Assembly (NCBI GenBank): GCA_964512835.1
Contig: CAZELA010000003.1
Span: forward strand, 88,098-152,097
Source of the DNA: an uncultured Candidatus Saccharibacteria bacterium
GTDB taxonomy: Bacteria > Patescibacteriota > Minisyncoccia > Phycocordibacterales > UBA2100
Direction: 5' to 3'
Length of the DNA: 64,000 bases
Under the pieces are notes generated by a model, which saw nothing but the letters and a program-made list of their open reading frames with translations, had not been told where the DNA came from and did not search any database. Shown in pieces: positions 1-64,000 of the stretch. Both the position numbers and the translations under genes were made by a program. Numbering within the stretch: the first letter of the stretch is position 1; each line of letters opens with the position of its first letter.

Positions 1-71
1 AGCTGGGTTCGAAGGCAACGGGCCCGACCGCACGAAGAATCGCGGAGCTCTGTCGCGAACACAACACCACC

Positions 72-1187
72 ATGGACGTCCGGCTCCACCTCACGAATAT
101 GGCGGATCCGCAGAGCACGATTGACACGAATGCCGACCTGAAGGAATTCGTACAGAGTCTCACCCGCGACATGACGACGAAGATCGTCTTTATGAACGCT
201 GCGGTGCTCGACTTCGACCCGAGCTTTCCGAACGCAGTTGTCGGCAAAGAAGCCGGCCGACTGCGCACTTCGGACAACTCCGGCAAGCTGATCGAGTACG
301 ACTACACGCTGCACCTCTCGCCGAGCGAAAAGATCGTGCGACTCATCCGCGCCGAACGGAAAGACATCTTTCTGGTGGCGTTCAAGCAGACCGACGGCGC
401 AAGTACCGACGAACAGTACCGCCTCGGGCTGAATATGCTGAAAGCGGCGAGCGCGAACCTCGTGCTTGCGAATGACCGCGCATCGAGGGTCAACATGATC
501 ATCGTGCCGGAAGAAGCCGCGTACCACGTCACGACCGACCGCGAAGCGGCGCTGCGCAGTCTCGTCGAAATGGCGTATCTGCGCAGCCACCTCACGTTCA
601 CCCGCTCGACAGTCGTTGCCGGAGAGCCCGTACCGTGGGAATCCGACATCGTACCTCCTGCACTGCGCGCAGTCGTTGATCACTGCATCGATCGCGGCGC
701 GTACAAAACGTTCCGCGGTGTGACCGCAGGTCACTTTGCGGTGAAGGTCGACGACACGACGTTCCTGACGTCGCGTCGCAAGACAGACTTCAACGACATG
801 AAGCGCGTCGGTCTGGTGAAGGTTCGCACTGACGGACCGGACTCCGTCATCGCCTACGGCTCGAAGCCGTCGGTGGGCGGACAGTCGCAGCGGATCGTGT
901 TCGAAGAGCATCCTGGTGCGGACTGCATCGTGCACTTCCACTGCCCCAAGAAAGCAGGCTCGGAGGTACCGACGGTCTCGCAGCGCGAATACGAATGCGG
1001 CAGCCATGAGTGCGGTCGCAATACGTCGCGCGGACTGAAGCGCTTCGGCAACCTGCTCGCGGTGTATCTCGATGAGCACGGACCGAACATCGTGTTCAAT
1101 GCGTCGATTAATCCGAAGGAAGTGATCGACTTCATCGAAGCGAACTTCATGCTCGAGGACAAAACGGGCGGATACGCGATCGTGTAA
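72..1187 (+). CDS. Two-domain protein. C-terminal half is class II aldolase/adducin-like; N-terminal half is uncharacterised.
   Basis: C-terminal region (GVTAGHFAVKVDDTTFLTSRRKTD...GSKPSVGGQ...CIVHFHCP) follows the class II aldolase pattern (G-x-G-N-x-S-x-R ... PS-E ... H-x-H). No in-frame stop between window start and the first ATG and no SD motif, so the true start may lie upstream of the window. Confidence 0.5.
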   Translation: MDVRLHLTNMADPQSTIDTNADLKEFVQSLTRDMTTKIVFMNAAVLDFDPSFPNAVVGKEAGRLRTSDNSGKLIEYDYTLHLSPSEKIVRLIRAERKDIFLVAFKQTDGASTDEQYRLGLNMLKAASANLVLANDRASRVNMIIVPEEAAYHVTTDREAALRSLVEMAYLRSHLTFTRSTVVAGEPVPWESDIVPPALRAVVDHCIDRGAYKTFRGVTAGHFAVKVDDTTFLTSRRKTDFNDMKRVGLVKVRTDGPDSVIAYGSKPSVGGQSQRIVFEEHPGADCIVHFHCPKKAGSEVPTVSQREYECGSHECGRNTSRGLKRFGNLLAVYLDEHGPNIVFNASINPKEVIDFIEANFMLEDKTGGYAIV

Positions 1188-1241
1188 ATGTTTCGCCGCG
1201 GCCCACGGGCCGCGGCGTTTCTCTTTTGAGAGGAGGATGCA

Positions 1242-1727
1242 ATGAACATCGAATCAAAACGTATCCCGTTCACTGACCCTGCCGCAATCTGCGGCATGTC
1301 GACCGGAGACGAGTGGAGTGCATGGGGCACGCCGAAGCTCGTCACGAGCGACGCGGTCGCGGCATTCGGCATAGTCACTGACAACCATCAGTGGATCCAC
1401 GAAGACCCGGAGCGGTGTGCGCGGGAGAGTCCGTATGGTCGACAGATCGTACACGGACTGCTCCTCGTCGCCCTGATTCCGTCGCTCCTTCCGAACGAGG
1501 GATTTTCCGTATCCGGGAACCGCGTTCGCATCGTTCGCGGCTTCGACCATCTGCGACTGCCGTCCCCGGCGTATCCGGACGAATTCGTGCGCGCTCGCGT
1601 GCGCCGGATGCATGCCTATCCCGCAGACAGCGGTAAGGGCACGGTCGTTGAACGAGACATCGAAGTATGGACGCTTCACGGCGACAAACCGGCAGCCTGC
1701 GGGATCCTGAAACTGCAATACTTTTGA
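1242..1727 (+). CDS. MaoC-like hot-dog fold dehydratase / (R)-specific enoyl-CoA hydratase
   Basis: SD GAGAGGAGG 6-14 nt upstream of ATG. Motif ...TDNHQWIHEDPERCARESPYGRQIVHGLLL... is typical of the MaoC dehydratase domain. Confidence 0.7.
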   Translation: MNIESKRIPFTDPAAICGMSTGDEWSAWGTPKLVTSDAVAAFGIVTDNHQWIHEDPERCARESPYGRQIVHGLLLVALIPSLLPNEGFSVSGNRVRIVRGFDHLRLPSPAYPDEFVRARVRRMHAYPADSGKGTVVERDIEVWTLHGDKPAACGILKLQYF

Positions 1728-1791
1728 ACCACGAAGGGCGCGACATTGCGCCCTTTTCTTTTTTTATGGGAAAGAATGGTACAGTTTTTTT

Positions 1792-2262
1792 ATGGATCCG
1801 CTCATCATATTCGGCGCAAAATATCTCATCGTCGCATCGGTGCTTATCACACTCACGCTTGTCGGCGTGGTTCCGCATAAAGAGCGCGTCCGTTTTGTGA
1901 TGCTATTGATCATCTCGCTCCCTATCGCATATATCCTCGCGAAGATAGCGGGTCATATCTACTGGAACGACCGCCCCTTCGTCGTCGGAAACTTCACGCC
2001 GCTCGTCGAGCACGGTGTTGATAACGGCTTCCCTTCTGATCACACATTACTCGCCTCGTCGCTCGCGGCTGTCGTCACGATTGTTCGTCCCCGCATCGGT
2101 GCGCTGCTATGGGTATTCGCGGCAATTATCGGCATCTCCCGTGTACTTGCCGGCGTACATCACGCACTCGATATCATAGGCGCGATGGTTATCGCTGCAG
2201 CTGCGGTGTACACAACGTACACACTTTTGAAAATGCGATTGCCTCGTGCGCTCAGAAATTAG
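1792..2262 (+). CDS. PAP2 family membrane phosphatase (undecaprenyl-diphosphatase-like)
   Basis: Four TM segments. PAP2 signature PSDHT ... SRVLAGVHHALD. Confidence 0.7.
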   Translation: MDPLIIFGAKYLIVASVLITLTLVGVVPHKERVRFVMLLIISLPIAYILAKIAGHIYWNDRPFVVGNFTPLVEHGVDNGFPSDHTLLASSLAAVVTIVRPRIGALLWVFAAIIGISRVLAGVHHALDIIGAMVIAAAAVYTTYTLLKMRLPRALRN

Positions 2263-4013
2263 AGTGCGATCTGTACGACCACTGAGTCAGTGATATGTGC
2301 CCCGTTCGGTGCGATGCACGAAATGGTGAATGTAGTCGACTGAGTGAGCGGCACCGTTGATGCGCCACCCTTGAGGGTTGTCTGGGTAAAGCTCCCGTCC
2401 GGTGATGTTTCGATGCAGTCTGTAACACCCTGCGTGTTCCAGAAAATCGAGGTTCGGGCCCCAAGCGGTACGGTCGTGGGAGACGCCCAAATATCTACTT
2501 TTGCATTCAGTGGCTGTGCCGTTGTTGTTGTGGCCTTCGCCGGTGTCGTTTTGGTTCCGCCGACGGTCGTCTTGGTAACGACCGGCTGCGTGGCGGGTGT
2601 CGTTGTCTTTGTGGTCACGACAGGTGCCGTGCTCGGACCGACCGCGTAGCCGCGCCACGTGCACAAAGAGTCAAAGAACGACGGCGGAATAATGTATGAG
2701 AGGAAATTCTTTGACCACGGACGATTCGTGCACATCTTCGCAACCGCACTTGTGCCGCTGGTGGAATTGGTCCCGAAGAAACCGGCGACTTCGGTCTTTC
2801 CTTCGCGCACACCCGCGATAATAGTTGTGCCGTTGGAGAGAATCTTTACGTCGCCGTACGCTCCCGGTGGGAGGTTTTTCGCAACGATCGACTGCACGAT
2901 CGACTGCGGTGAGTTGAAGTTGAGCGATGCACCGGCGTCGTTCGTGCCGCCGGTCGAGGCTGAAATACCGGTCGAACCGTTACCAAGCGAAGCGCTTCCG
3001 CCGGTAGAGACTGAGCCCCCGCTTACACTGCCTGAGTTATTCAAGTTGGTCAGCGGTGTCGTAAACAGCGGCGCGCTCGTATTCGAATTGGTACCGCCGG
3101 TACCCGTGGTAACGCCGGTCACGTTCGTGCTTGAGCCGCCGTTCGTGCCACCCGTTCCCCCGTTGCCGCAGGCGCTCGCACTTCCGCCGGTGCCGGTTGT
3201 TCCGCCGACACAATCCTGCCCGTTGTTCGGTGTCGGGTTCGTACCGGCTGCGATCGTCAGGTTCACGCCGCCACGAATGTCGCCGGTTGAAGCGATCTTC
3301 AGACGTGCCGCAAACGTTCCGGCCGCTGAGTATGTATGGTCTACCGTCTCTTGAATGCTACGGCATCCGTCTTCCGCGTGAACGGGCACGTTGTATTTCG
3401 CGCCGTCTGCGTAGTCGAGCTCAAGCTCCGGCGTATTGCAGCCTGTCGTACCGTTGGTGTACGCAAACGTAACTTTAAGCGGTGTTTCCCCTTCGGTCGG
3501 ATTTGCAACGAGACCGCCCGACGGATCGGTCTGATTCTCCTTGCTCGTGGGATCGCTCGCGGGATTATAGAAGTAACACATGGGGTTACCCTCGGCCATC
3601 GCACGATCGCCCGTCGGCTGCATGGTGGTACACATGCCGGTATTCGGGTCCGTCGGCGAACCGCCGCCACCCCCGCCGTCTTTACCCTTAAGGGCCTCCA
3701 TTAACTTACCGAGCATTTCGCCGAGCTTCGACATACCCTGGTCGAGTTTGCCGTCACTTGTGCCTGTTGCCTCACATTTGTTTGTAGCAACACACTTCCC
3801 CATAGTGACGAACCCGTTCGTCGTATCAAAACACGGGCATAAGTATTTGTTTGCTCCTGGCTCGCATCCTTTCTTACCCATTTTTTGACCGCATGGGCAT
3901 GGTGGATCAGCGGGAATACACATCGCGTCTGCGGCAGTACCCATCGCACTCGAGACAAACGGCAAACACAGGAGAACCGTTGCAAGTACAAATGCAACAC
4001 GTGTACGCGTCAT
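2259..4013 (-). CDS. Secreted Cys-rich protein with a long Gly/Thr/Ser/Asn low-complexity region (adhesin or surface-layer-like)
   Basis: N-terminal signal peptide MTRTRVAFVLATVLLCLPFVSSA, then a cysteine-rich module (CIPADPPCPCGQKMGKKGCEPGANKYLCPCF...) and about 150 aa of G/T/S/N repeats. Converges on the PAP2 gene with a 4-nt overlap. Confidence 0.6.
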   Translation of the reverse strand: MTRTRVAFVLATVLLCLPFVSSAMGTAADAMCIPADPPCPCGQKMGKKGCEPGANKYLCPCFDTTNGFVTMGKCVATNKCEATGTSDGKLDQGMSKLGEMLGKLMEALKGKDGGGGGGSPTDPNTGMCTTMQPTGDRAMAEGNPMCYFYNPASDPTSKENQTDPSGGLVANPTEGETPLKVTFAYTNGTTGCNTPELELDYADGAKYNVPVHAEDGCRSIQETVDHTYSAAGTFAARLKIASTGDIRGGVNLTIAAGTNPTPNNGQDCVGGTTGTGGSASACGNGGTGGTNGGSSTNVTGVTTGTGGTNSNTSAPLFTTPLTNLNNSGSVSGGSVSTGGSASLGNGSTGISASTGGTNDAGASLNFNSPQSIVQSIVAKNLPPGAYGDVKILSNGTTIIAGVREGKTEVAGFFGTNSTSGTSAVAKMCTNRPWSKNFLSYIIPPSFFDSLCTWRGYAVGPSTAPVVTTKTTTPATQPVVTKTTVGGTKTTPAKATTTTAQPLNAKVDIWASPTTVPLGARTSIFWNTQGVTDCIETSPDGSFTQTTLKGGASTVPLTQSTTFTISCIAPNGAHITDSVVVQIAL

Positions 4014-4026
4014 GGACTAAATCGTA

Positions 4027-4656
4027 TCACACAGCCGACAATACAAAGTGCTCGAGTGCGTATTCGAGTTCAAAACCCTGGCGACGCGCTTCGTGCGGTA
4101 ACTCCGCGAGCATGGCAACAAGTTTGCGCGCACGAGCATCCGTCGGTCTGCGTAACAACGCATCCTTTGCCGCATAGAACAACATGCCGTGAACCGCTTC
4201 AGGCTTACTCCCCGCCTGCAGCTCTCGCTGGTATGCGACCCATAAATCTTTTTTCTTTCCGTCCTGCAACGGACGCACGACGCCAAATATGCTGTCCCGT
4301 GCTTTTGCTTTTACCGACTCAAACTTTTCGGACGACTCCGCGTATTTTTCAATCTGCTTTTTGGTCGCGGCATCGACCGCTGTCTCGTATATATAGTATG
4401 TATCCGACGCCGCTTTCAGGCTCGGTAGTCGATCGAGCACAATGCCGCGCATTTCGTCGTGCGTGAGCGTGCTGTCCAAGACCACCGTGCGCGCACCCCC
4501 GAACATCCCTCCGCCCATGAGTGCAGCCTCAAGGTCGGCAAGTGTGTGGGCATCGGTGATGCGGAACACATCGGTTCCCGCACCCGCTAGTTCGACAGCG
4601 GCATTCAGTTTTGCGCGCGCCGTGTCTCTGTCGGTACCGTAGTAGAGATACAACAT
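4027..4656 (-). CDS. Putative DNA polymerase III delta subunit (HolA-like, short form)
   Basis: N-terminus MLYLYYGTD...MFGGARTVVLD resembles the HolA start (iyLlyGed ... lFg.krlvvl). Sits immediately downstream of polA on the same strand. Only 209 aa, so the call is tentative. Confidence 0.45.
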   Translation of the reverse strand: MLYLYYGTDRDTARAKLNAAVELAGAGTDVFRITDAHTLADLEAALMGGGMFGGARTVVLDSTLTHDEMRGIVLDRLPSLKAASDTYYIYETAVDAATKKQIEKYAESSEKFESVKAKARDSIFGVVRPLQDGKKKDLWVAYQRELQAGSKPEAVHGMLFYAAKDALLRRPTDARARKLVAMLAELPHEARRQGFELEYALEHFVLSAV

Positions 4657-4659
4657 GGT

Positions 4660-7065
4660 TTAGCCGTGCTTCACTCGTTCGACGTTACCCCAGTTCGTGC
4701 CGACCGACATCTCGGCGATTATCGGAACACCGGAGAGCAGCGCAGGATCGACAACCTTCTCCATAACCTCGCGGATTGCCTCGCCGATCTCGAGCGCATC
4801 GTTCTCGTCGATCTCGTACACGAGTTCGTCGTGTACCTGCAGAAGCAGCTTCGCCTTTTCGCGCCACCCTCTTTGTTCGATCATTTCGTCGGCAACGACC
4901 ATCGCGCGCTTAATAATGTCGGCTTGCGTGCCCTGAATGGGCGCATTGATCGCCATGCGCTCGGCCTGCGCTTTGATGTTCGGCAGCGGCGATTGAAATC
5001 CGGGAAAGTATCGACGGCGGCCGTACAGAGTTTCCGTGAACCCCTGTCGCTGAGCCTCTGCTTTCGTTTTTTCTATGTAGCGCGCTACGCCGGCAAAATT
5101 CTTGAAGTATTCGGAAAGGAACGTGGCCGCCTCATCACGCGATATACCCTCACCCAAGTTCTGGCGAAGCGCGTTCACACCCATGCCGTAGAGTATGCCG
5201 AAGTTAATTACCTTGGCTCGACGACGCATCTCCTTGTCGACGTGCTCGGGCGGTACACCAAACACCTGTGCAGCTGTCGCGGCGTGCACGTCCTCTCCCC
5301 GTCGAAACACATCAGTGAGGATAGGATCACCGGAAAGCCCCGCGGCAATGCGAAGCTCAATCTGTGAGTAGTCGATTGCAACAAATTTTTTTCCCTTCGC
5401 AGCAACAAACCCCGTTCGGATACGACGACCGTTCTCGGTCTTAATGGGTATGTTCTGGAGATTCGGGTCTTGGCACGACATGCGGCCTGTTGCGGAACCG
5501 TTCTGAACGAACTCCGTGCGGAGTCGCCCGTCCTTTCCGACAAGCGCAGGCATCTTTTCTATGTACGTGCCGAGGAGTTTCTGGAGTTCGCGATAGGACA
5601 ATACATCCATGATGATCGGATGCTGGTCCGCCATCTTGAGCAGCTCTTCTTCCTTTGTGGTGCGCGCACCCGTCGCGGTTTTCTTTTGTTTTTCGGGTGT
5701 GATCTTCAGCTCGTCGTACAGCACGTCACCGAGTTGCTTCGGAGAGTTGATATTGAATTCGTGCCCCGCGTACCCGAATATTCGGAGTCCGATTTTGGAA
5801 AGCTCCGATGCGTATTCCCGCTCGAGCGACTTCATGTACTTCACGTCGAGCTCGATACCCGTGTCGTTCATTCGGTTCACGACCGCAATGAGCGGCTGCT
5901 CGATCTCCTTGAACACCAGGCCCAACCGGCCGGTAGACTCGAGCTGCTTAAAAATCACATCGTGTGCTTCGTCGAAGTTGTCTGTCTTTGCGAAGCTTAA
6001 GATGTCCTGCACGCTCGGCGACGTGAGGTCGCTCTTTAACAGCCACGCTGCGATACCGAGCTCTTTTACATCGTCTGCGGTTGCGACAACATCGCTCTCG
6101 CCCACTGTTTGCACCGTCGCCTCGGAAAGCCCGAGTGCACTCTTCAGTCGCTGTCGGATCGAATGAAATTCGTACTTCTCGAGGACCGGGCCGATCGTCT
6201 CGGCAAATTCCTTCATGTGGTAGTGGTTGGTCGGCAGTTTGAAACCGATCGGAAGATCGGTGTGAATTGTGGCAAGGTCTTTGGAAAATTCAGCCTGGCT
6301 CTGATTTGCTGCGACAAGTTCTACGTACTGGCGGCGCACTCCCGACTCTTTGGAGACAGCTTCGACTCCTTTCTTACGCAGCGCCTCGTAGATTTTTGGC
6401 AACCCGCCGTACTTAATGATGAGCTTGCTCGCACTTCCCGCGCCGACACCGGGAACCCCCGGAATATTGTCGGACGTATCACCCACGATACCCTTGTAGT
6501 CGATGACATACTCGGGACCGAAACCGTATTTATTAACAACCTCGGTCTCGTCGTAAATAACCGTATCTGAGATTCCGGTGCGGATCATGAATACGCGCGT
6601 ACGCGGCCCCACCAGTTGAAGCGTGTCGCTGTCGCCGGTTGCGATGATGGTTTCCAGATCACTGCGCTTACTTGTCTCGCGCGCAATGGTGCCGAGCATA
6701 TCGTCGGCTTCGTACCCGGGCTTTTCATATACCGGAATACCGAACGCTTCGAATATTTCGGGAGCCTGATTAAGTTGTGTGATGAGCGCATCGTCGATCT
6801 GTGCACGCGTAGCCTTGTACGATTCAAACGCTTCGTGACGAACAGTTTTTCCGGGCAGGTCACGTGTAGCAATGATGTAGTCAGGTTTCAGCGTGTCGCT
6901 GATCTTCAGCAACATGAGAATCAGACCATACAATGCCCCCGTCGGTTCACCGTTCGCTTTCGAAAACTCCGGTAGCGCATGATACGCGCGGTGGAGGATT
7001 GCGTGAGAGTCGAGCAGTACTACGCGAGTCGGTTTTCCGGCATCTTTCGGCAACTCCTTCCCCAT
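4660..7065 (-). CDS. polA: DNA polymerase I (5'-3' exonuclease + polymerase domains)
   Basis: 5'-3' exo motif RVVLLDSHAILHRAYHALPEF, 3'-5' exo-like linker, and polymerase motifs (RRRAKVINFGILYG, QVHDELV). Start chosen at MGKELP (ATG about 7063-7065, SD-like AAGGCGGTGG upstream). An earlier in-frame ATG (MAKKAAKK, 7158) would add a Lys-rich extension overlapping tsaE by 47 nt. Confidence 0.9.
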   Translation of the reverse strand: MGKELPKDAGKPTRVVLLDSHAILHRAYHALPEFSKANGEPTGALYGLILMLLKISDTLKPDYIIATRDLPGKTVRHEAFESYKATRAQIDDALITQLNQAPEIFEAFGIPVYEKPGYEADDMLGTIARETSKRSDLETIIATGDSDTLQLVGPRTRVFMIRTGISDTVIYDETEVVNKYGFGPEYVIDYKGIVGDTSDNIPGVPGVGAGSASKLIIKYGGLPKIYEALRKKGVEAVSKESGVRRQYVELVAANQSQAEFSKDLATIHTDLPIGFKLPTNHYHMKEFAETIGPVLEKYEFHSIRQRLKSALGLSEATVQTVGESDVVATADDVKELGIAAWLLKSDLTSPSVQDILSFAKTDNFDEAHDVIFKQLESTGRLGLVFKEIEQPLIAVVNRMNDTGIELDVKYMKSLEREYASELSKIGLRIFGYAGHEFNINSPKQLGDVLYDELKITPEKQKKTATGARTTKEEELLKMADQHPIIMDVLSYRELQKLLGTYIEKMPALVGKDGRLRTEFVQNGSATGRMSCQDPNLQNIPIKTENGRRIRTGFVAAKGKKFVAIDYSQIELRIAAGLSGDPILTDVFRRGEDVHAATAAQVFGVPPEHVDKEMRRRAKVINFGILYGMGVNALRQNLGEGISRDEAATFLSEYFKNFAGVARYIEKTKAEAQRQGFTETLYGRRRYFPGFQSPLPNIKAQAERMAINAPIQGTQADIIKRAMVVADEMIEQRGWREKAKLLLQVHDELVYEIDENDALEIGEAIREVMEKVVDPALLSGVPIIAEMSVGTNWGNVERVKHG

Positions 7066-7111
7066 CCTACCCACCGCCTTTCCCGGCTTTGCAGCTTTTT
7101 CAGATCGGGCT

Positions 7112-7576
7112 TTATCCGGTGCGTTCGAGACTGTTTTCTTTGCCGCTTTCTTTGCCATACGTGAATGTGATGATACGCCCCTCGCCCTCAATGTCGAATC
7201 GGATAGCGATCGCCGTATCGGGGATCGCGCCCGGAACGGCCTCAGGCCACTCGAGCACGATGAGATTGTGCGGATCTGCAATGATGTCGTTCCACCCGAT
7301 CGTGACGAGTTCCCGCATGTTTTTTAAGCGGTATGTATCGATGTGGATCAGTTTCTTGTACAACTGATCCTTGAGATCGTATGTTTTTTGAATTACGAAT
7401 GTGGGACTTGCGACCGTTTCGTCGACACCGAGGGCCTTCGCGATTCCCTTGGTAAACGTGGTCTTTCCGGCCCCAAGGCTTCCGGAGAGCGTGACAACCG
7501 TTGCCATCGCGCCGGGACGAAGCCCCGCCACGAAGTCCGCTGCCGCTTTCGGCATATCTGATTCAAGTACCTTCAT
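7112..7576 (-). CDS. tsaE: tRNA threonylcarbamoyladenosine biosynthesis protein TsaE (YjeE)
   Basis: P-loop GSLGAGKTTFTKGIAKALG ... SPTFVI is characteristic of the TsaE family. Confidence 0.8.
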   Translation of the reverse strand: MKVLESDMPKAAADFVAGLRPGAMATVVTLSGSLGAGKTTFTKGIAKALGVDETVASPTFVIQKTYDLKDQLYKKLIHIDTYRLKNMRELVTIGWNDIIADPHNLIVLEWPEAVPGAIPDTAIAIRFDIEGEGRIITFTYGKESGKENSLERTG

Positions 7577-7643
7577 CCGGTGATTCTACTCTTTCACGGT
7601 TCACGACGAAACTGGACTCGACAGTGCGATACAATATTCGTAC

Positions 7644-9335
7644 ATGACGACGTTCAACGAAAAGAAACAGGACGAACGCCTGCACGAACTGCGGCTCAAA
7701 GAAGAAGAGCAGCTTGCGGAAATGCTTGCCCATAAGTACAGCGTTGACTACGTGGACCTGACATCAAAATCCATCGACACCGACGCGCTCGGCTTGTTGC
7801 CCGAGGCGGATGCGCGAGCCGCGGAGGTCGCCGCGTTCAAACGAATCAACAAGCAAATCATGGTCGCCATGCGGAGTCCCGACCGACCCGACGCACTGAA
7901 ACAGTGCGAGGCGATCGAACACAAGGGTTATCAGGTGCGTCGCTTCATTGCCTCGCGGGCCTCGCTCGAACACGCGTGGGATCGTTACCACGACATTTCG
8001 TACGCTACACAAACCGAAGCGGGCGTGCTCACTCTTTCCAACGACACGATCCAGGAAATGCTGGGCAAGCTTCACACACTCGAGGACGTGAAGTCACAGA
8101 TCAACGAGAATACGTCGTCGAAGGACTCGCACCGTATCTCGCACGTTCTCGAAGTGCTGATGGCCGGCGCGCTCGCCCTCGGCGCCTCCGACGTACACCT
8201 CGAACCGCAAGATGATGCGGTCGGTATGCGATACCGCATGGACGGTGTACTGCTCCAGGTGATGATGTTTGATATTGCGACCTACGCGCTGATCTCGGCG
8301 CGACTAAAACTCCTCTCGGGCCTGAAGCTCAACATCAAGAACATGGCGCAGGACGGACGATTCTCGATCGTTGTCGGGGGCAAAGAGATTGAAATTCGTA
8401 CCTCGGTGCTACCGGGTGCGTATGCAGAAACGATCGTGATGCGTATTCTCGACCCGTCGACAATCGCGCTCCCGATGGAAGTCCTTGGGTTCGATAAATA
8501 CCTGATGGATATTTTCAAACACGAGATTGCCAAGCCGAACGGCATGATCCTGAACACCGGGCCGACCGGATCCGGAAAGACAACGACACTCTACGCGTTC
8601 TTGCGCGGTGTCCTCTCGTCTGAGATTAAGATCGTCACGATTGAAGACCCGATCGAATACCATTTGGCAGGTGTCGTACAGACACAGGTCTCAAAAGACT
8701 ACACATTTGCACAAGGCCTCCGCTCAACGCTTCGTCAGGACCCGGACGTAATCATGGTCGGCGAAATCCGAGACGGCGAGGTCGCCTCGACTGCGGTCAA
8801 CGCGTCGCTTACCGGCCACTTGGTATTCTCGACCCTTCACACCAACGACGCAGGCGGTACGTTCCCCCGACTGGTGGACATGGGTGTGTCTCCTGACATT
8901 TTGGGTGCCGCTGTTACCACAGCCATGGCCCAACGACTCGTGCGACGGCTCTGTCCGCATTGTCGCGAGGCTGTGCCGATTACCGGAGCGGATCGCGCGA
9001 CTATGGATAAACTGCTGAACAATATCCCGCACGCCGATGAGCTGCCGGAAAACAAAGACACCATGTGGAAGGCAAAGGGCTGCGACAAGTGCGGTGGTAT
9101 CGGCTACAAGGGGCGAATCGCCGTCGTGGAAGTCATTTTGATGGATAAGGAAGTAGAAGAATGTATCCGACACACATCGTCCGAGCGAGAGATATGGGCG
9201 GCGGCAAAGCATCAGCGCATCCGCCGCATGGCGCAAGACGGCGCGGTGAAGGTACTCCAGGGCATCACGACACTTGATGAGCTTTCGCGCGTGGTCGACC
9301 TCAACGATGAGGTCATGCTCTCTACTATTGAATAG
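7644..9335 (+). CDS. pilB: Type IV pilus / type II secretion assembly ATPase (PilB/GspE family)
   Basis: T2SSE N-terminal domain, Walker A GPTGSGKTTTLYA, Asp box, His box and Cys tetrad (CPHC ... CDKCGGIGYKGR). No pilC or pilM neighbour in the window. Confidence 0.85.
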   Translation: MTTFNEKKQDERLHELRLKEEEQLAEMLAHKYSVDYVDLTSKSIDTDALGLLPEADARAAEVAAFKRINKQIMVAMRSPDRPDALKQCEAIEHKGYQVRRFIASRASLEHAWDRYHDISYATQTEAGVLTLSNDTIQEMLGKLHTLEDVKSQINENTSSKDSHRISHVLEVLMAGALALGASDVHLEPQDDAVGMRYRMDGVLLQVMMFDIATYALISARLKLLSGLKLNIKNMAQDGRFSIVVGGKEIEIRTSVLPGAYAETIVMRILDPSTIALPMEVLGFDKYLMDIFKHEIAKPNGMILNTGPTGSGKTTTLYAFLRGVLSSEIKIVTIEDPIEYHLAGVVQTQVSKDYTFAQGLRSTLRQDPDVIMVGEIRDGEVASTAVNASLTGHLVFSTLHTNDAGGTFPRLVDMGVSPDILGAAVTTAMAQRLVRRLCPHCREAVPITGADRATMDKLLNNIPHADELPENKDTMWKAKGCDKCGGIGYKGRIAVVEVILMDKEVEECIRHTSSEREIWAAAKHQRIRRMAQDGAVKVLQGITTLDELSRVVDLNDEVMLSTIE

Positions 9336-9414
9336 TCCGTCCACGCGGCGCTCTTGACCGGGCCCGCGCTCGGGCGTACTACTATCTGCGGACAACCCCA
9401 GCTGGAGCAAGACG

Positions 9415-9762
9415 ATGCGACATGTGATTCCCCCGAATGACGCACACGTGCTTTCGTGTGCAGATCGTGCCCGTATGGGCTTCGATCGCCTTTCACGACG
9501 GTTCGGCCGCGCAGCCACACTGCAGGCCGCGCGCACGCCCCATCTCGATATCGACGATTCGCGCAAGTGCATGGTCGCTATCGCGAGCGGCACGGGCAGC
9601 TACGAGCAGGGCTGCAAGATGTTGGGCATCCAGAAAGACGGCGTCGAAGCAGTCATGCTCGGATTCTGGATGACAAATGACGGCGGTCCCGACTACGATG
9701 CGTACCAGCAAGAGTCGCTCGACCTGCGCGACGAATTCCGCGCGCTCGCCTACGCGGCGTAG
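9415..9762 (+). CDS. hypothetical protein
   Basis: ORF with GGAGCA SD-like motif upstream, followed by a strong hairpin plus T-run terminator (about 9785-9813). The antisense ORF 9493-10140 has arginine/histidine-rich shadow composition. Confidence 0.4.
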   Translation: MRHVIPPNDAHVLSCADRARMGFDRLSRRFGRAATLQAARTPHLDIDDSRKCMVAIASGTGSYEQGCKMLGIQKDGVEAVMLGFWMTNDGGPDYDAYQQESLDLRDEFRALAYAA

Positions 9763-9784
9763 CCGGACAAACAGCACTCTGTAT

Positions 9785-9813
9785 AAAGGCGCCGTGTATC
9801 GGCGCCTTTTGCT
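9785..9813 (+). terminator. Rho-independent terminator
   Basis: AAAGGCGCCG-TGTAT-CGGCGCCTTTTGCTTT. Confidence 0.7.
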
Positions 9814-9885
9814 TTCGATGTGAGCGCTGCAGGTTTCATTGACACCATAGAGCAGTTTGTGTACGACGTATGCAGGAGGTGGCAC

Positions 9886-10293
9886 ATGAAGCGAAATGAC
9901 GAGCATCGACTGAGTATCGAACGACGCGCGCGGCGGTTCCTGCGGTACATGGATCGGACGTTCCCGCTCGCGAAGAGCAACTGGGTACCGTGGCATCACT
10001 GCATCAACCTCGAGACAATGCGTGTCGAGGACGCCGCCACATGCCCGATTGCGCAGGTGGTCGGCGTCGCAGGCGGCGACTTCTACGCGGCGTGCGAGCG
10101 TATGGGTATCAACGTGAAGGACGAGCGGGAGCTCCAGCACGCCGGACTGTTGCCCTATAACTCACCGAGCGACGACAAGCCGTGGACGGTGGATTATCGC
10201 GCGCTCGAGATTGCGAAGCTCAATGTAGCGATCAGAGCGAAGATCGCTGAACGCTACCGTTACCGGCCGAAACGCATCAGCTTGGTCGCGTAA
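9886..10293 (+). CDS. hypothetical protein
   Basis: Strong SD AGGAGGTGGCAC directly before ATG (9886), in frame within the longer GTG-initiated ORF 9820-10293. Followed by a strong terminator at 10311-10340. Confidence 0.5.
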   Translation: MKRNDEHRLSIERRARRFLRYMDRTFPLAKSNWVPWHHCINLETMRVEDAATCPIAQVVGVAGGDFYAACERMGINVKDERELQHAGLLPYNSPSDDKPWTVDYRALEIAKLNVAIRAKIAERYRYRPKRISLVA

Positions 10294-10310
10294 CCGTGTT
10301 ACAGACCCGA

Positions 10311-10340
10311 CGCGCCGATTTTTGATCGGCGCGTTTTTTA
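10311..10340 (+). terminator. Rho-independent terminator
   Basis: CGCGCCGAT-TTTTG-ATCGGCGCG stem followed by TTTTTTA. Confidence 0.75.
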
Positions 10341-10657
10341 TTGACCCTTCTTTTTGTGTCGCTCTATGCTCTTGCGATAAATTTACACCACAAAACCCGA
10401 TTGCACGGGGGCAATCGGGTGTTATGGTTCGGGAAGTCCCCGATTATCTACATGGGTGGAGATGCACAATTTCGGGCGATGCTTTTGTAGGAAAAGTTGC
10501 AGTTGAGATCTAAGGATAGTAAGAGCCGAAACTTTTACGTCCTCGAAGAAACCGCCATCGCCCGAAGCTATGCGTCTCTATCCCCTATGTAGAGAAAAAG
10601 CGCTCTGTTGGGCGCTTTCTGAGGGGGAATATATCATATTAAAACCACTTGTCAAGT

Positions 10658-11674
10658 ATGGTGAATACCGACGATTCCGCGACCCAGAAGGGCTCCCGGA
10701 CCCTCGATCAAGCCCTGCGACCGGATTCCTGGACAGAATATGTGGGCCAAGGCCCCATCAAAGAGAACCTTCGCATCCTCCTTACGGCCGCAAAAGGCCG
10801 CAACCATCAACCTGAGCACGTGCTTTTGTATGGTCCACCCGGTTTGGGCAAGACAACACTCGCGCATCTCATTGCAAAAGAAGTCGGCGCAAATTTACGC
10901 ACGACGTCCGGTCCCGCGATTGAGCGCGTGGGCGACCTCGCATCGATCCTCACCAACCTCTCTCCCGGTGATGTGCTATTTATAGACGAAATTCACCGTC
11001 TGAACCGCACCATTGAAGAGGTACTCTACCCTGCGATGGAAGCGGGTGTGCTCGATATTGTGATCGGCAAGGGACCTGCCGCGCGTACCGTACAGCTGGA
11101 GCTCCCGCCGTTCACATTGATTGCCGCAACGACGCGCATATCAATGCTCTCGGCACCGCTGCGCTCCCGATTCTCGGGCGGCACGTTCCGTTTGCAGTAC
11201 TACACAGACGAAGAGATCGCGGAGATTCTGCGACGATCCGGGAAGATTCTTGGCATAGAGACGGATATGGATGCGCTGATGGAAATTGCCAAGCGCTCGC
11301 GCTCGACACCCCGAACGGCCAATTACCTGTTGAAACGCGCGCGCGATTACGCCGCAGTCTCTGAACAGGCACTCGACATGAGAGCCGTAAAACGTTCACT
11401 CGCGATGCTGGAGATCGATGAAGCGGGACTCAACCAAACGGACCGTGACATTCTGACACTGCTTATAGAAAAGTACGCCGGAAATCCGGTTGGTTTGAAA
11501 ACGATCGCCGCTGCTCTTTCCGAGGAAGAGGCGACCATTGAAGAAGTGAACGAGCCGTATCTGATGCAGACCGGTCTGATTGACCGCACACCCCGAGGAC
11601 GGGTTGCGACAAAGAAAGCCTACCTGCACATGGGTTTTAAACCGCCTGCGGATGAACCGTCGCTCGGTCTGTAG
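10658..11674 (+). CDS. ruvB: Holliday junction branch-migration ATPase RuvB
   Basis: Walker [15 protein letters not shown], Walker [11 protein letters not shown], sensor and arginine finger, RuvB C-terminal winged helix. The first ATG in the ORF was chosen; TTG at 10649 is an alternative start. Confidence 0.9.
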
Positions 11675-11735
11675 CTTGACCCCACCACCCTTTTGAGGAT
11701 AATCCCCCGCAGGTAAACCAACGGGGGTCTTCCCA

Positions 11736-12665
11736 ATGACTGAAGCAGCTGAACGGACGAGCGTGTGGCGCGCGGTGCGAGACGAGGAGAAGTCTGAGGC
11801 GATCAAACGGATCGAACAGTCGCTCGACCTCATCGACGACAATCTCGTGATCAACTCGGTCTTCGCTGTACTCAGGCGGTATGGCATTCGCCTGAAGTCG
11901 TTCAGGGCGCCGAAGTGCTCCGTTACGAAGGAATCGTACACGCCGCGGGGCAGCAAGTTCCTGATCTGCGGCAGCGCGTCGCGCGACGAATTCAAGATCC
12001 ACGAGCCCGGCGTGCGTCAGCGCGAAGAGCGCGGAGCAAACTATTTGCTCACGCTCCTGCACGTGTACTTTCACGAGTACTCGCACATGCTCGAGGGCGA
12101 GTACCAAACGAAACAGAAGGATCTGTCTGTCGGCGGGATGCGGTTCACGGGCTCGAAACGAGTGAGCGGGTACATGACGCGTGTCGTGTTCAACCTGCCC
12201 AAGGAATTCGAGTTCCGCGAAGGCACGCTCGTGACGAACTCGATGCTCAACGAGGCCGTGACGGAATCGTTTGCGCGTGAGTGCGTTGCCGAGTACCTGC
12301 GGCTCGATCCGAATTTCGGCGGCGTGGGAGAGGTGGCGGTCTCGATCCACCGCGAACTCATGGAGAACGACTCCGACCTCGTGTTCTATCCCGATCCCGT
12401 GCGCTTCCTCACTATGCTTTCGCAAGAGCTCAAGCAGGCGCTCGGTACCGAGCGAGACGTCAAGCGGCTGCTGTACGGCGACTACTTCAAAGGAACCGAT
12501 GTGCTGCGAAGCCGTAAGTGGAAACGGATTCTCAAGCAGTGCGACCTGTACGGAATCATGCAGGCGTGCGCGGGTGAGTTGCCCGCTCATGCCTACAAAC
12601 TGATCGCACTGCTCCACTCGGAGATGCGAAACATCGAGACGGTTCACCTGAAGATTGTTCGTTAG
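11736..12665 (+). CDS. hypothetical protein with HExxH motif (possible zinc metallopeptidase-like)
   Basis: LLHVYFHEYSHMLEGE contains an HExxH motif followed by Glu. SD-like GGGGGT upstream. Hairpin plus T-run terminator at 12671-12705. The opposite-strand ORF 11637-12683 has shadow composition. Confidence 0.55.
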   Translation: MTEAAERTSVWRAVRDEEKSEAIKRIEQSLDLIDDNLVINSVFAVLRRYGIRLKSFRAPKCSVTKESYTPRGSKFLICGSASRDEFKIHEPGVRQREERGANYLLTLLHVYFHEYSHMLEGEYQTKQKDLSVGGMRFTGSKRVSGYMTRVVFNLPKEFEFREGTLVTNSMLNEAVTESFARECVAEYLRLDPNFGGVGEVAVSIHRELMENDSDLVFYPDPVRFLTMLSQELKQALGTERDVKRLLYGDYFKGTDVLRSRKWKRILKQCDLYGIMQACAGELPAHAYKLIALLHSEMRNIETVHLKIVR

Positions 12666-12670
12666 AACCA

Positions 12671-12705
12671 TGCCGCCGGCCACTCGCCGGCGGCATTCGT
12701 TTTTG
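12671..12705 (+). terminator. Rho-independent terminator after the HExxH gene
   Basis: TGCCGCCGGC-CACTC-GCCGGCGGCA followed by TTCGTTTTT. Confidence 0.7.
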
Positions 12706-12765
12706 AAAAGTTGCGCAGCACGCAGATGTGATTAGGATGCAGATAGACAACCAAGGGAGTGTGTC

Positions 12766-13494
12766 ATGGGACTCGCTGAATTAGCGCTCGTTAATGCCCC
12801 GCACGGTAAAAGCAAACTGATCGTGGACTGCACCTACCGCCGTACACGGTTCAATCCGACCAGGGATAAAGGTAGACCGATCGCAGCAAAGTTCGCCTAC
12901 TCGATGGCGGCACATCTGCTGAAACTTGATGCCGGCCACAGCGAGCAAGAGATCGCATCGCAGCTCGAGTGTTCGGAATCGCAAGCGAAAACATTCGTTG
13001 AATACGGTGCACACGTCGTGAACCGCTCCGGCGAAGCCCAGGAACTGCTCGCCACGATACGCGACGACGTGCATTCGAGACTCGAGAAGGTCGGTATGCA
13101 GTTCATGCTGGACTCGGTCGATATGGAACCGCCTCCGCCGGCGATCCTCGAAATTCCTGACGAGGTGCCGAAGATCATCGCGCTCGTTGCGCGAATACTC
13201 GGCGTTCCCCCGGGACTCATGGTGGGAAACACGAAGCGTTTCCCTGAGATGCACGCACGCCATATCGCCGTCGCAATCGTGCAGTTCAAGAAACCCGCGA
13301 TGTCGCGCCCAAAGATCGGTTCGTACTTCGGCAAGCGCGACAACACGACGATACTGTCATCGCTCCAAAAGATCGATCGGATCGTCCGAGGCGAGGACGA
13401 CGACCCCGTGCTGTTCAAAAAGATCGAACACGTACGCGAAAAACTGGGTCTGGATATTAGCGCGTTCTATTTTGTTCCGAAGAAACCTGCGTGA
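12766..13494 (+). CDS. Orphan DnaA domain-IV-like DNA-binding protein (DnaA C-terminal HTH domain fused to a novel about 130-aa N-terminal region)
   Basis: C-terminal NTKRFPEMHARHIAVAIVQFKKPAMSRPKIGSYFGKRDNTTILSSLQKIDRIVRGEDDDP matches the DnaA domain IV pattern (R..A.aRqiAMYL...S...IG..[12 protein letters not shown]..kI). Compare the genuine DnaA in this window: [39 protein letters not shown]. No AAA+ domain. SD AAGGGAG before ATG. Confidence 0.6.
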   Translation: MGLAELALVNAPHGKSKLIVDCTYRRTRFNPTRDKGRPIAAKFAYSMAAHLLKLDAGHSEQEIASQLECSESQAKTFVEYGAHVVNRSGEAQELLATIRDDVHSRLEKVGMQFMLDSVDMEPPPPAILEIPDEVPKIIALVARILGVPPGLMVGNTKRFPEMHARHIAVAIVQFKKPAMSRPKIGSYFGKRDNTTILSSLQKIDRIVRGEDDDPVLFKKIEHVREKLGLDISAFYFVPKKPA

Positions 13495-14513
13495 ACTTTC
13501 GGCGGCCTTGCGGCCGCCGTTCGTTTATCTGTGTATGCACTTTAAAAACACAAAGGCTTCCACGAGGGAAGCCTTTTGCGTGCACGGCGATTTCAGACCG
13601 ACGACCGCTGCTGCTTGGATTGATATGATCTCCCCTCGCCGCAACCGTTGCCCTAGAGCTCTCGCAGCCTGCTCCCGCTCCATCTTCCGGCTGTTACCCC
13701 GGCGTAGGTCCTGGGAACTGATCCCCGGGACGCTTGGCGTTGCCGCCACCCCCTTGAGACCGACTGACACACGGTAAAGCGCATCAGTACTTCGGAGTAT
13801 ACGGCGTCGTTTTTGTGTGCAAATCGGTTCAAAACCGGATTTATTGCGGATTCCATATGTATAAGTCTGTGGAAAAACATGTGAATAGTCGATCCGTGGC
13901 TCGAGCGTGGAATATTTCGGGCTGTTGATAACTGCAGATATACACACCCTGCCCCGGATGAAGAGACGTATGATACGAGGGACACACGGTAACGAAAAAG
14001 GCTCCGATCGCTCGGGGCCTTTTTTCGTTCTCGGTTATTGAGGATCTGTTCTGCGGGTGTGAAAGGCTTGATACGATCGCACCTTACTCGAGCTGGAGCA
14101 CCGCGCTTGCGCACGATAACCCCGACCGCAAAACCACTGACCTAACCGACAGTTCCTTCAGTTCGTACCGCTTTCGCAATACTGGGATCCAAGGAACGTT
14201 GAGGGGCGCATCGTTCTTGCGAACGTTCGACTCCTCGGTGCTGACACACGGTAAGGAATGTCAGAAGCCCCATAGTATCCCCCGTGCAAGCGGGTCATAT
14301 ATTGAGAAATCCCCCGAAACGGGGGATTTCTCGTGCGTAACTATGGGGATAGCACAGTGGATAACCCGGTGGATAGCCATACCGGTAACCAAAAGGGCCC
14401 TTGCGGGCCCAATTATTACCAATTCTTTCCTAATACACCCTCTCTAATATAGTTGACTTTTTTCATGCTTTTTAAGGGTTATTACTAAGTCTGACGTCAG
14501 TTTATCACTAGTC
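13495..14513. other. About 1-kb ORF-free structured region with repeated 13-mer and DnaA-box-like sequences
   Basis: No credible ORF on either strand. TGACACACGGTAA at about 13764-13776 and 14241-14253, GGACACACGGTAA at about 13980-13992. Near-DnaA boxes TGTGGAAAA (about 13868), TGTTGATAA (about 13922), AGTGGATAA (about 14355), GGTGGATAG (about 14367). Perfect hairpin GAAATCCCCC-GAAA-GGGGGATTTC at about 14308-14333. AT-rich tail 14410-14513. Confidence 0.5.
14388..14412 (-). terminator. Rho-independent terminator (minus strand) after gene 14514-15110
   Basis: Minus strand reads GGGCCC-GCAA-GGGCCC followed by TTTTGG. Confidence 0.6.
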
Positions 14514-15110
14514 TTACTTGAAAAGAAAGACCAGTGCGAGAACGAACAATAAGACTACTGCGATGCCCAAGAATATTGTCTGAAGTACCCATGTCCACAT
14601 CGGCGAGCGAATGATTCCCTCCTCCCCTTGCGCTAGACCCTGGTGGAAGGATCGGCCATCTTCATAGGACTTCTCCTTTCGCAAGACGCCATTCCAGCTC
14701 TTAAATAATGACAGGAAGCCGCCCATGCTATCGTCCCAAAACTTCTCCTTTCGCTTTATGTGCAAGAGCCCCATTACAAGAGAGAGCACGAGGAAGAAGA
14801 GGCTGGTGGCGTAGGATATTTTCACCCACAGAACAGCGGCATAGGAAAGTCGTGCAAACGTGTTTGGGTCTGTGAACGATTGCAGGAAGAGTCCTGCGAA
14901 AGCAAACAGAATGGTCGCAATCTGGACTTCCAGCCCCGTGAACTGGTCTGCGAGCTCGGCACCACGTCTTGCGGAATTTGCCAGGCCAGCGAAGGACGTT
15001 TCGCGAGAGAGACGCGCAAGTTCGCGCTTTTGCTCGACATCCAAACCCGCCGCCTTCGCTGAATCGTGTATTTCTTGCTGAACAAACTTTCTTAGAGTCT
15101 CTTCATCCAT
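14514..15110 (-). CDS. hypothetical membrane protein
   Basis: Three or four predicted TM helices in the C-terminal half. Hairpin plus T-run terminator downstream on the minus strand (about 14388-14412). Confidence 0.5.
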   Translation of the reverse strand: MDEETLRKFVQQEIHDSAKAAGLDVEQKRELARLSRETSFAGLANSARRGAELADQFTGLEVQIATILFAFAGLFLQSFTDPNTFARLSYAAVLWVKISYATSLFFLVLSLVMGLLHIKRKEKFWDDSMGGFLSLFKSWNGVLRKEKSYEDGRSFHQGLAQGEEGIIRSPMWTWVLQTIFLGIAVVLLFVLALVFLFK

Positions 15111-15201
15111 AGAACGCGCATGCTACAGCTACAAAATAGGCTATGCAAGTGGTGCAAAACCCCGCCCATCCCTGTGGACGGGGTTAAACAAGGGGGTGCC
15201 T

Positions 15202-15666
15202 TTACGCGTGGGCCGGGACGCTCTGGTCGTGGTCGTCTTTGCAGGTCATTCCCCCGCAGCCGCGGCACTCACACGCCCATACCGACCAGCGGCCGGAACC
15301 GGCAAATGCGATACCGAGCGAGAGGAGGAAGAGCACCACTTCGAGCTCGTGCTGACCGTAGCCGTTTGCAAAGTGGCCTGTGACCCAGATCGCCACCACC
15401 ATCTCGATTGCAAAGAGAATAGCAAACAGTCGCGGGATGATACCGAGAATAATCGCCGCGCCGCCGATGAGCTCCAGGTATGTGATGAACTCGGCAGTTC
15501 CCGTCGGGAAGCCCATACCGGAGAACATGCCGCCGATCATGTCGGCGTTGTTGAACTTCATCCAGCCGTGCATTACGAACACGAGACCGGTCGCAACGCG
15601 TATTAAAAGTAGTCCGAGCGACGGCTTGTACATCATCCGTCCGCATGTATCCATTAGTGATTTCAT
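15202..15666 (-). CDS. DoxX family membrane protein with Cys-rich C-terminal tail
   Basis: DoxX-like pattern LLLIRVATGLVFVMHGWMKF with 4 TM segments. C-terminal tail CECRGCGGMTCKDDHDQ is unusual. Confidence 0.7.
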   Translation of the reverse strand: MKSLMDTCGRMMYKPSLGLLLIRVATGLVFVMHGWMKFNNADMIGGMFSGMGFPTGTAEFITYLELIGGAAIILGIIPRLFAILFAIEMVVAIWVTGHFANGYGQHELEVVLFLLSLGIAFAGSGRWSVWACECRGCGGMTCKDDHDQSVPAHA

Positions 15667-15749
15667 GTGAATAAGCCTTTAACTGCTATATGTACAGTAT
15701 AGCGCCTCATGAAGTTTGCCATCTACCGGCAAACGAATAGAATTCGGCC

Positions 15750-16283
15750 ATGTCCGGTCACAATAAATGGTCACAAATTAAGCATCGCAAGGGCGCGGCA
15801 GACAAAGCGAAGTCCAACGTCTGGGGCAAGCTCGCCAAGCGCATCATCGTCGAGAGCAAGCTCGCAAACGGCGACCCCAACTCCCCCACACTTCGCACCA
15901 TGATCGAAAAGGCGAAGAAGGAAAACATGCCGAAAGAGAATATCGAACGCGCGATCAAAAAAGGTATTTCCGCAGACGCCGGCTCCATGGAGAGCATCAT
16001 GTACGAAACCTACGGTCCGGGCGGCGCCGCGATACTCATTTCCACCGTTACCGACAGCAAAAACCGCACCGCGCAGGAGATCAAACACCTGCTTACTAAA
16101 AACGGCCTCGCGCTTGCCTCACAGGGCTCGGCTATGTGGGCGTTTCAAAAAGACACCGAGGGCGGATTTACCGCTTCAACGACCGTTCCCCTGAACGAGT
16201 CCGATAACGAAGCGCTGATGAAGATCCTCGAAGAGATTGACGCCCACGACGACGTCGAAGACGTGTACACCAACGCCGAGTAG
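15750..16283 (+). CDS. yebC: YebC/PmpR family transcriptional regulatory protein (short form)
   Basis: N-terminus MSGHNKWSQIKHRKGAADKAKSNVWGKLAKRI is the hallmark of the YebC family. At 177 aa it is shorter than the usual 240 or so. Confidence 0.85.
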   Translation: MSGHNKWSQIKHRKGAADKAKSNVWGKLAKRIIVESKLANGDPNSPTLRTMIEKAKKENMPKENIERAIKKGISADAGSMESIMYETYGPGGAAILISTVTDSKNRTAQEIKHLLTKNGLALASQGSAMWAFQKDTEGGFTASTTVPLNESDNEALMKILEEIDAHDDVEDVYTNAE

Positions 16284-16290
16284 CGTCTGT

Positions 16291-16770
16291 TTAGAGGAGC
16301 GAGTGCGCGATCGCACCGATGATGGCGCCGGCTGCTGCAACGTACGCCATGTGGTACGCGCTTTTCCAAACCGCACGGCCGGTATGGCCGCTCCAGAGTC
16401 CCAAGATGAATGCAAAGGCAAACGAGCATACGATAGCGCTCGTAAACGCACCGCTCACATCCATGAGCATGTACGGCACGAGCGGCACAATGCCGGCAAC
16501 AATATAGAACAGCGCCATCATAAGACTCTCTTTGATGAGCGGCTTGAGTGTCGCCCCCTCTTCTATCTCTTCTTTCCGTGCGAGCATGTTCTTTGCAGCG
16601 GCAGATACTGCGGCGGTGCACACGAAGATGGTACCGACGAGCACAATGGTGGCACTCGAAATACCCGCGATTGCGCAGCCCGACAAAAGACCGACGGTCA
16701 GCACCAACCCATCCTCGATGTGATTCACGAGTGTGGTAACAAATCGCGGGTCGCGGGGGTTAAATGTCAT
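16291..16770 (-). CDS. VIT1/CCC1-family membrane protein (putative metal transporter)
   Basis: Motif EDGLVLTVGLLSGCAIAGISS ... AAVSAAAKNMLARKEEIEEG resembles the VIT family membrane domain (DGlv...aG.aga...). Four or five TM segments. Confidence 0.5.
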   Translation of the reverse strand: MTFNPRDPRFVTTLVNHIEDGLVLTVGLLSGCAIAGISSATIVLVGTIFVCTAAVSAAAKNMLARKEEIEEGATLKPLIKESLMMALFYIVAGIVPLVPYMLMDVSGAFTSAIVCSFAFAFILGLWSGHTGRAVWKSAYHMAYVAAAGAIIGAIAHSLL

Positions 16771-16871
16771 GCGCGGTAGACTACCCTATTGCCTACATTC
16801 GTCAAGCGTGGTCTCGTTTTATCCCATCGGGCGACGTCCCGGTCTTCATTTACGGGGTATACTGGCGCGAT

Positions 16872-17024
16872 ATGGAAGGAACCTGTAACCGATGCCACAC
16901 CGATCTCGCGGGCGGCGGCATCCTTTTTACTCCCCCGGGCGACAATCAGATGTCGCAGAACCTCTGCATGAAATGCTTCGAGAGCATGAACAGCGGCGAC
17001 ATACAGCCCGAGCAGGCGGTCTAG
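16872..17024 (+). CDS. possible small zinc-ribbon protein
   Basis: MEGTCNRCHTDLAGGGILFTPPGDNQMSQNLCMKCFESM has a CxxC-x20-CxxC arrangement. No SD. Sits in a 250-bp gap between two minus-strand genes. Weak call. Confidence 0.25.
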   Translation: MEGTCNRCHTDLAGGGILFTPPGDNQMSQNLCMKCFESMNSGDIQPEQAV

Positions 17025-17767
17025 TCTATCGCCCGCCACAACATATCGAAATACGAGCGCCGCGTTTTTGCTAACGCGGCGCTTTCGATAACGATGATCA
17101 TGTCGTCCGGTCGCGGAGAAATGAGGGCGGTGAATTCTTCCCCGATAACTTCGGTGTACGGTAACGCGTAGCCTTTGGGCAGAAACTTCGACACGCGGTT
17201 TTCGGTCGGGTCTTTACGTACGATCATGCGCGCGTACGGAGAGTCCACGATGAGCTGCATGCTCTGTAGTTTGCGGATCTTCTTTGCCTTGATGATCTCG
17301 TCGAGAATGTACCTTTCGGATACGAAGTCCAAAAAATTCTCCCCCTCAGTAATGATCCGGTACCCGTCGCGTGACTCAAAGATCCGGTCCCACACCGCCT
17401 TGAACCCCGACGGACCGTGAAAAAAGTACACGCCGGGTTTTTTGTAGTGCGAAAGCACGAGCGCATCGAGCGCAGGTAATGACTCCTCGAACATCTGCAA
17501 TCGTTCGCGTGCTCGTTTCAAAAGCATCGACGGCGGGCATGCGCGCAGGTATTCGCGCTTCGCTCGTTTTACTTCCTGGAACGCGCCGGCATCGAGCAAT
17601 TCTTCAAGCACGTAGTACGCGGTTGTGCGCTTGATACGTGCCCGACGAGCCAGCTCAAGGATGGTGCACTCCCCGAGCTCCAGACCTGCGCGGTAGAGAC
17701 GCGCAGCCTTTTCGGACAACCCGGCTCCCCGGATCGCTTCGTCAATCGAATATGCAGCCTTCGCCAT
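17021..17767 (-). CDS. TrmB-like winged-helix transcriptional regulator (paralog 1 of 3)
   Basis: N-terminal HTH (LSEKAARLYRAGLELGECTILELARRARIKRTTAYYVLEELLDAG) and a C-terminal domain alignable with the ORFs at 45856-46623 and 47953-48675. Confidence 0.6.
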   Translation of the reverse strand: MAKAAYSIDEAIRGAGLSEKAARLYRAGLELGECTILELARRARIKRTTAYYVLEELLDAGAFQEVKRAKREYLRACPPSMLLKRARERLQMFEESLPALDALVLSHYKKPGVYFFHGPSGFKAVWDRIFESRDGYRIITEGENFLDFVSERYILDEIIKAKKIRKLQSMQLIVDSPYARMIVRKDPTENRVSKFLPKGYALPYTEVIGEEFTALISPRPDDMIIVIESAALAKTRRSYFDMLWRAID

Positions 17768-17787
17768 AGCCCCACAGTATCAAAATG

Positions 17788-17804
17788 TGTCGAAAAAATC
17801 GACA
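17788..17804. promoter_or_regulatory. Inverted repeat TGTCGA-N5-TCGACA in a divergent promoter region (candidate operator)
   Basis: Between TrmB-like paralog 1 (-, start 17767) and the DUF3307 gene (+, 17870). Confidence 0.4.
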
Positions 17805-17869
17805 GAATATACGGACTTTCAGGTGCGAAACTCCTACGCTTACACACGGAACATACAGAGGAGGTTCTC

Positions 17870-18253
17870 ATGCTCCAGTTGATTGCGCACCTGATCGGCG
17901 ACTACGCGCTCCAAAGCGGATGGATGGCGAACAATAAGACAAAGCGCCACTTCCCTGCGCTCGTTCACGCTCTTGTCTACTTTCTGCCGTTCTACCTGAT
18001 CTTCAACCCGTCGCCGCTTGCGGCGTGTGTGATGGTCGGAACGCACTTTGTGATCGACCGGTGGCGGCTCGCGCGGTACCTCGCGTACTGCAAAGAGTTT
18101 ATTGCTCCGCCGAAAAACTGGCCGCACTGGGCAGATCATGCGGAAACGGGATTCCACAAGGACACGCCCGCATTCCTGGCCGTGTGGCTGATGATCATCA
18201 TCGACAACGGGATGCATCTGGCCATCAACTACGTGTGTCTTACGTATCTGTGA
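17870..18253 (+). CDS. DUF3307 family membrane protein
   Basis: SD AGGAGG 9 nt upstream. IAHLIGDYALQS motif typical of DUF3307. Terminator-like GC hairpin follows at about 18262-18294. Confidence 0.6.
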   Translation: MLQLIAHLIGDYALQSGWMANNKTKRHFPALVHALVYFLPFYLIFNPSPLAACVMVGTHFVIDRWRLARYLAYCKEFIAPPKNWPHWADHAETGFHKDTPAFLAVWLMIIIDNGMHLAINYVCLTYL

Positions 18254-18308
18254 TCTCGTTCGGGGGCCCGCATCTGCGGGCCCCTTGTTTGTACCCTATA
18301 CTGATGCC

Positions 18309-18809
18309 ATGAAAGTGCTCGCGATCGATCCCGGATACGGCAGGTGCGGCATGGCGGTCCTGGAGCGTGTGGGCACCAAAGACATACTTATCTACTCCAC
18401 GTGTGTCGAGACTGACTCGAAAACGGAATTCGCCGAGCGACTGCGCCAGGTAGTCGCTATATGCGAGTCACTCCTTGCAACACACGCGCCCGATCACATG
18501 GCGATGGAAAAACTGTTCTTCAAAGCCAATCGCACGACCGCACTCAAGGTCGCAGAGGTCCGCGGCGCAATCATTAACGCCGCCGCTATGCGTGCGGTAC
18601 CGGTGCACGAGTACTCCCCCGCGGAAATAAAGAGCGCGACGGCGGGATGGGGAGGCGCGGACAAGAAACAGATAGCAACCATGATTCACGCGCTCGTAAA
18701 AATTGAAAAGCCGATCAAGCACGACGACGAATACGACGCGATTGCGGTCGGCGTGACGCACCTGGCGTGTTACCGAAGTTTACTGACGCGACAAGGAAAG
18801 GTGGCATAG
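18309..18809 (+). CDS. ruvC: Crossover junction endodeoxyribonuclease RuvC
   Basis: MKVLAIDPGYGRCGMAV ... catalytic Asp/Glu ... DEYDAIAVGVTHL, the RuvC resolvase pattern. ATG at 18309 lies within the longer TTG-initiated ORF. Confidence 0.85.
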   Translation: MKVLAIDPGYGRCGMAVLERVGTKDILIYSTCVETDSKTEFAERLRQVVAICESLLATHAPDHMAMEKLFFKANRTTALKVAEVRGAIINAAAMRAVPVHEYSPAEIKSATAGWGGADKKQIATMIHALVKIEKPIKHDDEYDAIAVGVTHLACYRSLLTRQGKVA

Positions 18810-18848
18810 TTGCGGCGGACAAAACGGTGACTCACAGGGAGATCTCAC

Positions 18849-19673
18849 ATGACCGCATCAGGTAGGGTTTTCAACGTCGTGATGGCGTTGCCGCAGAGTA
18901 CGAACGCATTCGTTCGTGCACATATCGGCGGTATCCTCGGAATATTCGTCGTACTGTCGCTCGGGGCCACCGCCCTCAAGGCGATCATGTTCGGCGACAA
19001 ACTCAGCATTTTGACGCTCGTCATCCTCGTCCTCGGCTGGATCGTGCCCATGATCGGGCGCGATCAGGAGAGGAAAGAGACCGACGAGGACTACGCCGTG
19101 CGCATGGCCGGCAAGCGCCTCATCACACGAGTGTGGCAGGTCGTCTCGATCGCAGTATTTCCGGCGATCTTCGTACTGTTTCCGCCGATCAACCACGACC
19201 GGTATCCGGAAAGTGTCTGGGTCCGTGCATACGACGGCGTAACGTCGCTCTCCGGGGAGACTATGTTCATCAACCCCTTTCGCACGGTCGTGTACGACGT
19301 AAGCGCGTCGCAGGGATTTTCCGTCACGACACGAGCGACGTCACGCGACGGAATTCCGCTGCAATGTCACGCGACAGTCGTCGGCGTCGTGCTCGACAGA
19401 CGCAAACCTGCCGAGCTCGAGACGTTTCTTTCGTCGCTCGCCCGGAAGGGTAATCCTGGCACGCTGATCCAGAGTGAGCTCAGGCAGGCAGCGACCGCGT
19501 CACTTGCAGCTGTCGTCTCGTCAAAGACGGCTGAGGAGATCGCGTCGCCGGTGAGCAAGTTCACGATTCCCTACGCCGTCGGCACACCGCTCTACGAGGT
19601 GCTCGCGCGAATGCGGCTGCAGTTCAGCGGCGGTAGTGTGCAACCGAGTTGCCGCATACTGTTCGAGAGTTAA
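18849..19673 (+). CDS. membrane protein with SPFH/band-7-like domain
   Basis: Two N-terminal TM helices. FINPFRTVVYDVSASQGFSVTTRATSRDGIPLQCHATVVGVVLD resembles the SPFH core (stomatin/prohibitin-like). Strong terminator at about 19699-19736. Confidence 0.45.
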   Translation: MTASGRVFNVVMALPQSTNAFVRAHIGGILGIFVVLSLGATALKAIMFGDKLSILTLVILVLGWIVPMIGRDQERKETDEDYAVRMAGKRLITRVWQVVSIAVFPAIFVLFPPINHDRYPESVWVRAYDGVTSLSGETMFINPFRTVVYDVSASQGFSVTTRATSRDGIPLQCHATVVGVVLDRRKPAELETFLSSLARKGNPGTLIQSELRQAATASLAAVVSSKTAEEIASPVSKFTIPYAVGTPLYEVLARMRLQFSGGSVQPSCRILFES

Positions 19674-19698
19674 CGCTTCGCTGTCGTTCTTTCATGAT

Positions 19699-19736
19699 CA
19701 CGCGTCCCGCTTGTTCGGGACGCGTTCTTTTTTTGA
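19699..19736 (+). terminator. Rho-independent terminator
   Basis: ACGCGTCCCG-CTTGTT-CGGGACGCGT followed by TCTTTTTTT. Confidence 0.75.
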
Positions 19737-19764
19737 AAGCGGAAAAAAGATACAATGCCCCATA

Positions 19765-22194
19765 ATGAGCAGACTCCGTGAAGTGCGTCGTCGCACCGGT
19801 CATCACTTTAATCGCCTTCCTGAGTGGGTGCGTCTTTCACTCACCCTTCTTGCCGCACTCACCTTCTTCGGTCTCGGCGGCATCATCGCATGGGCAACCT
19901 TCATGCCGATCCCTGATATTAATAGCTTCGAGAACCGACAGGTTGCCGAGAGTACCAAGATTTACGATCGCACCGGTAATATCGTGCTCTACGATGTGCA
20001 CGGCTCGGTGCGCCGAACATCGGTTCCCCTGGAACAGATCTCTCCGAACATCCAAAAAGCGACGATTGCAATCGAAGACGCCTCGTTCTACGAACACCAC
20101 GGCTTCCGTCCGACCCGCTTCCTGCTTGCCGCGTGGGCAGATGTGACAACCGGTTCGTTTGGCCAGGGAGGCTCAACGATCACACAGCAGGTGGTAAAGA
20201 ACGCGCTTCTCACCCGCAAAAAGACCCCGACCCGAAAACTGCAGGAAATTATTCTTGCAGTCCGCCTAGAGCGCGTGTATTCAAAAGACGAGATCCTGAG
20301 TGTCTACCTGAACGAAAACCCGTACGGCGGCACCATCTACGGCGTCGAAGAGGCGGCGCAGTACTTTTTTGGCGTTGATGCAAACAACGTATCGCTCGCA
20401 CAGGCTGCATACCTCGCAGCGCTCCCTCAGGCGCCGACCTACTATTCTCCCAACGGCAACCACCGCGATGCACTCGATGCGCGAAAAGACCGGGTGCTGT
20501 TCGAGATGCTCGACCACAAAATGATCACACAAGAGGAGTACAACGACGCAAAAGCGGAACAGGTGCAGTTCCTCGACGTCGCCGAGGCTGGTATCAAGGC
20601 GCCGCACTTTGTGTTCTATATCCGCGAGTATCTTGAGAGTAAGTACGGAGTGGACTCGGTGCAGAAAGAGGGCCTCAAAGTCATCACAACACTCGACTAC
20701 GACCTGCAGAAAAAGGCGGAAGAGACGGTCGCGGCGTACGCACCCGGAATGGAAAAGAACTTCGATGCATCGAACGAAGGCATGGTTGCGATCGAACCGA
20801 AAACCGGTCAAATCCTCACGATGGTGGGCTCACGCGGATACTTCGATAACTCGATCGACGGCAAAGTAAACGTTGCGGTCGCACACCGCCAGCCGGGCTC
20901 GTCATTCAAGCCGATCGTTTACGCAACCGCATTCCAAAAAGGCTATACGCCGGAAACCGTAGTCTTCGACCTGAAGACACAGTTCTCAACCACATGCGGT
21001 GTGCAGGATGTGCTCAATGACGAACCGCCGTGCTACAGCCCCGAAAACTTCGACGGGAAGTTCCACGGCCCTATCTCGCTGCGAAATGCCCTCGCACAAT
21101 CCATGAACATCCCCGCCGTAAAAACGCTCTATCTTGCGGGCGTCGAAGACTCAATCGCGATGGCACAAAAGCTGGGTATAACCACACTGACCGACGCGTC
21201 ACGCTACGGACTCACACTGGTACTCGGCGGCGGCGAAGTAACACTGCTCGAAATGACGGGAGCATACAGCGTGTTCGCCAACGACGGATTGAAGAATCCC
21301 CCAACCGGTATCCTGCGAGTCGAAGACCGTGACGGCGCCGTCCTTGAAGAATACAAAGATACATCCGAACAAGTGCTCGACCCCGAGATCGCACGCCAGG
21401 TAAACGATGTACTCTCCGACAACGTCGCGAGAACACCGGAGTTCGGTGCCGATTCACCCCTCAACTTCTCTGAATTCAAGGTGGCGGACAAAACCGGTAC
21501 GACCAACGACTTCCGCGACGTATGGATCATCGGATACACCCCGGGTATATCGGTCGGCGCATGGGCGGGCAACAACGACAACAGCCAGATGCAGAAAAAG
21601 ATCGCAGCATTCATCATTGCGCCGATGTGGCACGAATTCATGTCGTATGCGATGAAGAAATACCCTGCAGAACCCTTTACGGAGCCGGCTCCCATCGCGG
21701 ACAGAGATTCGCTGCCCCCTGTTCTACTTGGAGAATGGAATACGAATCCTTCGCAAGGTGTGCACGAGATCTTGTACTGGGTGAATAAAGACAACCCGCG
21801 CAGCGGCAGCGGCGGCAGCACGAATGATTCGCAGTTCCGCTACTGGGATTATCCGGTGCAATTATGGGCAAGCGGTCAGGTTGCTTCGTCGACGGGTTCA
21901 AGCGGGCCGGTTGTGGGTACTCCGGAGACTGTTTCTTCGTTCCGTGTCCTCTCTCCGACTGCAGGATCGTTCGTCCCTGTCGGCCGACCGATGACCATTA
22001 CTGCGTACTACCCGAATCCCGGCAATGTCGTGCAGATTACCTATCTGATCAACGGTATCCCGGTCGGTACTGCTAACCAGCCTCCGTTTGCGGTCACCCA
22101 TGTGCCGAATATCCCCGGTCCGTCGAGTCTCCAGGCGATCGTGCAAACAACGACCGACACGGAAACATCGCAGATACCGTTCACGGTTCAATAA
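19765..22194 (+). CDS. Class A penicillin-binding protein (bifunctional glycosyltransferase/transpeptidase, PBP1A-like)
   Basis: TM anchor, GT51 motifs (EDASFYEHHGF, GGSTITQQ, RKLQE) and transpeptidase motifs (SSFKP, SxN, KTGT). Internal ATG at 19765 chosen; the upstream part of the ORF overlaps the previous gene and is not protein-like. Confidence 0.9.
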   Translation: MSRLREVRRRTGHHFNRLPEWVRLSLTLLAALTFFGLGGIIAWATFMPIPDINSFENRQVAESTKIYDRTGNIVLYDVHGSVRRTSVPLEQISPNIQKATIAIEDASFYEHHGFRPTRFLLAAWADVTTGSFGQGGSTITQQVVKNALLTRKKTPTRKLQEIILAVRLERVYSKDEILSVYLNENPYGGTIYGVEEAAQYFFGVDANNVSLAQAAYLAALPQAPTYYSPNGNHRDALDARKDRVLFEMLDHKMITQEEYNDAKAEQVQFLDVAEAGIKAPHFVFYIREYLESKYGVDSVQKEGLKVITTLDYDLQKKAEETVAAYAPGMEKNFDASNEGMVAIEPKTGQILTMVGSRGYFDNSIDGKVNVAVAHRQPGSSFKPIVYATAFQKGYTPETVVFDLKTQFSTTCGVQDVLNDEPPCYSPENFDGKFHGPISLRNALAQSMNIPAVKTLYLAGVEDSIAMAQKLGITTLTDASRYGLTLVLGGGEVTLLEMTGAYSVFANDGLKNPPTGILRVEDRDGAVLEEYKDTSEQVLDPEIARQVNDVLSDNVARTPEFGADSPLNFSEFKVADKTGTTNDFRDVWIIGYTPGISVGAWAGNNDNSQMQKKIAAFIIAPMWHEFMSYAMKKYPAEPFTEPAPIADRDSLPPVLLGEWNTNPSQGVHEILYWVNKDNPRSGSGGSTNDSQFRYWDYPVQLWASGQVASSTGSSGPVVGTPETVSSFRVLSPTAGSFVPVGRPMTITAYYPNPGNVVQITYLINGIPVGTANQPPFAVTHVPNIPGPSSLQAIVQTTTDTETSQIPFTVQ

Positions 22195-22200
22195 GACTTA

Positions 22201-22240
22201 AAAACAAAAACGACTCCCGCGCGGGAGTCGTTTTGTTTAG
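22201..22240. terminator. Bidirectional terminator between PBP1A (+) and dnaN (-)
   Basis: AAAACAAAAA CGACTCCCGC-GCGGGAGTCG TTTTGTTT: A-run, 10-bp stem, T-run. Confidence 0.75.
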
Positions 22241-22249
22241 GCGAGCGAG

Positions 22250-23347
22250 TTATCGGTTGAGCGGCATCACGAGGTACATGAACGACGCGTCGGATGCCCC
22301 GCGGATAACGAGCGGGCGACCGGGCCCGGCGAATGAAAGCACGACACTGTCACTTTCAACGCTTGGTAAACATTCGGAGAGGTACCCGATATGAAAATTG
22401 ATATCAAGATCTTCACCGGTTAGCGCTGCATCAATTGAGTCAGACATCTCGCCTACATCATTCGAACGCGCGGTCGCACTGAAAATCTTTTTCTTCGGGT
22501 ACACATGCAGACCCACGTGTTGATCATTACCCGAAAATACACGCGCCTTGCGAAGCATTTCAGACAGGTCGGCCTTCAGAAGCGTTGCCTCGGTTGCCGT
22601 AGTCTTCGGCACGATCTCTTTGTAGTTCGGAAATGTCGCATCTACGACACGGGAGACGAATCGTACACCACCTCCTGAGAGCACGAGCTGTGCATCTTCC
22701 GTCGCGATCGTGACCGTATCGTCGTCGATCTTGTCGAGAATGTGAGTAAGTTCGAGTGCGTGTTTAAGGGGGATGAGCAATTCGCTTTCTTCATTCGCAC
22801 CGACACCGGTTATCGTCTTCTCGGCAAGTCGAAACGAGTCAGTTGCTACGGACACCATCGAACCGTCTTTGATGACGATATAGATGCTTCCGAGGTCAGG
22901 ACGGATCATTGACGGTGATGCCGCATAGCTAACAGCCTGTAATCCGCGTGTAATTCGCTCCCTATTCATCGTAATACCCTTTTTAGATGTCGTGGTAGGG
23001 AGTACCGGGAATTCGGCTTGTGGCACGGCTTTTATGAGGGTTTTCGATCCGCGTGATTCGATCAAAAGATTTCCGTCTTCAGCAGACAGTGTGACTGTGT
23101 CGCCGTTGATGGATCGGATGGTCTGAGAAAGGATCGTTGCAGGTACCGCAATCGTTCCCTTTTCCTGAATATCAGCGGGTACTGTGATTTCAACACCGGC
23201 TTCAAGATTTGTTGCTCGTATTACCAGTTCTTTGTCAGCATCGATAAGAATGCACGAAAGGATCGGGAGTGATTCCTTTTTCCCCACCACCCGCTCCGCG
23301 ATCAGAATCGCATTCAGGATTTTTTCTTTCGTCGTTCCTATCTTCAT
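22250..23347 (-). CDS. dnaN: DNA polymerase III beta sliding clamp
   Basis: Three-domain beta-clamp pattern. Gene order dnaA-dnaN. Confidence 0.9.
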   Translation of the reverse strand: MKIGTTKEKILNAILIAERVVGKKESLPILSCILIDADKELVIRATNLEAGVEITVPADIQEKGTIAVPATILSQTIRSINGDTVTLSAEDGNLLIESRGSKTLIKAVPQAEFPVLPTTTSKKGITMNRERITRGLQAVSYAASPSMIRPDLGSIYIVIKDGSMVSVATDSFRLAEKTITGVGANEESELLIPLKHALELTHILDKIDDDTVTIATEDAQLVLSGGGVRFVSRVVDATFPNYKEIVPKTTATEATLLKADLSEMLRKARVFSGNDQHVGLHVYPKKKIFSATARSNDVGEMSDSIDAALTGEDLDINFHIGYLSECLPSVESDSVVLSFAGPGRPLVIRGASDASFMYLVMPLNR

Positions 23348-23584
23348 ACTTATTTAATTAAAGACTATTACTACTACTAGTGACTGGGATAACGGGATAA
23401 CTCAGAAAGAGCTAGGAAATACGCGATAATTTCTGTCTCCGACACCCGTGGATAACTGCTGCGCGAGGACTGTGTCGTCTGTGGACGAACGTGCGTTGGA
23501 GAAGTACACCGTGCTATTCATTGAGACTTCATAGTGTTGTACCCTGCGTTCTTCCCCTGTTTGTGCAGGTGATATCCACATAGG
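23348..23584. promoter_or_regulatory. dnaA-dnaN intergenic region with DnaA boxes and AT-rich tract (oriC candidate)
   Basis: AT-rich ACTTATTTAATTAAAGACTATTACTACTACTAG directly after the dnaN start. CGTGGATAA (about 23447-23455) and ATATCCACA (about 23572-23580) are each 1 mismatch from the TTATCCACA box. Weaker TGGGATAAC x2 and TGTGGACGA. Confidence 0.6.
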
Positions 23585-24934
23585 CTAGGCGTGAATCAGC
23601 GCGCGAATGTGGTCGAGCTCCTGTTCGAGCGAGCTCGAATTTTTCATCTCCTCCTTAATTTTTTCGCACGAGTGAATAACGGTCGTATGGTCGCGGCCGC
23701 CGAGCTTCTCGCCGATTGACGGGTATGAGACCGCGAACTCTTCGCGCAGCACGTACATGATGATCTGGCGCGGCTTCACGACCTCCTTTTTGCGGGTCTT
23801 TTCGTAGATGCTCTTCTCCGGTACTTCGTAGTACTGCGCGATACGTCGCACGACTTCGTCGATAGAGACTCCGCGGTTCGGCTTTACGTTGTGTTTAATG
23901 AGTGCGCGTACGTCGGCGTGCGAGATAGCCTTCCCCTTCAGTTGAGACTTACAGACGATCATATTGAGCACACCCTCAAGCTCACGGATGTTACCCCGCA
24001 CGTTCTCGGCAATGTACTGAATGATGTCCGCAGGAATCGAGAAGCCATGCTGTTCGATCTTTGCGCCGATGATGGCGGTACGACTCTCAACGTCCGGTTC
24101 AGGAATCTCTGCGATCATACCGCCCGAGAATCGTCCTTTCAGGCGGTCTTCGAAGCCGGGTAACAGCGCCGGATGTTTGTCCGACGAGAATACGATCTGC
24201 TTGTTGTTATCGCGCAATGCGTTGAAGAGGTGGAACAACTCCTCCTGGGTTTTCTCTGTATTTGCGATGAACTGCACGTCGTCCATGATGAGTACGTCGT
24301 ACTGACGGTACTGATCCTTGAAGTTATTAGCGTGCCCGGCACGTACCGCATTGATGTAGTCGATAGCAAAGCGCTCCGACGTCACGTAGAGGACCTTCTT
24401 GTTCGCGTGCGACTTCTTAAAGTAGTTCCCTATCGCCTGGATAAGGTGGGTCTTTCCGTGGCCGGTTGATCCGTAGATAAAGAGCGGGTTATATGCGAGT
24501 CCCGGACGCTCAAGCACCGCCTTTGCGGCAGCGTGGGCGAGCTGATTGAACGGTCCCACGACGAATGTTTCAAATGTGTAGCGCGGGTTCAGGTTATCGC
24601 GCTTGTCTATATAGAGCGACTGGAGGTCGAACGAGGCGTTCTGAGGCGCCTCCTGCTTCTGCGGCTTGCGATCCTGCTGCGGTGCAGTGCGGTGCACGAC
24701 GTATTCGACTGTCCGGATAGACGAATCGAGCGAGCGGAGCGCCTTCATGATGAGCTTGTGGTGCTTGTCGGAGAGCCATTCCTTCACAATCTTCGACGGA
24801 ACAGCGACCTGCACGGTACCCCCATCACGGTGAGCCACGTCAGTATTGCGAAACCATGTTCGGAACGAGGCTTCAGAAGTACCCAACTCTATCTGTACGA
24901 GTGCGTTCTGCCATAGTTCACGGTTTGTCATCAT
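23585..24934 (-). CDS. dnaA: Chromosomal replication initiator DnaA
   Basis: Domain I, AAA+ domain with Walker A GSTGHGKTHL and box VII, and domain IV IGEKLGGRDHTTVIHSCEKI. Confidence 0.95.
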   Translation of the reverse strand: MMTNRELWQNALVQIELGTSEASFRTWFRNTDVAHRDGGTVQVAVPSKIVKEWLSDKHHKLIMKALRSLDSSIRTVEYVVHRTAPQQDRKPQKQEAPQNASFDLQSLYIDKRDNLNPRYTFETFVVGPFNQLAHAAAKAVLERPGLAYNPLFIYGSTGHGKTHLIQAIGNYFKKSHANKKVLYVTSERFAIDYINAVRAGHANNFKDQYRQYDVLIMDDVQFIANTEKTQEELFHLFNALRDNNKQIVFSSDKHPALLPGFEDRLKGRFSGGMIAEIPEPDVESRTAIIGAKIEQHGFSIPADIIQYIAENVRGNIRELEGVLNMIVCKSQLKGKAISHADVRALIKHNVKPNRGVSIDEVVRRIAQYYEVPEKSIYEKTRKKEVVKPRQIIMYVLREEFAVSYPSIGEKLGGRDHTTVIHSCEKIKEEMKNSSSLEQELDHIRALIHA

Positions 24935-25129
24935 AATTGTGTGATACGTCGTCTATGCAGTGAGAACAATGCTCAGCATTATACGCACTTCGTGCTCGTA
25001 TGGAATCTTGACCGAGTGTCGCAGGGGTGTTCACAACTATGTGGATAACGCGGGGATATGTTTTTTTGCGCTCGCGGAATTTTTTTCCGCACGTTGCGTT
25101 TTTCACCCGCCTGTCGCATACTGCGCCGC
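24935..25129. promoter_or_regulatory. dnaA-rpmH divergent promoter region with a perfect DnaA box and T-tracts
   Basis: Perfect TGTGGATAA at about 25039-25047, then three phased T-tracts (ATGTTTTTTTGCG, GGAATTTTTTTCC, GCGTTTTTCACC). Confidence 0.6.
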
Positions 25130-25270
25130 ATGTCGACCAAGCGAACATATCAACCCAAAAAGCGAAAGCGTGTGAAAACACACGGCTTCCGAGCGCGAAC
25201 AAAGTCTGCGACCGGTAAGGCTGTGCTCGTTCGCCGCCGCCGCAAGGGCCGAGCGAAGCTCACGGTCTAG
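25130..25270 (+). CDS. rpmH: 50S ribosomal protein L34
   Basis: [46 protein letters not shown]. The upstream part of the tool ORF is not coding. Confidence 0.9.
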
Positions 25271-25283
25271 TACCGTACCCGCC

Positions 25284-25610
25284 ATGCCTAAAAAGCAGCG
25301 GCTTACAGGGGGCGAAATTCGTCGCCTCAAACCTGAAAAAAGGCTTGTTTCAAGCCTTTTTTCGCTTTCGTATGCTCGTGATGCGGGTGCCGGGAAAGCC
25401 GCCTGTGTCGTATCCAAAAAGGTATCCGCCCGCGCGGTTGACCGCAATACCGTGAAGCGCCGGATGCGCGCCGCTCTGCGTTCGCTCGCTCCCCTGCCCC
25501 CGCGCGTCTCTATGGTAATAGCTGCCAAGAAGGCGGTGATGACCGTTACGTATACTGAGCTACGAACAGACCTCGAATCACTGGTCAGCCGCATTCATGG
25601 CGGGAAATAA
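25284..25610 (+). CDS. rnpA: Ribonuclease P protein component
   Basis: RNase P protein pattern (KKQRL ... VSKKVSARAVDRNTVKRRMRAALR). Position directly after rpmH. Confidence 0.85.
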   Translation: MPKKQRLTGGEIRRLKPEKRLVSSLFSLSYARDAGAGKAACVVSKKVSARAVDRNTVKRRMRAALRSLAPLPPRVSMVIAAKKAVMTVTYTELRTDLESLVSRIHGGK

Positions 25611-25637
25611 TCGCAAAGAGTACAATACGCGGACTAT

Positions 25638-26372
25638 ATGATCTCCTCAGCATTCCACGCGGTCGTGTATCTTCCGATTTATAACGCACTCGTCTACTTC
25701 GTCGATGTGGTACCGACGCACGACATCGGTATAGCGGTCATCATTGTGACCATCATCGTACGCTTCATCCTCTTTCCGCTTGCGCGCCGCGCGATCAAGT
25801 CTCAGATGGCCATGAAGGCGGTTGCCCCCGAGATCGAGGAACTTAAGAAAAAATACAAGGATAAGCCGGAAGAACAGGGTCGCGCTATGTTTGCGCTGTA
25901 TCGGGAGCGTAAAGTGAACCCGTTTTCCGGGTTTCTACTCCTGTTGCTCCAGCTCCCTATCCTGCTTGGCCTCTACTGGGTGTTCGCACGCGGGGGGTTT
26001 CCGGTCGTAAAGCCGGAAATGCTCTATTCTTTCGTCGCTGTGCCGGAGGCGGTGAACATGCACTTCCTGGGGCTTATCGACATGGGCGGAAAGAGTATCC
26101 TTTTGGCCGTTTTGGTGGCTATAACGCAGGCTATTTACACCCGGCTCTCCATGGGTCCCCAGGGCACTGTTACCCAGACCGAAGCTTCATTCTCGGATGA
26201 AATGGCGAAGAGTTTCGACGTTCAGGCACGCTATGTGCTACCGGTCGTGATCGGCATTGTTTCCTACTTTGTAGCCGCCGCCGCACCTTTGTACTGGGTC
26301 ACCAGTAACCTTTTTATGATCGGACAAGAGATATACGTCGGTCGCCGCTTTCACGGCCGCCATGTGCAGTAA
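25638..26372 (+). CDS. yidC: Membrane protein insertase YidC (short Oxa1-like form)
   Basis: Five TM segments, conserved PLYWVTSNLFMIGQE and amphipathic region. Classic rnpA-yidC-jag order. Confidence 0.85.
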   Translation: MISSAFHAVVYLPIYNALVYFVDVVPTHDIGIAVIIVTIIVRFILFPLARRAIKSQMAMKAVAPEIEELKKKYKDKPEEQGRAMFALYRERKVNPFSGFLLLLLQLPILLGLYWVFARGGFPVVKPEMLYSFVAVPEAVNMHFLGLIDMGGKSILLAVLVAITQAIYTRLSMGPQGTVTQTEASFSDEMAKSFDVQARYVLPVVIGIVSYFVAAAAPLYWVTSNLFMIGQEIYVGRRFHGRHVQ

Positions 26373-26426
26373 AAGCATCACGTTTGATTAGGCGTCAAGT
26401 CGCGCACCGTTTGAATTGAGAGTATA

Positions 26427-26903
26427 GTGCCCTTCATGCACGCAACGGTTGAAACAATTTTGAAGGAATTGCTTGCCTCCATGGGGCTTGAGACCGCCAA
26501 AGTCAGCCGTGCAGAAGCTGCCGGTCAGGCTATTTTTTCCATACAGACAGAGGACCCGGCCGAGGCTCGAGCACTCATCGGCGCACATGGCGATACCGTG
26601 CACGCCATCGATATGCTGGTAAAAAAGATCGCGGAAAAACGACTCTCTCCCGAGGAGTCCGAAAACATGCACTTTCTTGTCGATGTGAACGACTACCGCG
26701 TAAAGCAGATTAAGGACCTGCAGACGAAGGCTCTTATGATGGCGGAACGCGCCCGCTCATTCCAATACGACGTTGAGCTCTCGCCCATGAGTGCGTACGA
26801 GCGACTCATCGTGCACACAACGCTCCAGGATGCGCCGAATGTGAAGACGGAATCGGCCGGCGAAGGGCGCAACCGTCGCGTGGTCATCAAATACGCAGCC
26901 TAA
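26427..26903 (+). CDS. khpB: Jag/KhpB (EloR) KH + R3H RNA-binding protein
   Basis: Jag N-terminal segment, KH-like segment and C-terminal R3H (YERLIVHTTLQD ... GEGRNRRVVIK). GTG start with SD-like GAGAG. Confidence 0.8.
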   Translation: MPFMHATVETILKELLASMGLETAKVSRAEAAGQAIFSIQTEDPAEARALIGAHGDTVHAIDMLVKKIAEKRLSPEESENMHFLVDVNDYRVKQIKDLQTKALMMAERARSFQYDVELSPMSAYERLIVHTTLQDAPNVKTESAGEGRNRRVVIKYAA

Positions 26904-26920
26904 GCCCTGCCCCGTACAAC

Positions 26921-26954
26921 AAAAAGACGGCACGATGGTGCCGTCTTTTTGTTT
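26921..26954. terminator. Bidirectional terminator between jag (+) and the pilin gene (-)
   Basis: AAAAA GACGGCAC-GATG-GTGCCGTC TTTTTGTTT. Confidence 0.75.
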
Positions 26955-26966
26955 GAACCGAGCTCT

Positions 26967-27422
26967 TTATCGAGATCCGATGCCCCCCTGCCCCAGCGGT
27001 GTCGTCTGTTTTGGAGTGACGTACTTGATGTTGAGTTGCGTGAGTTGCGGGTTGATCTGGTTCAGGATGAGATACACGCTCAAGAGCAGCAAGAGTCCGA
27101 TCATAACGTCACCTAAAATTTCTTTGGCGTGCGACTTCTCACCCCATGCGTCAGATGACATGTACTGCCACCCTGCATAGCCGATGCGGAGTACTGCGAG
27201 AATCGCGCCGATCGACAGTGCGATCTTGAATGCGGAACCCACGAACGAGCCCAAGTCGTTGAAGCCTGAACTGTTGACGCTGTTTACACCGAAGATCTTG
27301 GAAAAGTCTGCATTCTTAGTCAGCGGCACGAAGCCTCCCTGTGCGTGTGAAAGGACGGGAACGGCAAGAGCAAGCGCAAACAGAATTAGTACAGTAAGTG
27401 TGAGGGTTCGCGTGAGACGCAT
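26967..27422 (-). CDS. VirB2/TrbC-like T4SS pilin
   Basis: Signal peptide MRLTRTLTLTVLILFALALAVPVLSHAQ. Two hydrophobic helices (SAFKIALSIGAILAVLRIGYAGWQYM and ILGDVMIGLLLLLSVYLILNQ) flank a short loop, which is the VirB2 topology. First gene distal in the cluster. ATG at 27420-27422 chosen; the longer ORF overlaps the previous gene. Confidence 0.55.
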   Translation of the reverse strand: MRLTRTLTLTVLILFALALAVPVLSHAQGGFVPLTKNADFSKIFGVNSVNSSGFNDLGSFVGSAFKIALSIGAILAVLRIGYAGWQYMSSDAWGEKSHAKEILGDVMIGLLLLLSVYLILNQINPQLTQLNIKYVTPKQTTPLGQGGIGSR

Positions 27423-27429
27423 AGGTACA

Positions 27430-28686
27430 TTATTCACTGATTCTGAGCAGCCAGAGTGACTTATCCGCAGCGTCACGGAATCCGATTGCCGAGCCTGTTT
27501 CATCCATCATCGGCTCCTCTACATCAAAGTCAGTGCGGGTATCGGGTACGAAAAATCGGGTCGCAGTTCCTGCTGCAGCTTCGACTCGCCACCAGATATC
27601 GTGCGTATGGACCGCGCCTTCATACCAGCTCGCAAGGTATCCGGCTTTCGGAGATTCGGCCGGTACCGCGCAGTATGCGATGAGTCCGGCGCCCGGTGCC
27701 CACACACACTTGTCCGCCGTCGTTTCAAGCGGAAGTCTAACCGCGTCGCTGCCTTCGTTCTTCACATAGAGTGTGAGCTTACCGTCCTCTACCGCCCCGT
27801 AGAGATAGGCCTCTGCGGTGTCGTGATAGCGCACGGTCAGCCCGTTCACATTGGAGACGAGCGGTTTCATAGTGCCTGACGGTGAGACGATGAACGAGTA
27901 CCCCGAGGCGGTATCAGAGGCGTCCTGCACGATAACCGTTCGTCCATCGGCGAGTGCCTGCACCCTCCATTGATACAGCGGTGAGACGAAAACCTTTTTT
28001 GTGTTCGTCCCTTTCCATCCCGATGAGACACCGATCGAGCCGCCTTCGGCAAGTTTTGCGATATAGAAAATATTCTTTGCGCTCGGTTGGTAGTTCGGAG
28101 TGTCGAGGGCAACGATATTTTGCGGCAGATACGTACCTTCGAGCACGTTCGGTGTCGAGGTCGAGGTGATGACACTGGTTGTCGCAATGGATGCGGCAAA
28201 TGTCGTTACAACGTCCTGCTCGTTCGTTGTGCGCAGTATTACATCGCCCGAGCGGCTGAAACGCGCATCCATGATCTTCGGCATGAGTGTGTTCGTGAGA
28301 CGTATGATGCTGCTCGTATTGGGGTCGGCTCGCATGATGTTACCTGTTGCGCGCTCTGCGATATAGATTGACGCCCCGGACGGACCGAATCCGAATCCTG
28401 CGACCGGGGTACGCGTTACGTGCCACAAGCGCGGGGCGCGGCTGCCGGTTTCAGCGGTGGATGTGCCCGTATCCCCCGAAATGTTCTGGTAGGTGCTTCC
28501 GGCGCCGCCCGAGAACGACGCTTCTTCCGTGCTGCCGCGCGCAGTGATTTCCGAAGAAGTCTCTGCGGTCTTGTTCTTGATGAAGAAATACCACCCGGCG
28601 GAACCGCCGATGATAACGACCAGCAACGCCACGAGTACGAATTGAATGATCGAGTTTCGCATATTATTTGCCGGTGAACGGATCAA
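27430..28686 (-). CDS. membrane-anchored extracytoplasmic protein of the T4SS-like cluster
   Basis: N-terminal TM anchor (IIQFVLVALLVVIIGGSAGWYFFI) then a beta-rich soluble domain. No recognisable family. Confidence 0.5.
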   Translation of the reverse strand: MIRSPANNMRNSIIQFVLVALLVVIIGGSAGWYFFIKNKTAETSSEITARGSTEEASFSGGAGSTYQNISGDTGTSTAETGSRAPRLWHVTRTPVAGFGFGPSGASIYIAERATGNIMRADPNTSSIIRLTNTLMPKIMDARFSRSGDVILRTTNEQDVVTTFAASIATTSVITSTSTPNVLEGTYLPQNIVALDTPNYQPSAKNIFYIAKLAEGGSIGVSSGWKGTNTKKVFVSPLYQWRVQALADGRTVIVQDASDTASGYSFIVSPSGTMKPLVSNVNGLTVRYHDTAEAYLYGAVEDGKLTLYVKNEGSDAVRLPLETTADKCVWAPGAGLIAYCAVPAESPKAGYLASWYEGAVHTHDIWWRVEAAAGTATRFFVPDTRTDFDVEEPMMDETGSAIGFRDAADKSLWLLRISE

Positions 28687-29674
28687 CGCTTGCGCCGGAT
28701 TGAGAAGAGCCGCCGAGTGTGCCGAAGGTTACGTTCCAGATACCGTGTGCGTCGAGTCGAAAATTCTTCTTGTGTGTAAGCGACAGTTCGACGAGTCCGA
28801 TTCCGCCCTCTGCCCCGGCGTTGATGGTGAGCGTTGCCGGCCGCTCTTTATTGGCCTCTACAGGGGCCTTGTTCACGCGCCAGATGTAGGTGAATTGCTT
28901 GTCGTTCGGGCCGTCAGCGAATGCAAAGTACGGGATCGCGGTGAACGTCATTTCGGTGTCTCCGAGCGAGGTCTCGGCGGGAACGGCATTGTGGTACATG
29001 GTTCCGTAGAGCGGATGCTCGAAATACAGCTGTGTTGTCGGTACAACGGTTGCGATCGCCGCGGTGCGGTCTGCGCCGAGTGTTCGGTCGGATGTCGTCA
29101 CACTTACACTGACGGTGTTGGTCTGAGAAAACTCCGCAACAGGAACGCTGAGTGAGGTCTTGCCTCGTCCGCTCAGGAGCGTCTCCCCGCTCTGTGTCCA
29201 TGTGTAGATGAGCTGAGATGGCGGGATCTCAACACCGTCTTTTGCGAAATGAGGCAATGCCTGCAGCGTGATTGATGCGCCGAGGCTCGGAAGACGACGG
29301 CCGCGGTAGAGACCGGGAGCGTACGTGTTCGCTTCCCAGAGCAGGTCGACGGACAACGGTATGATTGAAAGCGACGCATCACCGTCTACACCATCCACGC
29401 GAACCGACATGTCGGCCCGTTCACCGCTTTGCGGCGCTTTCATTTTGTACACCGTCTCCCCCTCGCCTTCCGCTACAATGGTCCCGCTGTTGCGCCACGA
29501 GATCTGGCGCTGTGTGAGGTCGAGGACCGGGCTCTGCACGGTAAGCGTGATTGCTTCGCCGGGGCGCGGATACTGCGGTGTGACGGAAACGAACAACTTC
29601 GGCCCATTGAACAACTCCTGTGCCGAAGCCGGAAGTGCGAGTAGCAACGCGACGAGAAAGACTGCGTATCTCAT
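28664..29674 (-). CDS. secreted protein of the T4SS-like cluster
   Basis: Signal peptide MRYAVFLVALLLALPASAQE. Overlaps neighbours by 4-23 nt, suggesting an operon. Confidence 0.5.
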   Translation of the reverse strand: MRYAVFLVALLLALPASAQELFNGPKLFVSVTPQYPRPGEAITLTVQSPVLDLTQRQISWRNSGTIVAEGEGETVYKMKAPQSGERADMSVRVDGVDGDASLSIIPLSVDLLWEANTYAPGLYRGRRLPSLGASITLQALPHFAKDGVEIPPSQLIYTWTQSGETLLSGRGKTSLSVPVAEFSQTNTVSVSVTTSDRTLGADRTAAIATVVPTTQLYFEHPLYGTMYHNAVPAETSLGDTEMTFTAIPYFAFADGPNDKQFTYIWRVNKAPVEANKERPATLTINAGAEGGIGLVELSLTHKKNFRLDAHGIWNVTFGTLGGSSQSGASVDPFTGK

Positions 29675-31623
29675 ACGATACCGGGAGCGACCGCCGGCTC
29701 TGCCGGCGAGGCCGGAGCCGGTGTTCCGGTCGTTTTCGGGAGTGCGGCGGCGGCAAGTGTTGCAGCTGCCTGCTGTGTCGCCTCGCGCTGCTCGTTGATC
29801 TGCGCGTCGGTCGAATTTTGGAGGTCCTGTTTTGCCTTCTTGATTGCGAGGATCTGTGACGGGTCCGATGTAATGATCTGGTCTTCCGTGTACGAGGCGA
29901 TGACTTTGATCGCAACGTGCTTCAGTCCGGCAAAGAAGATCCCCTCGCCCACGTCTGACTCAAGGAGGAGGTACTTCTCTTCATCCGAGAGCTTGAAGGT
30001 CTGCTGGACGAGGTCAACCGACGTCGGTGACTGACGCAGAAGCATCTGAATCGACGAGTTTGTGATCATCGGTACGCCGTAGGGTGAGTTCAAGAAGTCG
30101 GATACGTCCTGCGTGATCGTCGAGATTCCAAGGAAGTATTTTCGGCCGCGCTTTGCGATCGAGAAAAGGAACGATGCGGTGTCTTCGGAACGCATCATCC
30201 ACCACGCCTCGTCGATGATGAGGAGTCGTTTGCGGAGCTCTTTACGCACCGTGTTCCAAATGTGGTGCGTAATGATGTACATGGCCACCGGCTTAAGGTC
30301 ATCTTCCATGTCTCGGACCGAGAACACGACCAATTTCTTGTTCATGTCGACGTTCGTCGGGCGGTTCATAAAGCCGGACCAGGTTCCCTTTGTGTATTTA
30401 GACAGACGCTGTACGAGTGACTCGGAGCCGTCCATACCGGAGAGCACGAGCTCGAAGTCGGACAGGAGCGGCGGTTCAACTGCGGCAAAGTTCGCATCTG
30501 CGGTGATGTCCTTCAATGCGTAGGTTTCCGTAATGGCGCGGTCGATGACGGCATCCTCTTCAGGGGTGAGGCCGCCCAGCATGATGCGGAAGAGTCCGAC
30601 GAGCGTGATGATGTTATTGCGAAGCACGTCCGACGGCGATTCGTCTTCGCGAGGGATCGGCAGGTCGAACGGGTTAATGTGGTGCTCCGAGGAGAGCGAG
30701 ATATTGAAGTATCGTCCGCCGACCGTTTCCGCGAGGTATTCATACTCGCGTTCAGGGTCGATGACGATCACTTCGGTATCGAACATGAGTGAGCGAAGAA
30801 TCTCGAGCTTGGTGGTGTAGGACTTACCGGCACCGGACTTCGCGAACGTGACGGAGTTGTAGTTTTCGAGTGAGAAGCGGTCGAACAAAATAAGCGACGA
30901 GTTGTGGCGGTTGATGCCGTAGAGAATGCCCCGATCCGAGGTGAGGTCGAAGGATATGAACGGAAAGATCGATGAGAGCGGAGCCGAGTTGAGTTTTGTG
31001 TGCACGTCGAGCTCATCGGTGGCGATCGGAAGCACCGAGCGGAATCCCTGCTCCTGTTGAAACAGGGCCGGGCGGATGTATACAAGACGTGATTCAAGGA
31101 CGGACCTGATCTCGCTTTCGGTCTTGTCGACCTGTTCACGTGTGGCACCGTAAATTGTGAGGTACAGACCGACGTCGAAAATCTTTTCCTGGGCCTGCTG
31201 CAGGGAGTCGCGCAGCTGTTCGAGGTCGGAGTATGCGGTGTCGAGCATCGGGTCGCGCACCATCCCCTTCTCTTCACGCGTCGAAATCTGACTCTGTACC
31301 TCGGCCACTTTTTTCTGGAACTTGCGGAGCATTTCGTTGGTGTCCATCGGATGGATGAAGATCGAAATATCGAGCACTTTGTCCATGTTGATGATCGGTG
31401 CGAACCAGCCCGTCGTGAGGAATCGCGGGTATGAGATTACGAAGAACGTGCGCGCGATCTTTTCTCCGAGATCGAGCTCGTGTGACGAAATCTTGAGGGC
31501 GTGCGGCGCGATGACATCCTGCAGGTCGAGAACGCCTGTCTGGTAGATCTCTTCCGGCAGAACCGGCAGCACGTTCGGTCCCTGCTCCTGCTTTTTTCCC
31601 AGTAGTGAGTCGAAAAGTCCCAT
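29671..31623 (-). CDS. virB4: VirB4/TrbE/CagE-family T4SS ATPase (C-terminal ATPase portion)
   Basis: Walker A FAKSGAGKSYTTK, Walker B LLIIDEAWWMM, and conserved VirB4 C-terminal motifs (GISTITQ, DVGEGIFFAG). Start at MGLFDSLLG (ATG 31621-31623). Upstream in-frame extension is not protein-like. Confidence 0.85.
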   Translation of the reverse strand: MGLFDSLLGKKQEQGPNVLPVLPEEIYQTGVLDLQDVIAPHALKISSHELDLGEKIARTFFVISYPRFLTTGWFAPIINMDKVLDISIFIHPMDTNEMLRKFQKKVAEVQSQISTREEKGMVRDPMLDTAYSDLEQLRDSLQQAQEKIFDVGLYLTIYGATREQVDKTESEIRSVLESRLVYIRPALFQQEQGFRSVLPIATDELDVHTKLNSAPLSSIFPFISFDLTSDRGILYGINRHNSSLILFDRFSLENYNSVTFAKSGAGKSYTTKLEILRSLMFDTEVIVIDPEREYEYLAETVGGRYFNISLSSEHHINPFDLPIPREDESPSDVLRNNIITLVGLFRIMLGGLTPEEDAVIDRAITETYALKDITADANFAAVEPPLLSDFELVLSGMDGSESLVQRLSKYTKGTWSGFMNRPTNVDMNKKLVVFSVRDMEDDLKPVAMYIITHHIWNTVRKELRKRLLIIDEAWWMMRSEDTASFLFSIAKRGRKYFLGISTITQDVSDFLNSPYGVPMITNSSIQMLLRQSPTSVDLVQQTFKLSDEEKYLLLESDVGEGIFFAGLKHVAIKVIASYTEDQIITSDPSQILAIKKAKQDLQNSTDAQINEQREATQQAAATLAAAALPKTTGTPAPASPAEPAVAPGIV

Positions 31624-31624
31624 A

Positions 31625-32284
31625 TTATTGCTGTTCGAGCGACATCGGCTTTGAGTCCTCGCCCGGGTTGAACATCTTGTACAACAGTTCGATCGCCTCT
31701 TCAGTGCCGAGCTGTACCGTGCGCACCCCGGTTCGCACGAGTCCCTGCTGCACAATGGAGATGCGCTGCTCGAGCTGTGTAGCCTGCTCCTCAAAGGTTC
31801 GGTTCTCTTCCGCCGCGTTGCTTTTCTTTTTACCGAACGGAAAGATAGAACCTCCGGAGTTTGTCTGAATCACAGCCGGCGTATAGGGCACCACGATGAA
31901 GAAGTTCTTGGTCATGATATTGGCCGCCTCTGTGAAGCTTTTGATGAATTCGATGTATTCGCGGATCTGGATACGCATCAGGTCGTCGAGCTGGCCTTTG
32001 TACGCCTCTTCGAGTGTTGCTATGTAGGGACGGATATCGAGTTGTCGGGACTGCACGAAGATCTGGCACGAAAAGTCGAGTGAGTTCAGGAAGTTCTGAA
32101 ACTGCACGATGAAAGCGGTCTGCTCGTCCTCCGACTTGAGTGCGAAGTTGATCGACGATGCGAGCAGGATGGCACGAAGACCGTTATCTTTCATGACCAC
32201 GATACCGTCACGCACCTCCTTGATCGGCACGAACTCCTGTGTCGACTTGTTCTCGCTGCGCGTACTGTTCTGGGTCTGGGGCAT
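31625..32284 (-). CDS. VirB4-like N-terminal domain protein (separate ORF)
   Basis: IKEVRDGIVVMKDNGLRAILLASSINFALKSEDEQTAFIVQFQNFLNSLDFSCQIF resembles the N-terminal domain of Gram-positive or CPR-type VirB4/TcpF/PrgJ. Its stop TAA (31625-31627) is 1 nt from the ATG of the ATPase ORF in a different frame. Confidence 0.6.
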   Translation of the reverse strand: MPQTQNSTRSENKSTQEFVPIKEVRDGIVVMKDNGLRAILLASSINFALKSEDEQTAFIVQFQNFLNSLDFSCQIFVQSRQLDIRPYIATLEEAYKGQLDDLMRIQIREYIEFIKSFTEAANIMTKNFFIVVPYTPAVIQTNSGGSIFPFGKKKSNAAEENRTFEEQATQLEQRISIVQQGLVRTGVRTVQLGTEEAIELLYKMFNPGEDSKPMSLEQQ

Positions 32285-32286
32285 AG

Positions 32287-32793
32287 TTATTGTGTCAGCG
32301 CCTTCAGTGCTTCACGGGGTGTTCGGATGCCGCGTGCCATGTCTTCGCTTCGTACGGCATCGCGGTCGCGTTCATTGCCGGTGCCGGCGGCGATACGCTC
32401 CTTGATATCGAGGCTCCAGGCGAGCTCATGAAGCCGTGAGTCATTGAGTCTCGGAACGTAGAGGTTCTCTTGCGGCATGAGCGGGTTCTTTTTTGCTTCA
32501 GCCATACGCTTCTTTGTCTTGTTGTTCCAGAGGTAGAGCTTGGAGTGGACGAGGTAGAAAAACGCGGTTTCAAGTGCAATCATGAATGGACGTCCGTTGT
32601 ACTGCATGAATGCGAGCGCGACGGAAAAACCGACCACCATGATCGCGATCGGTGCCGCGATGAATGACGGGAGCAGTCGCCACACGAGGTATGCGAGTCC
32701 TAATCCGCCCGCCATGTAGACGAACTGTTTGAATGTGAACGGTCCGAAGATTTTATCTTCGACCTCAATGAATTGAGGTACCTGAAACTGCAT
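32287..32793 (-). CDS. PrgI/VirB3-like small membrane protein
   Basis: MQFQVPQFIEVEDKIFGPFTFKQFVYMAGGLGLAYLVW matches the PrgI family start (xVPxDxExEDKIxGPLTxRQxxYL). Two TM segments. Directly upstream of VirB4. Confidence 0.6.
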   Translation of the reverse strand: MQFQVPQFIEVEDKIFGPFTFKQFVYMAGGLGLAYLVWRLLPSFIAAPIAIMVVGFSVALAFMQYNGRPFMIALETAFFYLVHSKLYLWNNKTKKRMAEAKKNPLMPQENLYVPRLNDSRLHELAWSLDIKERIAAGTGNERDRDAVRSEDMARGIRTPREALKALTQ

Positions 32794-32866
32794 GCAGTAT
32801 CAGTATACCCCGCGTCGAACGCTACCCGCTGCGCTTTTCACAGTCGTAACGGTGCAACGCGCGTAA

Positions 32867-33457
32867 TTACGACAACTGTTCGCGGTACGGATCACCCTCG
32901 ATACTTTTTCGTTCGTGACTGGCGCTCGCGCTGTATGTTTGCGGAATCTGGGCGCGCACTGCTTTTTCCTCGGGTGCAGGCGCGGGGGGTGTTGCGGGAA
33001 CGACTGCCGGTGCGGGTGGTTCCACGGGTGTGTTCGGTGCGGGTACCGTCGCGACCGACGAGCCTTCCGCGTCAAGTGTTTCCGCACGCAGCGCGTCAAC
33101 ATCGGACATTGCCTGCTGTACGGCGGTCGGATGACTCAGCGAGCGTTCCATTTCGCCGCGGATCGGTTTGAACACGATGTCCGAGATGCTCTGCGAAAGC
33201 TCCGTTGCAACCTCTGCCGTTACATTGAGGTCTTTTTCGAGCCGAGTCGGCAACTCCGCAACCGGCTGAAAGCCGAGGAGTGTGAGCATCACGTTGTTCT
33301 CAAGGATCTGCCACTGGTCGACGTGAAGCTTGTGGCCTTCGGCGAGATCGCGCATATGCTTTTGTACGTCTGCGGACGTGATCGCGTCCTGTACGACCTT
33401 CGGGAGGGTTGCGAACCGCTCTGCAAACTGTGCCGACATGTCCTGTTCGATGTCCAT
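32867..33457 (-). CDS. hypothetical protein of the T4SS-like cluster (Pro/Ala-rich C-terminus)
   Basis: Protein-like composition with no TM. Long antisense plus-strand ORFs across it are shadow ORFs. Confidence 0.45.
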   Translation of the reverse strand: MDIEQDMSAQFAERFATLPKVVQDAITSADVQKHMRDLAEGHKLHVDQWQILENNVMLTLLGFQPVAELPTRLEKDLNVTAEVATELSQSISDIVFKPIRGEMERSLSHPTAVQQAMSDVDALRAETLDAEGSSVATVPAPNTPVEPPAPAVVPATPPAPAPEEKAVRAQIPQTYSASASHERKSIEGDPYREQLS

Positions 33458-33460
33458 AGA

Positions 33461-35779
33461 CTAGGTTGTTGTTCCGCTTGAGCCGCCGGACTTGAGCGAA
33501 GTTTGAATATCTTTGAGGACGCTCGACGGTGAGTCCTTCTTTGTATACTTCGAGAACGTCTTTTCGATGATGGCTTTGCCGACATCGCCGCCCTGCGCGT
33601 GGTGTGATGTTTCTTCTGCAAGGTGGCTGATACCGCTCTTGACCCCCTCTTCGGCCTTTTTGACCCGTCGGTCGAACTTGTCCTTGATGTCTTTCTGCAT
33701 TTGCGACGAGACGGCGTTCGCTTCCTTGCGCGCCTTGGTGACGAGTGTGTTCTTTTCTGCGTGCGCTCGCTGTGCATCCGCGAGTCGTTTCTGAGCCTCT
33801 GTCTTCGGTCGGTCGATCTCGGAGTTGATGGTCGTAAGCTTCTGGTGTGCCTCCTTGATGCGCTGCGTTTCTTTTCCGAGTGCCTCCTGCTTCTCGGCGC
33901 GTGCTTTGACGAGTTCCTGCTGTGCCTTCTGGCGCTCCGCCGCGGCGAGGGTCTGGTCGTTGGATCGGTGTTCGTGTTGTGCGATGACACTGTCGTATCG
34001 TGTGTTGACGTCGCGCTGGTGTTCTTCGTGTGCCGCCTCCACTTCCTTGGTGACGGTCTCCACCTCGCCCTTCCGCGCATCGCGGTTCGAATCTGCTTGT
34101 GCGCTTGCGGCGGCAAGTTCCTTCTCTGCCGTCTGCATGCTGTCGCGGGCGATCTCGAGCTCCTTTTCTGCCGCTTCCTTTGCCTTCGCCTTTGCATCGG
34201 CTTCGTTGCCGTACTGCTTCGCGATTTCTTCTTCGGTCTCCTTCTTCATCTTTGCCTTGTCGTCTGCGGTCAGCGCCATCGCCTTTGCCTTTTCTTCCGC
34301 GTGCTCGGCGTGCGCATTCATGTTGCTTACAAAACCGCCCTTGGTCTCGCCCACCCCCTTGAGTCCGGCGCTGCCGGCGATCGCCTTGCCGAGTGCGGTG
34401 TTCATAAAGTTGTAGCTGCGGTCCGCCTTCTTCTCGAGTTCCGCCTTCTGCTTGCGGAGCTTCTCGAATGCTGCCCAGTCGCTCTTGAGACCCGTCTCCA
34501 TCGCCTTGCGCTTCGCCTTGTCGACACCCTCGTTCATGTTCTGTGCTCGACGCGCGTTGTTCCACCCGAGGGTTCGCTGACCGAGCCCTGCGCCCAGGAG
34601 TGCTCCGCCGATCAGCGGGAGTCCTGCGGCCATTTGTCCGGCGCGCACGCCGCTGATTGATCCTGCGAGTGAGCTTGAGAGGCGGAATGACGCAAACAAC
34701 ATGCCGGTACCGATAATGTAGAGGAACAGCACACGCCACCCGTCGGCGAGGACCTGTTGCTGGGGCGCATTCAGGAGCGCACCGAAGGTATCATTGCCCG
34801 TGACACGGAGTGATGCTTCCTGCATCACAAGGATCGATATCGAGAGGAATACCATCAAAAGCGGCGCGAATGCGGCGTTGTTGATCAGTGACTTCCACCA
34901 TGCGGTCCACCCAAAGCGGCTGGCTTCGAAGTGCGGAGAAAGGTACGTGGCGTACGCGATCGGTGCGGTGAGCATGAGAATGAAAAACCAGATTGCGCGC
35001 GCGATGATGAGGAATGCCCCGTACAGGATCACGAGGGCAAGAGCAGCAAGTATAAAGAAGCCGAACAGTCCGAACAGGAAGGCTTTCATTGCTCCCCCGT
35101 CGGTCTGCTGTGCGACACGCAGCGCGAGTGCGGATGTATCCCACACACCCGTCACGTGGAGCGGCGAGAGGATCTTGTCTGCAATAGAGAACTGCGGTAC
35201 GGCTCCGCCGTTCGGCACGCGGGCGGTTTGTGAGTAAATCGAGTACGCCATGAAGTTCGACGCATCGATGACGATCTTTGTGAACAAAAGACTGAAGTTC
35301 ATCAGGACTGCGATCACGAGCACGCGCGCGATCATACGCTTCTGTCCGTACTCCTTGAGACCGAGAATGAGGCTGATGGCAATGAACACGAAGATGCCGA
35401 TCATCAGTATGTTCGCGATATCGCGGAAAAAGGTCCAGCCGCTGTTGATGATCGGGACCAGTGACATCGAATCAAGTGTGTTCTTGAAGTCCATGATGGC
35501 GCGGTTTACGCCGAAGTCGAATATTGATCCGGCGAACCGCAGAATGCCGCCGCCCATGGAAAGCATTGCGGAACTTGCCCAGAGCGTGACAGGTACCGCA
35601 ACGCAGCGTGCGAACTGGAAGTTGTACCAGCAGCCGCTCGGATTCTGCAGGGCCTGACTTGCGTCTTTGGTACTCCCTGCCGCAGCTTGTGCGAGCGCAC
35701 TCTGAGGGATCAAGGTGAACGCGAGCGTCACGATGATTGTGAGGAGTGCGATTGTCCAGGTTGTACGAGAGAGAGTCAT
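33461..35779 (-). CDS. VirB6/TrbL-like polytopic membrane protein with long C-terminal coiled-coil/Lys-Glu-Ala-rich extension
   Basis: Signal or first TM MTLSRTTWTIALLTIIVTLAFTLIPQSALAQA, then at least 6 TM helices (IMIGIFVFIAISLILGL, VLVIAVLMNFSLLF, FLFGLFGFFILAALALVILYGAFLIIARAIWFFILMLTAPIAYATYL ...) as in TrbL/VirB6. About 330-aa charged coiled-coil tail. ATG at 35777-35779 chosen. Confidence 0.65.
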   Translation of the reverse strand: MTLSRTTWTIALLTIIVTLAFTLIPQSALAQAAAGSTKDASQALQNPSGCWYNFQFARCVAVPVTLWASSAMLSMGGGILRFAGSIFDFGVNRAIMDFKNTLDSMSLVPIINSGWTFFRDIANILMIGIFVFIAISLILGLKEYGQKRMIARVLVIAVLMNFSLLFTKIVIDASNFMAYSIYSQTARVPNGGAVPQFSIADKILSPLHVTGVWDTSALALRVAQQTDGGAMKAFLFGLFGFFILAALALVILYGAFLIIARAIWFFILMLTAPIAYATYLSPHFEASRFGWTAWWKSLINNAAFAPLLMVFLSISILVMQEASLRVTGNDTFGALLNAPQQQVLADGWRVLFLYIIGTGMLFASFRLSSSLAGSISGVRAGQMAAGLPLIGGALLGAGLGQRTLGWNNARRAQNMNEGVDKAKRKAMETGLKSDWAAFEKLRKQKAELEKKADRSYNFMNTALGKAIAGSAGLKGVGETKGGFVSNMNAHAEHAEEKAKAMALTADDKAKMKKETEEEIAKQYGNEADAKAKAKEAAEKELEIARDSMQTAEKELAAASAQADSNRDARKGEVETVTKEVEAAHEEHQRDVNTRYDSVIAQHEHRSNDQTLAAAERQKAQQELVKARAEKQEALGKETQRIKEAHQKLTTINSEIDRPKTEAQKRLADAQRAHAEKNTLVTKARKEANAVSSQMQKDIKDKFDRRVKKAEEGVKSGISHLAEETSHHAQGGDVGKAIIEKTFSKYTKKDSPSSVLKDIQTSLKSGGSSGTTT

Positions 35780-35790
35780 ACAGGTGGTTG

Positions 35791-37380
35791 TTATAGTGCC
35801 TGCGGGCACGCCGCTCCGGACCAACATGCGGTCCACTCCTCTTTTACGGCGGGCGCCGCGGTCTCGGACAGATTGCACCATCCCTTCACCGGGTCGGGAT
35901 CCTCTTTCCATTTCTTGACGGCGTTTTCGACGATCCTGGGCAGCATCTGTCTGAATGACTCGTACGTCGTGCTTTCGTTCGACGCATTGTGCAGTGTGAT
36001 TGCGTTCAACGCCGCCTGTGCGATCGTTTGCTGCGCGGCAGTCGGGTTTGCAATCAAGGCGTCGCGGATGAGCGTGATGGCTGTGATATTCGTATCGGCC
36101 GGACCGAGCTTTTGGGTCGTTGCGAGCGCGCTTGCACGGAAATTGTCTTCGATGACCTTCTGCGAGAACTTCGTTTCTTTAATAAACGTCAGCGTGCCGC
36201 CGGCGGTCGCGGTGCACGATGTATCGTTGATGGTGCCCGCCTGACAGACCGCATTTGCGATATCGGTGTAGCACTGGGCTTCCTGTGTGCGCAGCGCGGT
36301 GCTGTTTACGGTGAAAAGCGCGATGGTGTCCGTGATGACCTTCTTATAGGCGGTCTCCTGGGCGATCGCGTTCCGCAGGAGGTCGAGTGTAAAGTTGCCC
36401 GTCTGTGTGACGAGCGAGCCGCCCGCGGATTGCTTGACCTGTTCCATGTACGAAAGTGCACCACTGATTGCCTGGGTGATCGCAGAGAGTCCGCCCGTGC
36501 TTCCGGCTGTGCCGCCGGATCCGCTGCCGAGTGTGCCGCCGGTAAGCACCTGATTCGAGATACCCGCGTACAGCCCCTCGGTCATCTCGCCGATATCGTC
36601 GGCCTCGCGCGCCTGCACGTATCCGGACTGCACCGATTGAATACCGTTTGCGAGCACAATGGCGCCCGGCGTATCGGTCACGTGAAAACCGTCTTCGTCA
36701 TAATGGAATACGTCGGTTATACCCTGCCCCCAGTTGAGTCGCTCGTGTTGTTTGTATAGCTCGTACGCGCTCTGCTGCTCAATAGCATTGTATGCAAGTA
36801 CCGATGCGGAAAACACACTGCATGCCGGGTTATCGGTGACCGCGTCGAATGCGTCCCAGTAGTTACCGCTCGGAGTGCCGCTGTAGACCTGGTTGAGGTC
36901 GCCGGTGTATTTACACTCAAATCCGAGACGAGGGTCACGGGCATAGTTATATGCCTGACCGATCCAGTTTTTTACCTTACCTTCGATCGTATCGTTGAAG
37001 TTCGATAGCGAATCATTGCGGAGGTATCGGTTGACGGTGCGGTCATTCAAAAACACATCTTCCTTGCCCATTTCTCGCGACGGGTAACTGTTGAACTGTT
37101 TCAAAACCTCGGTGTCGAGTGCTGCAAGGGCAGCCTTGCGCTTCGCGGTCACGATCTCGCGCAGGACACATTCTTTATACACAAGAAGCCCTGTGTTTAA
37201 TTCAACCGCGTAGTCGGCAACGGGAACGTACGGACCGCCGAGTGGTCGCGTGGACCCGGCACCGGTCGTCGCCTGCCCGCTTGTGTTGCAGTTATAGATG
37301 TCGTCGGGTGCAGCGAAGGCCACGATCGGTGTGATACCAAGACAAAACGCGATAACAGCAACGAGGATCGGTTTTTTCAT
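35791..37380 (-). CDS. secreted protein of the T4SS-like cluster
   Basis: Signal peptide MKKPILVAVIAFCLGITPIVAFA. 529 aa. Overlaps the next gene via ATGA. Confidence 0.55.
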   Translation of the reverse strand: MKKPILVAVIAFCLGITPIVAFAAPDDIYNCNTSGQATTGAGSTRPLGGPYVPVADYAVELNTGLLVYKECVLREIVTAKRKAALAALDTEVLKQFNSYPSREMGKEDVFLNDRTVNRYLRNDSLSNFNDTIEGKVKNWIGQAYNYARDPRLGFECKYTGDLNQVYSGTPSGNYWDAFDAVTDNPACSVFSASVLAYNAIEQQSAYELYKQHERLNWGQGITDVFHYDEDGFHVTDTPGAIVLANGIQSVQSGYVQAREADDIGEMTEGLYAGISNQVLTGGTLGSGSGGTAGSTGGLSAITQAISGALSYMEQVKQSAGGSLVTQTGNFTLDLLRNAIAQETAYKKVITDTIALFTVNSTALRTQEAQCYTDIANAVCQAGTINDTSCTATAGGTLTFIKETKFSQKVIEDNFRASALATTQKLGPADTNITAITLIRDALIANPTAAQQTIAQAALNAITLHNASNESTTYESFRQMLPRIVENAVKKWKEDPDPVKGWCNLSETAAPAVKEEWTACWSGAACPQAL

Positions 37381-38267
37381 AGAGATTTTCGCGCGAACAG
37401 TGATCGCATGCGGTCGAAGGAGTCGTAGATACCCTGCTCTTTCTCATTATAGGTGCGCAGCAGAGCGACGGATGCGTACGGGTCGTCGCCGTGACTGACG
37501 AGTCCGTCGAGTACGGCAGCAAACGCGCGAAGGGAGTTCAGGAGCTCGCGGTGGTAGTTGATTGCATCCTGCGGCACCCGGATCTGTGCACCCGCATCAG
37601 CGGATGCACGATATGCTGCGGCTGCGTCGCGGAGTTGCGTGAGGTATTTCGGGTCGCTCGTCTCGACATAGTGGCCGTAGATCACGTATTCGGCGCTCGG
37701 AATGCTGGAGAGCGGCTTGAACGCCTCCTGCAACTGGTCGCGGTATACGCGAACGCGCTCTGTAGAAGAGTCCGGATCTACCGTAAAGTCGCTGTTTTCG
37801 AACGCATCGTACGCAACCGCTGCTTTCATGCGGTCGGCAATACGTGCCGCGGCTTCGCGCAGATCTTCTTTGGTGTAATCCTGTCCGCTATCAAGTATGC
37901 GTGCGTACGTGCCCAGCATCTCGCCGGCGATCATCGGTCCGATCAATGACAAATGGTCGTTGGTTGTCGTAGCATCGAGATCTGTTGAATCTGACATGCC
38001 GAGGAGAACCATCGACTGCTGGTCGAATGAGTCCATCGGCGCGGGAGATGCCCCTGTCGAGGACGTGGTCGTTGCAACGGCGACAGGCGTGGTCGCCGAG
38101 GATGCAGGGCGCAGTGCGCTTGTAATACGAACCGCGGTTACTCCTACAAGTAGCACAATCGACAAGAGCGCAGTCACTGCAATAGGAGAAAAGCCGCCGA
38201 ATACCGCGCGTAATTTCTGCACACTAAAAGTATACCCCAGTGAAACTGCAGAGCGTGGCTCAAACAC
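37377..38267 (-). CDS. membrane-anchored protein of the T4SS-like cluster
   Basis: N-terminal TM anchor (FGGFSPIAVTALLSIVLLVGVTAV). GTG start per the ORF track. Confidence 0.5.
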   Translation of the reverse strand: MFEPRSAVSLGYTFSVQKLRAVFGGFSPIAVTALLSIVLLVGVTAVRITSALRPASSATTPVAVATTTSSTGASPAPMDSFDQQSMVLLGMSDSTDLDATTTNDHLSLIGPMIAGEMLGTYARILDSGQDYTKEDLREAAARIADRMKAAVAYDAFENSDFTVDPDSSTERVRVYRDQLQEAFKPLSSIPSAEYVIYGHYVETSDPKYLTQLRDAAAAYRASADAGAQIRVPQDAINYHRELLNSLRAFAAVLDGLVSHGDDPYASVALLRTYNEKEQGIYDSFDRMRSLFARKSL

Positions 38268-38287
38268 GGGAAAAAATGGGATAGCTA

Positions 38288-39157
38288 TCAGTTTCTGCGG
38301 AAGCTGAACGCAGAACCGGCATCGGTCTCGTCGAAAGTGACATCGTGCGTGGAAAACAGGTTTACCATGCCGACGAACGCGAGTGTAAATGCGTCAGCCT
38401 TGTTGTTGTATGACGTGATCGCGCCTATGAACGCTTGGTCGTCACTCGCCTGAGGAACGGCAGCGAGTGCCGTTCCGAGATTTACGTATGAGTCCCCGAG
38501 TGCTTTATGAGCCGCTTCGGCGCTCACGGGTACATCGTGGAAGCTCAAGATGCCCTCGCCGAGCGCCTTGTACCGGTTTCCGAGCTCGATAACTGCGTCG
38601 GCATAGGTTTTATTGTCGCGGTGTGTCGCCTGGTTCACTACCGTCTGTGACATATTGGGGTTCACGGCCGCGAATGCCTGTACTCTGCGTCCGATCTCGT
38701 TACCATAGGCAAACAAAAGCTCCTGTTCCGCGGTGCGCGTAGGGGCGGCGGTCGCCTGTCTGCTCGGGACGAATGTGAACGCTCCGATCAGCTCCTCGTA
38801 GGTCTTTGCGGTCTGAGGATGAGTGGGGGCGTCATCATGGGCCAGTCGTGCGAGCAGTGCATTGTAGTCAAACGACTCGTCTCCCGGCTTTTCGATGATC
38901 TTTGCGGTCACGCCCGTGGAGGGTTTCGGGATGACGAGCTTCTCCGGAGCGGGCTCCGCGGCCGTATCGGGCAGCTCATGTTCGGTCACCGTGGTTTCAG
39001 TGTTGGGCGTCGGTTCGATGTAGCCGCTCACTGTATCCCATGAGGAATTGCTGCCGGTCGGGGCAACGGCGCGCTGGCGTTCGACGAAATACAGACCGGC
39101 GAGGACGAGGATGAGTGCGGCAATGAGCGTAAGGAGGACCGGATGCCTCAAATTCAT
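38288..39157 (-). CDS. membrane-anchored protein of the T4SS-like cluster
   Basis: Start chosen at MNLRHPVLLTLIAALILVLAGLYFV (ATG about 39155-39157). First gene of the minus-strand cluster. Confidence 0.5.
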   Translation of the reverse strand: MNLRHPVLLTLIAALILVLAGLYFVERQRAVAPTGSNSSWDTVSGYIEPTPNTETTVTEHELPDTAAEPAPEKLVIPKPSTGVTAKIIEKPGDESFDYNALLARLAHDDAPTHPQTAKTYEELIGAFTFVPSRQATAAPTRTAEQELLFAYGNEIGRRVQAFAAVNPNMSQTVVNQATHRDNKTYADAVIELGNRYKALGEGILSFHDVPVSAEAAHKALGDSYVNLGTALAAVPQASDDQAFIGAITSYNNKADAFTLAFVGMVNLFSTHDVTFDETDAGSAFSFRRN

Positions 39158-39237
39158 AATCTCAGTATACCCTGCTGCATGTACGCGAATGTGACATATC
39201 CTCGCTTGTACACGCGCGAGCTGAGGACGGCGCGGGT

Positions 39238-39579
39238 ATGCCGTATACTTCATACATGCGTGCGATCGCAGGCACCCTCGCGGGGATCATACTGCTCATG
39301 GCCCCTACCGCCGTAGTGGCACAAACAAACCCGTTCGGCGGACCGATCACACAGATCATCTTTTGCTACAACCAAGCGATCTGGACCACCGTTGGTCCCC
39401 CGGTGGGAGGCATCTATATATGGACGCCTTCGACGGTTACGTACCAGTTCGGACCACCGGCACATGTGGGCCAGTATTTGCTCGGCCTCTACGGTGCCCC
39501 CTACTACTGTCTCGTATCGATCGTCCCGATTATCGTGTTTGCGGGCATTTCCATAACCATGATGGGGAGCTCACAGTGA
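39238..39579 (+). CDS. small secreted hydrophobic protein (possible second pilin-like subunit)
   Basis: Signal peptide MRAIAGTLAGIILLMAPTAVVAQ. C-terminal hydrophobic helix YYCLVSIVPIIVFAGISITMM. Divergent from the cluster. Confidence 0.4.
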   Translation: MPYTSYMRAIAGTLAGIILLMAPTAVVAQTNPFGGPITQIIFCYNQAIWTTVGPPVGGIYIWTPSTVTYQFGPPAHVGQYLLGLYGAPYYCLVSIVPIIVFAGISITMMGSSQ

Positions 39580-39710
39580 AAAACAGTCCTTGAGGACAGT
39601 TTTTCTCTAGTGAGCTCGGGCGGAGCGTTGTGAGCCCAGCGGGGCGAACCGCGAGCCGTGGTCAGAACATTTTTGACGCGACGAGAGTTGCGGGCGTGGT
39701 CAGTACACCC

Positions 39711-40487
39711 CTACCCCACCAACACTCTCGTGATGGTCTTCCAGCTTTCTATTCCGATATCCTCTGCTCTAGCTTTTTCTGATACGCCCGCCGCCGCAAG
39801 CGCGGCTATGGCTTTCTCCTTTCCGAATACCGTCGCAAGGTTGTTCACTACCATTTTTCGCTTCGACGCAAAACCGGCATGTGCGACCTTGAAGAACGCC
39901 GCTTCGCTGATGTCGCTGAAGAAATCTCGCGACACGTCTTTGATGACGAGGATCGCAGAATCCACTTTCGGTGCCGGAGAAAAATGTTTAGCAGGAACTT
40001 TTTCCGTGATGCGGGGCGTTCCGTACGCTTTTATCGACAGAGAAAGCAGGCTCTCTTTTTTCGAAACGGCACGCTGTGCGACCTCTTTCTGCACGAGGAG
40101 TGCGAGTGCGCGCGGTTGTACGTGTGCCGTAAGGAACTGCCGGATTATTTCCCCTGTTATGTAGTACGGAATATTCGCGGCGACCACGTAAGCGGAAAGC
40201 CCAAGCGACTCCGCCGACACATTCCGCACGTCGTCTTCGACAAGTCGAAACGTTCCCGTAGCGATTTCGCTCGCGAACGTGGCTTCGAGTTTCGGCACGA
40301 GCTCGGGATCTTTCTCAACGGCGACCGTAGGCCCGAGTGCTAGCAGCTCCTTCGTCAGAATGCCCTTGCCGGGACCGATCTCAAGGTAGGTCTCACCGTC
40401 TACGAGCGGTACTGCGTGCGCAAGCGCTCGCGCTGCCCACGAGTGAATGAGAAAGTGTTGTCCGAGTTTTGCGCCGCCCCGATTCAT
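39711..40487 (-). CDS. rsmA: 16S rRNA (adenine1518/1519-N6)-dimethyltransferase RsmA/KsgA
   Basis: QHFL, SAM-binding EIGPGKGILT and catalytic NIPYYIT motifs. Confidence 0.85.
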   Translation of the reverse strand: MNRGGAKLGQHFLIHSWAARALAHAVPLVDGETYLEIGPGKGILTKELLALGPTVAVEKDPELVPKLEATFASEIATGTFRLVEDDVRNVSAESLGLSAYVVAANIPYYITGEIIRQFLTAHVQPRALALLVQKEVAQRAVSKKESLLSLSIKAYGTPRITEKVPAKHFSPAPKVDSAILVIKDVSRDFFSDISEAAFFKVAHAGFASKRKMVVNNLATVFGKEKAIAALAAAGVSEKARAEDIGIESWKTITRVLVG

Positions 40488-40496
40488 AGGGCGACA

Positions 40497-42485
40497 TTAC
40501 CGAATGATGTCATCGTCGTCGAGGAGCGAGCGTTTACGGGCTACCGTCTTGAGAAGGCGGGCATCGATGTCGTCTATGAATTCCGACGGGATCGCGTATT
40601 CCCGCGATCCGTATTTCATGCGCTCGGCGGCATACGAAAGGAACAGCTGTTTACGTGCTCGCGTGAGTGCCACGTAAAACAGACGTCGTTCCTCTTCTTC
40701 GTCGCGGGTGCTGTCACCCTGTCGGATCGACGGGAACAGTCCCTGTTCCAGTCCGGTGACGAACACGGCATCAAACTCGAGTCCCTTCGACGCGTGGATT
40801 GTCATGAGTGAGACGGCGTCCTGTTTCTCTTCAAGTTCGTCCTGGTCGCTCTGCAGCGCCGCCTCTTCAAGGAGCTTTTCAACGCCCATCGGCGGCTGTT
40901 CAAAGTCGTAGCGGGTTGCGAAGTTGACGAGCTCGCGCACGTTCTCGAGACGCTCTCTACCCTCCTCTGTTTTGTGGAACGACGCTTCGAGGCCGGACGA
41001 TTCAAGTGCGAAGCGAACGGCTTCGGATGCGGGCAGTGTGGCGATCGCCGTTTGAATACCCGCGAGTACTTTTCTGAACTGCGCGACTTTCAGCGCCGTC
41101 GCGCCGGTGAGCTCGGCCTCTTTTCCTTCCACCATCTTATCGAGTGTCACCTTGCCGATGCCTCGTGGAGGAGACGCGATGATGCGTGTGAGGTCTACTT
41201 TGCTCTGCGGGTTCATGGCCGCGCGGAGGTACGACAGAACATCTTTGACCTCTTTGCGTTCGAAAAAGCGTGTGCCGAGCACACGATACGGCACGCTGTT
41301 GTGCATCATTGCTTCTTCAAGTACACGCGACATAAAGTTCTCGCGATACAGTACGGCGATTTCGCTCGGTTTGATCCCCTGTTCGATGAGGAGCGCTGCA
41401 TTCTGAGCGATGAACCACGCTTCATCCATTTCATTCTTCCCTCCGAACAGCACAATCGGCTCGCCGATACTGTTGTCGGTATAGAGTACTTTCGGTTTGC
41501 GGTTCTTGTTTTTCTCGATGACTGAATTTGCCGCGGAAAGGATGGTTCTCGTTGAGCGGTAGTTCTGCTCGAGGGTGACCACCTTTGCGTTGGGGTACGT
41601 AACCTCGAATTCCATAAGATGCGCGATGTCCGCGCCGCGCCAACTGTAGATGTTCTGGTCGATATCGCCGACGACGCAGATATTCTTCCGGTCCGCCGCT
41701 AGCCAGCGTGCGATCTCGTATTGGGATTTGTTGGTGTCCTGGTACTCGTCAATCGTGATATGTGACCATCTGTTCTGCAGGAGCGTGCGTACGCGTTCCG
41801 AATCACGCAGCAGGTGCAGTGTGCGAAACAAGAGGTCGTCGAAGTCGAGCGCCCCTTCCTCTTTGAGCGCGCGTTCGTAGTGCTCCCACGCCTGAGCCAC
41901 GGTTTGTTCGCGGAAGCTCTTTGTGGACCGCGCATACTCCTTTTGCGAGACTCCGTCTCCTTTTTCCCGGGAGATCGCGGAGAGAATACTGCGGGGCGGC
42001 CACTGTTCGACCGACATTTTATCGAGTGCAGCCTTTACTGAGCGTACGCTGTCGTCACGATCCCAGATGGTGAACCCCTTCGGCAGTCCTGCGTCCTCGT
42101 GGAACTCGCGCAAGAGCCGCACGCCGAGTGAATGGAATGTTGATACGGTCGGCATGCCCGCTGCCTCGGGAACCAGTGACCGGACTCGTTCCCGCATCTC
42201 GCCTGCAGCCTTGTTGGTAAAGGTGACCGCAAGGATCTTTCGTGCCGGGACCCCTGTCTCTATTAAATGAGCGATTCGGTGGGTAATGGTTTTGGTCTTT
42301 CCCGCTCCGGCCCCGGCAATGATCAGCAAGGGGCCGTCGGTGTGTGCTGCCGCCTCTTTTTGGCGGTCGTTGAGGCCTTCAAAGTATTTCACTCGAGCAC
42401 TATACCACGGCTCAAAATATGGATTTTTTGGCTTTTCGGGGGATGGGAGCGTCTTCATATTTTTGTTGACAAATCCGCTATCCAC
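40497..42485 (-). CDS. pcrA: UvrD/PcrA/Rep-family ATP-dependent DNA helicase
   Basis: Helicase motifs I (AGAGAGKTKTITHRIAHLI), Ia, II (DEYQDTN), III, IV, V and VI (VALTRARKQL). Confidence 0.9.
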   Translation of the reverse strand: MDSGFVNKNMKTLPSPEKPKNPYFEPWYSARVKYFEGLNDRQKEAAAHTDGPLLIIAGAGAGKTKTITHRIAHLIETGVPARKILAVTFTNKAAGEMRERVRSLVPEAAGMPTVSTFHSLGVRLLREFHEDAGLPKGFTIWDRDDSVRSVKAALDKMSVEQWPPRSILSAISREKGDGVSQKEYARSTKSFREQTVAQAWEHYERALKEEGALDFDDLLFRTLHLLRDSERVRTLLQNRWSHITIDEYQDTNKSQYEIARWLAADRKNICVVGDIDQNIYSWRGADIAHLMEFEVTYPNAKVVTLEQNYRSTRTILSAANSVIEKNKNRKPKVLYTDNSIGEPIVLFGGKNEMDEAWFIAQNAALLIEQGIKPSEIAVLYRENFMSRVLEEAMMHNSVPYRVLGTRFFERKEVKDVLSYLRAAMNPQSKVDLTRIIASPPRGIGKVTLDKMVEGKEAELTGATALKVAQFRKVLAGIQTAIATLPASEAVRFALESSGLEASFHKTEEGRERLENVRELVNFATRYDFEQPPMGVEKLLEEAALQSDQDELEEKQDAVSLMTIHASKGLEFDAVFVTGLEQGLFPSIRQGDSTRDEEEERRLFYVALTRARKQLFLSYAAERMKYGSREYAIPSEFIDDIDARLLKTVARKRSLLDDDDIIR

Positions 42486-42731
42486 TGCCCCTCCCGATTA
42501 TGAATTGACTCTGAAGGGCGCATTCGTTACCGTTAACTGGTCGATGGTCACCTGTGATTTCTGATTCGGCCGACACCTCAAAAATATCGAGGTTTTAAGC
42601 CAAATTCCAGCCTGACTGCCCATGCCATCGTACAGAACGGCTTCCACCACTTAGCTTTCCGGGTTGAACGCGGGAATACCGCACGACCCCGAGGCACACA
42701 CAAGTGATCCGGCCGAAAAAATTGACGTATT

Positions 42732-43829
42732 TTGGCTCAAAATAAGGATTCTAGAGCTTACGGGCTCAAGAGGAAATATCGGAAGTTTCGACCTGCCCGC
42801 GTGGCTGTGTCAGTCATTTCAATGATGTTGATCGTCGGAACACTGCTTCCGGCTGTTGCGCGTGCATGGAATATCACGGACCTCTTTACGGTCGTGATCA
42901 AGGGTAATATTGCGGAGGCCGACACCGAACCGAGCACATCGAATGTGCAGAATATGCCGCTACCGAAAGCGGCGTTGAACATGGCGGCGGCTCAGGACAG
43001 CGGCGGCGGCGATATTACGATCGTTGACGATTCGGCGCTTGTTTCCGACGAAGGGCCGTCCGGTACCATCTCCCGACCGAAGAACTCGACCATTTCTACC
43101 TATGTTGTCCGCGAAGGTGACACCATTTCTGCGATCGCTCAGATGTTTGATGTGACGCCGAGCACGATTCTGTGGGCAAACGACATTGCAAAGGGTACCC
43201 CGCTTAAGGTCGGTCAGACACTGACAATCTTGCCGGTCACCGGTGTCAAATACACTGTACGAAAAGGCGATACGCTCGCGACCATTGCAAAGAAGTTCGA
43301 TGGCGACGTGGACGAGATCGTGAGTTACAACGGTATCGATAACGGTGCGCTTGCGGTCGGTACCGAAGTTATCATCCCGAACGGCGAGATTACCGCACCG
43401 GCACCGACTCCGGTCAAAAAGACCGCTTCCGGCGTGGGTAAGGTCGTGAAAACGATCACGAGCACCGTTTCTGCCGGATATTACTCCGCTCCCCTTGCAA
43501 GCTATGTGAAGACGCAAGGTATCCACGGATACAATGGTGTGGACCTTGCCGCGCCGGTCGGCACCCCGATTCTTGCGGCCGCAGAGGGCGATGTAATCGT
43601 TGCAAAACAGGGCGGCTATAACGGCGGATACGGCAGCTACGTGGTTATCCAGCACGCGAACGGTTCACAGACACTCTATGCTCACCAGACGACGGTGTAC
43701 GTCGGCGTCGGTCAGCATGTCGCAAAGGGCCAAACGATCGGTACCGTGGGTAACTCCGGACGAGTTTCAGGCCCGACCGGTTACCACCTCCACTTTGAAA
43801 TACGAAACGGCGTACGAAACCCGTTCTAA
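42732..43829 (+). CDS. LysM-repeat + M23 family peptidase (cell-wall endopeptidase)
   Basis: TM or signal region, three LysM-like repeats (YVVREGDTISAIAQ ..., YTVRKGDTLATIAKKF ...) and C-terminal M23 motifs (GYHGYNGVDLAAPVGTPI ... HLHFEI). Start uncertain: TTG at 42732 or in-frame GTG at about 42801. Terminator at about 43827-43856. Confidence 0.8.
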   Translation: MAQNKDSRAYGLKRKYRKFRPARVAVSVISMMLIVGTLLPAVARAWNITDLFTVVIKGNIAEADTEPSTSNVQNMPLPKAALNMAAAQDSGGGDITIVDDSALVSDEGPSGTISRPKNSTISTYVVREGDTISAIAQMFDVTPSTILWANDIAKGTPLKVGQTLTILPVTGVKYTVRKGDTLATIAKKFDGDVDEIVSYNGIDNGALAVGTEVIIPNGEITAPAPTPVKKTASGVGKVVKTITSTVSAGYYSAPLASYVKTQGIHGYNGVDLAAPVGTPILAAAEGDVIVAKQGGYNGGYGSYVVIQHANGSQTLYAHQTTVYVGVGQHVAKGQTIGTVGNSGRVSGPTGYHLHFEIRNGVRNPF

Positions 43830-43856
43830 AACCCGCTTGAACAAGCGGGTTTTTTA
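43827..43856 (+). terminator. Rho-independent terminator after the LysM/M23 gene
   Basis: AAAACCCGCTTG-AACA-AGCGGGTTTTTT. Confidence 0.75.
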
Positions 43857-43892
43857 GTATTGAATCGGGATGGAAATTCCCGGGAGGAAGGC

Positions 43893-44696
43893 GTGATAGA
43901 AACAGGGTTGATTGTGGTCGCGGCCGGCTACGGTTCGTTTCGAACTGAGCACGGGGCCCCGGTGCCAAAGGTTGTCGAGCGGGTTCGCGATATACCGATG
44001 ATCGCGTACCCGCTTCGAAACGGTCGCGAGATCGGCATCACACGCACGGTCGTAGTGGTGAATCCGCGAGACCGTGGTCTTGTGGAACAGGCGATCAGAT
44101 ATGCGATACGTATCGGTGCAGTGCTTACCATGCCGGAGATCGTAGAGCAGCCGACGCGAAGCGGTTCCGCTGATGCCGTGTTCCGTGCGATTCCATCGCT
44201 CAGACGTATGGGTGCCGAGAAAGCCCTTATTACGTACGGCGATATGCCGTTGTGGTCGGCGCGCACGTTTCGCGAAGTTATCGACGCGGACGCGGAGCGG
44301 GTCACTGTGACGATGGTCACCGTGCAACGCGACGGCGAACGGTTTCCTGCGCTCGAATCCTACGGGCGCGTCGCGCGCGCTCCTGATAAGTCGATCGAGC
44401 GCATCATCGAGGCGGATGACCCTGCGATCACGTCGCACCAGCGCGCGCTTTTCCGGGTAAACCCTTCGCTGTGGGTGTGGGACCTACGCTGGCTTGAGAG
44501 CGCCATCCCCGAAGTTGTCCCGGTCCAAAAGACAGACGGATTTGGCGATGAGCGATATATGCCGCCGCTCGTCGGTCGTGCGGTACAGGAGGGTCGCGTA
44601 GTCCGAGAGCTTGCACTCTCGCCTACTCGAAGCCGGGAGGCGCTTGGGGTGAATACGCTGAGCGACCTCAAGCGGGTGCAACGCTACAGGATATAG
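43893..44696 (+). CDS. nucleotidyltransferase (NTP_transferase family, GlmU/MobA-like fold)
   Basis: GTG start preceded by SD GGGAGGAAGG. MIETGLIVVAAGYGSFRTEHGAPVPKVVERVRDIPMIAYPL follows the G-x-G-x-R ... PK ... pmi pattern of sugar-phosphate nucleotidyltransferases. Confidence 0.5.
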   Translation: MIETGLIVVAAGYGSFRTEHGAPVPKVVERVRDIPMIAYPLRNGREIGITRTVVVVNPRDRGLVEQAIRYAIRIGAVLTMPEIVEQPTRSGSADAVFRAIPSLRRMGAEKALITYGDMPLWSARTFREVIDADAERVTVTMVTVQRDGERFPALESYGRVARAPDKSIERIIEADDPAITSHQRALFRVNPSLWVWDLRWLESAIPEVVPVQKTDGFGDERYMPPLVGRAVQEGRVVRELALSPTRSREALGVNTLSDLKRVQRYRI

Positions 44697-44702
44697 ATCA
44701 TT

Positions 44703-44736
44703 CGAAAACGGCCGGGAATTCCCGGCCGTTCTTTTA
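44703..44736. terminator. Bidirectional terminator
   Basis: CGAAAACGGCCGGGAA-TTCCCGGCCGTTCTTTT: perfect 11-bp palindromic stem flanked by an A-run and a T-run. Confidence 0.75.
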
Positions 44737-45225
44737 ATACTGCATGTAGTGCGCGGTTGCGAGCGAATTCCAGAGGTCTAGCTGTTGGCGGCTTTCCGCT
44801 GCTTTTCCTTTTTCGTCGGTCGCACAGAGTGTGGGATTCGGCTCAAATACAAGGTAGAAGTCCGTAAACTCTTTTACCTGTGCAGGTTTATCGCCGGAAG
44901 CCATTTGGAACTGTTCGAGTGTCTGTTCGCTCCACGACGTATGCGACTCCGCGATCGCGTTCTTTTTGATCTGATAGATCGCGGCGAGATTACAGCCGCT
45001 TTTTGTAAACATATGGAGTACGGTACCAGGACCGTTTTCGCTTTCGTCATTCGCCGAATATGTCAGGTCTGAAAGCGATCCGGGCACATCGAGCGCGACA
45101 CCATATTCGGACAAGTTCAGTGTTCGAGGAGCGCCCATGGTGGCCCTGCCGGTGAAGGCGTATATAAGCAGTGCGAGCGCGACGAGGACGATAACGACAA
45201 CAAGGGTACGTGTGCGGGTATTCAT
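44734..45225 (-). CDS. membrane-anchored hypothetical protein
   Basis: N-terminal TM (TLVVVIVLVALALLIYAF). Shares a bidirectional terminator (about 44703-44736) with the upstream plus-strand gene. Confidence 0.45.
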   Translation of the reverse strand: MNTRTRTLVVVIVLVALALLIYAFTGRATMGAPRTLNLSEYGVALDVPGSLSDLTYSANDESENGPGTVLHMFTKSGCNLAAIYQIKKNAIAESHTSWSEQTLEQFQMASGDKPAQVKEFTDFYLVFEPNPTLCATDEKGKAAESRQQLDLWNSLATAHYMQY

Positions 45226-45252
45226 AGTGAGTGTGACGGTGTGTAATAACTG

Positions 45253-45822
45253 TTATTTCATACTCGGTGCGAGTGTATCGACCGGTTGACCGTTCAGATA
45301 CAGCTGCACGTCTTGGACGCTCGGAAATTGTTTTGCGGTTTCTTCGATCTGAATTTCCGCACGGGGGTCGTCACAGACACCTGCAAGCCCGGAAAGTGAC
45401 CCGGTCAGGTAGATATTCGCAGTACCGTTTAAGACGGTTGCGCTGACGAACTGCAATGTCGCATTCGTTCTCGGGATGTAGTTGAACCAACCGTCTACGG
45501 TAGTCGATGATGTGGTGAAGAGTGCGTTCATCGCCGCGGTGAGCGGCGCAGTCGTGTTCGGTATCGATCGGCTGACCATCACGACTTTATCGCATCCGCG
45601 CACCGGACCGTTCGACGTCTGTTCAATATCCAGCATTGCGAGACTGATGGTGGACGTGGCTGCAGCCGACTCAGTCGGGAGCTGCACCGGGGTTGTGGTC
45701 GGTGTCACGATGTTCATATCGACCGATCCGGCGTTCTGCATCCACATGTACCAGATGAATAGTAGGGCGAATGCGGCGACGACGACGGTAATCACCAGGT
45801 TTTTTGTATGCATGGGGTGCAC
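45253..45822 (-). CDS. membrane-anchored GerMN-like domain protein
   Basis: N-terminal TM. Soluble region with the VRGCDKVVMV ... LTAAMNALF ... IYLTGSLS ... VQLYLNGQPV pattern reminiscent of GerMN domains. Low confidence. Confidence 0.4.
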   Translation of the reverse strand: MHPMHTKNLVITVVVAAFALLFIWYMWMQNAGSVDMNIVTPTTTPVQLPTESAAATSTISLAMLDIEQTSNGPVRGCDKVVMVSRSIPNTTAPLTAAMNALFTTSSTTVDGWFNYIPRTNATLQFVSATVLNGTANIYLTGSLSGLAGVCDDPRAEIQIEETAKQFPSVQDVQLYLNGQPVDTLAPSMK

Positions 45823-45855
45823 TGTAACCCTGTCGTATGAAGAATCAAGGAACCG

Positions 45856-46623
45856 TTAGAGACGTCTATAGAGTGCACGGAATATCGTTTTCTGGAAATC
45901 GGCAAGCGTCGAGTTGTCGATGATAAAACTGCGTTTTTCATTCAAGTCGATAAACGCGATCCGTGTGCCGTAGATGAGCTGGATCGCGTTGTGTCGGAAC
46001 GACTCCTTGTCGCTGCCGAGGTATTTAATGAAACGTTCCAGACGCGAGCGCTTGCGCGTACCTGATTCGGGGTTGCTGATCACCTGTCGTTCGAGACGCT
46101 TTGCGTCCCGTTTCTTTCGGTAGTCTCCCGGGAGTAACCGGTTCACCGCGTCGAGGTCGCGTTCTGATGTGTAGCGATAAAACGTGTCGCCCCGCTTTGA
46201 GTGCTCGAGCACGTCGGTGAATACGGCAGTCACTCCTTTTTCCCCTTCGAAGTATCGGACCACCATGCTCGAGTGTGCGGGACGCTCTGCGAGGAGTGCA
46301 TCGCTCGCCGCCCGGTCCGCATGCAGTAGTGCGTCGATCTGTGCGCGAGATCCGGCGGAGTAGAATGTGCGCTTTCCGAATGTTTTGAGCAACAGCAGGT
46401 TCTTTCCTTCGAGTGCGGAGAGTGCGCGGTATAACGCAGGACGATGGACCCGTGTTGCGCGGGCGAGCGCGCTCACGTACATCGGCCCGTTCTTTTCGAG
46501 CGCACGATATACGACATCCGAATGCTTCGGTAGGCCGAGTCGCTTAAAGATATCTGCGAGCGTCACGGATGTATTGTACATAAAATAGTACAAATTACCT
46601 ATTGACTCTGACGGTGAGCGCAA
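45856..46623 (-). CDS. TrmB-like winged-helix transcriptional regulator (paralog 2 of 3)
   Basis: HTH DIFKRLGLPKHSDVVYRALEKNGPMYVSALARATRVHRPALYRALSALE. C-terminal domain clearly paralogous to 47953-48675 (VVRYFEGEKGVTAVF versus VIQYFEGKRGVTFVF; RDAKRLERQVI versus RDAKKLERMVI). Possible start at internal ATG about 46581. Confidence 0.6.
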   Translation of the reverse strand: MRSPSESIGNLYYFMYNTSVTLADIFKRLGLPKHSDVVYRALEKNGPMYVSALARATRVHRPALYRALSALEGKNLLLLKTFGKRTFYSAGSRAQIDALLHADRAASDALLAERPAHSSMVVRYFEGEKGVTAVFTDVLEHSKRGDTFYRYTSERDLDAVNRLLPGDYRKKRDAKRLERQVISNPESGTRKRSRLERFIKYLGSDKESFRHNAIQLIYGTRIAFIDLNEKRSFIIDNSTLADFQKTIFRALYRRL

Positions 46624-46671
46624 ACGCGGCTATTCTCCATACGGGTTTGATCGTTGACAGAGGAGTCAGTC

Positions 46672-46944
46672 ATGAAGGTCCTGAAGAAGGGTCGCGAGCA
46701 GAAGGGCTGGTCCAAGGAGTTCGTCTGTTCCGGTCACGGAAACGGCGGCGGGGGCTGCGGCGCGAAGCTGCTGGTTTCCGAATACGATTTGTACCAGACC
46801 TCAAGCAGTGACTATGGCGGCGGCACCGACTACTACCCTACGTTCTCGTGTGTCGCATGCGGCGTTGAGACCGATGTGCCGTGGTCTTCATTGAGCAGTG
46901 CTCACATGCGCGGCTCGCGGCCGTCGAGAGTCTGTCGTCACTAA
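46672..46944 (+). CDS. small Cys-containing (zinc-ribbon-like) protein
   Basis: SD GAGGAG 7 nt before ATG. CSGHGNGGGGCGAK ... CVACG motif (C-x8-C ... C-x2-C). Confidence 0.4.
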   Translation: MKVLKKGREQKGWSKEFVCSGHGNGGGGCGAKLLVSEYDLYQTSSSDYGGGTDYYPTFSCVACGVETDVPWSSLSSAHMRGSRPSRVCRH

Positions 46945-46997
46945 ACCAGCGGCGGGTCCAAGACCCGCCGCATTCATTCCCAACTGAGGAGGGTCCT

Positions 46998-47516
46998 ATG
47001 GATCTCAAACAACATATCGCTGCGGTCGAGAATTTTCCGAAGCCCGGAATCACTTTTCGAGACATCTCTCCCCTGCTTTCAAACGCCTCGGCGTTCGGGC
47101 ATGTGGTCGACATGATCGCGAAACAATGGGATGGATCCGTTGATGCGGTCGTCGCGTTGGATGCGCGCGGATTTGTGTTCGGTGCGCCGGTTGCACTCAA
47201 GCTCGGTGTGCCGTTCGTGATGATCCGGAAACGCGGGAAACTTCCCGGTGCAGTGGTGTCGTATTCCTACGACCTGGAGTACGGATCGGATACCGTGGAA
47301 ATGAAACGTGGCGCGCTCGAGTCGGGCGCACGGGTGCTTGTGGTCGACGATCTGCTCGCGACCGGAGGCACTGCGGCAGCAGCCGCTGTGCTCGTTGAAT
47401 CAGTCGGAGCCGAGGTTGCGGGTCTCGCGTTCGTGATCGAACTCAGTGGTCTCGGAGGTCGAGAGAAGCTCGGCGAGCGGCAAGTTCAGTCACTCGTTCT
47501 ATACACGGAGGATTGA
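46998..47516 (+). CDS. apt: Adenine phosphoribosyltransferase
   Basis: SD GAGGAGGG. PRPP motif VLVVDDLLATGGT, flexible-loop FPKPGITFRDISPLL. Confidence 0.85.
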   Translation: MDLKQHIAAVENFPKPGITFRDISPLLSNASAFGHVVDMIAKQWDGSVDAVVALDARGFVFGAPVALKLGVPFVMIRKRGKLPGAVVSYSYDLEYGSDTVEMKRGALESGARVLVVDDLLATGGTAAAAAVLVESVGAEVAGLAFVIELSGLGGREKLGERQVQSLVLYTED

Positions 47517-47517
47517 T

Positions 47518-47922
47518 ATGAAACTGAAGCAAGCCATCCGCTGTGTGGACATGATCGCGATGCGAGGAGACTCGTTCGTCGTGATCGAGCGGTTGTCTGA
47601 GCCGAAGGGTCTCGCCTTCCCCGGCGGGAAGATCGAGCCCGGTGAAACACCGACCGGTGCGATCGCTCGCGAGTTCTCGGAAGAGACTGGCTTCGCGGTA
47701 GAGGTGGATGGTGTTGTCGGCTTCTATGGCGATAGTGATCGCGACCCGCGCGGACGTTACGTATCGACGGTGATGTACGGCAGAGCGTTCGGCGTGCCGC
47801 GCGAAGAGGCGGGCAAGACGCGCGTGCACTGCATGCATGAGAGCGAGATCGTTGCTCGGCAGCGTGAGTTCGTGTCTGACCACTTCCAAATGTTCTGTGA
47901 CTTCAGGCAGCTCGCTGCCTGA
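47518..47922 (+). CDS. NUDIX hydrolase
   Basis: Nudix box GGKIEPGETPTGAIAREFSEETG. SD GGAGGA. Start codon is 1 nt after the apt stop. Bidirectional terminator follows (about 47924-47954). Confidence 0.8.
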   Translation: MKLKQAIRCVDMIAMRGDSFVVIERLSEPKGLAFPGGKIEPGETPTGAIAREFSEETGFAVEVDGVVGFYGDSDRDPRGRYVSTVMYGRAFGVPREEAGKTRVHCMHESEIVARQREFVSDHFQMFCDFRQLAA

Positions 47923-47923
47923 T

Positions 47924-47954
47924 TGAAGCCCCGACTGTGTCGGGGCTTTTTCTT
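47924..47954. terminator. Bidirectional terminator between NUDIX (+) and TrmB-like (-)
   Basis: GAAGCCCCGAC-TGTG-TCGGGGCTTTTTCTT. Confidence 0.75.
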
Positions 47955-48675
47955 AGAGTTTTCGGTACAGTAGGCGGAACAGTTTTTCCTGGAAGCGCGC
48001 GATCTTTGCGCTTTCGACGATGAACGATGTCTTTGAGTCGTAATCAACATATGCGGTTTTGTCGCCGTAGATGACGAGCGAAACGTTGTCCGCAAAGAGG
48101 TCGAAGTCCTTGGGGATCGCTTTGACCGACCGATCAAGTTTCTTGCTCTTTCTATTCGCTTTCTCTTCGCTCGTAATGACCATACGCTCAAGTTTTTTTG
48201 CGTCGCGGGTCTGCGCGTAAAACGTGTCGTGAAATTCTTTCTCGTCACCGGTGCGCGATGAGTACCGGTAGAATATGCCGTTTTTCGGAACGGTCCGTGC
48301 GATGTCGTCGAACACAAATGTGACACCGCGCTTCCCCTCGAAGTATTGGATGACCGGCTTTTCGTGCGTGCCGCGTGCGTATGTTGCGGCGATCTCGCTC
48401 AGCTTCTCTTCTACATCGGTGCGTTCCTGCCGGTATCGTTCGAGCAAACGGGTCGGCGACTCTGCGCGATAGAGCGTCCGCTTGTTGCGCTTTTCAAGAC
48501 TGATGAGTCCCGAGTCCACGAGTCGGGGAATGAGTGCGTAGAGCGCGGGCCGGTTGATATGTGTCTCGCGATTCAGGTCCGAGAGAGACAGGGGTCCTTT
48601 TTCCACGAGTACGGAGAGCACCGCTGCGCTCTTACGATCAAGCCCCGCGTGCACAAATACTTCAAAAGTGTCCAT
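47953..48675 (-). CDS. TrmB-like winged-helix transcriptional regulator (paralog 3 of 3)
   Basis: HTH LSVLVEKGPLSLSDLNRETHINRPALYALIPRLVDSGLISLEKRNKRTLY. C-terminal domain paralogous to 45856-46623. Confidence 0.6.
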   Translation of the reverse strand: MDTFEVFVHAGLDRKSAAVLSVLVEKGPLSLSDLNRETHINRPALYALIPRLVDSGLISLEKRNKRTLYRAESPTRLLERYRQERTDVEEKLSEIAATYARGTHEKPVIQYFEGKRGVTFVFDDIARTVPKNGIFYRYSSRTGDEKEFHDTFYAQTRDAKKLERMVITSEEKANRKSKKLDRSVKAIPKDFDLFADNVSLVIYGDKTAYVDYDSKTSFIVESAKIARFQEKLFRLLYRKL

Positions 48676-48745
48676 TTTGTAATATTTTCTTACACATTTG
48701 CTATGGCTCTATATAAGCATTTTATGAGAAAAACACCACATACGT

Positions 48746-48759
48746 GTACATATATGTAC
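48746..48759. promoter_or_regulatory. Perfect 14-bp palindrome GTACATATATGTAC in the divergent promoter region (candidate operator)
   Basis: Lies in an AT-rich 155-bp gap between TrmB-like paralog 3 (-) and the HD-domain gene (+). Confidence 0.45.
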
Positions 48760-48830
48760 GATTTCTCAACAATTATTTCTGTACGCCGCTATGGTGACTG
48801 CAGGCTCATTGAAAGAAAGGAGAAACAGCG

Positions 48831-49406
48831 ATGGCTATCTATCGTCCGAAGGCGAACCTGCTCAGAAATCAGGCGCTGCAGTTCGCGACCGTCGCGCACG
48901 GCAATCAGGTCCGTAAGGGCAACGAGCATATCCCCTACATCTTCCATCCGGTCGATGTTGCGAACGAAGTCATCTACTACTCGGGGCTGCCGGTTTCCGA
49001 GCTCGAGATCGCATCAGTGATTGCGCTGCTGCACGACACCGTCGAAGACACCGCGGTGACACTCGAGCAGGTGCGCGAACAATTCGGTGACGACGTCGCA
49101 GACGGCGTCGACGCGCTCACCAAGGACGAGACCGAAGAGAGTGCGAGTTATTCGAAGCACGAAGAAACACTTATGGCGCTCGCGAAGCTCTCGAAGGCGC
49201 CGAAATACGTGCAAGCCGTGAAGCTCGCCGACCGCGTCTCGAACCTGAAGAACTTCCCTGCAATGTGGGGACGGGAAAAGGTGAATGCGTACCTCGATGA
49301 ATCGTCGATGATTGCGCGTGTGCTCTCGGAGTCGTCCGAGGGATTGCACGCGCGTCTGCTCTCACGCATCGCGGAAGCGCGCGTGATGTTGTCACTCAGA
49401 GGGTAA
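48831..49406 (+). CDS. HD-domain protein, (p)ppGpp hydrolase-like (RelA/SpoT hydrolase domain only; small alarmone hydrolase-like)
   Basis: SD AAGGAGAA. ATVAHGNQVRKGNEHIPYIFHPVDVA ... LLHDTVEDT ... DGVDALTK ... KLADRVSNL matches the RelA/SpoT HD hydrolase region. No synthetase domain. Confidence 0.65.
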   Translation: MAIYRPKANLLRNQALQFATVAHGNQVRKGNEHIPYIFHPVDVANEVIYYSGLPVSELEIASVIALLHDTVEDTAVTLEQVREQFGDDVADGVDALTKDETEESASYSKHEETLMALAKLSKAPKYVQAVKLADRVSNLKNFPAMWGREKVNAYLDESSMIARVLSESSEGLHARLLSRIAEARVMLSLRG

Positions 49407-49416
49407 GGAGGAATTG

Positions 49417-49671
49417 ATGACTACGAAACGTGATGTCGTTCGCCAAGACTGGCTCGAGTCTGAGCGCGGATGGGGCTGTCGTCCCGACGGGTATTCCCTG
49501 CACCGGAACTCCGACGATCTCGCCCAGTTCGTACGCGAGTACTGGGCCCGGATGCCGAATAGCGTTCCTGACGAATACTCGAGACCGTGCGGTGACCCCG
49601 CCATCGTATCGGTCGATGTCGACGTGTACGACCGTGTCGTGAACAGCAAGAACGGCGTCCGGTACTACTGA
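49417..49671 (+). CDS. hypothetical small protein
   Basis: Strong SD AAGGAGGAA before ATG. Bidirectional hairpin plus T-run terminator downstream (about 49686-49716). Confidence 0.4.
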   Translation: MTTKRDVVRQDWLESERGWGCRPDGYSLHRNSDDLAQFVREYWARMPNSVPDEYSRPCGDPAIVSVDVDVYDRVVNSKNGVRYY

Positions 49672-49685
49672 TCTTTTGCATATGC

Positions 49686-49716
49686 AAAGCGCTCACTTCG
49701 GTGAGCGCTTTTTCAT
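49686..49716. terminator. Bidirectional terminator
   Basis: AAAGCGCTCAC-TTCG-GTGAGCGCTTTTTCATT. Confidence 0.75.
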
Positions 49717-50681
49717 TGACTCGCCACGTTGAGACGCCTCAGCCCGTAGCCGATGAGCGGCAGGTCGTATAGAACATCCCTCAACGAGACCGGGGTTTGA
49801 GTGAACGGCGAATTAAAGAAAAGAATGAGAAGGATCGCGATGAACGGATCAAAATATATACCCATGACCAGACAGGTGCCGATATGAAACAGAGTAAGCT
49901 CGAACGCCCACACTCTCTGTAGTGACGGGCGTACCAGAGTCCACACGGCAAACACCTGGACGTACTGCACGAGGAGGTATGCCGGCCATACAAGGAACGG
50001 ATGTGCGATCACGAACGGTGCGAAGAGGGCCTCGTTCTGAAGTTGCGGAACCCACGAGGCGACCTGGTATGAGAGTGCGTGCGGGGAAAACCCGCTAATC
50101 ATGCCGTGGATGGTTTGATCGATACCCGCGACTACTTTCCACATACCGGCCATCGAGTACATGAGCATGACGATCGCCTGCCCCCACCAAATGATAAGGA
50201 GGAACGAGCGTCGCGTCTCCGCGTCTGGCCGCTCCGTCCAGATCGCATCGGGCAAAAAGATAAAGGCGAATGATACGTACAGCCAGACGTACCACTGGTG
50301 GCTGATCAGAAAGAAGGAGCTGGCGAGCGCCTGCGCCTGCCAGATGCCGATGAAAACAATCACTCTGGACCACCACTTCTTATAGAAGAGCAATCCCGTG
50401 AGCGCCGAGATTACAAAGCCGAGGCGGACGATATTGACGAGTGTATCGTCGGGGATCGGAAATGCGTACGACCACCACAACGGCCAGAGTGGTTCGAAGT
50501 TCTGTTGGACCAGCGGGGTTTGAAATTCTTTAAGGAACAAATATGCAAGGAACGGAAGTACGAGATACAGCGTGCGCACCAGCACCCGTCCCGTTTCGAT
50601 CACTGCATCACGGCTTGAAAGTTCCGTGAGAGAGGGGTATCGCAACAATGCGCGCAATCGTTCGTTTCCCAGGGTGTTCAT
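49713..50681 (-). CDS. integral membrane protein (Trp-rich, 8 or more TM helices), function unknown
   Basis: Highly hydrophobic and Trp-rich with multiple predicted TM helices. Overlaps the upstream gene via ATGA. Confidence 0.55.
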   Translation of the reverse strand: MNTLGNERLRALLRYPSLTELSSRDAVIETGRVLVRTLYLVLPFLAYLFLKEFQTPLVQQNFEPLWPLWWSYAFPIPDDTLVNIVRLGFVISALTGLLFYKKWWSRVIVFIGIWQAQALASSFFLISHQWYVWLYVSFAFIFLPDAIWTERPDAETRRSFLLIIWWGQAIVMLMYSMAGMWKVVAGIDQTIHGMISGFSPHALSYQVASWVPQLQNEALFAPFVIAHPFLVWPAYLLVQYVQVFAVWTLVRPSLQRVWAFELTLFHIGTCLVMGIYFDPFIAILLILFFNSPFTQTPVSLRDVLYDLPLIGYGLRRLNVASQ

Positions 50682-51145
50682 ATGTCGGTTGTAAATTCAC
50701 CGAGGATATTGCGGCTGCGCAGCGCTCCCGTATTCCAGCGTTCGAGCGGGTCATACGTTATCTCAACGATCCGGTACCGCACCGGTGATGGCGGAAATAC
50801 ACGTTCCAGCTTTTTTCTGTCATCAGCTATTCGGGGCGCGTCGTGCGACTTGATTGCATTGCCTAAGTCGGTGATGAGCGGTCTATAGTAATTTGGTGTC
50901 TGGTGTGCGTATTGGAATACGAAAGCGTTTTCCGCCGCCTGCAGCGGCGGGTCGTACTCTGTACCTTCGTACAAGAGTATCTCGAGCACAGTCTCGTGCC
51001 CTACATTCGGAATGCCGGAAAATAGGTTCCATGAAAAGAACGGGTATACCTCCCTCGTCGGGGTCAGGTAATTTACACATACGCCGATCACGAAGTACAG
51101 GGCTAGGCTGCTCAGAACGAACTTTTTTAGAGTCGGGTAGGACAT
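50678..51145 (-). CDS. membrane-anchored hypothetical protein
   Basis: N-terminal TM LKKFVLSSLALYFVIGVCV. Same-strand operon with comM. Confidence 0.5.
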   Translation of the reverse strand: MSYPTLKKFVLSSLALYFVIGVCVNYLTPTREVYPFFSWNLFSGIPNVGHETVLEILLYEGTEYDPPLQAAENAFVFQYAHQTPNYYRPLITDLGNAIKSHDAPRIADDRKKLERVFPPSPVRYRIVEITYDPLERWNTGALRSRNILGEFTTDI

Positions 51146-51224
51146 GCACGATGTGTTGCAGTATCCCCCGCCCGGCCGGGCGGTGCAACGGACGTGCAGT
51201 ATGGTCGTGGTCTGCCGAAGGGCG

Positions 51225-52766
51225 TTAAAATTCCCGCTGTCGATACTGCAGTGCCTCCAGCATGTGTGCAGGTTCGATGCTGTCGGATCCTGCGAGATCC
51301 GCGATTGTGCGTGCGAGTTTTATGGTGCGGTGATATCCGCGTGCCGACAGTTTCAGGGTGCGCGCCGCCTGCATGAGTGTCTCTTCGGCTTTGGGCGAAA
51401 GGTTCGCAAGTGATTCGATTTCTTTCGGCCGCATGTCGGCATTCGTCGTAACGTTTTTTGAGTGTTCAAACCGCCGTCGTTGTATCGCTCGTGCTGCCGC
51501 GATCCGGTCCCGTGCTTTTTGTGTCTGGTCGTCTGCTTGTTTTTTCTTCATCGCGAGCGCCTCGGGCGGCATGTCCCCTACCTGCACCCACATATCGATA
51601 CGGTCCGCGACCGGTCCGGAAATTTTTCGCTTATATTTCTCGATTGCGTGCGGCATGCATGTGCAGTCTCGCGTTCCCGCTCTGCCGCACGGACACGGAT
51701 TCAATGCCGCAACGAGCATGAAGTTCGCGGGGAATGTTGCTGAGCCGCGGGCGCGTGCAACGCTCACCTGGGAATCTTCGAGCGGTTCACGCAGCGCGTT
51801 TACCACATCGCGGTGAAACTCGGGGAATTCATCCAGAAACAGTAAGCCGCGGTGTGCGAGGGTTACCTCCCCCGGTCTCGGTATCGCACCGCCACCGATG
51901 AGCGACGCGTACGATGACGTGTGATGCGGTGAGCGGAACGGCGGCCGTGTAACGGCGCCGCGTGCGGCACCCGCATACGAATGAATCGCCGTAACCTCGA
52001 TCACCTCAGGCTCCGAGAGGTCAGGAAGCAGGGCAACGGCGGTGCGCGCGAGCATTGTTTTGCCGGTTCCCGGCGGTCCGTAAAGGGCGATGTTGTGTCG
52101 ACCTGCAGCCGCAATCTCAAGGCCGCGTTTCGCGCTCTCTTGTCCGCGGATGTCGCTCAGTGAAACGGTAACGTCGGATGCATCCGAGCGCGACTCTTTT
52201 TTTACATAGGGTGCGATCGAGAACGCGTGCGATGACAGGTGGTGCACAAGTTCGGTAAATGTGCGGACCGGGTAGATGGTGATACCGGATACGAGCGAAG
52301 CTTCTTCGCAATCCGCCTCAGGCACGTAGAGTTCGGTGAAACCTTCGTCGCGTGCAGCGAGCGCAATCGAGAGTGTGCCGCGGATCGGGCGGACTGCGCC
52401 GTCGAGCGCGAGCTCGCCCGCAAAGAGTTTGTGTGCCGGATCGAAGACGAGCTGTTTCGATGCGAGCAGATACGAAAGCGCAAGCGGGATATCAAAGACC
52501 GCACCTTCTTTTTTGAGTTCGGCCGGCGCAAGCGAAAACACAATCTTTTTGTTGCTGCGCTTCGGGGACTGAAACCCGCCCTCGCTGTTTTTGATCGCGG
52601 CAGCGATACGATCTTTTGCTTCTTCAACCGCTTTATCCGGTAGGCCGACTACGGTGAACGCGTGCAGTCCTTTGATAATGTCGCATTCCACCGAAACGAG
52701 ATGCGCACTCGGCAGAGCCGGCTGTGCGCTGAACACGCGGGCAAATCCTGATTCGATGTCCTGCAT
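51225..52766 (-). CDS. comM: Mg-chelatase-like AAA+ ATPase YifB/ComM (competence-associated)
   Basis: Lon-like N-domain, Walker A LYGPPGTGKTM, Walker B LLFLDEFPEF, C-terminal Mg chelatase ChlI-like domain. Start at MQDIESGF (ATG about 52764-52766). Confidence 0.85.
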   Translation of the reverse strand: MQDIESGFARVFSAQPALPSAHLVSVECDIIKGLHAFTVVGLPDKAVEEAKDRIAAAIKNSEGGFQSPKRSNKKIVFSLAPAELKKEGAVFDIPLALSYLLASKQLVFDPAHKLFAGELALDGAVRPIRGTLSIALAARDEGFTELYVPEADCEEASLVSGITIYPVRTFTELVHHLSSHAFSIAPYVKKESRSDASDVTVSLSDIRGQESAKRGLEIAAAGRHNIALYGPPGTGKTMLARTAVALLPDLSEPEVIEVTAIHSYAGAARGAVTRPPFRSPHHTSSYASLIGGGAIPRPGEVTLAHRGLLFLDEFPEFHRDVVNALREPLEDSQVSVARARGSATFPANFMLVAALNPCPCGRAGTRDCTCMPHAIEKYKRKISGPVADRIDMWVQVGDMPPEALAMKKKQADDQTQKARDRIAAARAIQRRRFEHSKNVTTNADMRPKEIESLANLSPKAEETLMQAARTLKLSARGYHRTIKLARTIADLAGSDSIEPAHMLEALQYRQREF

Positions 52767-52826
52767 CGTTACAAAAGTATACCCCGCACGGGGGCGGGGT
52801 ATACGGGCACATATGAACACCTTGTC

Positions 52827-53201
52827 TTAGAGTTCTTCCGCGTGTTCCATGTCGGTGCGAGCCGAAGGGTTGGCCTTCAGTCGCTCGAGCGGAATCGGTT
52901 CGTTGCATACCTCGCAGAGACCGTAGACGCCCTCGTCCATTTTTTCGAGTGCCTCCGAAACATCGAGGTGACGGTCTTCGAGCTCTTCGACAAGCGGCAC
53001 ATTGGTCGCCAGTTCTTCGATCTGATCGGCTACGTCGTTCGGGTCGCTCTCCTCCCCTTCAAAGCCGGTCGATGCTCCCTGCCAATCGCCGGTGTCACTC
53101 TGGATGCGGCCGTGCGCGGCGAGCTCCTCCTCGAGATTTTCTTTGTCGATCTCGAGTGCTTCTCGCAGCTCTTCTAATTCTGCCTGAGGAATTTTGTTCA
53201 T
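52827..53201 (-). CDS. DksA/TraR-family protein (C4 zinc-finger partly degenerate)
   Basis: Acidic coiled-coil N-terminus and C-terminal GLCEVCNEPIPLERLKANPSART typical of DksA/TraR/YocK. The second Cys pair is replaced. Confidence 0.6.
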   Translation of the reverse strand: MNKIPQAELEELREALEIDKENLEEELAAHGRIQSDTGDWQGASTGFEGEESDPNDVADQIEELATNVPLVEELEDRHLDVSEALEKMDEGVYGLCEVCNEPIPLERLKANPSARTDMEHAEEL

Positions 53202-53244
53202 GGGACGAGTATACCCCGTCCGAAACGGAATTCCAGATGAAGAC

Positions 53245-54819
53245 CTATAGTCTTCGGCCCGCCTGGAGACGACTCAGAATCTCAGTGAAAGTGTACGGAC
53301 TTTCCGCGATAACCAAAAGATCCCGTGTCGGGAACGAGTAGTAGAGCTGAATGACTCCCTCATCGTCTTTCAGTGCGCGGACATCGTAGTTGCGCATGAC
53401 GAGATCAGTGTACGGTCGTTCAACCTGAATACCATCCGCGCCCATGAGCAGTCGCGGCACAGGTGTAAAGAGCGGAGAGAGGTCGCCGTTGAGCGTTCGC
53501 TCCCATGTCAGCATGCCGTCGAACGCGCGGTCATACGAGTTCACCTTGATCACAAAAATCGGCGCATTTTTATCGACGGTGTGAATACCGAGGAAAAAGT
53601 CGTCACCGAGTGCTCTCATCAGATTTTCCGGCGGCTCTACACCGATCGCTGCAAAGAATTCCGACAGTGTCGCGGCCCGTTCGGATTGCCTGCCGTTCTG
53701 ATCGACGGCGGGTACGACGGGAACGATATGCAGGAGTGATCCGAGGGTGCCGCTTGATGTGCGCATCTGTGCGAGCTGTGTGCGGAGCGATGTCGGTGTG
53801 TCCTGTGTCAGTCGGAACGGCACCGTCTGTTCTGCGAACACAATCGATGTGTTTTTCTCGACGACACCCGGCGCTGATTGAACGACTGCAATGTAGTAGA
53901 CCGCGCCGAGTGCCGCGAGACCGAGCAGTACAAATACGATGACCGTAAACACGATCATCGGCACTCGACTCGGCGGGCGCAGCGGCTCCGGCTCGACCAT
54001 GTGCTCCATATGTTGACGCTTCTCCTGCTCGAGAGCGACCGCTTTTACCACCGACATTTTTTGCTCCTGCACCACATGCGCGAGGTCCTGCTTGAGTGTG
54101 TGCACGGACGCGACGTGCATCTCTTCGTGAAAAACCGCCTGTGTCGGCACGGCTTGCGCGTTCGACTGGGGAGCAGCGGGAGCCGGCTGCGAATTCTCAA
54201 TCACGTTCGCGGCGAGGACGTCGTTCAATTTCAAGGCGTTTTCGAGATCCGGTGAGGGTGCAATAGGTTTTTTGTCTGCCGACGGTGTGTATGACCTCTT
54301 TTCAGGAAGCTTGATTCCTTTCAAGATCTTTTGCATGTCACCTGCAATCCTGTCCGGGGGCTTTGCGCGTGCTGCGGGTATGGTGAGTCCGACATCGTCG
54401 GCGATCGTGTCCTTTTCTTTGGGTGCAGAAGGAGCGGCCGGCGCGGGTTCGGCCGGCGCAGGGTTCGGTGTCCGTACCGGCGTCGTTATATCCGGCAGCT
54501 GCATGGGTTCAAATGCAGAGGTAATGAGCGGTTCGGCTACGACGGGTTTTTGCTCGAACTTCGGCGGAGGCGGCACCTCGAGGTCGAGTTTGAGCTCCGG
54601 TGCGGCAGGCATTTTATTTGAGATCGGCGGACCGGGCGGCGTGACGAGGGGTTCTGTCGGAACAACGTCGGGATGCGGCATCATGTTGAATACCGGCGGA
54701 TGTTCCGGAGACGGAACAGGCGCACCGGGTTTCCCCGGTACGCCTGTTTGACTCACCTTTTGAGGCTGTGTGTTAGATGCGTCGGTCCCTGTTTTCTCGT
54801 CGGCCATGATCACGACCAT
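53245..54819 (-). CDS. Pro/Ala-rich single-pass membrane protein, unknown function
   Basis: About 290-aa Pro-rich cytoplasmic region, TM VPMIVFTVIVFVLLGLAALGAVYYIAV, then a C-terminal extracytoplasmic domain. Start may be at the internal ATG MADEK; overlaps the pnp 3' end by about 35-47 nt. Confidence 0.5.
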   Translation of the reverse strand: MVVIMADEKTGTDASNTQPQKVSQTGVPGKPGAPVPSPEHPPVFNMMPHPDVVPTEPLVTPPGPPISNKMPAAPELKLDLEVPPPPKFEQKPVVAEPLITSAFEPMQLPDITTPVRTPNPAPAEPAPAAPSAPKEKDTIADDVGLTIPAARAKPPDRIAGDMQKILKGIKLPEKRSYTPSADKKPIAPSPDLENALKLNDVLAANVIENSQPAPAAPQSNAQAVPTQAVFHEEMHVASVHTLKQDLAHVVQEQKMSVVKAVALEQEKRQHMEHMVEPEPLRPPSRVPMIVFTVIVFVLLGLAALGAVYYIAVVQSAPGVVEKNTSIVFAEQTVPFRLTQDTPTSLRTQLAQMRTSSGTLGSLLHIVPVVPAVDQNGRQSERAATLSEFFAAIGVEPPENLMRALGDDFFLGIHTVDKNAPIFVIKVNSYDRAFDGMLTWERTLNGDLSPLFTPVPRLLMGADGIQVERPYTDLVMRNYDVRALKDDEGVIQLYYSFPTRDLLVIAESPYTFTEILSRLQAGRRL

Positions 54820-56953
54820 CGCCCTGTGACGGTGTGAGGCCCTTGCGTGCAGCCCACTCCGGATCAGCGGCTTTGATTGAGAGATTATAGCGTCCTTTCT
54901 CGTCGATTTCCTTCAATACGACAGGAACAACGTCGCCGATTTGTACCGCTTCGGAAATGTTTCCGATTCTGAACGGTGCAACCTCGGATACGTGTACGAG
55001 ACCGTCCTGATTCGGCGAGATCTTCACGAATGCTCCGAAGTCCATCATACGCACCACTTGACCTTCGAATCGGTCTCCCACCATGAACTCGCGCGTGAGA
55101 TCGGAGATCTCCTTGAGCGCGGCTTCTGCGGCGCCGTCGCGACCGGTGATGAAGATCGAACCGTCGTCTTCGATCGTAATGTCGTCTGCGCCGGTGCGCT
55201 CCTTGATGCCGTTGATTGTCTTTCCTCCGGGGCCGATAACAAGACCGATCTGGTCGACCTTCACGTGCATGGTCAGGATCTTCGGTGCACGCGGAGAAAT
55301 GTCGGCTCGAGGCTCAGCTATCGCACCCGTGATGACATCGAGAATCTGCATGCGAGCTTTCTTCGCCTGAGCGAATGCTTTGCCCAACACGTCGAGCGGC
55401 ACTCCCTCGACTTTCACGTCCATCTGTACCGCGGTCACTCCTTCGGATGTTCCCGCAACCTTGAAGTCCATATCACCGTGGTGATCTTCCGGACCCTGAA
55501 TGTCGGTTAGCACGCGGTACTCGCCTTTCTGTGCGTCGGACATCATGCCCATTGCGATACCGGCGACCGGTCGAGTAATCGGTACACCTGCATCCATGAG
55601 AGCTAGGGTGCCCGCACATGTTGATGCCATCGAGGTGGATCCGTTAGATGCGAGTGATTCTGCGACGATACGGATGGTGTACGGGAATACGTCTTTTGCG
55701 GGGAGCACGGCACGGAGCGCCTTTTCGGCGAGTGCGCCGTGCCCGATCATTCGTCGGTTTGTTCCTCCCATGCGACCTGTCTCGCCGACCGAGAACGGCG
55801 GGAAGTTGTAGTGGAGCATGAAGCTCTTCTTTGCTTCCTGGTATTCGATCGTATCGATGAGTTGTGCGTCACCGGGGCCGCCGAGCGTGAGTGCGGCAAG
55901 TACGTGCGTGGCGCCTCGGTAAAAGAGACCCGAGCCGTGGACGACCGGAGAGAGTGTCGCGACCTCTGCAAAGAGCGGTCGGATTTCATCCATTGCGCGT
56001 CCGTCGACACGTTTGCCGTCGTTGATCGCAAGGTCATGAACATACTCGTCCATCTTGTGTTCGTAGAGCGCATCGATCTTTCCCGGCTGCGCGTCAGGGA
56101 GTGTCGCAAGCACGTGCGACATCCATTCGGACTTGAGCGTGTTGAAGGCTTCCTTGTCGAGAATGCCGTTGTATTCGGCGATCTTCGGTACAAGGTAGGA
56201 CTGCCACATCGCTTCGATAACGCCGGCGACTTCCGCATCTTCGGGTTTAACGAAGCTGAACTTTTCCTTGCCGCGCTCTGCGATGATCGATTGCTGCCAT
56301 GCCTGGATTTTTTCGATCTCTGCGCTCGCTTTCGCGAGAGCTTTTTCGAGCGTCGCTTCGGTGACTTCGTTTGCACCGACTTCGATCATGTTGATGAGTC
56401 CGTCTTTACCGCACGCGAGCAGGTCCATGCGCACACCTTCGGCTTCGCGCTCCTTGTAGCTCGGATTCACGATGAATTCGCCGTCGTCGGCGAGTTCGAG
56501 TCGCATTGCGGATACCGGGCCGTTCCACGGTATATGCGAGGTGGCGATAGCGAGCGATGCCGCGTTCACTGCAAGCACGTCCGTGTCGTAGTCCTCGATG
56601 GACAGTACCGTGATGATCACCTGCACATCACGTTTCAACCCCTTCGGGAACAGCGGACGGATGGTGCGGTCGACGATGCGACCCGAGAGGATTGCCTCTT
56701 CTGACGGGCGGCCTTCACGTCGCATGAATCGGGACCCAAGGATTGCGCCCGCTGCGTAGAACTTCTCCTCGTATTCGACCGAAAGCGGAAAGTAGTCGAG
56801 ATTGCTCTCGCGGCTTCCCATGACTGCGGTCGCGAGGACTGCCGAATTGCCGTAGCGCATGAGCACTGAACCGGATGCCTGGTCTGCCCAATCGTTAAAC
56901 TCTGCTGTTAATGTCTTTCCCCCGACTTCGAGAGAATAAATCTTCTTTTCCAT
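54773..56953 (-). CDS. pnp: Polyribonucleotide nucleotidyltransferase (PNPase)
   Basis: Two RNase PH domains, then KH and S1 domains. Conserved motifs FPPFSVGE, GHGALAEKAL. Confidence 0.9.
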   Translation of the reverse strand: MEKKIYSLEVGGKTLTAEFNDWADQASGSVLMRYGNSAVLATAVMGSRESNLDYFPLSVEYEEKFYAAGAILGSRFMRREGRPSEEAILSGRIVDRTIRPLFPKGLKRDVQVIITVLSIEDYDTDVLAVNAASLAIATSHIPWNGPVSAMRLELADDGEFIVNPSYKEREAEGVRMDLLACGKDGLINMIEVGANEVTEATLEKALAKASAEIEKIQAWQQSIIAERGKEKFSFVKPEDAEVAGVIEAMWQSYLVPKIAEYNGILDKEAFNTLKSEWMSHVLATLPDAQPGKIDALYEHKMDEYVHDLAINDGKRVDGRAMDEIRPLFAEVATLSPVVHGSGLFYRGATHVLAALTLGGPGDAQLIDTIEYQEAKKSFMLHYNFPPFSVGETGRMGGTNRRMIGHGALAEKALRAVLPAKDVFPYTIRIVAESLASNGSTSMASTCAGTLALMDAGVPITRPVAGIAMGMMSDAQKGEYRVLTDIQGPEDHHGDMDFKVAGTSEGVTAVQMDVKVEGVPLDVLGKAFAQAKKARMQILDVITGAIAEPRADISPRAPKILTMHVKVDQIGLVIGPGGKTINGIKERTGADDITIEDDGSIFITGRDGAAEAALKEISDLTREFMVGDRFEGQVVRMMDFGAFVKISPNQDGLVHVSEVAPFRIGNISEAVQIGDVVPVVLKEIDEKGRYNLSIKAADPEWAARKGLTPSQGDGRDHGRRENRDRRI

Positions 56954-57132
56954 TGTGTGGATCAGATTACTGACCCCCGGATTTTAGGTCTCAAATCGGG
57001 TGTCCGTCTTGAGAGCTACCTATCCAAGGGTCACTATTAATGTATGCAGGCACTGTAGCAGGAATGTCGGGGACTTGCCATGAAGGCCGAATGTAGGCAT
57101 AGTCCGAAACGGAACATAACGGGAGCAATGCC

Positions 57133-57762
57133 ATGAAAGCCAATCGGCCTACGTTCAAGATGCAGTCGTACTGGACTGCCCTCATCGCCGTCTCGCTGTT
57201 CACGACGGCCTACGTGCCGGAGACCCGCCACGGCAAGCTGATCTGTGTCGGCGTCGTCCTCGCGGTCAGTCTGCTCGCCTACCTGCGACGCGCGATCGCA
57301 GCCGGGCTCAGCGACGGGAAGTCGACTGTCTCGGAGTCCGTCGTCGAGCGGGTCCTGATGACAGTGTTCATCGCCGTGACCCTCGGTACGGTGTACTGGG
57401 CAAAAGGAGAGGTCATGATCACAATGCTGACGTGCCTCATCGCCTGTTCGGTCGCCGAAGTCGCATCGAAGCGCGCGCACGATCGCTCGGAACGGGACGT
57501 CAATACGACCCAGCTCGGTGTATTCCACCTTGCTCCCGTCGTGGTCGCGCTCGCGCTTGTCGGTGCGTACATGGCAGGCGTCTCCGTATGGTTTGTCATC
57601 GGGTTTGCGGCGCTCACGGCTGTCTCGCACATGCTGTACGGCCATTCGCTCGACGAGGTCGAGAAACGGCCATCCAATGTGGTCTTGCTCGACGAAAGCG
57701 ACGACACGCCGTCTACGGTGGTGCCGCTGCGCGCGGTCGACAACACGACTACGGCATCCTGA
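57133..57762 (+). CDS. hypothetical membrane protein
   Basis: SD GGGAGCAA. Five or six TM segments. Terminator at about 57781-57810. Confidence 0.5.
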   Translation: MKANRPTFKMQSYWTALIAVSLFTTAYVPETRHGKLICVGVVLAVSLLAYLRRAIAAGLSDGKSTVSESVVERVLMTVFIAVTLGTVYWAKGEVMITMLTCLIACSVAEVASKRAHDRSERDVNTTQLGVFHLAPVVVALALVGAYMAGVSVWFVIGFAALTAVSHMLYGHSLDEVEKRPSNVVLLDESDDTPSTVVPLRAVDNTTTAS

Positions 57763-57780
57763 TCTTCCATCGATTCGAAC

Positions 57781-57810
57781 AAAGCCGCGGGGCGACCCGC
57801 GGCTTTTTCT
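57781..57810 (+). terminator. Rho-independent terminator
   Basis: AAAGCCGCGGG-GCGA-CCCGCGGCTTTTTCTT. Confidence 0.75.
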
Positions 57811-57839
57811 TATGCACGGCTGTGCTACGATTCTGGCTC

Positions 57840-58817
57840 ATGAGACTCTTTCTCTTCCCCGCTATCGTGACGATCGTCGCGTTCGCTGCCGCGTTCATAT
57901 ACGGAGGCCCGCAGGCACTCTTTTTGGTCGCACTGCTCGCCGTACTTGAAACAACACTCTCGTTCGACAACGCCGTTATCAATGCAAAAGTGCTCGGCAA
58001 CATGTCGCCGCTGTGGCAGCGCCGATTCCTCACGTGGGGAATTCTCTTTGCGGTGTTCGGTACGCGTTTTGTTCTACCGATCCTTATCGTATCCGTCGCG
58101 GCGCTCCTCTCCCCGTTCGAGGTCACGCGCCTCGCATTCTTTGATGCGGCTGCATACGGAGAACACCTGAAGGATGCGCATGTCGCGATCTCGGCATTCG
58201 GCAGCGCGTTCCTTATGCTTGTGTCGCTCAAATACTTCTTCAACGAAGCAAAGACCATTCACTGGATCGAGGCCATCGAGCGCCGCATCTCGGGCTGGGG
58301 CAAGATCGAAGCGATCGAGATTGCCATGACGCTTTTTGTGATGCTTTTGTGTGCACTCTTCGTTCCTGCTGAGGAATCGACCGCGCTCTTGATTGCGGGA
58401 ATTGTCGGCGTCGTAATCTTCGTCGTTATCGAGGGCATTTCGCACTCGTTCTCTCACGTGCATACAAGCGTTGCGACCGGCGGACTCGCCTTGTTCGTGT
58501 ATCTCAACATCCTCGACTCGGCATTCTCGCTCGATGGTGTCGTCGGCGCCTTTGCCATTACCACGCAGCTTCCGATCATCATCGCCGGCCTCGGCATCGG
58601 TGCGTTGTTCGTGCGCACATTCACCATAGCCCTCGTCCGGGCAAAAACGCTCTCGTCGCTTGTGTATCTGGAACACGGCGCACACTGGGCGATTTTCGGT
58701 CTCGCACTCTCGATGCTTGCAAGTATTTTTGTTCATGTGCCTGAGGCCGTTACCGGCCTCATCGGCTTTATCTTCGTTGCGCTTTCGTACGTGTCCTCTA
58801 AAAAGGCTCGCGCTTAG
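57840..58817 (+). CDS. integral membrane protein, TerC/DUF475-like
   Basis: Start at MRLFLFPAIV (ATG 57840). Motif ETTLSFDNAVINAKVL resembles the TerC/DUF475 SxDN signature. Eight to nine TM segments. The 5' part of the tool ORF is shadow sequence. Confidence 0.55.
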   Translation: MRLFLFPAIVTIVAFAAAFIYGGPQALFLVALLAVLETTLSFDNAVINAKVLGNMSPLWQRRFLTWGILFAVFGTRFVLPILIVSVAALLSPFEVTRLAFFDAAAYGEHLKDAHVAISAFGSAFLMLVSLKYFFNEAKTIHWIEAIERRISGWGKIEAIEIAMTLFVMLLCALFVPAEESTALLIAGIVGVVIFVVIEGISHSFSHVHTSVATGGLALFVYLNILDSAFSLDGVVGAFAITTQLPIIIAGLGIGALFVRTFTIALVRAKTLSSLVYLEHGAHWAIFGLALSMLASIFVHVPEAVTGLIGFIFVALSYVSSKKARA

Positions 58818-60541
58818 TCCACAAACAATCGTGCGAGCCTGATGTCTTCGAACGAGCGCTCCCCTTTGAGTGCCTGAAAGATCGGCGTGAGTGCTGTTAG
58901 CTTCTTTTTCTTGATGATAGCGATGATCGGTTTCAGCTCCTTTTGTTTGTCGGCTCCGAGCAGAGAACCGAGCGCGGCGGCCGGGAGTTTCTCTGAGCGA
59001 CGGAGGTCTTCGATATGTGACACGATTGTACCCGGTTTGAGTTTGCGTTCGATCGCAATCTCCTCGAGCGAAAGGTTCTTGAGTACGAGCTCGAGCGTTG
59101 CCTCGTGCGTATCCACTTTTTCTTTGTGAGGCTCGGGCACAACACCGCCGCGCGGGTCACCGCCGAGGGCGGTTACGAACGCATCCGCGTACTGTTTGTG
59201 CTCATCGGCAGGCATGTCGTCGAACTTTTTTCGTGCTGAGGCGGAGTTCAGTTTGAAATTCCGGTCCTGTAGTGCGACTTCGGGATGTATCTGCAGTGCA
59301 CGCTCGTTGTAGCCGAGCAGGTACAACCCGGACAGATCGCGTACGCGAGAGAGCGCAACGTATCCCTGCCCGTATTCAAATGCCTGCGAAAGGTCGACTG
59401 CGGCGGAGTCGAGTGTCATGCCCTGACTTTTATGTACGGTTACAGCCCACGCCAGACGGAGCGGTACCTGCGCCACGCGGGCAAGTACCTTGCCGCCGTC
59501 GGTCACTGACCACTCTGCCGGTTGTGCAAGGATCGTACGGCCGCTATTGGTTTTGATGACCGGTCCGGCGTCATTGAAGTCCACGACTTCCCCGAGTGTG
59601 CCGTTGGCATACGAACCGTCGAGAGCGTTCTTGGTGAACATGACGCGCGCACCGAGTTTCAGCGTGAGGACTTCCGGTGAAAGACAACCCCGCTTCAGCG
59701 ACTCGACGATGTGCGCGGCGCCCTTGGATACCATCGTGTACGTGTGTCTTGTTTCATCGAGCGAATCGAGGCGGTTCGTATTTTCTCGATCGACGGAAGC
59801 GTTATGCGAATAGAGTCGTGCGGCGTCGTCGGGCAGGTCCTCGAGTTCATGTTGCCTACCCTGCAGGAGGTTGTGATGGTCCTCGGTCACTGTACCGCGT
59901 CGGATAGCGGTCAACAGTCCGAGGAACTCTGCGTCGTCTTGGCGATGCTGTTCCGACAAGTAACACACAATCGGGTTTGCGGCAGCCCATGCCGGCGATG
60001 TGTATGAAAATGATGTTTTCGGCGGAGACTTTTTTGCGACCGGTTCCCCGTCGAACGAGATCGTATCCGTATCCGCTTCGATTTGTGCGATCTTTTCGGA
60101 TGCGGAGACCGGCGGCAGTTGAAAGAAGTCGCCGACAAACACTACTTGCATGCCGCCCCACGGTTTCTGTGTGCGCTTTAAGGCGCGGATCGCCTGTTCC
60201 GCCATGCCGAGCGTGCGCGCGTCGATCATTGATATTTCGTCAATGATGAGCACCTTTGTCGCCTGTGCGCGTTTTACCAACCGCTCGCGCGATGTGATCT
60301 CGTCGATGTCGTACTCGGTAAGATGGCGCTTTACGCCGATGCCGGTCCACGCATGGATCGTCATGCCGCCCACATGTGTTGCGGCAATGCCGGTTGATGC
60401 GGTGATTGCCGGTTCGATTCCCCGCTCACGTAGCCACTTCACGTACGTATTGATGGTGTGAGTTTTACCGCTTCCCGGCTCGCCGGTCAGAAATACGTTC
60501 GCACCGGTTTGCAAAATGGAGAGTGCGACGTCCTGCTTCAT
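58814..60541 (-). CDS. PIF1/RecD-like SF1 DNA helicase with C-terminal helix-turn-helix domain
   Basis: Walker A LTGEPGSGKTHTI, motif II VLIIDEISMI, VFVGDFFQLPPV and VTVHKSQGMTLD are typical of Pif1-family helicases. C-terminal LSLEEIAIERKLKPGTIVSHI is HTH-like. Start chosen at MKQDVAL (about 60539-60541), downstream of a perfect 10-bp palindromic hairpin. Confidence 0.75.
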   Translation of the reverse strand: MKQDVALSILQTGANVFLTGEPGSGKTHTINTYVKWLRERGIEPAITASTGIAATHVGGMTIHAWTGIGVKRHLTEYDIDEITSRERLVKRAQATKVLIIDEISMIDARTLGMAEQAIRALKRTQKPWGGMQVVFVGDFFQLPPVSASEKIAQIEADTDTISFDGEPVAKKSPPKTSFSYTSPAWAAANPIVCYLSEQHRQDDAEFLGLLTAIRRGTVTEDHHNLLQGRQHELEDLPDDAARLYSHNASVDRENTNRLDSLDETRHTYTMVSKGAAHIVESLKRGCLSPEVLTLKLGARVMFTKNALDGSYANGTLGEVVDFNDAGPVIKTNSGRTILAQPAEWSVTDGGKVLARVAQVPLRLAWAVTVHKSQGMTLDSAAVDLSQAFEYGQGYVALSRVRDLSGLYLLGYNERALQIHPEVALQDRNFKLNSASARKKFDDMPADEHKQYADAFVTALGGDPRGGVVPEPHKEKVDTHEATLELVLKNLSLEEIAIERKLKPGTIVSHIEDLRRSEKLPAAALGSLLGADKQKELKPIIAIIKKKKLTALTPIFQALKGERSFEDIRLARLFVD

Positions 60542-60562
60542 GCAGGGCAGTGTACCAAAACA

Positions 60563-60586
60563 GACAACCGCGCTCTGCAGAGCGCG
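60563..60586. other. Perfect 10-bp-stem palindromic hairpin between the NYN and helicase genes
   Basis: AACCGCGCTC-TGCA-GAGCGCGGTT. On the minus strand it is followed by a T-rich stretch (GTCTGTTTTGG) just before the helicase start. Confidence 0.45.
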
Positions 60587-60603
60587 GTTGTTTGTCATGG
60601 CGG

Positions 60604-61215
60604 TTACTTATCGTCGCGGGAGTTTTCGAGCAGTTCGTTCTGCACGCCGATCTCCGACGAGTCTTCGGGGGCCTGCATGCGAGGCGCTCCCCGTTTCTGA
60701 CTGCCGCGGTAGTTGATCAGGTAGCGGCGCGGATCTTCGTCGAGGTCGAGGAAGTGATCGGCCGCCTCTTTGAGTTTGCTTGAGGTTGAGCGACCGAACG
60801 AAGCGACTTCTACCTGGCAGCCGCCGTGTACCTGGAGGTACTTAACAAGCGGAATGAAGTCACCGTCGCCGGTAAAGAGGATAACTGTATCGAGTTTCGG
60901 CGACATGGTGATTGCGTCGACCGCCATACCCACGTCCCAGTCGGCCTTTTTCGCACCGCCGAAAAAAACCTGGAGGTCTTTTGTGGTGGTTTCGATGCCG
61001 ATCTTACCGAGCGCTTCAAAAAAGCCCTTCTCTTCCCCGCTTTCGGTTGTCACTACATATGCTCGCGCTCGAATGAGGCGTCGGCCTGCGACGGAGTCTT
61101 TGAGAACGTTCCCGAAGTTCACGCGGGCGTGGTAGATGTTCTTTGCGCTGTGATAGAGGTTCTGTGTGTCGATGAAAACGCCGACACGCTGCTCTGGATG
61201 TTTGATGATTGCCAT
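60604..61215 (-). CDS. NYN-domain (LabA-like) predicted ribonuclease
   Basis: RVGVFIDTQNLYHSA ... DWDVGMAVDAI ... VILFTGDGDFIPLV shows the NYN/LabA acidic residue pattern. Immediately upstream of the helicase on the same strand. Confidence 0.7.
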   Translation of the reverse strand: MAIIKHPEQRVGVFIDTQNLYHSAKNIYHARVNFGNVLKDSVAGRRLIRARAYVVTTESGEEKGFFEALGKIGIETTTKDLQVFFGGAKKADWDVGMAVDAITMSPKLDTVILFTGDGDFIPLVKYLQVHGGCQVEVASFGRSTSSKLKEAADHFLDLDEDPRRYLINYRGSQKRGAPRMQAPEDSSEIGVQNELLENSRDDK

Positions 61216-61352
61216 AAAAATGAAGAAATCCTACGTACTAAACGGTCCGACAAAACAAAAAACGGACCAATACCCGTTGAATACCTATTGAGAGTGTTCT
61301 CCCGAAGGAGTGGCGGCAAAAAATGATACAGGGCGAGCGCCCCGATCGACCG

Positions 61353-61619
61353 TTATTTCTTGAGGCCGAGTTTCTTCACGAGCGTGCCGTAAGCGCGCTT
61401 GTTATTCTCTTCCAAGTATTTCAAATGCTTTCGGCGATCGGCAACGAGACCCAAAAGTCCGCGGCGCGAGTGCTTGTCCTTGTTGTTTTTGCTCAAATGA
61501 GCAGAAAGCTCCTCGATTCGTCGTGTCAAAATAGCGATCTGCACCTCCGGAGAACCGGTGTCGGTGTCGTGGCGCTTCGCCTTGCTGATTTCATTTGCCT
61601 TCTTTCGCTTCGTTAGCAT
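61353..61619 (-). CDS. rpsO: 30S ribosomal protein S15
   Basis: MLTKRKKANEISKAKRHDTDTGSPEVQIAILTRRIEELSAHLSKNNKDKHSRRGLLGLVADRRKHLKYL. Monocistronic; not adjacent to pnp. Confidence 0.9.
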   Translation of the reverse strand: MLTKRKKANEISKAKRHDTDTGSPEVQIAILTRRIEELSAHLSKNNKDKHSRRGLLGLVADRRKHLKYLEENNKRAYGTLVKKLGLKK

Positions 61620-61759
61620 ACGAGGAGAATAGCATATTAAATGGCTTAAAGCAAGGGCCCCGAGGCTTTGCGCCTCGGGGCCGAATACCCCCAAAATAGG
61701 CCGTTATTAGGCCATATTTTGGACAAATGTCTATTTTCGTGCAATCGCGACCGAAACCG

Positions 61760-62263
61760 TTACTGGTTGGCCGGAGCCTTTACATCGACGAGCTGAACCT
61801 CAAAAACGATGGTGGAATTAGCGGGGATGATGGTGGCTCCCGTCTGCGGGTTGGTTACCGGCTTGTCACCATAAGCGAGCGTGGGCGGGACCGCCATTAC
61901 GCGCTGACCGCCTACTTTCATACCGTTAACGCCGATCTGGAAGCCCGGAATCATGTCCTGAGAGCCGAGTACGAAGGTCAGCGGCTGGTTGTCATGAGCG
62001 GCCGAGCTGTCGAATACGGTACCGTCGGTCAATTTGCCGACGTACAAGACCGATACTGTGGCGCCCGGAGTCGCTTCAGCGCCGGTACCCACCTTTACTT
62101 CCTGTGCCTGAACCTGGTCGCCCGCTGCCGGGGTTGAGGTGGCGTTCTGCTGTGCGGTTGCCGGTGAAGCGGAACCGCCGCTCATAAATTTGTAGGTCGC
62201 GTAACCGCCGAGGAGTACGACGATGAGGACGATGACCCAGATAACGATGTTTCGTGTGTTCAT
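61760..62263 (-). CDS. FKBP-type peptidyl-prolyl cis-trans isomerase (membrane-anchored)
   Basis: TM IVIWVIVLIVVLLGGYATY then the FKBP core (VSVLYVGKLTDGTVFDSS ... PLTFVLGSQDMIPGFQIGVNGMKVGGQR ... LAYGDKPV ... IVFEVQLVDV). ATG at about 62261-62263 chosen. Confidence 0.8.
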   Translation of the reverse strand: MNTRNIVIWVIVLIVVLLGGYATYKFMSGGSASPATAQQNATSTPAAGDQVQAQEVKVGTGAEATPGATVSVLYVGKLTDGTVFDSSAAHDNQPLTFVLGSQDMIPGFQIGVNGMKVGGQRVMAVPPTLAYGDKPVTNPQTGATIIPANSTIVFEVQLVDVKAPANQ

Positions 62264-62351
62264 ATCGACCAAGAATACCGCCTCACGTGTATCGCGCAAG
62301 GAATCAGGCATGGAAAACCCCGAATAACGACCAAATCTGTATACTGCGACC

Positions 62352-63506
62352 ATGGAACCGCTGGCTTCGCAGATCCGTCCCAAGTCTTTGAGCGAATTCG
62401 TCGGACAGGAACATCTGACCGCAAAGGGTAAGCCGTTGCGTGTCGCGATCGACAAAAAGGAGCTGTTCTCATTCATTTTGTGGGGGCCGCCGGGGAGCGG
62501 CAAAACAACGCTGGCGCGTATCTATGCGAACGCGCTCGATGCGGAGTTCCATGAGCTCTCAGCGGTCGAAGCCGGCAAAGAAGATATTCGTCGCGTACTA
62601 CCCGCAAAAGGAACATTGCTCAAGCATAAGCCCGTCATTTTATTTGTTGACGAAATACATCGATTCAACAAGGCGCAGCAGGATTACCTTCTTCCGTTCG
62701 TTGAGCGCGGCGACATCACGCTCATCGGTGCGACGACCGAGAATCCGAGCTTTGAAGTTATATCGCCGTTGCTCTCCCGTGCGCGGGTGTTCGTTCTCAG
62801 CGGACACTCGGAAAAAGAAATGGAGAAGATACTTGCGCGTACGAAGTTAAAAATGCCGAAGGATGCGCGCGACTGGCTCATACAACTGGCACAAGGTGAT
62901 GCGCGTCAGGCGATCACGGCGCTCGAGACTGCCGAAAAACTGTACGGCGACATCTCGATCGACTCCTTGAAAGAAGCGATTCAGTCAACACATCTGCGCT
63001 ACGACAAAAAAGGAGAAGAGCACTACAACACGGTCTCTGCATTCATTAAATCGATGCGCGCTTCGCAGCCTGACGCGGCGCTGTACTACCTGGCGCGAAT
63101 GGTAGAGGCCGGCGAAGACCCGAAGTTCATTGCGCGTCGCATGGTTATCTTTGCGAGCGAAGACATCGGGCTCGCACAACCCACCGCGCTCGTAGTTGCG
63201 AATGCGGTATTTGAAGCGGTGCGTTCGATCGGGTACCCGGAGGCGACGATCAATCTTGCGCACGGTGCGGCATATCTGGCTCAGTGCAAAAAGGACCGAC
63301 GGTCGTACGACGGCGTATTCGCGGCACTCGCTGACGTAAAAGAATTCGGCAACCTTCCGATTCCGCTTAAGGTGCGTAACGCCCCTACGAAACTTATGAA
63401 AGAGCTCGGCTACCACAAGGGGTACAAGCTGTACGACAAAGACTCGTACCTGCCCGATAAACTGAAAAAGAAAAAATACCTCGAGGACGAGCCGGGTTCG
63501 ATCTAG
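62352..63506 (+). CDS. rarA: Replication-associated recombination protein A (RarA/MgsA)
   Basis: AAA+ Walker A ILWGPPGSGKTTLA, Walker B ILFVDEIHRFNK, MgsA C-terminal domains. Confidence 0.9.
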   Translation: MEPLASQIRPKSLSEFVGQEHLTAKGKPLRVAIDKKELFSFILWGPPGSGKTTLARIYANALDAEFHELSAVEAGKEDIRRVLPAKGTLLKHKPVILFVDEIHRFNKAQQDYLLPFVERGDITLIGATTENPSFEVISPLLSRARVFVLSGHSEKEMEKILARTKLKMPKDARDWLIQLAQGDARQAITALETAEKLYGDISIDSLKEAIQSTHLRYDKKGEEHYNTVSAFIKSMRASQPDAALYYLARMVEAGEDPKFIARRMVIFASEDIGLAQPTALVVANAVFEAVRSIGYPEATINLAHGAAYLAQCKKDRRSYDGVFAALADVKEFGNLPIPLKVRNAPTKLMKELGYHKGYKLYDKDSYLPDKLKKKKYLEDEPGSI

Positions 63507-63958
63507 ATCGCTTTCAGGAACGCGTCGAACGAGTTGGTCATAACGGCGCTCTTGAATACGTCATCGTCGCGAACGACGGTGTAACCCGCGCGGACGAGCG
63601 CCGCTGCGGCGGCGTCGGTTTTTTCCTGAAACGGATACGCAAATACGGTAATCGAGCGCCCGATTTCTGATTCGATACGGTGCTTATCCGTCAGAATTTC
63701 ATCATTGAGACCGGCTAGGTTGAGCTGTTCTACGTGTACGTGGTTTGCCGTGTGTCCGCCGATCTCCATACCGCTGTCGGCTATCTCGCGGACACGTACC
63801 CAGTCCATATGGGATGTGTCGCCGACCAAGTTGCTCGGGATAAAAAATGTGGCGTGGATACCGCGTGCGCGGAGTTCCTGTATCGCAAGTGCTTGGCCCG
63901 GCAGTGCATCGTCGAACGAAATGATGATCGGACGCTTCGGAAGTTTATGCTCCGACAA
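63503..63958 (-). CDS. Polysaccharide deacetylase (NodB-homology domain) protein
   Basis: IISFDDAL ... motif 1 (DD), HTANH zinc-binding motif and FAYPF motif of CE4 deacetylases. Near the window edge. My manual read of the displayed sequence here differs from the tool frame by 1 nt. Confidence 0.65.
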   Translation of the reverse strand: MSEHKLPKRPIIISFDDALPGQALAIQELRARGIHATFFIPSNLVGDTSHMDWVRVREIADSGMEIGGHTANHVHVEQLNLAGLNDEILTDKHRIESEIGRSITVFAYPFQEKTDAAAAALVRAGYTVVRDDDVFKSAVMTNSFDAFLKAI

Positions 63959-64000
63959 CAGTGTTTGCGCGGTCGCAAACGACAGCGGGGTGTACCCGTT

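Follow-up and report, generated by a model that had tools for sequence, protein, structure and literature searches.

A probable cluster of structured non-coding RNA genes linked to DnaA-box arrays near the replication origin of a Saccharibacteria genome

What is the function of a kilobase of DNA that carries no credible open reading frame (ORF) in the genome of a Saccharibacteria bacterium? The question is raised by positions 13495-14513 of the window, i.e. the whole stretch of 64,000 nucleotides that was analyzed. A reading made from the sequence alone had offered three answers: a datA-like site, a secondary or plasmid-like replication origin, or unannotated structured RNA. Comparison with related genomes makes it probable that the area 13545-14376 is a conserved non-coding RNA gene cluster of a Saccharibacteria/CPR lineage, situated downstream of doxX. 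Taken as a whole, the locus is in our judgement best explained by two paralogous RNAs (RNA-A and RNA-B), an antisense RNA (RNA-C) and promoters linked to DnaA boxes, an interpretation that we consider likely though by no means certain.

The comparison set consisted of seven syntenic relatives, Saccharibacteria/CPR MAGs. The locus follows doxX in the sequences L010, L023, L024/25, L026, L027, L029, L030 and L031, with the repeated 12-mer described below on the doxX strand. Divergence from L010 amounts to 0.045-0.081 in the blocks 13612-13800 and 13921-14375, compared to 0.295 at 1274 fourfold sites and 0.24-0.26 in two spacers; the spacer 13495-13611 diverges at 0.256, a near-neutral rate. Searches for homologous loci elsewhere yielded no match in a protein-pattern scan of metagenome contigs, chance matches only (L014-L022) in a 20-mer DNA scan, and 0 matches in a scan of viral contigs for the 24-nt hairpin.

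The lack of a credible ORF was borne out by this comparison. Only mechanical minus-strand ORFs of 140 and 153 amino acids are present and no coding signal was detected: substitutions relative to L010 show no codon periodicity, a 50-residue plus-strand ORF starting at ATG 13625 has accumulated exclusively nonsynonymous changes (8/8), and no ORF is conserved in frame or length among eight RNA-A and five RNA-B sequences. The two minus-strand ORFs were rejected as proteins for want of codon periodicity and conservation, and the neighbouring ORFs have no Pfam matches. Small proteins or RiPP-like peptides ending in ...DTR* were likewise discarded, given that only copy 1 of the 12-mer closes an ORF, the one with 8/8 nonsynonymous changes. 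Gene callers do place spurious ORFs in the locus, for example at 6826-7143 of L024.

Known RNA families do not account for the region either. A scan with the 4227 models of Rfam 15, among them those for RNase P, SRP, 6S, tmRNA, riboswitches, ROOL, GOLLD, OLE and raiA, returned 0 matches in the whole window at gathering thresholds, only terminator-like sub-threshold matches of at most 21 bits between 13400 and 14600 at E<=10, and, at E<=1 in five relatives, none that overlapped one of the three RNAs (RNA-A, RNA-B, RNA-C). The sequence-only reading had failed to recognize a tRNA or tmRNA, and ARAGORN found neither. A tRNA-like T-arm at 13824-13838 lacks model support and its hairpin is not conserved in L010; a CsrA-type GGA decoy and a resemblance to RNase P, SRP or 6S RNA also received no model support.

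The suggestion that one or more structured RNAs are encoded here fared better, as covariation supports two, with the main RNAs on the minus strand. Their elements and the flanking hairpins are the following:

13993-14267, minus strand: RNA-A gene, a predicted structured RNA of ~270 nt (covariation, promoter, terminator)
14272-14299, minus strand: promoter P_A, with -35 TATGAC (14294-14299), a 16-nt spacer and -10 TACTAT (14272-14277) (promoter conservation)
14241-14264, minus strand: RNA-A 5' hairpin with UUACCGUGUGUC; 12-mer copy 3 at 14243-14254
13995-14024, minus strand: RNA-A terminator hairpin with a U-run on the minus strand; bidirectional, common to RNA-C
13545-13790, minus strand: RNA-B gene, a predicted structured RNA of ~245 nt and paralog of RNA-A (covariance-model match)
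13796-13823, minus strand: promoter P_B, with -35 TTTGCA (13818-13823), a 16-nt spacer and -10 TATACT (13796-13801) (promoter scan)
13763-13788, minus strand: RNA-B 5' hairpin with UUACCGUGUGUC; 12-mer copy 1 at 13766-13777
13552-13576, minus strand: RNA-B terminator hairpin followed by a U-run (terminator scan)
13500-13519, plus strand: terminator-like hairpin, terminator of the DnaA-C gene, flanking the element and outside it
14304-14332, no strand assigned: perfect 13-bp palindromic hairpin with an AAA loop, terminator of the upstream gene (DoxX in relatives)
14395-14410, minus strand: terminator-like hairpin (hairpin scan)

In an alignment of eight RNA-A sequences (A7), compensatory changes occur in 29 of the 78 predicted pairs and 94.6% of the cells pair, compared to 32-43% in slid controls. 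None of 500 shuffles reached the observed values, in a control that ignores phylogeny. The strand is indicated by 56 G.U cells against 10 A.C cells and by the three hairpin loops, all of which are GNRA on the minus strand only. The predicted RNA-A fold comprises these three GNRA-capped hairpins, two long-range helices and a second motif, GCGAUCGUAUCAAGCC. A covariance model built from RNA-A matches RNA-B end to end (13549-13790, minus strand; 60.1 bits, E 9e-16), finds a full-length RNA-B in every genome and detects no further copy within the window. RNA-B has a GCAA-capped helix and its version of motif 2 is GAGAUCAUAUCAAUCC (plus strand 13619-13634); a supposed extended -10 element, TGATATGAT at 13621-13629, is in fact this motif 2 of the minus-strand RNAs. 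The divergence of RNA-B from L010 is 0.053, versus 0.295 at fourfold sites, and its alignment (A8, five sequences) shows compensatory changes in 18 of 79 pairs. In a joint alignment of both RNAs, pairing extends to 91.8% of the cells (slid controls 35-41%) and compensatory changes affect 47 of 78 pairs (slid controls 14-22). Altogether 29-47 pairs carry double changes and 92-95% of cells pair, beyond the controls; the alignments hold 5-12 related sequences of one clade, and the variety of pair types, together with the slid controls, partly offsets the effect of phylogeny.

Promoters and terminators delimit each of the two predicted RNAs. P_A is colinear in nine genomes as T(T/A)TG(A/C)(C/A), 16 nt and TAnTAT, at a constant distance from the 5' hairpin. 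The RNA-B hairpin begins 7 nt downstream of the -10 of P_B, whose layout (TTTGCA, TTTGCG or TGTGCA, 15-16 nt, TATACT or TATAGT) recurs in L010, L024 and L027, while L030 retains the -10 with no clear -35. The terminator stems of both RNAs covary. A promoter conserved in most relatives and a GC-rich hairpin followed by a U-run are thus found, as expected for sRNA genes with intrinsic terminators. Terminators had been proposed at both sides of the region, and hairpins are indeed present at 13500-13519 (plus), 13552-13576 (minus) and 14395-14410 (minus). The perfect hairpin noted before exists as well, with 13 bp instead of 10 and a loop of AAA instead of GAAA; it is conserved in all relatives, the loop being flipped from AAA to TTT in L010. 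In silico, RNA-A and RNA-B are shown to be two paralogous minus-strand genes for predicted structured RNAs, each with a sigma-70-type promoter and an intrinsic terminator. The modelled fold of each has a hairpin at the 5' end, helices capped by GNRA loops and a 3' domain of several helices.

It is conceivable that such units are not independent RNA genes but cis-regulatory leaders (riboswitch or T-box-like) or an element of the doxX 3'-UTR. An intrinsic terminator closes each unit, as in attenuator-type leaders, and doxX invariably precedes the locus on the same strand. However, between doxX and RNA-A lie a terminator and a conserved promoter, and in the window a whole gene is even inserted between the two. 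Moreover, no gene on the same strand lies downstream of RNA-A or RNA-B, where RNA-C and convergent genes are located instead, and no riboswitch family matches, which leaves this explanation very improbable.

The RNA genes also give a meaning to the repeat noticed in the region. The 12-mer GACACACGGTAA is present in three exact plus-strand copies (13766, 13981 and 14243; spacings 215 and 262), whereas the 13-mer described as triplicated, with a leading T, occurs only twice, copy 2 reading GGGACACACGGTAA. With up to one mismatch, GACACACGGTAA has four matches in 64 kb versus 0.22 expected, a number reached by 0 of 100 shuffles. The ACTGA/TCAGT and CTGACA/TGTCAG stems are present around copies 1 and 3. 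Read on the minus strand, the 12-mer is UUACCGUGUGUC, which is invariant in the 5' hairpins of RNA-A and RNA-B (12 copies). Rather than an iteron, the repeat appears to be an RNA motif, which lies in the 5' hairpins of the two paralogs and, as the complementary sequence, in the 5' tail of a small convergent RNA. An alternative model of three plus-strand sRNAs, each ending in the 12-mer and a terminator, was ruled out by the G.U/A.C counts, the GNRA loops and the promoter conservation.

Copy 2 is probably the single-stranded 5' tail of this convergent RNA of ~45 nt, the candidate RNA-C:

13981-14026, plus strand: candidate RNA-C, ~45 nt (predicted from comparative sequence, nine copies)
13969-13974, plus strand: candidate -10 of RNA-C, TATGAT (comparative)

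The candidate has an unpaired 12-nt 5' tail, GACACACGGUAA, and continues with the hairpin 13995-14024, closed by a U6 run. It would be transcribed towards RNA-A, with this hairpin as the terminator of both. All nine copies fold as tail plus hairpin and the hairpin stems covary, although selection acting only on RNA-A could account for part of the signal where the two overlap at the shared terminator. A sign of the plus strand is a U.G pair in 7 of 9 copies, which would be a C.A mismatch on the opposite strand. In the nine copies (seven genomes), the -10 box reads TATGAT, TAGAAT or TACAAT with positions 1, 2, 5 and 6 invariant, always 6 nt upstream of GACRCACGGUAA; no -35 element is recognizable. 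Standalone copies downstream of RNA-B in L027 and L030 lie where no other transcript needs the terminator. The tail matches the hairpins of both RNA-A and RNA-B with perfect complementarity (predicted duplex -21.1 kcal/mol) and varies only between A and G, so that pairing with U is retained, while the motif in RNA-A and RNA-B is invariant.

Convergent long and short RNAs, complementarity derived from direct DNA repeats and a shared bidirectional terminator, all present in silico, are also features of type I toxin-antitoxin systems of the par/fst type, with RNA-A and RNA-B as the supposed toxin mRNAs and RNA-C as the supposed antitoxin. Against this, the ORFs within RNA-A and RNA-B change in frame and length from one genome to the next, none of them being hydrophobic, substitutions track base-pairing and not codons, and the three GNRA-capped helices together with the long-range helices point to a functional RNA fold. 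A toxin-antitoxin function is therefore judged improbable.

How, then, are the DnaA-box-like sites to be understood? They are real and enriched, three having one mismatch (13868, 13923 and 14356) and more having two. Compared to dinucleotide shuffles of the region, eight sites with up to two mismatches face 1.93 expected (reached in 1/2000) and three with up to one mismatch face 0.15 (2/2000). Seven of the eight are on one strand (0/2000) and two triplets show an exact 12+12-bp phasing (0/2000). The locus is the densest 900 bp for such sites in the 64-kb window, with 9 versus a mean of 1.9. The sites are arranged as follows, the boxes being judged by similarity to the universal consensus and several having 2-3 mismatches:

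14332-14376, minus strand: DnaA-box array 1, CTATCCACC, TTATCCACT, CTATCCCCA and degenerate TTACGCACG, with an exact 12-bp period, upstream of P_A
13856-13888, minus strand: DnaA-box array 2, CTATTCACA, TTTTCCACA and TTATACATA, with an exact 12-bp period, upstream of P_B
13923-13947, minus strand: DnaA-like box TTATCAACA (13923-13931) and conserved GATATRCACAC (plus strand 13937-13947), upstream of the RNA-C promoter

The low-affinity sites of Escherichia coli oriC have an 11-bp spacing, and the period observed here is slightly longer. Phased TTATCCACA-like arrays precede the RNA-A and RNA-B promoters in all relatives. Array 1 recurs, conserved and colinear, in each of the nine sequences from relatives (in L031 as two boxes, of which one is a perfect TTATCCACA), array 2 keeps its place and phase in L010, L031, L024 (perfect TTATCCACA), L027 and L030, and the segment 13921-13995 differs from L010 by one substitution in 75 nt. 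Because the boxes are enriched, phased and conserved across relatives, a DnaA-binding role is plausible for part of the locus.

A cluster of several conserved DnaA boxes outside oriC might act at the DNA level as a datA-like or DBC-like locus that titrates or inactivates DnaA, with the RNAs incidental or with transcription modulating DnaA occupancy. The densest box cluster in the window, two phased arrays conserved in all relatives and the proximity to oriC agree with this idea, as does a DnaA paralog consisting of domain IV only (DnaA-C), encoded next to the locus in four genomes. On the other hand, the boxes cover only ~90 of the ~830 conserved bases, RNA base-pair covariation accounts for most of the constraint, and the arrays are placed upstream of P_A and P_B and in phase with them. 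As the main function, titration is thus unlikely, though a real possibility, and it is compatible with the non-coding RNA reading. DnaA-C itself had been suggested as the protein that binds here. The locus is kept in L024, L026 and L027, in which the DnaA-C gene is missing, and therefore it cannot be defined as a DnaA-C target. Hardly any relatives exist for the DnaA-C and 309-aa proteins, and all of these belong to very short contigs.

A secondary or vestigial plasmid-like origin, with 13-mer iterons, an AT-rich unwinding element (DUE) and DnaA-C as initiator, would agree with the DnaA-like boxes, an AT-rich stretch and the adjoining DnaA-C gene. The stretch does exist at 14410-14513, with 68% AT (not ~55%) in a window of 56% GC (not 60%). 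It belongs, however, to a strain-specific insertion of ~830 bp (14376-15202) that is missing from L010, the closest relative, and from all others, and no conserved AT-rich unwinding element was found beside the DnaA boxes. Nor was the arrangement of an iteron-type origin found (tandem iterons of 17-22 bp with helical spacing and a cognate Rep gene), the 12-mers lying 215 and 262 bp apart inside covarying RNA hairpins. The three genomes without DnaA-C keep the locus here too. Finally, dnaA (23585-24934), dnaN (22250-23347) and the cumulative GC-skew minimum (within 22-24 kb) are all found at 22-25 kb of the window, 9-10 kb from the locus, which is therefore not the origin. Already contradicted on these grounds, the plasmid-like origin is scarcely credible.

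The non-coding RNA reading can be extended to a mechanism. Through its tail, RNA-C would pair with RNA-A and RNA-B at the loop and the 3' arm of their hairpins. Such a tail-to-loop antisense interaction, of the kind known from Sok/hok, RNA-IN/RNA-OUT or par RNA II/RNA I, would control the stability or activity of the two RNAs. DnaA would bind the phased TTATCCACA-like arrays upstream of P_A and P_B and the box upstream of P_C, as proposed from consensus and conservation only. Such binding would make expression of the RNAs depend on DnaA or on replication status and, secondarily, sequester some DnaA. A bolder version, which we regard as speculative and rather doubtful, is a hitherto undescribed DnaA-controlled RNA module of ultra-small CPR bacteria, in which two tertiary-structured paralogous RNAs, possibly RNP scaffolds or catalytic and not sRNAs that act by base-pairing, are gated by a dedicated 45-nt antisense RNA and wired to DnaA by phased boxes.

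Knowledge of how Saccharibacteria and other CPR bacteria use RNA for regulation is very limited; among the results listed in literature searches, there was nothing on non-coding or small RNAs of Saccharibacteria and nothing specific on sRNAs linked to DnaA boxes. The predicted RNAs of ~250 nt would constitute a new structured family that is strongly supported by covariation and unmatched in Rfam, and together with RNA-C a compact candidate system of RNA-RNA pairing based on an invariant motif of 12 nt. The physical linkage of ordered DnaA-box arrays to RNA promoters near oriC is unusual. If DnaA controls the RNAs, the locus would offer a simple model of how minimal genomes tie riboregulation to replication status, and a true DnaA-controlled module could in turn influence replication or the cell cycle where classical regulators are missing. 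For annotation, the RNA locus accounts for a 'gene desert' in many Saccharibacteria MAGs.

Several known systems share some of these features. The raiA motif, ROOL and OLE RNAs, large or medium-sized structured bacterial RNAs whose function is not known, resemble RNA-A and RNA-B in size range, in multi-helix covarying folds with GNRA loops and in their restriction to narrow lineages, but RNA-A and RNA-B match no Rfam model in sequence or structure. Tandem sibling sRNAs, such as OmrA/OmrB, PrrF1/2 and LhrC1-5, are adjacent paralogs with diverged bodies, an invariant short motif and their own promoters and terminators. RNA-A and RNA-B are likewise adjacent paralogs with an invariant motif, promoters and terminators of their own; unlike typical base-pairing sRNAs, they are much larger (245-270 nt) and have a common multi-helix fold with covariation.

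In Bacillus subtilis, DnaA binds stably to eight intergenic regions (PMC2533591). The present locus resembles these clusters and E. coli datA in its intergenic, consensus-like boxes on an origin-proximal part of the chromosome, and differs in that its predicted boxes form two short arrays of direct repeats, strictly periodic at 12 bp and situated immediately upstream of the RNA promoters.

Closest to the candidate RNA-C are Sok of hok/Sok and the RNA-IN/RNA-OUT pair of IS10, where a short RNA with a single-stranded 5' tail of ~11-12 nt and one hairpin is complementary to a hairpin loop and arm at the partner's 5' end. Predicted RNA-C has the same form and is complementary to the 5' hairpin of RNA-A and RNA-B; in contrast to those systems, it is encoded in trans to the pairing site and not opposite to it, its partners are apparently non-coding and the pairing is a prediction. 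In the par (fst) locus of the Enterococcus plasmid pAD1, RNA I and RNA II, one long and one short, are transcribed convergently across direct repeats, so that they are complementary close to their 5' ends, and a single bidirectional terminator serves both. The layout predicted here is the same in these respects, but RNA-A and RNA-B are two paralogous long RNAs without a toxin ORF, highly structured with GNRA helices, and the locus is chromosomal, close to the origin and equipped with DnaA-box arrays.

The region 13495-14513 is best read as an RNA locus, in which two paralogous structured RNAs are combined with a dedicated small antisense partner. To its left lies a plus-strand gene for a 242-aa protein (DnaA-C), whose sole Pfam match is the DnaA C-terminal HTH (3e-10), and to its right a minus-strand 198-aa gene. 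The repeat taken for a triplicated 13-mer in the sequence-only reading has a 12-mer core, GACACACGGTAA, that occurs exactly at 13766, 13981 and 14243 (copies 1 to 3), the 13-mer with its leading T being found only twice. At up to one mismatch, the window contains four sites versus 0.22 expected, the fourth at 63745 (one mismatch). Hairpins, terminator-like sites and DnaA-box-like 9-mers were recovered with small corrections. The covariance-model scan suggested at that stage placed no known family over the region: Rfam gave zero matches in the whole window at gathering thresholds and only terminator-like fragments within the region at E<=10, and ARAGORN detected neither tRNA nor tmRNA. The locus comprises:

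13993-14267, minus strand, RNA-A, predicted structured RNA
13545-13790, minus strand, RNA-B, predicted structured RNA
about 13981-14026, plus strand, RNA-C, candidate RNA convergent with RNA-A
14299-14272, minus strand, P_A, promoter upstream of RNA-A (TATGAC, 16 nt, TACTAT)
13823-13796, minus strand, P_B, promoter upstream of RNA-B (TTTGCA, 16 nt, TATACT)
14376-14332, array 1 of DnaA-box-like 9-mers upstream of P_A (CTATCCACC / TTATCCACT / CTATCCCCA / TTACGCACG)
13888-13856, array 2 upstream of P_B (CTATTCACA / TTTTCCACA / TTATACATA)

RNA-A and RNA-B are very probably structured minus-strand RNAs with compensatory changes beyond slid and shuffled controls, which bears out an alternative already offered from the sequence. 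The consensus fold of RNA-A (alignment A7, window 13993-14267(-) and orthologs, 8 sequences) comprises 78 pairs, and compensatory double changes are seen in 29 of these. Standard pairs occupy 94.6% of the cells versus 32-43% with partners slid by 1-3 columns (double changes in 4-10 pairs), and each pairing measure was reached by 0/500 column shuffles. The minus strand shows 56 G.U versus 10 A.C cells; read on the opposite strand, 86.6% of the cells pair. Three hairpin loops (GCAA; GAAA/GUAA; GCAA/GAAA/GCGA/GUAA) are GNRA on the minus strand only, where alone the U:G to C:G and C:G to U:G exchanges of the 5' hairpin are tolerated. Besides this hairpin, with UUACC in its loop and GUGUGUCAG as 3' arm, the fold contains a pair of GNRA-capped hairpins, a terminator and two long-range helices in nested arrangement; these helices enclose the third GNRA hairpin and one bearing the conserved GAGAUCRUAUCAA. 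RNA-B (alignment A8, window 13541-13791(-) and four orthologs) folds into 79 pairs, 18 of them compensatory, and has the RNA-A architecture less one hairpin. R1, a covariance model derived from RNA-A, aligns with the whole of RNA-B in every genome (window 13549-13790(-), 60.1 bits, E 9e-16) and detects no other copy in the 64-kb window. When both RNAs were aligned to R1, a fit that leans to structure, 91.8% of the cells paired and 47/78 pairs were compensatory; slid controls, meant to address this bias, gave 35-41% and 14-22 pairs. No ORF conserved in frame or length was found in RNA-A and RNA-B, and a type I toxin-antitoxin locus fails as an explanation on its tested defining feature. Rfam 15 models had zero matches to the RNAs in the window and in five relatives, a viral-contig scan for the RNA hairpin yielded nothing, and such RNAs in Saccharibacteria were not found described in the literature searched.

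In the relatives the promoters keep their colinear placement, the one exception being a 15-nt spacer (P_B of L027). P_A keeps T(T/A)TG(A/C)(C/A) and TAnTAT in nine genomes, and P_B has a TTTGCA-like -35 and a TATACT or TATAGT -10, with no clear -35 in L030. The 5' hairpin starts ~7 nt after the -10. Reading the RNAs as cis-regulatory leaders likewise failed in the defining feature tested.

Copy 2 of the 12-mer has neither a minus-strand promoter nor a hairpin partner. It adjoins the RNA-A terminator and falls where the region is best conserved (1 substitution/75 nt). Nine copies from seven genomes, taken in the plus-strand sense, have a common layout of TATGAT/TAGAAT/TACAAT, 6 nt, GAC(A/G)CACGGUAACG, hairpin and U-run; the -10-like box is invariant at positions 1, 2, 5 and 6 with variable flanks, and no -35 element is evident. 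Two genomes (L027, L030) have an additional copy that stands alone, downstream of the terminator of RNA-B itself, with a different but compensated stem. In 7/9 copies the plus-strand hairpin holds a U.G pair whose minus-strand equivalent would be a C.A mismatch, which gives the plus-strand form an advantage of ~3 kcal/mol in stability. Every copy is predicted to fold into a free 12-nt 5' tail and a hairpin, and this tail is perfectly complementary to the motif of RNA-A and RNA-B. The motif is invariant in 12 copies, and the tail varies by A/G only (4/9 copies) with U pairing preserved. Taken together, layout, fold, strand-specific U.G pair and complementarity point to RNA-C as a likely RNA of ~45 nt. 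At -21.1 kcal/mol, the predicted tail-motif duplex compares with -7.9 and -12.3 for the hairpins it would target. Regulation of RNA-A and RNA-B by RNA-C through pairing is a possibility at slightly less than even odds.

Constraint on the region was assessed against L010, the closest genome match, a MAG labelled uncultured Candidatus Saccharibacteria (DnaA-C proteins 97% identical). Fourfold-degenerate sites of nine flanking genes diverge by 0.295 (1274 sites), and the spacers 13495-13611 (0.256) and 13801-13920 (0.242) are near this rate. The other segments diverge as follows:

13612-13800, 0.053
13921-14030, 0.045
14031-14068, 0.053
14069-14340, 0.081
14341-14375, 0.057

Substitutions across the region lack codon periodicity, in line with the earlier claim that it holds no credible ORF. 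The only tidy ORF (50 aa, ATG 13625) was rejected as a gene, 8/8 changes being nonsynonymous. Long identical blocks in 13619-13709 are kept in the partial, more distant L009 (neighbouring protein 67% identical). Separately, the loop of a perfect palindromic hairpin (14317-14319) reads AAA here but TTT in L010, an inversion of the hairpin loop like those known from cruciform-prone palindromes.

Searches with DnaA-C and the 309-aa protein reached relatives on tiny contigs only, a protein-pattern scan of metagenome contigs gave zero matches and a DNA 20-mer scan only chance matches. Syntenic loci (L023-L031) were reached via graded doxX homologs on longer contigs (window doxX 15202-15666, minus strand). 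Each one fetched has an ORF-poor stretch after doxX with one to four copies of TTACCGTGTGTC on the doxX strand (window minus strand). Relatives' public gene calls over the RNA region (L024 6537-7699; L001-L008) are hypothetical ORFs of 76-116 aa, probably annotation artefacts. In the more distant P0029 neighbourhood (JGI 3300050821; doxX 56% identical), a 530-aa reverse-transcriptase-trypsin fusion gene between doxX and ruvB replaces the RNA locus.

The DnaA-box arrays occupy promoter-upstream positions. Allowing <=2 mismatches to TTATCCACA, seven sites fall on the minus and one on the plus strand of the conserved region, which is denser in them than any other 900 bp of the window (9 versus a mean of 1.9). 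The excess noted earlier withstands 2000 dinucleotide shuffles of the region itself:

sites at <=2 mismatches, observed 8, shuffle mean 1.93, reached in 1/2000
sites at <=1 mismatch, observed 3, shuffle mean 0.15, reached in 2/2000
sites on one strand, observed 7, shuffle mean 1.48, reached in 0/2000
triplets with 12+12-bp spacing, observed 2, shuffle mean 0, reached in 0/2000

Array 1 is flanked by the stop codon of the upstream gene and by that gene's terminator hairpin (14304-14332). Order and phase of both arrays are identical in all relatives, some boxes being perfect TTATCCACA, and another DnaA-like box with a conserved GATATRCACAC element precedes the RNA-C -10 box. Judged from the consensus, DnaA binding to the arrays is somewhat favoured, and a pure datA-like site is partly compatible as a reading. 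The DnaA-C paralog, which shares 24% identity with domain IV of the DnaA encoded in the same genome, might recognise similar sites. It is nevertheless dispensable for the locus, which the sequence-only reading had suggested could be its binding target: L024, L026 and L027 keep the locus without the DnaA-C and 309-aa genes, and L030 has both locus and DnaA-C gene. The two proteins are encoded as a variable cargo pair in the interval from ruvB to the RNA locus (11736-13494; L030 3429-4785) and have almost no homologs among 5.8 billion sequences; DnaA-C also occurs in L010 and L009, and the 309-aa partner is confirmed only in the window and L010.

A secondary or plasmid-type origin, proposed from the boxes and the AT-rich tail, fails on its tested defining feature. 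The elements that bear on it are:

22250-23347, minus strand, dnaN
23585-24934, minus strand, dnaA
14376-15202, ~830-bp cassette with the 198-aa gene, its terminator (14395-14410, minus strand) and the AT-rich tail

The cumulative GC-skew minimum (22-24 kb), dnaA/dnaN and DnaA boxes at 23447, 23572 and 25040 (the last a perfect TTATCCACA) place the chromosomal origin at 22250-25100, 9-10 kb from the region; yidC and jag follow beyond dnaA/dnaN within the window. L010 follows the window colinearly apart from 14376-15202, for which it has 22 bp instead. The AT-rich tail (14410-14513, GC 0.317), the terminator and the 198-aa gene therefore belong to a strain-specific cassette outside any conserved element. 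The 198-aa protein has hydrophobic segments and no match in Pfam or NCBIfam. The insertion point exactly adjoins array 1.

Upstream of ruvB (10396-10640, plus strand) lies another non-coding block that is unannotated and extremely conserved. It is 97-100% identical to L010 despite 30% fourfold-site difference, its ~190-nt core is near-invariant in L024, L026 and L027, and it is predicted to fold into a long rod (MFE -99.6 kcal/mol, z = -6.2). Rfam gave no match at E<=10; candidate identities are a housekeeping RNA (6S-like or otherwise) and a leader of ruvB. Just upstream of the block, L010 has ~500 bp (3093-3589) without window counterpart (~10355). Stretches 100% identical to L010 at 12840-13080 (in the DnaA-C gene) and 10500-10740, with overall divergence of ~8-10%, suggest recent recombination tracts or unusually strong constraint.

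The components of the RNA locus, sibling structured sRNAs with an antisense partner and DnaA-box clusters, are of known kinds; their combination is unusual. Its architecture resembles that of tail-to-loop antisense pairs and of par RNA I/RNA II, from which it differs in that the toxin ORF is missing here.

Follow-up and report, generated by a model that had tools for sequence, protein, structure and literature searches.

Between positions 26967 and 39579 of the window (the whole 64,000-nucleotide stretch of DNA that was analyzed), ORF calling identified 11 co-directional minus-strand genes and one divergent small gene; coordinates below are from the likeliest starts. The cluster is flanked by jag, yidC, rnpA, rpmH, and dnaA on one side and by ksgA and uvrD on the other, lies to the right of oriC on the lagging strand, where its transcription meets replication head-on, and is native in GC content, which equals that of its flanks. 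A preliminary description of the region had counted ten co-directional genes, either leaving the TrsD-like gene unseparated or the 196-aa gene uncounted. Profiles confirmed dnaN, dnaA, rpmH, rnpA, yidC, jag, ksgA, uvrD, PilB, and ComM in the window, the last two having already been reported there. The closest relatives are all Patescibacteria (Kaiserbacteria, Paceibacterota), and the source organism is a Kaiserbacteria-like member of the Paceibacteria within that group. A synteny comparison, a check suggested in the preliminary description, found the cluster conserved at the origin, with ksgA and jag as its neighbors, in 80 related species genomes from several candidate phyla-level groups, far above chance and in the order uvrD-ksgA-[variable module]-virB6-g196-prgI-trsD-virB4-g336-g418-pilin-jag-yidC-dnaA-dnaN.

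The ATPase of the cluster is a VirB4-family core protein (650 aa; 29671-31623, minus strand), recognized by profiles, a PDB match, and Walker motifs. It matches the NCBIfam CD1110-family VirB4 model above cutoff (E=1.7e-109, 367 bits, cutoff 325) and the VirB4 structure 4AG5 (E=8.6e-41), and both motifs that had been claimed for it were located: Walker A (GAGKSY) at 30817-30834 and Walker B (LLIIDEAW) at 30202-30225. Identity across the 80 species is 74-94%. The protein spans positions 185-733 of 752 in the CD1110-type model and lacks the extreme N-terminal domain. One nucleotide separates the virB4 ATG from the stop of a gene for a 219-aa TrsD-like protein (31625-32284, minus strand), which matches NCBIfam NF045975 (E=7.2e-12), TrsD NF041427 (E=1.1e-6), and TIGR00929 (E=2.9e-5), aligns to two VirB4 models, CD1110 (positions 2-118) and Mbov_0397 (positions 93-233), and exists as its own ORF, 209-227 aa long, at 77 loci. 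Judged by this profile coverage, VirB4 is split into a separate ATPase and a TrsD-like protein corresponding to its detached N-terminal domain, a division that the preliminary description had missed. The next gene encodes a PrgI/VirB3-like small membrane protein (168 aa; 32287-32793, minus strand), present in 76 of the 80 loci; its match to PF12666 exceeds the gathering score (E=1.3e-10, 42.1 bits, cutoff 27), in keeping with the original assignment.

The last minus-strand gene encodes a VirB2/TrbC-type pilin of a type IV secretion system (T4SS; 151 aa; 26967-27422, minus strand, with an ATG at 27422 in a maximal ORF reaching 27503). Besides a signal peptide and a variable segment, it has two hydrophobic helices connected by a short loop; its QINP motif is invariant, and its C-terminal tail varies. 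The window pilin falls below the family threshold of PF18895 (E=0.003); this family is matched by 29 of 31 orthologues (best 9.5e-11), and PF04956 (TrbC/VirB2) by 6. In the alignment, the N-terminal region and C-terminal tail are hypervariable and the helices conserved. At 33461-35779 (minus strand, ATG at 35779) lies the gene for an extended VirB6/TrbL-like polytopic membrane protein of 772 aa, with a signal-like N-terminus and about six hydrophobic segments. It ends in a charged, coiled-coil-like alpha-helical tail of ~340 aa, rich in Ala, Lys, and Glu, whose PDB matches are limited to coiled-coil proteins. The window protein has no Pfam match and a faint NCBIfam match to CD3337/EF1877 (E=0.004); among its orthologues, 5 of 41 match TrbL/VirB6 PF04610 (best 6.5e-7), and its relatives number 5521 cluster representatives at E<=1e-10. 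The VirB2-like and VirB6/TrbL-like assignments of the preliminary description are thus upheld through the orthologues, and on these sequence matches they appear secure only at the family level. With VirB4, VirB3, VirB6, and pilin genes side by side with jag, yidC, rnpA, rpmH, and dnaA, its central claim of a T4SS-like cluster at the origin is borne out; the high, replication-linked gene dosage that it drew from this placement may follow.

The remaining genes encode accessory proteins. Profile searches against Pfam and NCBIfam found no family for the five signal-peptide or membrane-anchored proteins, just as had been described. In 77 of 80 loci, virB4 is followed directly by g336 (28664-29674, minus strand), whose start here overlaps the stop codon of virB4 (ATGA) and which encodes a 336-aa protein with a signal peptide and, in an AlphaFold2 model (pLDDT 87.1), three tandem Ig-like beta-sandwich domains; its PDB matches are generic Ig domains only, for example Hoc and Sidekick. 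Beside virB4 in 69 of 80 loci is g418 (27430-28662, minus strand), for a 410-aa protein with an N-terminal transmembrane helix, a disordered linker, and a predicted beta-propeller with an invariant Cys pair (AlphaFold2, pLDDT 87.4), which matches only generic propellers in the PDB and, weakly, TolB-like profiles (E=0.011). Both folds are predicted to be extracytoplasmic. The gene g196 (32867-33457, minus strand), which separates virB6 from prgI in 50 of 80 loci, encodes a 196-aa cytoplasmic protein of no known family and with neither signal peptide nor transmembrane segment, consisting of a helical N-terminal domain, a Pro/Ala-rich linker, and an invariant C-terminal DPYRE motif.

Upstream of virB6, g529 (35791-37380, minus strand) encodes a 529-aa secreted protein of no known family, with a signal peptide and conserved Cys residues. 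It is fast-evolving (24-33% identity), being detectable in just 20 of 80 loci, and more distant loci hold a positional analogue of 450-670 aa in its place. The products of g296 (281 aa; 37377-38222, minus strand, GTG start at 38222) and g321 (289 aa; 38288-39157, minus strand, ATG at 39157) are bitopic, each with an N-terminal transmembrane anchor, a linker (Ser/Thr/Pro-rich in g296), and a C-terminal helical domain. The g296 product has no match in the PDB, and comparison of the two families with hhalign (probability 97.4%, E=1.1e-11) shows that they are paralogues. The divergent gene (39256-39579, plus strand; 39256 is a more likely start than the 39238 first given) encodes a small secreted protein of 107 aa and no known family, with a signal peptide, two invariant Cys, a conserved C-terminal MMGSSQ, and a median identity of 58% where detectable. 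Conserved adjacency and predicted location are the only basis on which we infer roles for the Ig-domain, propeller, and bitopic proteins.

The preliminary description treated the cluster as one operon of about 12 kb, which is unlikely given conserved -10-like boxes before three of its genes. The box GGTATACT occurs at 32802-32809 (minus strand), 8 nt upstream of the prgI ATG, as a candidate promoter of the unit prgI-trsD-virB4-g336-g418-pilin; among 74 orthologous loci, 50 carry a comparable box 4-10 nt ahead of the start of prgI, compared with 2-11 for internal genes. The same box at 38229-38236 (minus strand), 6 nt upstream of the g296 GTG and conserved in 19 of 24 orthologous loci, is a candidate promoter of the unit g296-g529-virB6-g196. 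A third copy at 39164-39171 (minus strand), 6 nt upstream of the g321 ATG, is a candidate promoter of g321 and falls inside a 98-bp divergent promoter region that also holds a putative plus-strand TATACT at 39244-39249. These boxes, 6-8 nt before the starts, suggest that the cluster probably comprises at least three transcription units. Between the convergent jag and pilin genes, a perfect 16-bp inverted repeat with a 4-nt loop and A-run and T-run flanks (26918-26953) probably serves as a bidirectional terminator, marking the end of the T4SS transcription unit.

Could the cluster be an integrative conjugative element (ICE), or its remnant, that lies near the origin by chance? The nearest non-patescibacterial profiles are indeed conjugative (CD1110 of CTn2, the Mbov_0397 ICE, TrsD of pGO1/pSK41), and a tyrosine recombinase is encoded ~1.9 kb past the window's right end. 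However, the place and order of the genes between ksgA and jag are fixed in 80 species, and this shared order indicates a vertically inherited chromosomal locus, not an ICE. The divergence also fits vertical descent: VirB4 and TrsD have median identities of 78% and 63%, compared with 55% for DnaA and 40% for DnaN, and VirB4 identity exceeds that of DnaA in 50 of 55 loci. The cluster is under strong purifying selection. Its native GC content likewise speaks against an ICE, and profiles identified no relaxase, VirD4/T4CP, VirB11, or integrase among those window ORFs that were scanned; the window has no tRNA, and no flanking, att-like repeats were found around the cluster. The earlier view that this is no classical conjugative element therefore holds, and the ICE reading, extremely improbable, is effectively refuted. 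That description had named relaxase, VirD4, or integrase genes just outside the window as the mark of an ordinary ICE; the recombinase found there is a full-length XerC/D housekeeping type (E=3.6e-73 to XerD), ~26 kb from the cluster with housekeeping genes between, and does not mark the cluster as an ICE. No VirB8-like or VirB1-like component was detected, and a nearby LysM-M23 protein resembles a cell-division endopeptidase.

We are highly confident that the region encodes a chromosomal Patescibacteria T4SS. It is a lineage-specific system derived from monoderm (MPF-FATA) conjugation machinery that has lost its DNA-processing functions, and this origin together with the role proposed here is, as a whole, likely the best explanation. 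For the mechanism itself our confidence is evenly balanced. The engine would sit at the cytoplasmic membrane and consist of the split VirB4, a PrgI/VirB3 anchor, and the extended VirB6 with its long, charged, helical tail, VirB4 hexamers docking onto VirB6 via TrsD and PrgI. ATP use would extract pilin from the membrane and polymerize it into a VirB2 pilus or conduit that crosses the cell wall, where the Ig-domain and propeller proteins may be wall-spanning or pilus-associated parts that replace VirB8 and VirB7/9/10. The apparatus would touch the host cell of the epibiont and move macromolecules across the interface, with proteins as the likeliest cargo and conjugation not among its functions; the formation of a pilus, the contact with the host, and the kind of cargo are all inferred.

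Two other roles merit consideration. First, the VirB4/VirB6 engine might only assemble a VirB2 adhesive filament for host attachment, moving no substrate. The tightly coupled unit that starts with prgI ends with the pilin gene, the outer segments of the pilin are hypervariable around conserved helices, as expected of a surface-exposed adhesin, and neither a coupling protein nor a recognizable substrate is encoded nearby. Yet type IV pili already serve adhesion and motility in Patescibacteria, and the conservation of VirB4 and TrsD and the long-tailed VirB6 hint, weakly, at more than filament assembly. We consider this role unlikely; sequence does not separate it from the main explanation. Second, the VirB2/3/4/6 core could import environmental or host DNA for nucleotides or genes together with ComEC/ComM-type functions, like H. 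pylori ComB, which also lacks relaxase, VirD4, and VirB11. The import of DNA or nucleotides is among the candidate roles given in a PNAS perspective (PMC11665869), T4SS loci of the ABY1 class co-localize with comF, recG, and radA, and comM is in the same window (51225-52820), albeit 11 kb off with unrelated genes between. However, ComB needs VirB7-10 for an outer membrane, which monoderm Patescibacteria lack, and no VirB8/9/10 homologue was detected. Southlakia relies on type IV pili and ComEC for competence, and it can lose comEC but not the T4SS, so ComEC-linked transformation is not the essential role. DNA import is thus quite unlikely, and nothing in the sequence supports the "DNA translocation" label first attached to the cluster. 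Since VirD4 homologues lie far from virB4 in most Patescibacteria (PMC12102498), the genome may encode a coupling protein at another locus, and DNA transfer may still occur here.

The lineage-specific T4SS that we favor, carried by ultra-small Patescibacteria, has already been described, together with its odd gene set and origin-side position, in papers from 2023-2025 (Wang 2023 Cell; Quinonero-Coronel 2025 Microb Genom). A Patescibacteria clade of VirB4 sits inside MPF-FATA and is found alongside TrsD, PrgI, VirB6, and VirB2, at loci near dnaA, dnaN, rnpA, ksgA, and rpmH; the survey of 3,035 genomes found relaxases in just 103 (PMC12102498). In the Saccharibacterium Southlakia epibionticum, the T4SS and its pilin array are essential and comEC is dispensable (PMC10633639, PMC12857230). 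The stripped-down T4SS of reduced-genome bacteria first suggested for this locus fits these published systems. The published survey assigned no family to the Paceibacteria accessory proteins, and its text does not contain "propeller", "immunoglobulin", or "Ig-like". New here are the models of two conserved accessory proteins (three-Ig secreted and membrane-anchored beta-propeller), the paralogy of the bitopic proteins, the conservation of VirB4 above DnaA, the probable three transcription units, and the head-on orientation to replication.

As in Southlakia epibionticum SEML1_0006-0019 (Wang et al., 2023) and the survey of Quinonero-Coronel et al. (2025), this VirB4 has its closest relatives in Patescibacteria alone, virB4 is neighbored by TrsD-like, PrgI/VirB3, VirB6, and VirB2-type pilin genes, relaxase and coupling protein are absent nearby, and the locus is chromosomal, by dnaA, dnaN, rnpA, rpmH, and ksgA. 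Southlakia has a six-pilin array, whereas a single pilin gene is found here, and in place of lysozyme or peptidase genes directly downstream of virB4 the Paceibacteria version has the predicted three-Ig and propeller proteins, along with a module of secreted and bitopic proteins that evolves fast and lies upstream of virB6. Like the MPF-FATA systems of Firmicutes (pGO1/pSK41 TrsC-TrsD-TrsE; CTn2 CD1110; pCF10 PrgH-PrgI-PrgJ), it is monoderm, without VirB7/9/10, has a VirB4 best matched by the CD1110 model above cutoff and a PrgI-type VirB3, and, like pGO1, has a separate TrsD-like N-domain protein. Unlike them, it is without relaxase, T4CP, oriT, VirB1-type hydrolase, VirB8-like PrgL/TcpC, and surface adhesin, has a VirB2-type pilin that the Gram-positive systems lack, and is fixed in the chromosome rather than carried on a mobile element. 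Helicobacter pylori ComB resembles it as a T4SS core (VirB2/3/4/6 homologues) without relaxase, VirD4, and VirB11, but includes ComB7-10 (VirB7-10) for an outer membrane, none of which was detected in this monoderm organism, and Saccharibacteria genetics separate T4SS essentiality from ComEC-dependent competence. Finally, the extended VirB6 of Rickettsiales is alike in architecture, with a polytopic core and a large hydrophilic C-terminal extension; Rickettsiales have multiple giant VirB6 paralogues, whereas the single gene here ends in a low-complexity, coiled-coil-like tail.

Open-reading-frame listing and start-codon inspection gave eleven genes that all run on the minus strand (26967-39157), one more than the preliminary description had counted, together with one divergent plus-strand gene at 39256-39579. 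VirB4 (29671-31623, 650 aa) matches the CD1110-family VirB4 model of NCBIfam at E=1.7e-109, which exceeds the curated cutoff, and in Pfam it matches TraG P-loop/AAA_10 families (PF19044, E=5e-24). Among proteins in the PDB, it matches the solved C-terminal domain of Thermoanaerobacter VirB4 (4AG5, E=8.6e-41) and, more weakly, TrwK of R388 (E=2e-8). The Walker A (GAGKSY) and Walker B (LLIIDEAW) motifs are both intact. Thus, the earlier identification of a VirB4 ATPase with Walker motifs stands by profile and motifs alike, but it overlooked a split in the protein. The match to the CD1110 model begins only at profile position 185, and the product of the 219-aa gene directly upstream of virB4 (31625-32284) matches positions 2-118 of the same model as well as the TrsD/TraD family (NF045975, E=7.2e-12; TrsD NF041427, E=1.1e-6; both under the curated NCBIfam cutoffs). 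VirB4 therefore consists of two separate proteins, a TrsD-like N-domain protein and an ATPase. As trsD forms its own ORF (209-227 aa) at 77 related loci, the split is no frameshift artefact. A PDB profile search with the TrsD-like protein returned nothing usable.

The PrgI/VirB3-like protein (32287-32793) matches PF12666 above threshold (E=1.3e-10, 42 bits vs a cutoff of 27), as had been expected from the initial reading, and the VirB2-like pilin and VirB6/TrbL-like protein proposed alongside it were borne out through their orthologues. The pilin of the window (26967-27422) on its own matches the T4SS_pilin family PF18895 only at E=0.003, under the gathering score; 29 of 31 orthologues match this family (best 9.5e-11), and 6 match PF04956 (TrbC/VirB2). 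Aligned, they share a signal peptide, a pair of conserved hydrophobic helices and an invariant QINP motif, and their outer segments are hypervariable. The VirB6-like protein (33461-35779) combines about six hydrophobic segments with a tail of about 340 aa that is helical, charged and enriched in Ala, Lys and Glu. On its own it has no Pfam match and reaches CD3337/EF1877 at E=0.004, while 5 of 41 orthologues match PF04610 (TrbL/VirB6; best 6.5e-7). Judged from these profile matches, the VirB6/TrbL assignment holds at the family level only, via the orthologues. The family itself is large and counts 5521 cluster representatives at E<=1e-10.

The other genes of the cluster encode accessory proteins of no known family. 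The 336-aa product of g336 (28664-29674) is modelled as three Ig-like beta-sandwiches in tandem behind a signal peptide (34-sequence alignment, pLDDT 87), for which comparison with known structures gave Ig matches of a generic kind only. The 410-aa product of g418 (27430-28662) is modelled as a beta-propeller with an invariant Cys pair, joined by a disordered linker to a transmembrane helix at the N terminus (61 sequences, pLDDT 87); its structure matches are to generic propellers only, and its TolB profile matches are weak. The products of g296 (37377-38222, 281 aa) and g321 (38288-39157, 289 aa) are paralogues (hhalign 97.4%, E=1.1e-11), both bitopic with helical C-terminal domains. In PDB profile searches, g296 gave nothing usable and designed coiled coils were the sole matches of g321. 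The cytoplasmic 196-aa protein encoded by g196 (32867-33457) ends in an invariant C-terminal DPYRE motif, and no relatives were found in Pfam (including the orthologue set), NCBIfam or PDB-sequence searches. Similarly, Pfam (again with the orthologue set), NCBIfam and PDB profile searches recovered no relatives of the 529-aa secreted protein encoded by g529 (35791-37380). The divergent gene, g113, encodes a 107-aa secreted protein with two invariant Cys, for which neither a Pfam nor an NCBIfam family was found. Elsewhere in the window, large ORFs without any Pfam match lie at 2259-4013(-) (584 aa), 53245-54819(-) (524 aa), 49713-50681(-) (322 aa) and 11736-12665(+) (309 aa).

The cluster is flanked on the left by dnaN (22250-23347), dnaA (23585-24934), rpmH (within 25058-25270), rnpA (25284-25610), yidC (25638-26372) and jag (26427-26903), and on the right by ksgA (39711-40487) and a UvrD/PcrA helicase gene (40497-42485). 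A perfect DnaA box lies between dnaA and rpmH (25040-25048), two more with one mismatch each lie in the dnaA-dnaN spacer, and the cumulative GC skew has its minimum at 22-26 kb of the window, which together place oriC at about 24.9-25.1 kb. GC content is uniform along the window (0.51-0.59). The T4SS cluster, ksgA and uvrD (26967-42485) occupy the lagging-strand side immediately right of oriC. Because the cluster lies on the minus strand, in a region where the skew of the plus strand is positive, it is oriented head-on to replication, and related loci keep its orientation relative to dnaA, yidC and jag. This fits awkwardly with the idea that placement near the origin provides high gene dosage for high expression. 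The window also encodes, at 12766-13494(+), a 242-aa protein with the DnaA C-terminal DNA-binding domain only.

A synteny scan with one genome per species returned 577 relatives, and the counts given here rest on the 80 best loci, drawn from Kaiser-, Nomura-, Taylor-, Campbell-, Adler-, Wolfe- and Zambryskibacteria. The same order, uvrD-ksgA-[g113, g321, g296, g529]-virB6-g196-prgI-trsD-virB4-g336-g418-pilin-jag-yidC-dnaA-dnaN, is found in these 80 loci, which shows the cluster to be conserved at the origin. Detection was highest for trsD (78/80), g336 (77/80), prgI (76/80) and g418 (69/80), followed by virB6 (61/80), the pilin gene (60/80) and g196 (50/80), and lowest for g296 (23/80), g529 (20/80), g113 (20/80) and g321 (17/80); absences are mostly due to truncated contigs. 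At distant loci, positional analogues take the slots upstream of virB6: one is small and secreted, one membrane-anchored and about 290 aa long, and one secreted with 450-670 aa. The upstream module is therefore kept in architecture while evolving fast. In the more distant Paceibacteria (loci L021-L080, as against L002-L020), the pilin gene lies between the Ig-domain and propeller genes (virB4-g336-pilin-g418) instead of behind the latter, and its ORF is often 300-430 aa with a long, Cys-containing C-terminal extension.

The proteins of the neighbourhood differ widely in conservation. Across 55 loci, median identity to the window protein is 78% for VirB4, 63% for TrsD, 55% for DnaA, 49% for PrgI, 44% for YidC, 40% for DnaN, 39% for the pilin and about 27-30% for the VirB6, Ig-domain and propeller proteins. 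VirB4 tops all neighbourhood proteins and exceeds DnaA at 50 of the 55 loci. By these identities, purifying selection acts unusually strongly on the ATPase engine, and the surface parts change fast. The best 120 of at least 8000 VirB4 homologues are 85-100% identical to the window protein, and the organism names given for them are Patescibacteria or unclassified 'bacterium'; the closest come from metagenome-assembled genomes, with names including Kaiserbacteria, Paceibacterota and Parcubacteria. One nearly identical locus (L001, CAZWFX010000006.1; VirB4 100%, other proteins 85-99%) marks the window as a close strain variant. The Saccharibacteria label on that locus is probably a taxonomic mislabel, the closest named relatives being mostly Kaiserbacteria or Paceibacterota.

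Could the cluster be an ordinary integrative conjugative element (ICE)? Pfam scans of the window ORFs found no relaxase, coupling protein (T4CP, VirD4), VirB11 or integrase, and a repeat search found no flanking repeats around the cluster, in agreement with the preliminary description. The window also contains no tRNA and no Rfam element. Relaxase and T4CP are likewise absent from about 7 kb of contig past the right window end and about 2.3 kb past the left, the latter holding nothing related. A feature that might favour an ICE is a 302-aa tyrosine recombinase adjoining purH, about 1.9 kb past the right window end (13045-13953 of the extended contig locus L081). As an ICE integrase it was rejected, since it is a full-length protein of the XerC/XerD housekeeping type (E=3.6e-73), and it is about 26 kb away from the cluster, with housekeeping genes (PNPase, rpsO, comM and others) in between. 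Given the lack of mobile marks, the type of this recombinase and a cluster position identical in 80 genomes, an ICE can be excluded for practical purposes, and we assign this reading almost no probability.

The likely arrangement of promoters also departs from the single 12-kb operon envisaged earlier. Six copies of the octamer GGTATACT lie in the window, vs 0.4 expected, at 16856-16863(+), 32802-32809(-), 38229-38236(-), 39164-39171(-), 52776-52783(-) and 53208-53215(-). Three copies sit 6-8 nt upstream of the prgI, g296 and g321 starts, and a TATACT box lies 6 nt ahead of g113. In orthologous loci, a -10-like box at that distance precedes prgI in 50 of 74 cases, g296 in 19 of 24 and g113 in 10 of 20, and such boxes are rare before internal genes. 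Internal genes show coupling, either through ATGA overlaps or through a stop codon and an ATG spaced 1-11 nt apart, and between the pilin gene and jag stands a perfect 16-bp hairpin flanked by runs of A and T. Taken together, boxes, coupling and hairpin make three transcription units with leaderless-type starts likely: [g321], [g296-g529-virB6-g196] and [prgI-trsD-virB4-g336-g418-pilin]. A generic sigma-70 promoter and terminator scan was uninformative, and the promoter assignment rests on the over-representation of GGTATACT. Further boxes occur at 7630, 25621 and 39244, and GGTATACT or TATACT/TACAAT lies 6-11 nt upstream of many first-in-unit genes. No Shine-Dalgarno-like sequence was seen, which suggests that leaderless transcription starts may be a general feature of the genome. 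Three TrmB-like helix-turn-helix regulators are encoded in the window, at 17021-17767(-), 45856-46623(-) and 47953-48675(-).

How might these parts work together? We propose that a membrane engine of VirB4 (TrsD plus ATPase), PrgI and VirB6 would build a VirB2 pilus or a conduit through the wall, that lineage-specific extracytoplasmic proteins would be wall-spanning or pilus-associated parts, and that the apparatus would be used at the epibiont-host interface rather than for conjugation. We hold this mechanism, the best supported of the readings, with middling confidence. A pilus-only adhesin machine is a rival reading that we regard as unlikely. A DNA-uptake machine is also improbable: for ComB-type uptake, VirB8/9/10 homologues were not found in the cluster by Pfam or NCBIfam, and a link to ComEC-dependent transformation is argued against by the literature in Saccharibacteria (PMC12857230).

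No VirB8/TcpC-like or VirB1-like protein was detected in the cluster by Pfam or NCBIfam. Tentatively, the Ig-like, beta-propeller, paralogous bitopic and DPYRE-tailed proteins, which have no family assignment and are fixed in the cluster across Paceibacteria, could be structural subunits, so far unrecognised, of a new type of monoderm T4SS architecture, possibly as a pilus base that spans the wall in place of VirB8 and VirB7/9/10; we consider this possible but rather doubtful. If it is true, the exceptional conservation of the split VirB4, above that of DnaA, would reflect an essential, housekeeping-like role in host exchange. Just past uvrD lies a LysM-LysM-M23 peptidase gene (42732-43829(+)), kept there in several related loci. 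It was left out as a VirB1 analogue, its best matches being the cell-division endopeptidases DipM, MepM and NlpD and its position being beyond ksgA and uvrD; the published survey (PMC12102498) may count proteins of this type as VirB1-like.

What the Patescibacteria T4SS carries, and in which direction, is an acknowledged puzzle. To our knowledge, no other T4SS is known to be essential to its own carrier bacterium. In Southlakia epibionticum, an unusual Gram-positive-like T4SS with pilins and without relaxase or T4CP is essential (Wang et al., 2023; PMC10633639), the locus tags (0006-0019) put this system, too, beside the origin, and a need for it in host-dependent (epibiotic) growth is known only for this species (PMC10633639). 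A survey of 3,035 genomes (Quinonero-Coronel et al., 2025; PMC12102498) described a monophyletic Patescibacteria VirB4 clade nested in MPF-FATA, with TrsD as its commonest associated component, with PrgI, VirB6 and VirB2 pilins encoded close to virB4, and with few relaxases; it placed the T4SS of Paceibacteria near dnaA, dnaN, rnpA, ksgA and rpmH, and made the same gene-dosage suggestion. A 2025 FEMS review (PMC12857230) and a 2024 PNAS perspective (PMC11665869) call the function unknown and speculate on effector delivery or nutrient/DNA import. Ig-like and propeller proteins go unmentioned in the text of the survey (PMC12102498), and the accessory models, the g296/g321 paralogy, the conservation figures and the notes on promoters and orientation are therefore incremental additions rather than a new system. 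The locus is a clean, complete Paceibacteria example, no new kind of system, and by itself makes the class no more testable. Leads on the structure of the machine are the two modelled accessory proteins always beside virB4 and the paralogous bitopic pair, and further leads are the split VirB4 evolving slower than DnaA and the likely three-promoter organisation.

Compared with known systems, the cluster lacks what defines the classical type IVA VirB/D4 machines of diderms, which have a VirB7/9/10 outer-membrane core, VirB8, VirB11 and VirD4, none of which was matched in the cluster (Pfam, E<=0.01; NCBIfam, E<=0.1, ten genes in 26967-38267). It also differs from ComB-type T4SSs, whose ComB7-10 are VirB7-10 homologues, in that no homologue of VirB8/9/10 was detected in it. 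Outside Patescibacteria, the best VirB4 profile is of the monoderm CD1110 type. With its VirB4, TrsD-like, PrgI, VirB6-like and pilin components, no relaxase or T4CP nearby in the scanned window and contig flanks, and a chromosomal site near dnaA, dnaN, rnpA, rpmH and ksgA, the system very probably belongs to the Patescibacteria-clade, MPF-FATA-derived chromosomal T4SSs; our interpretation agrees almost point for point with the published work.
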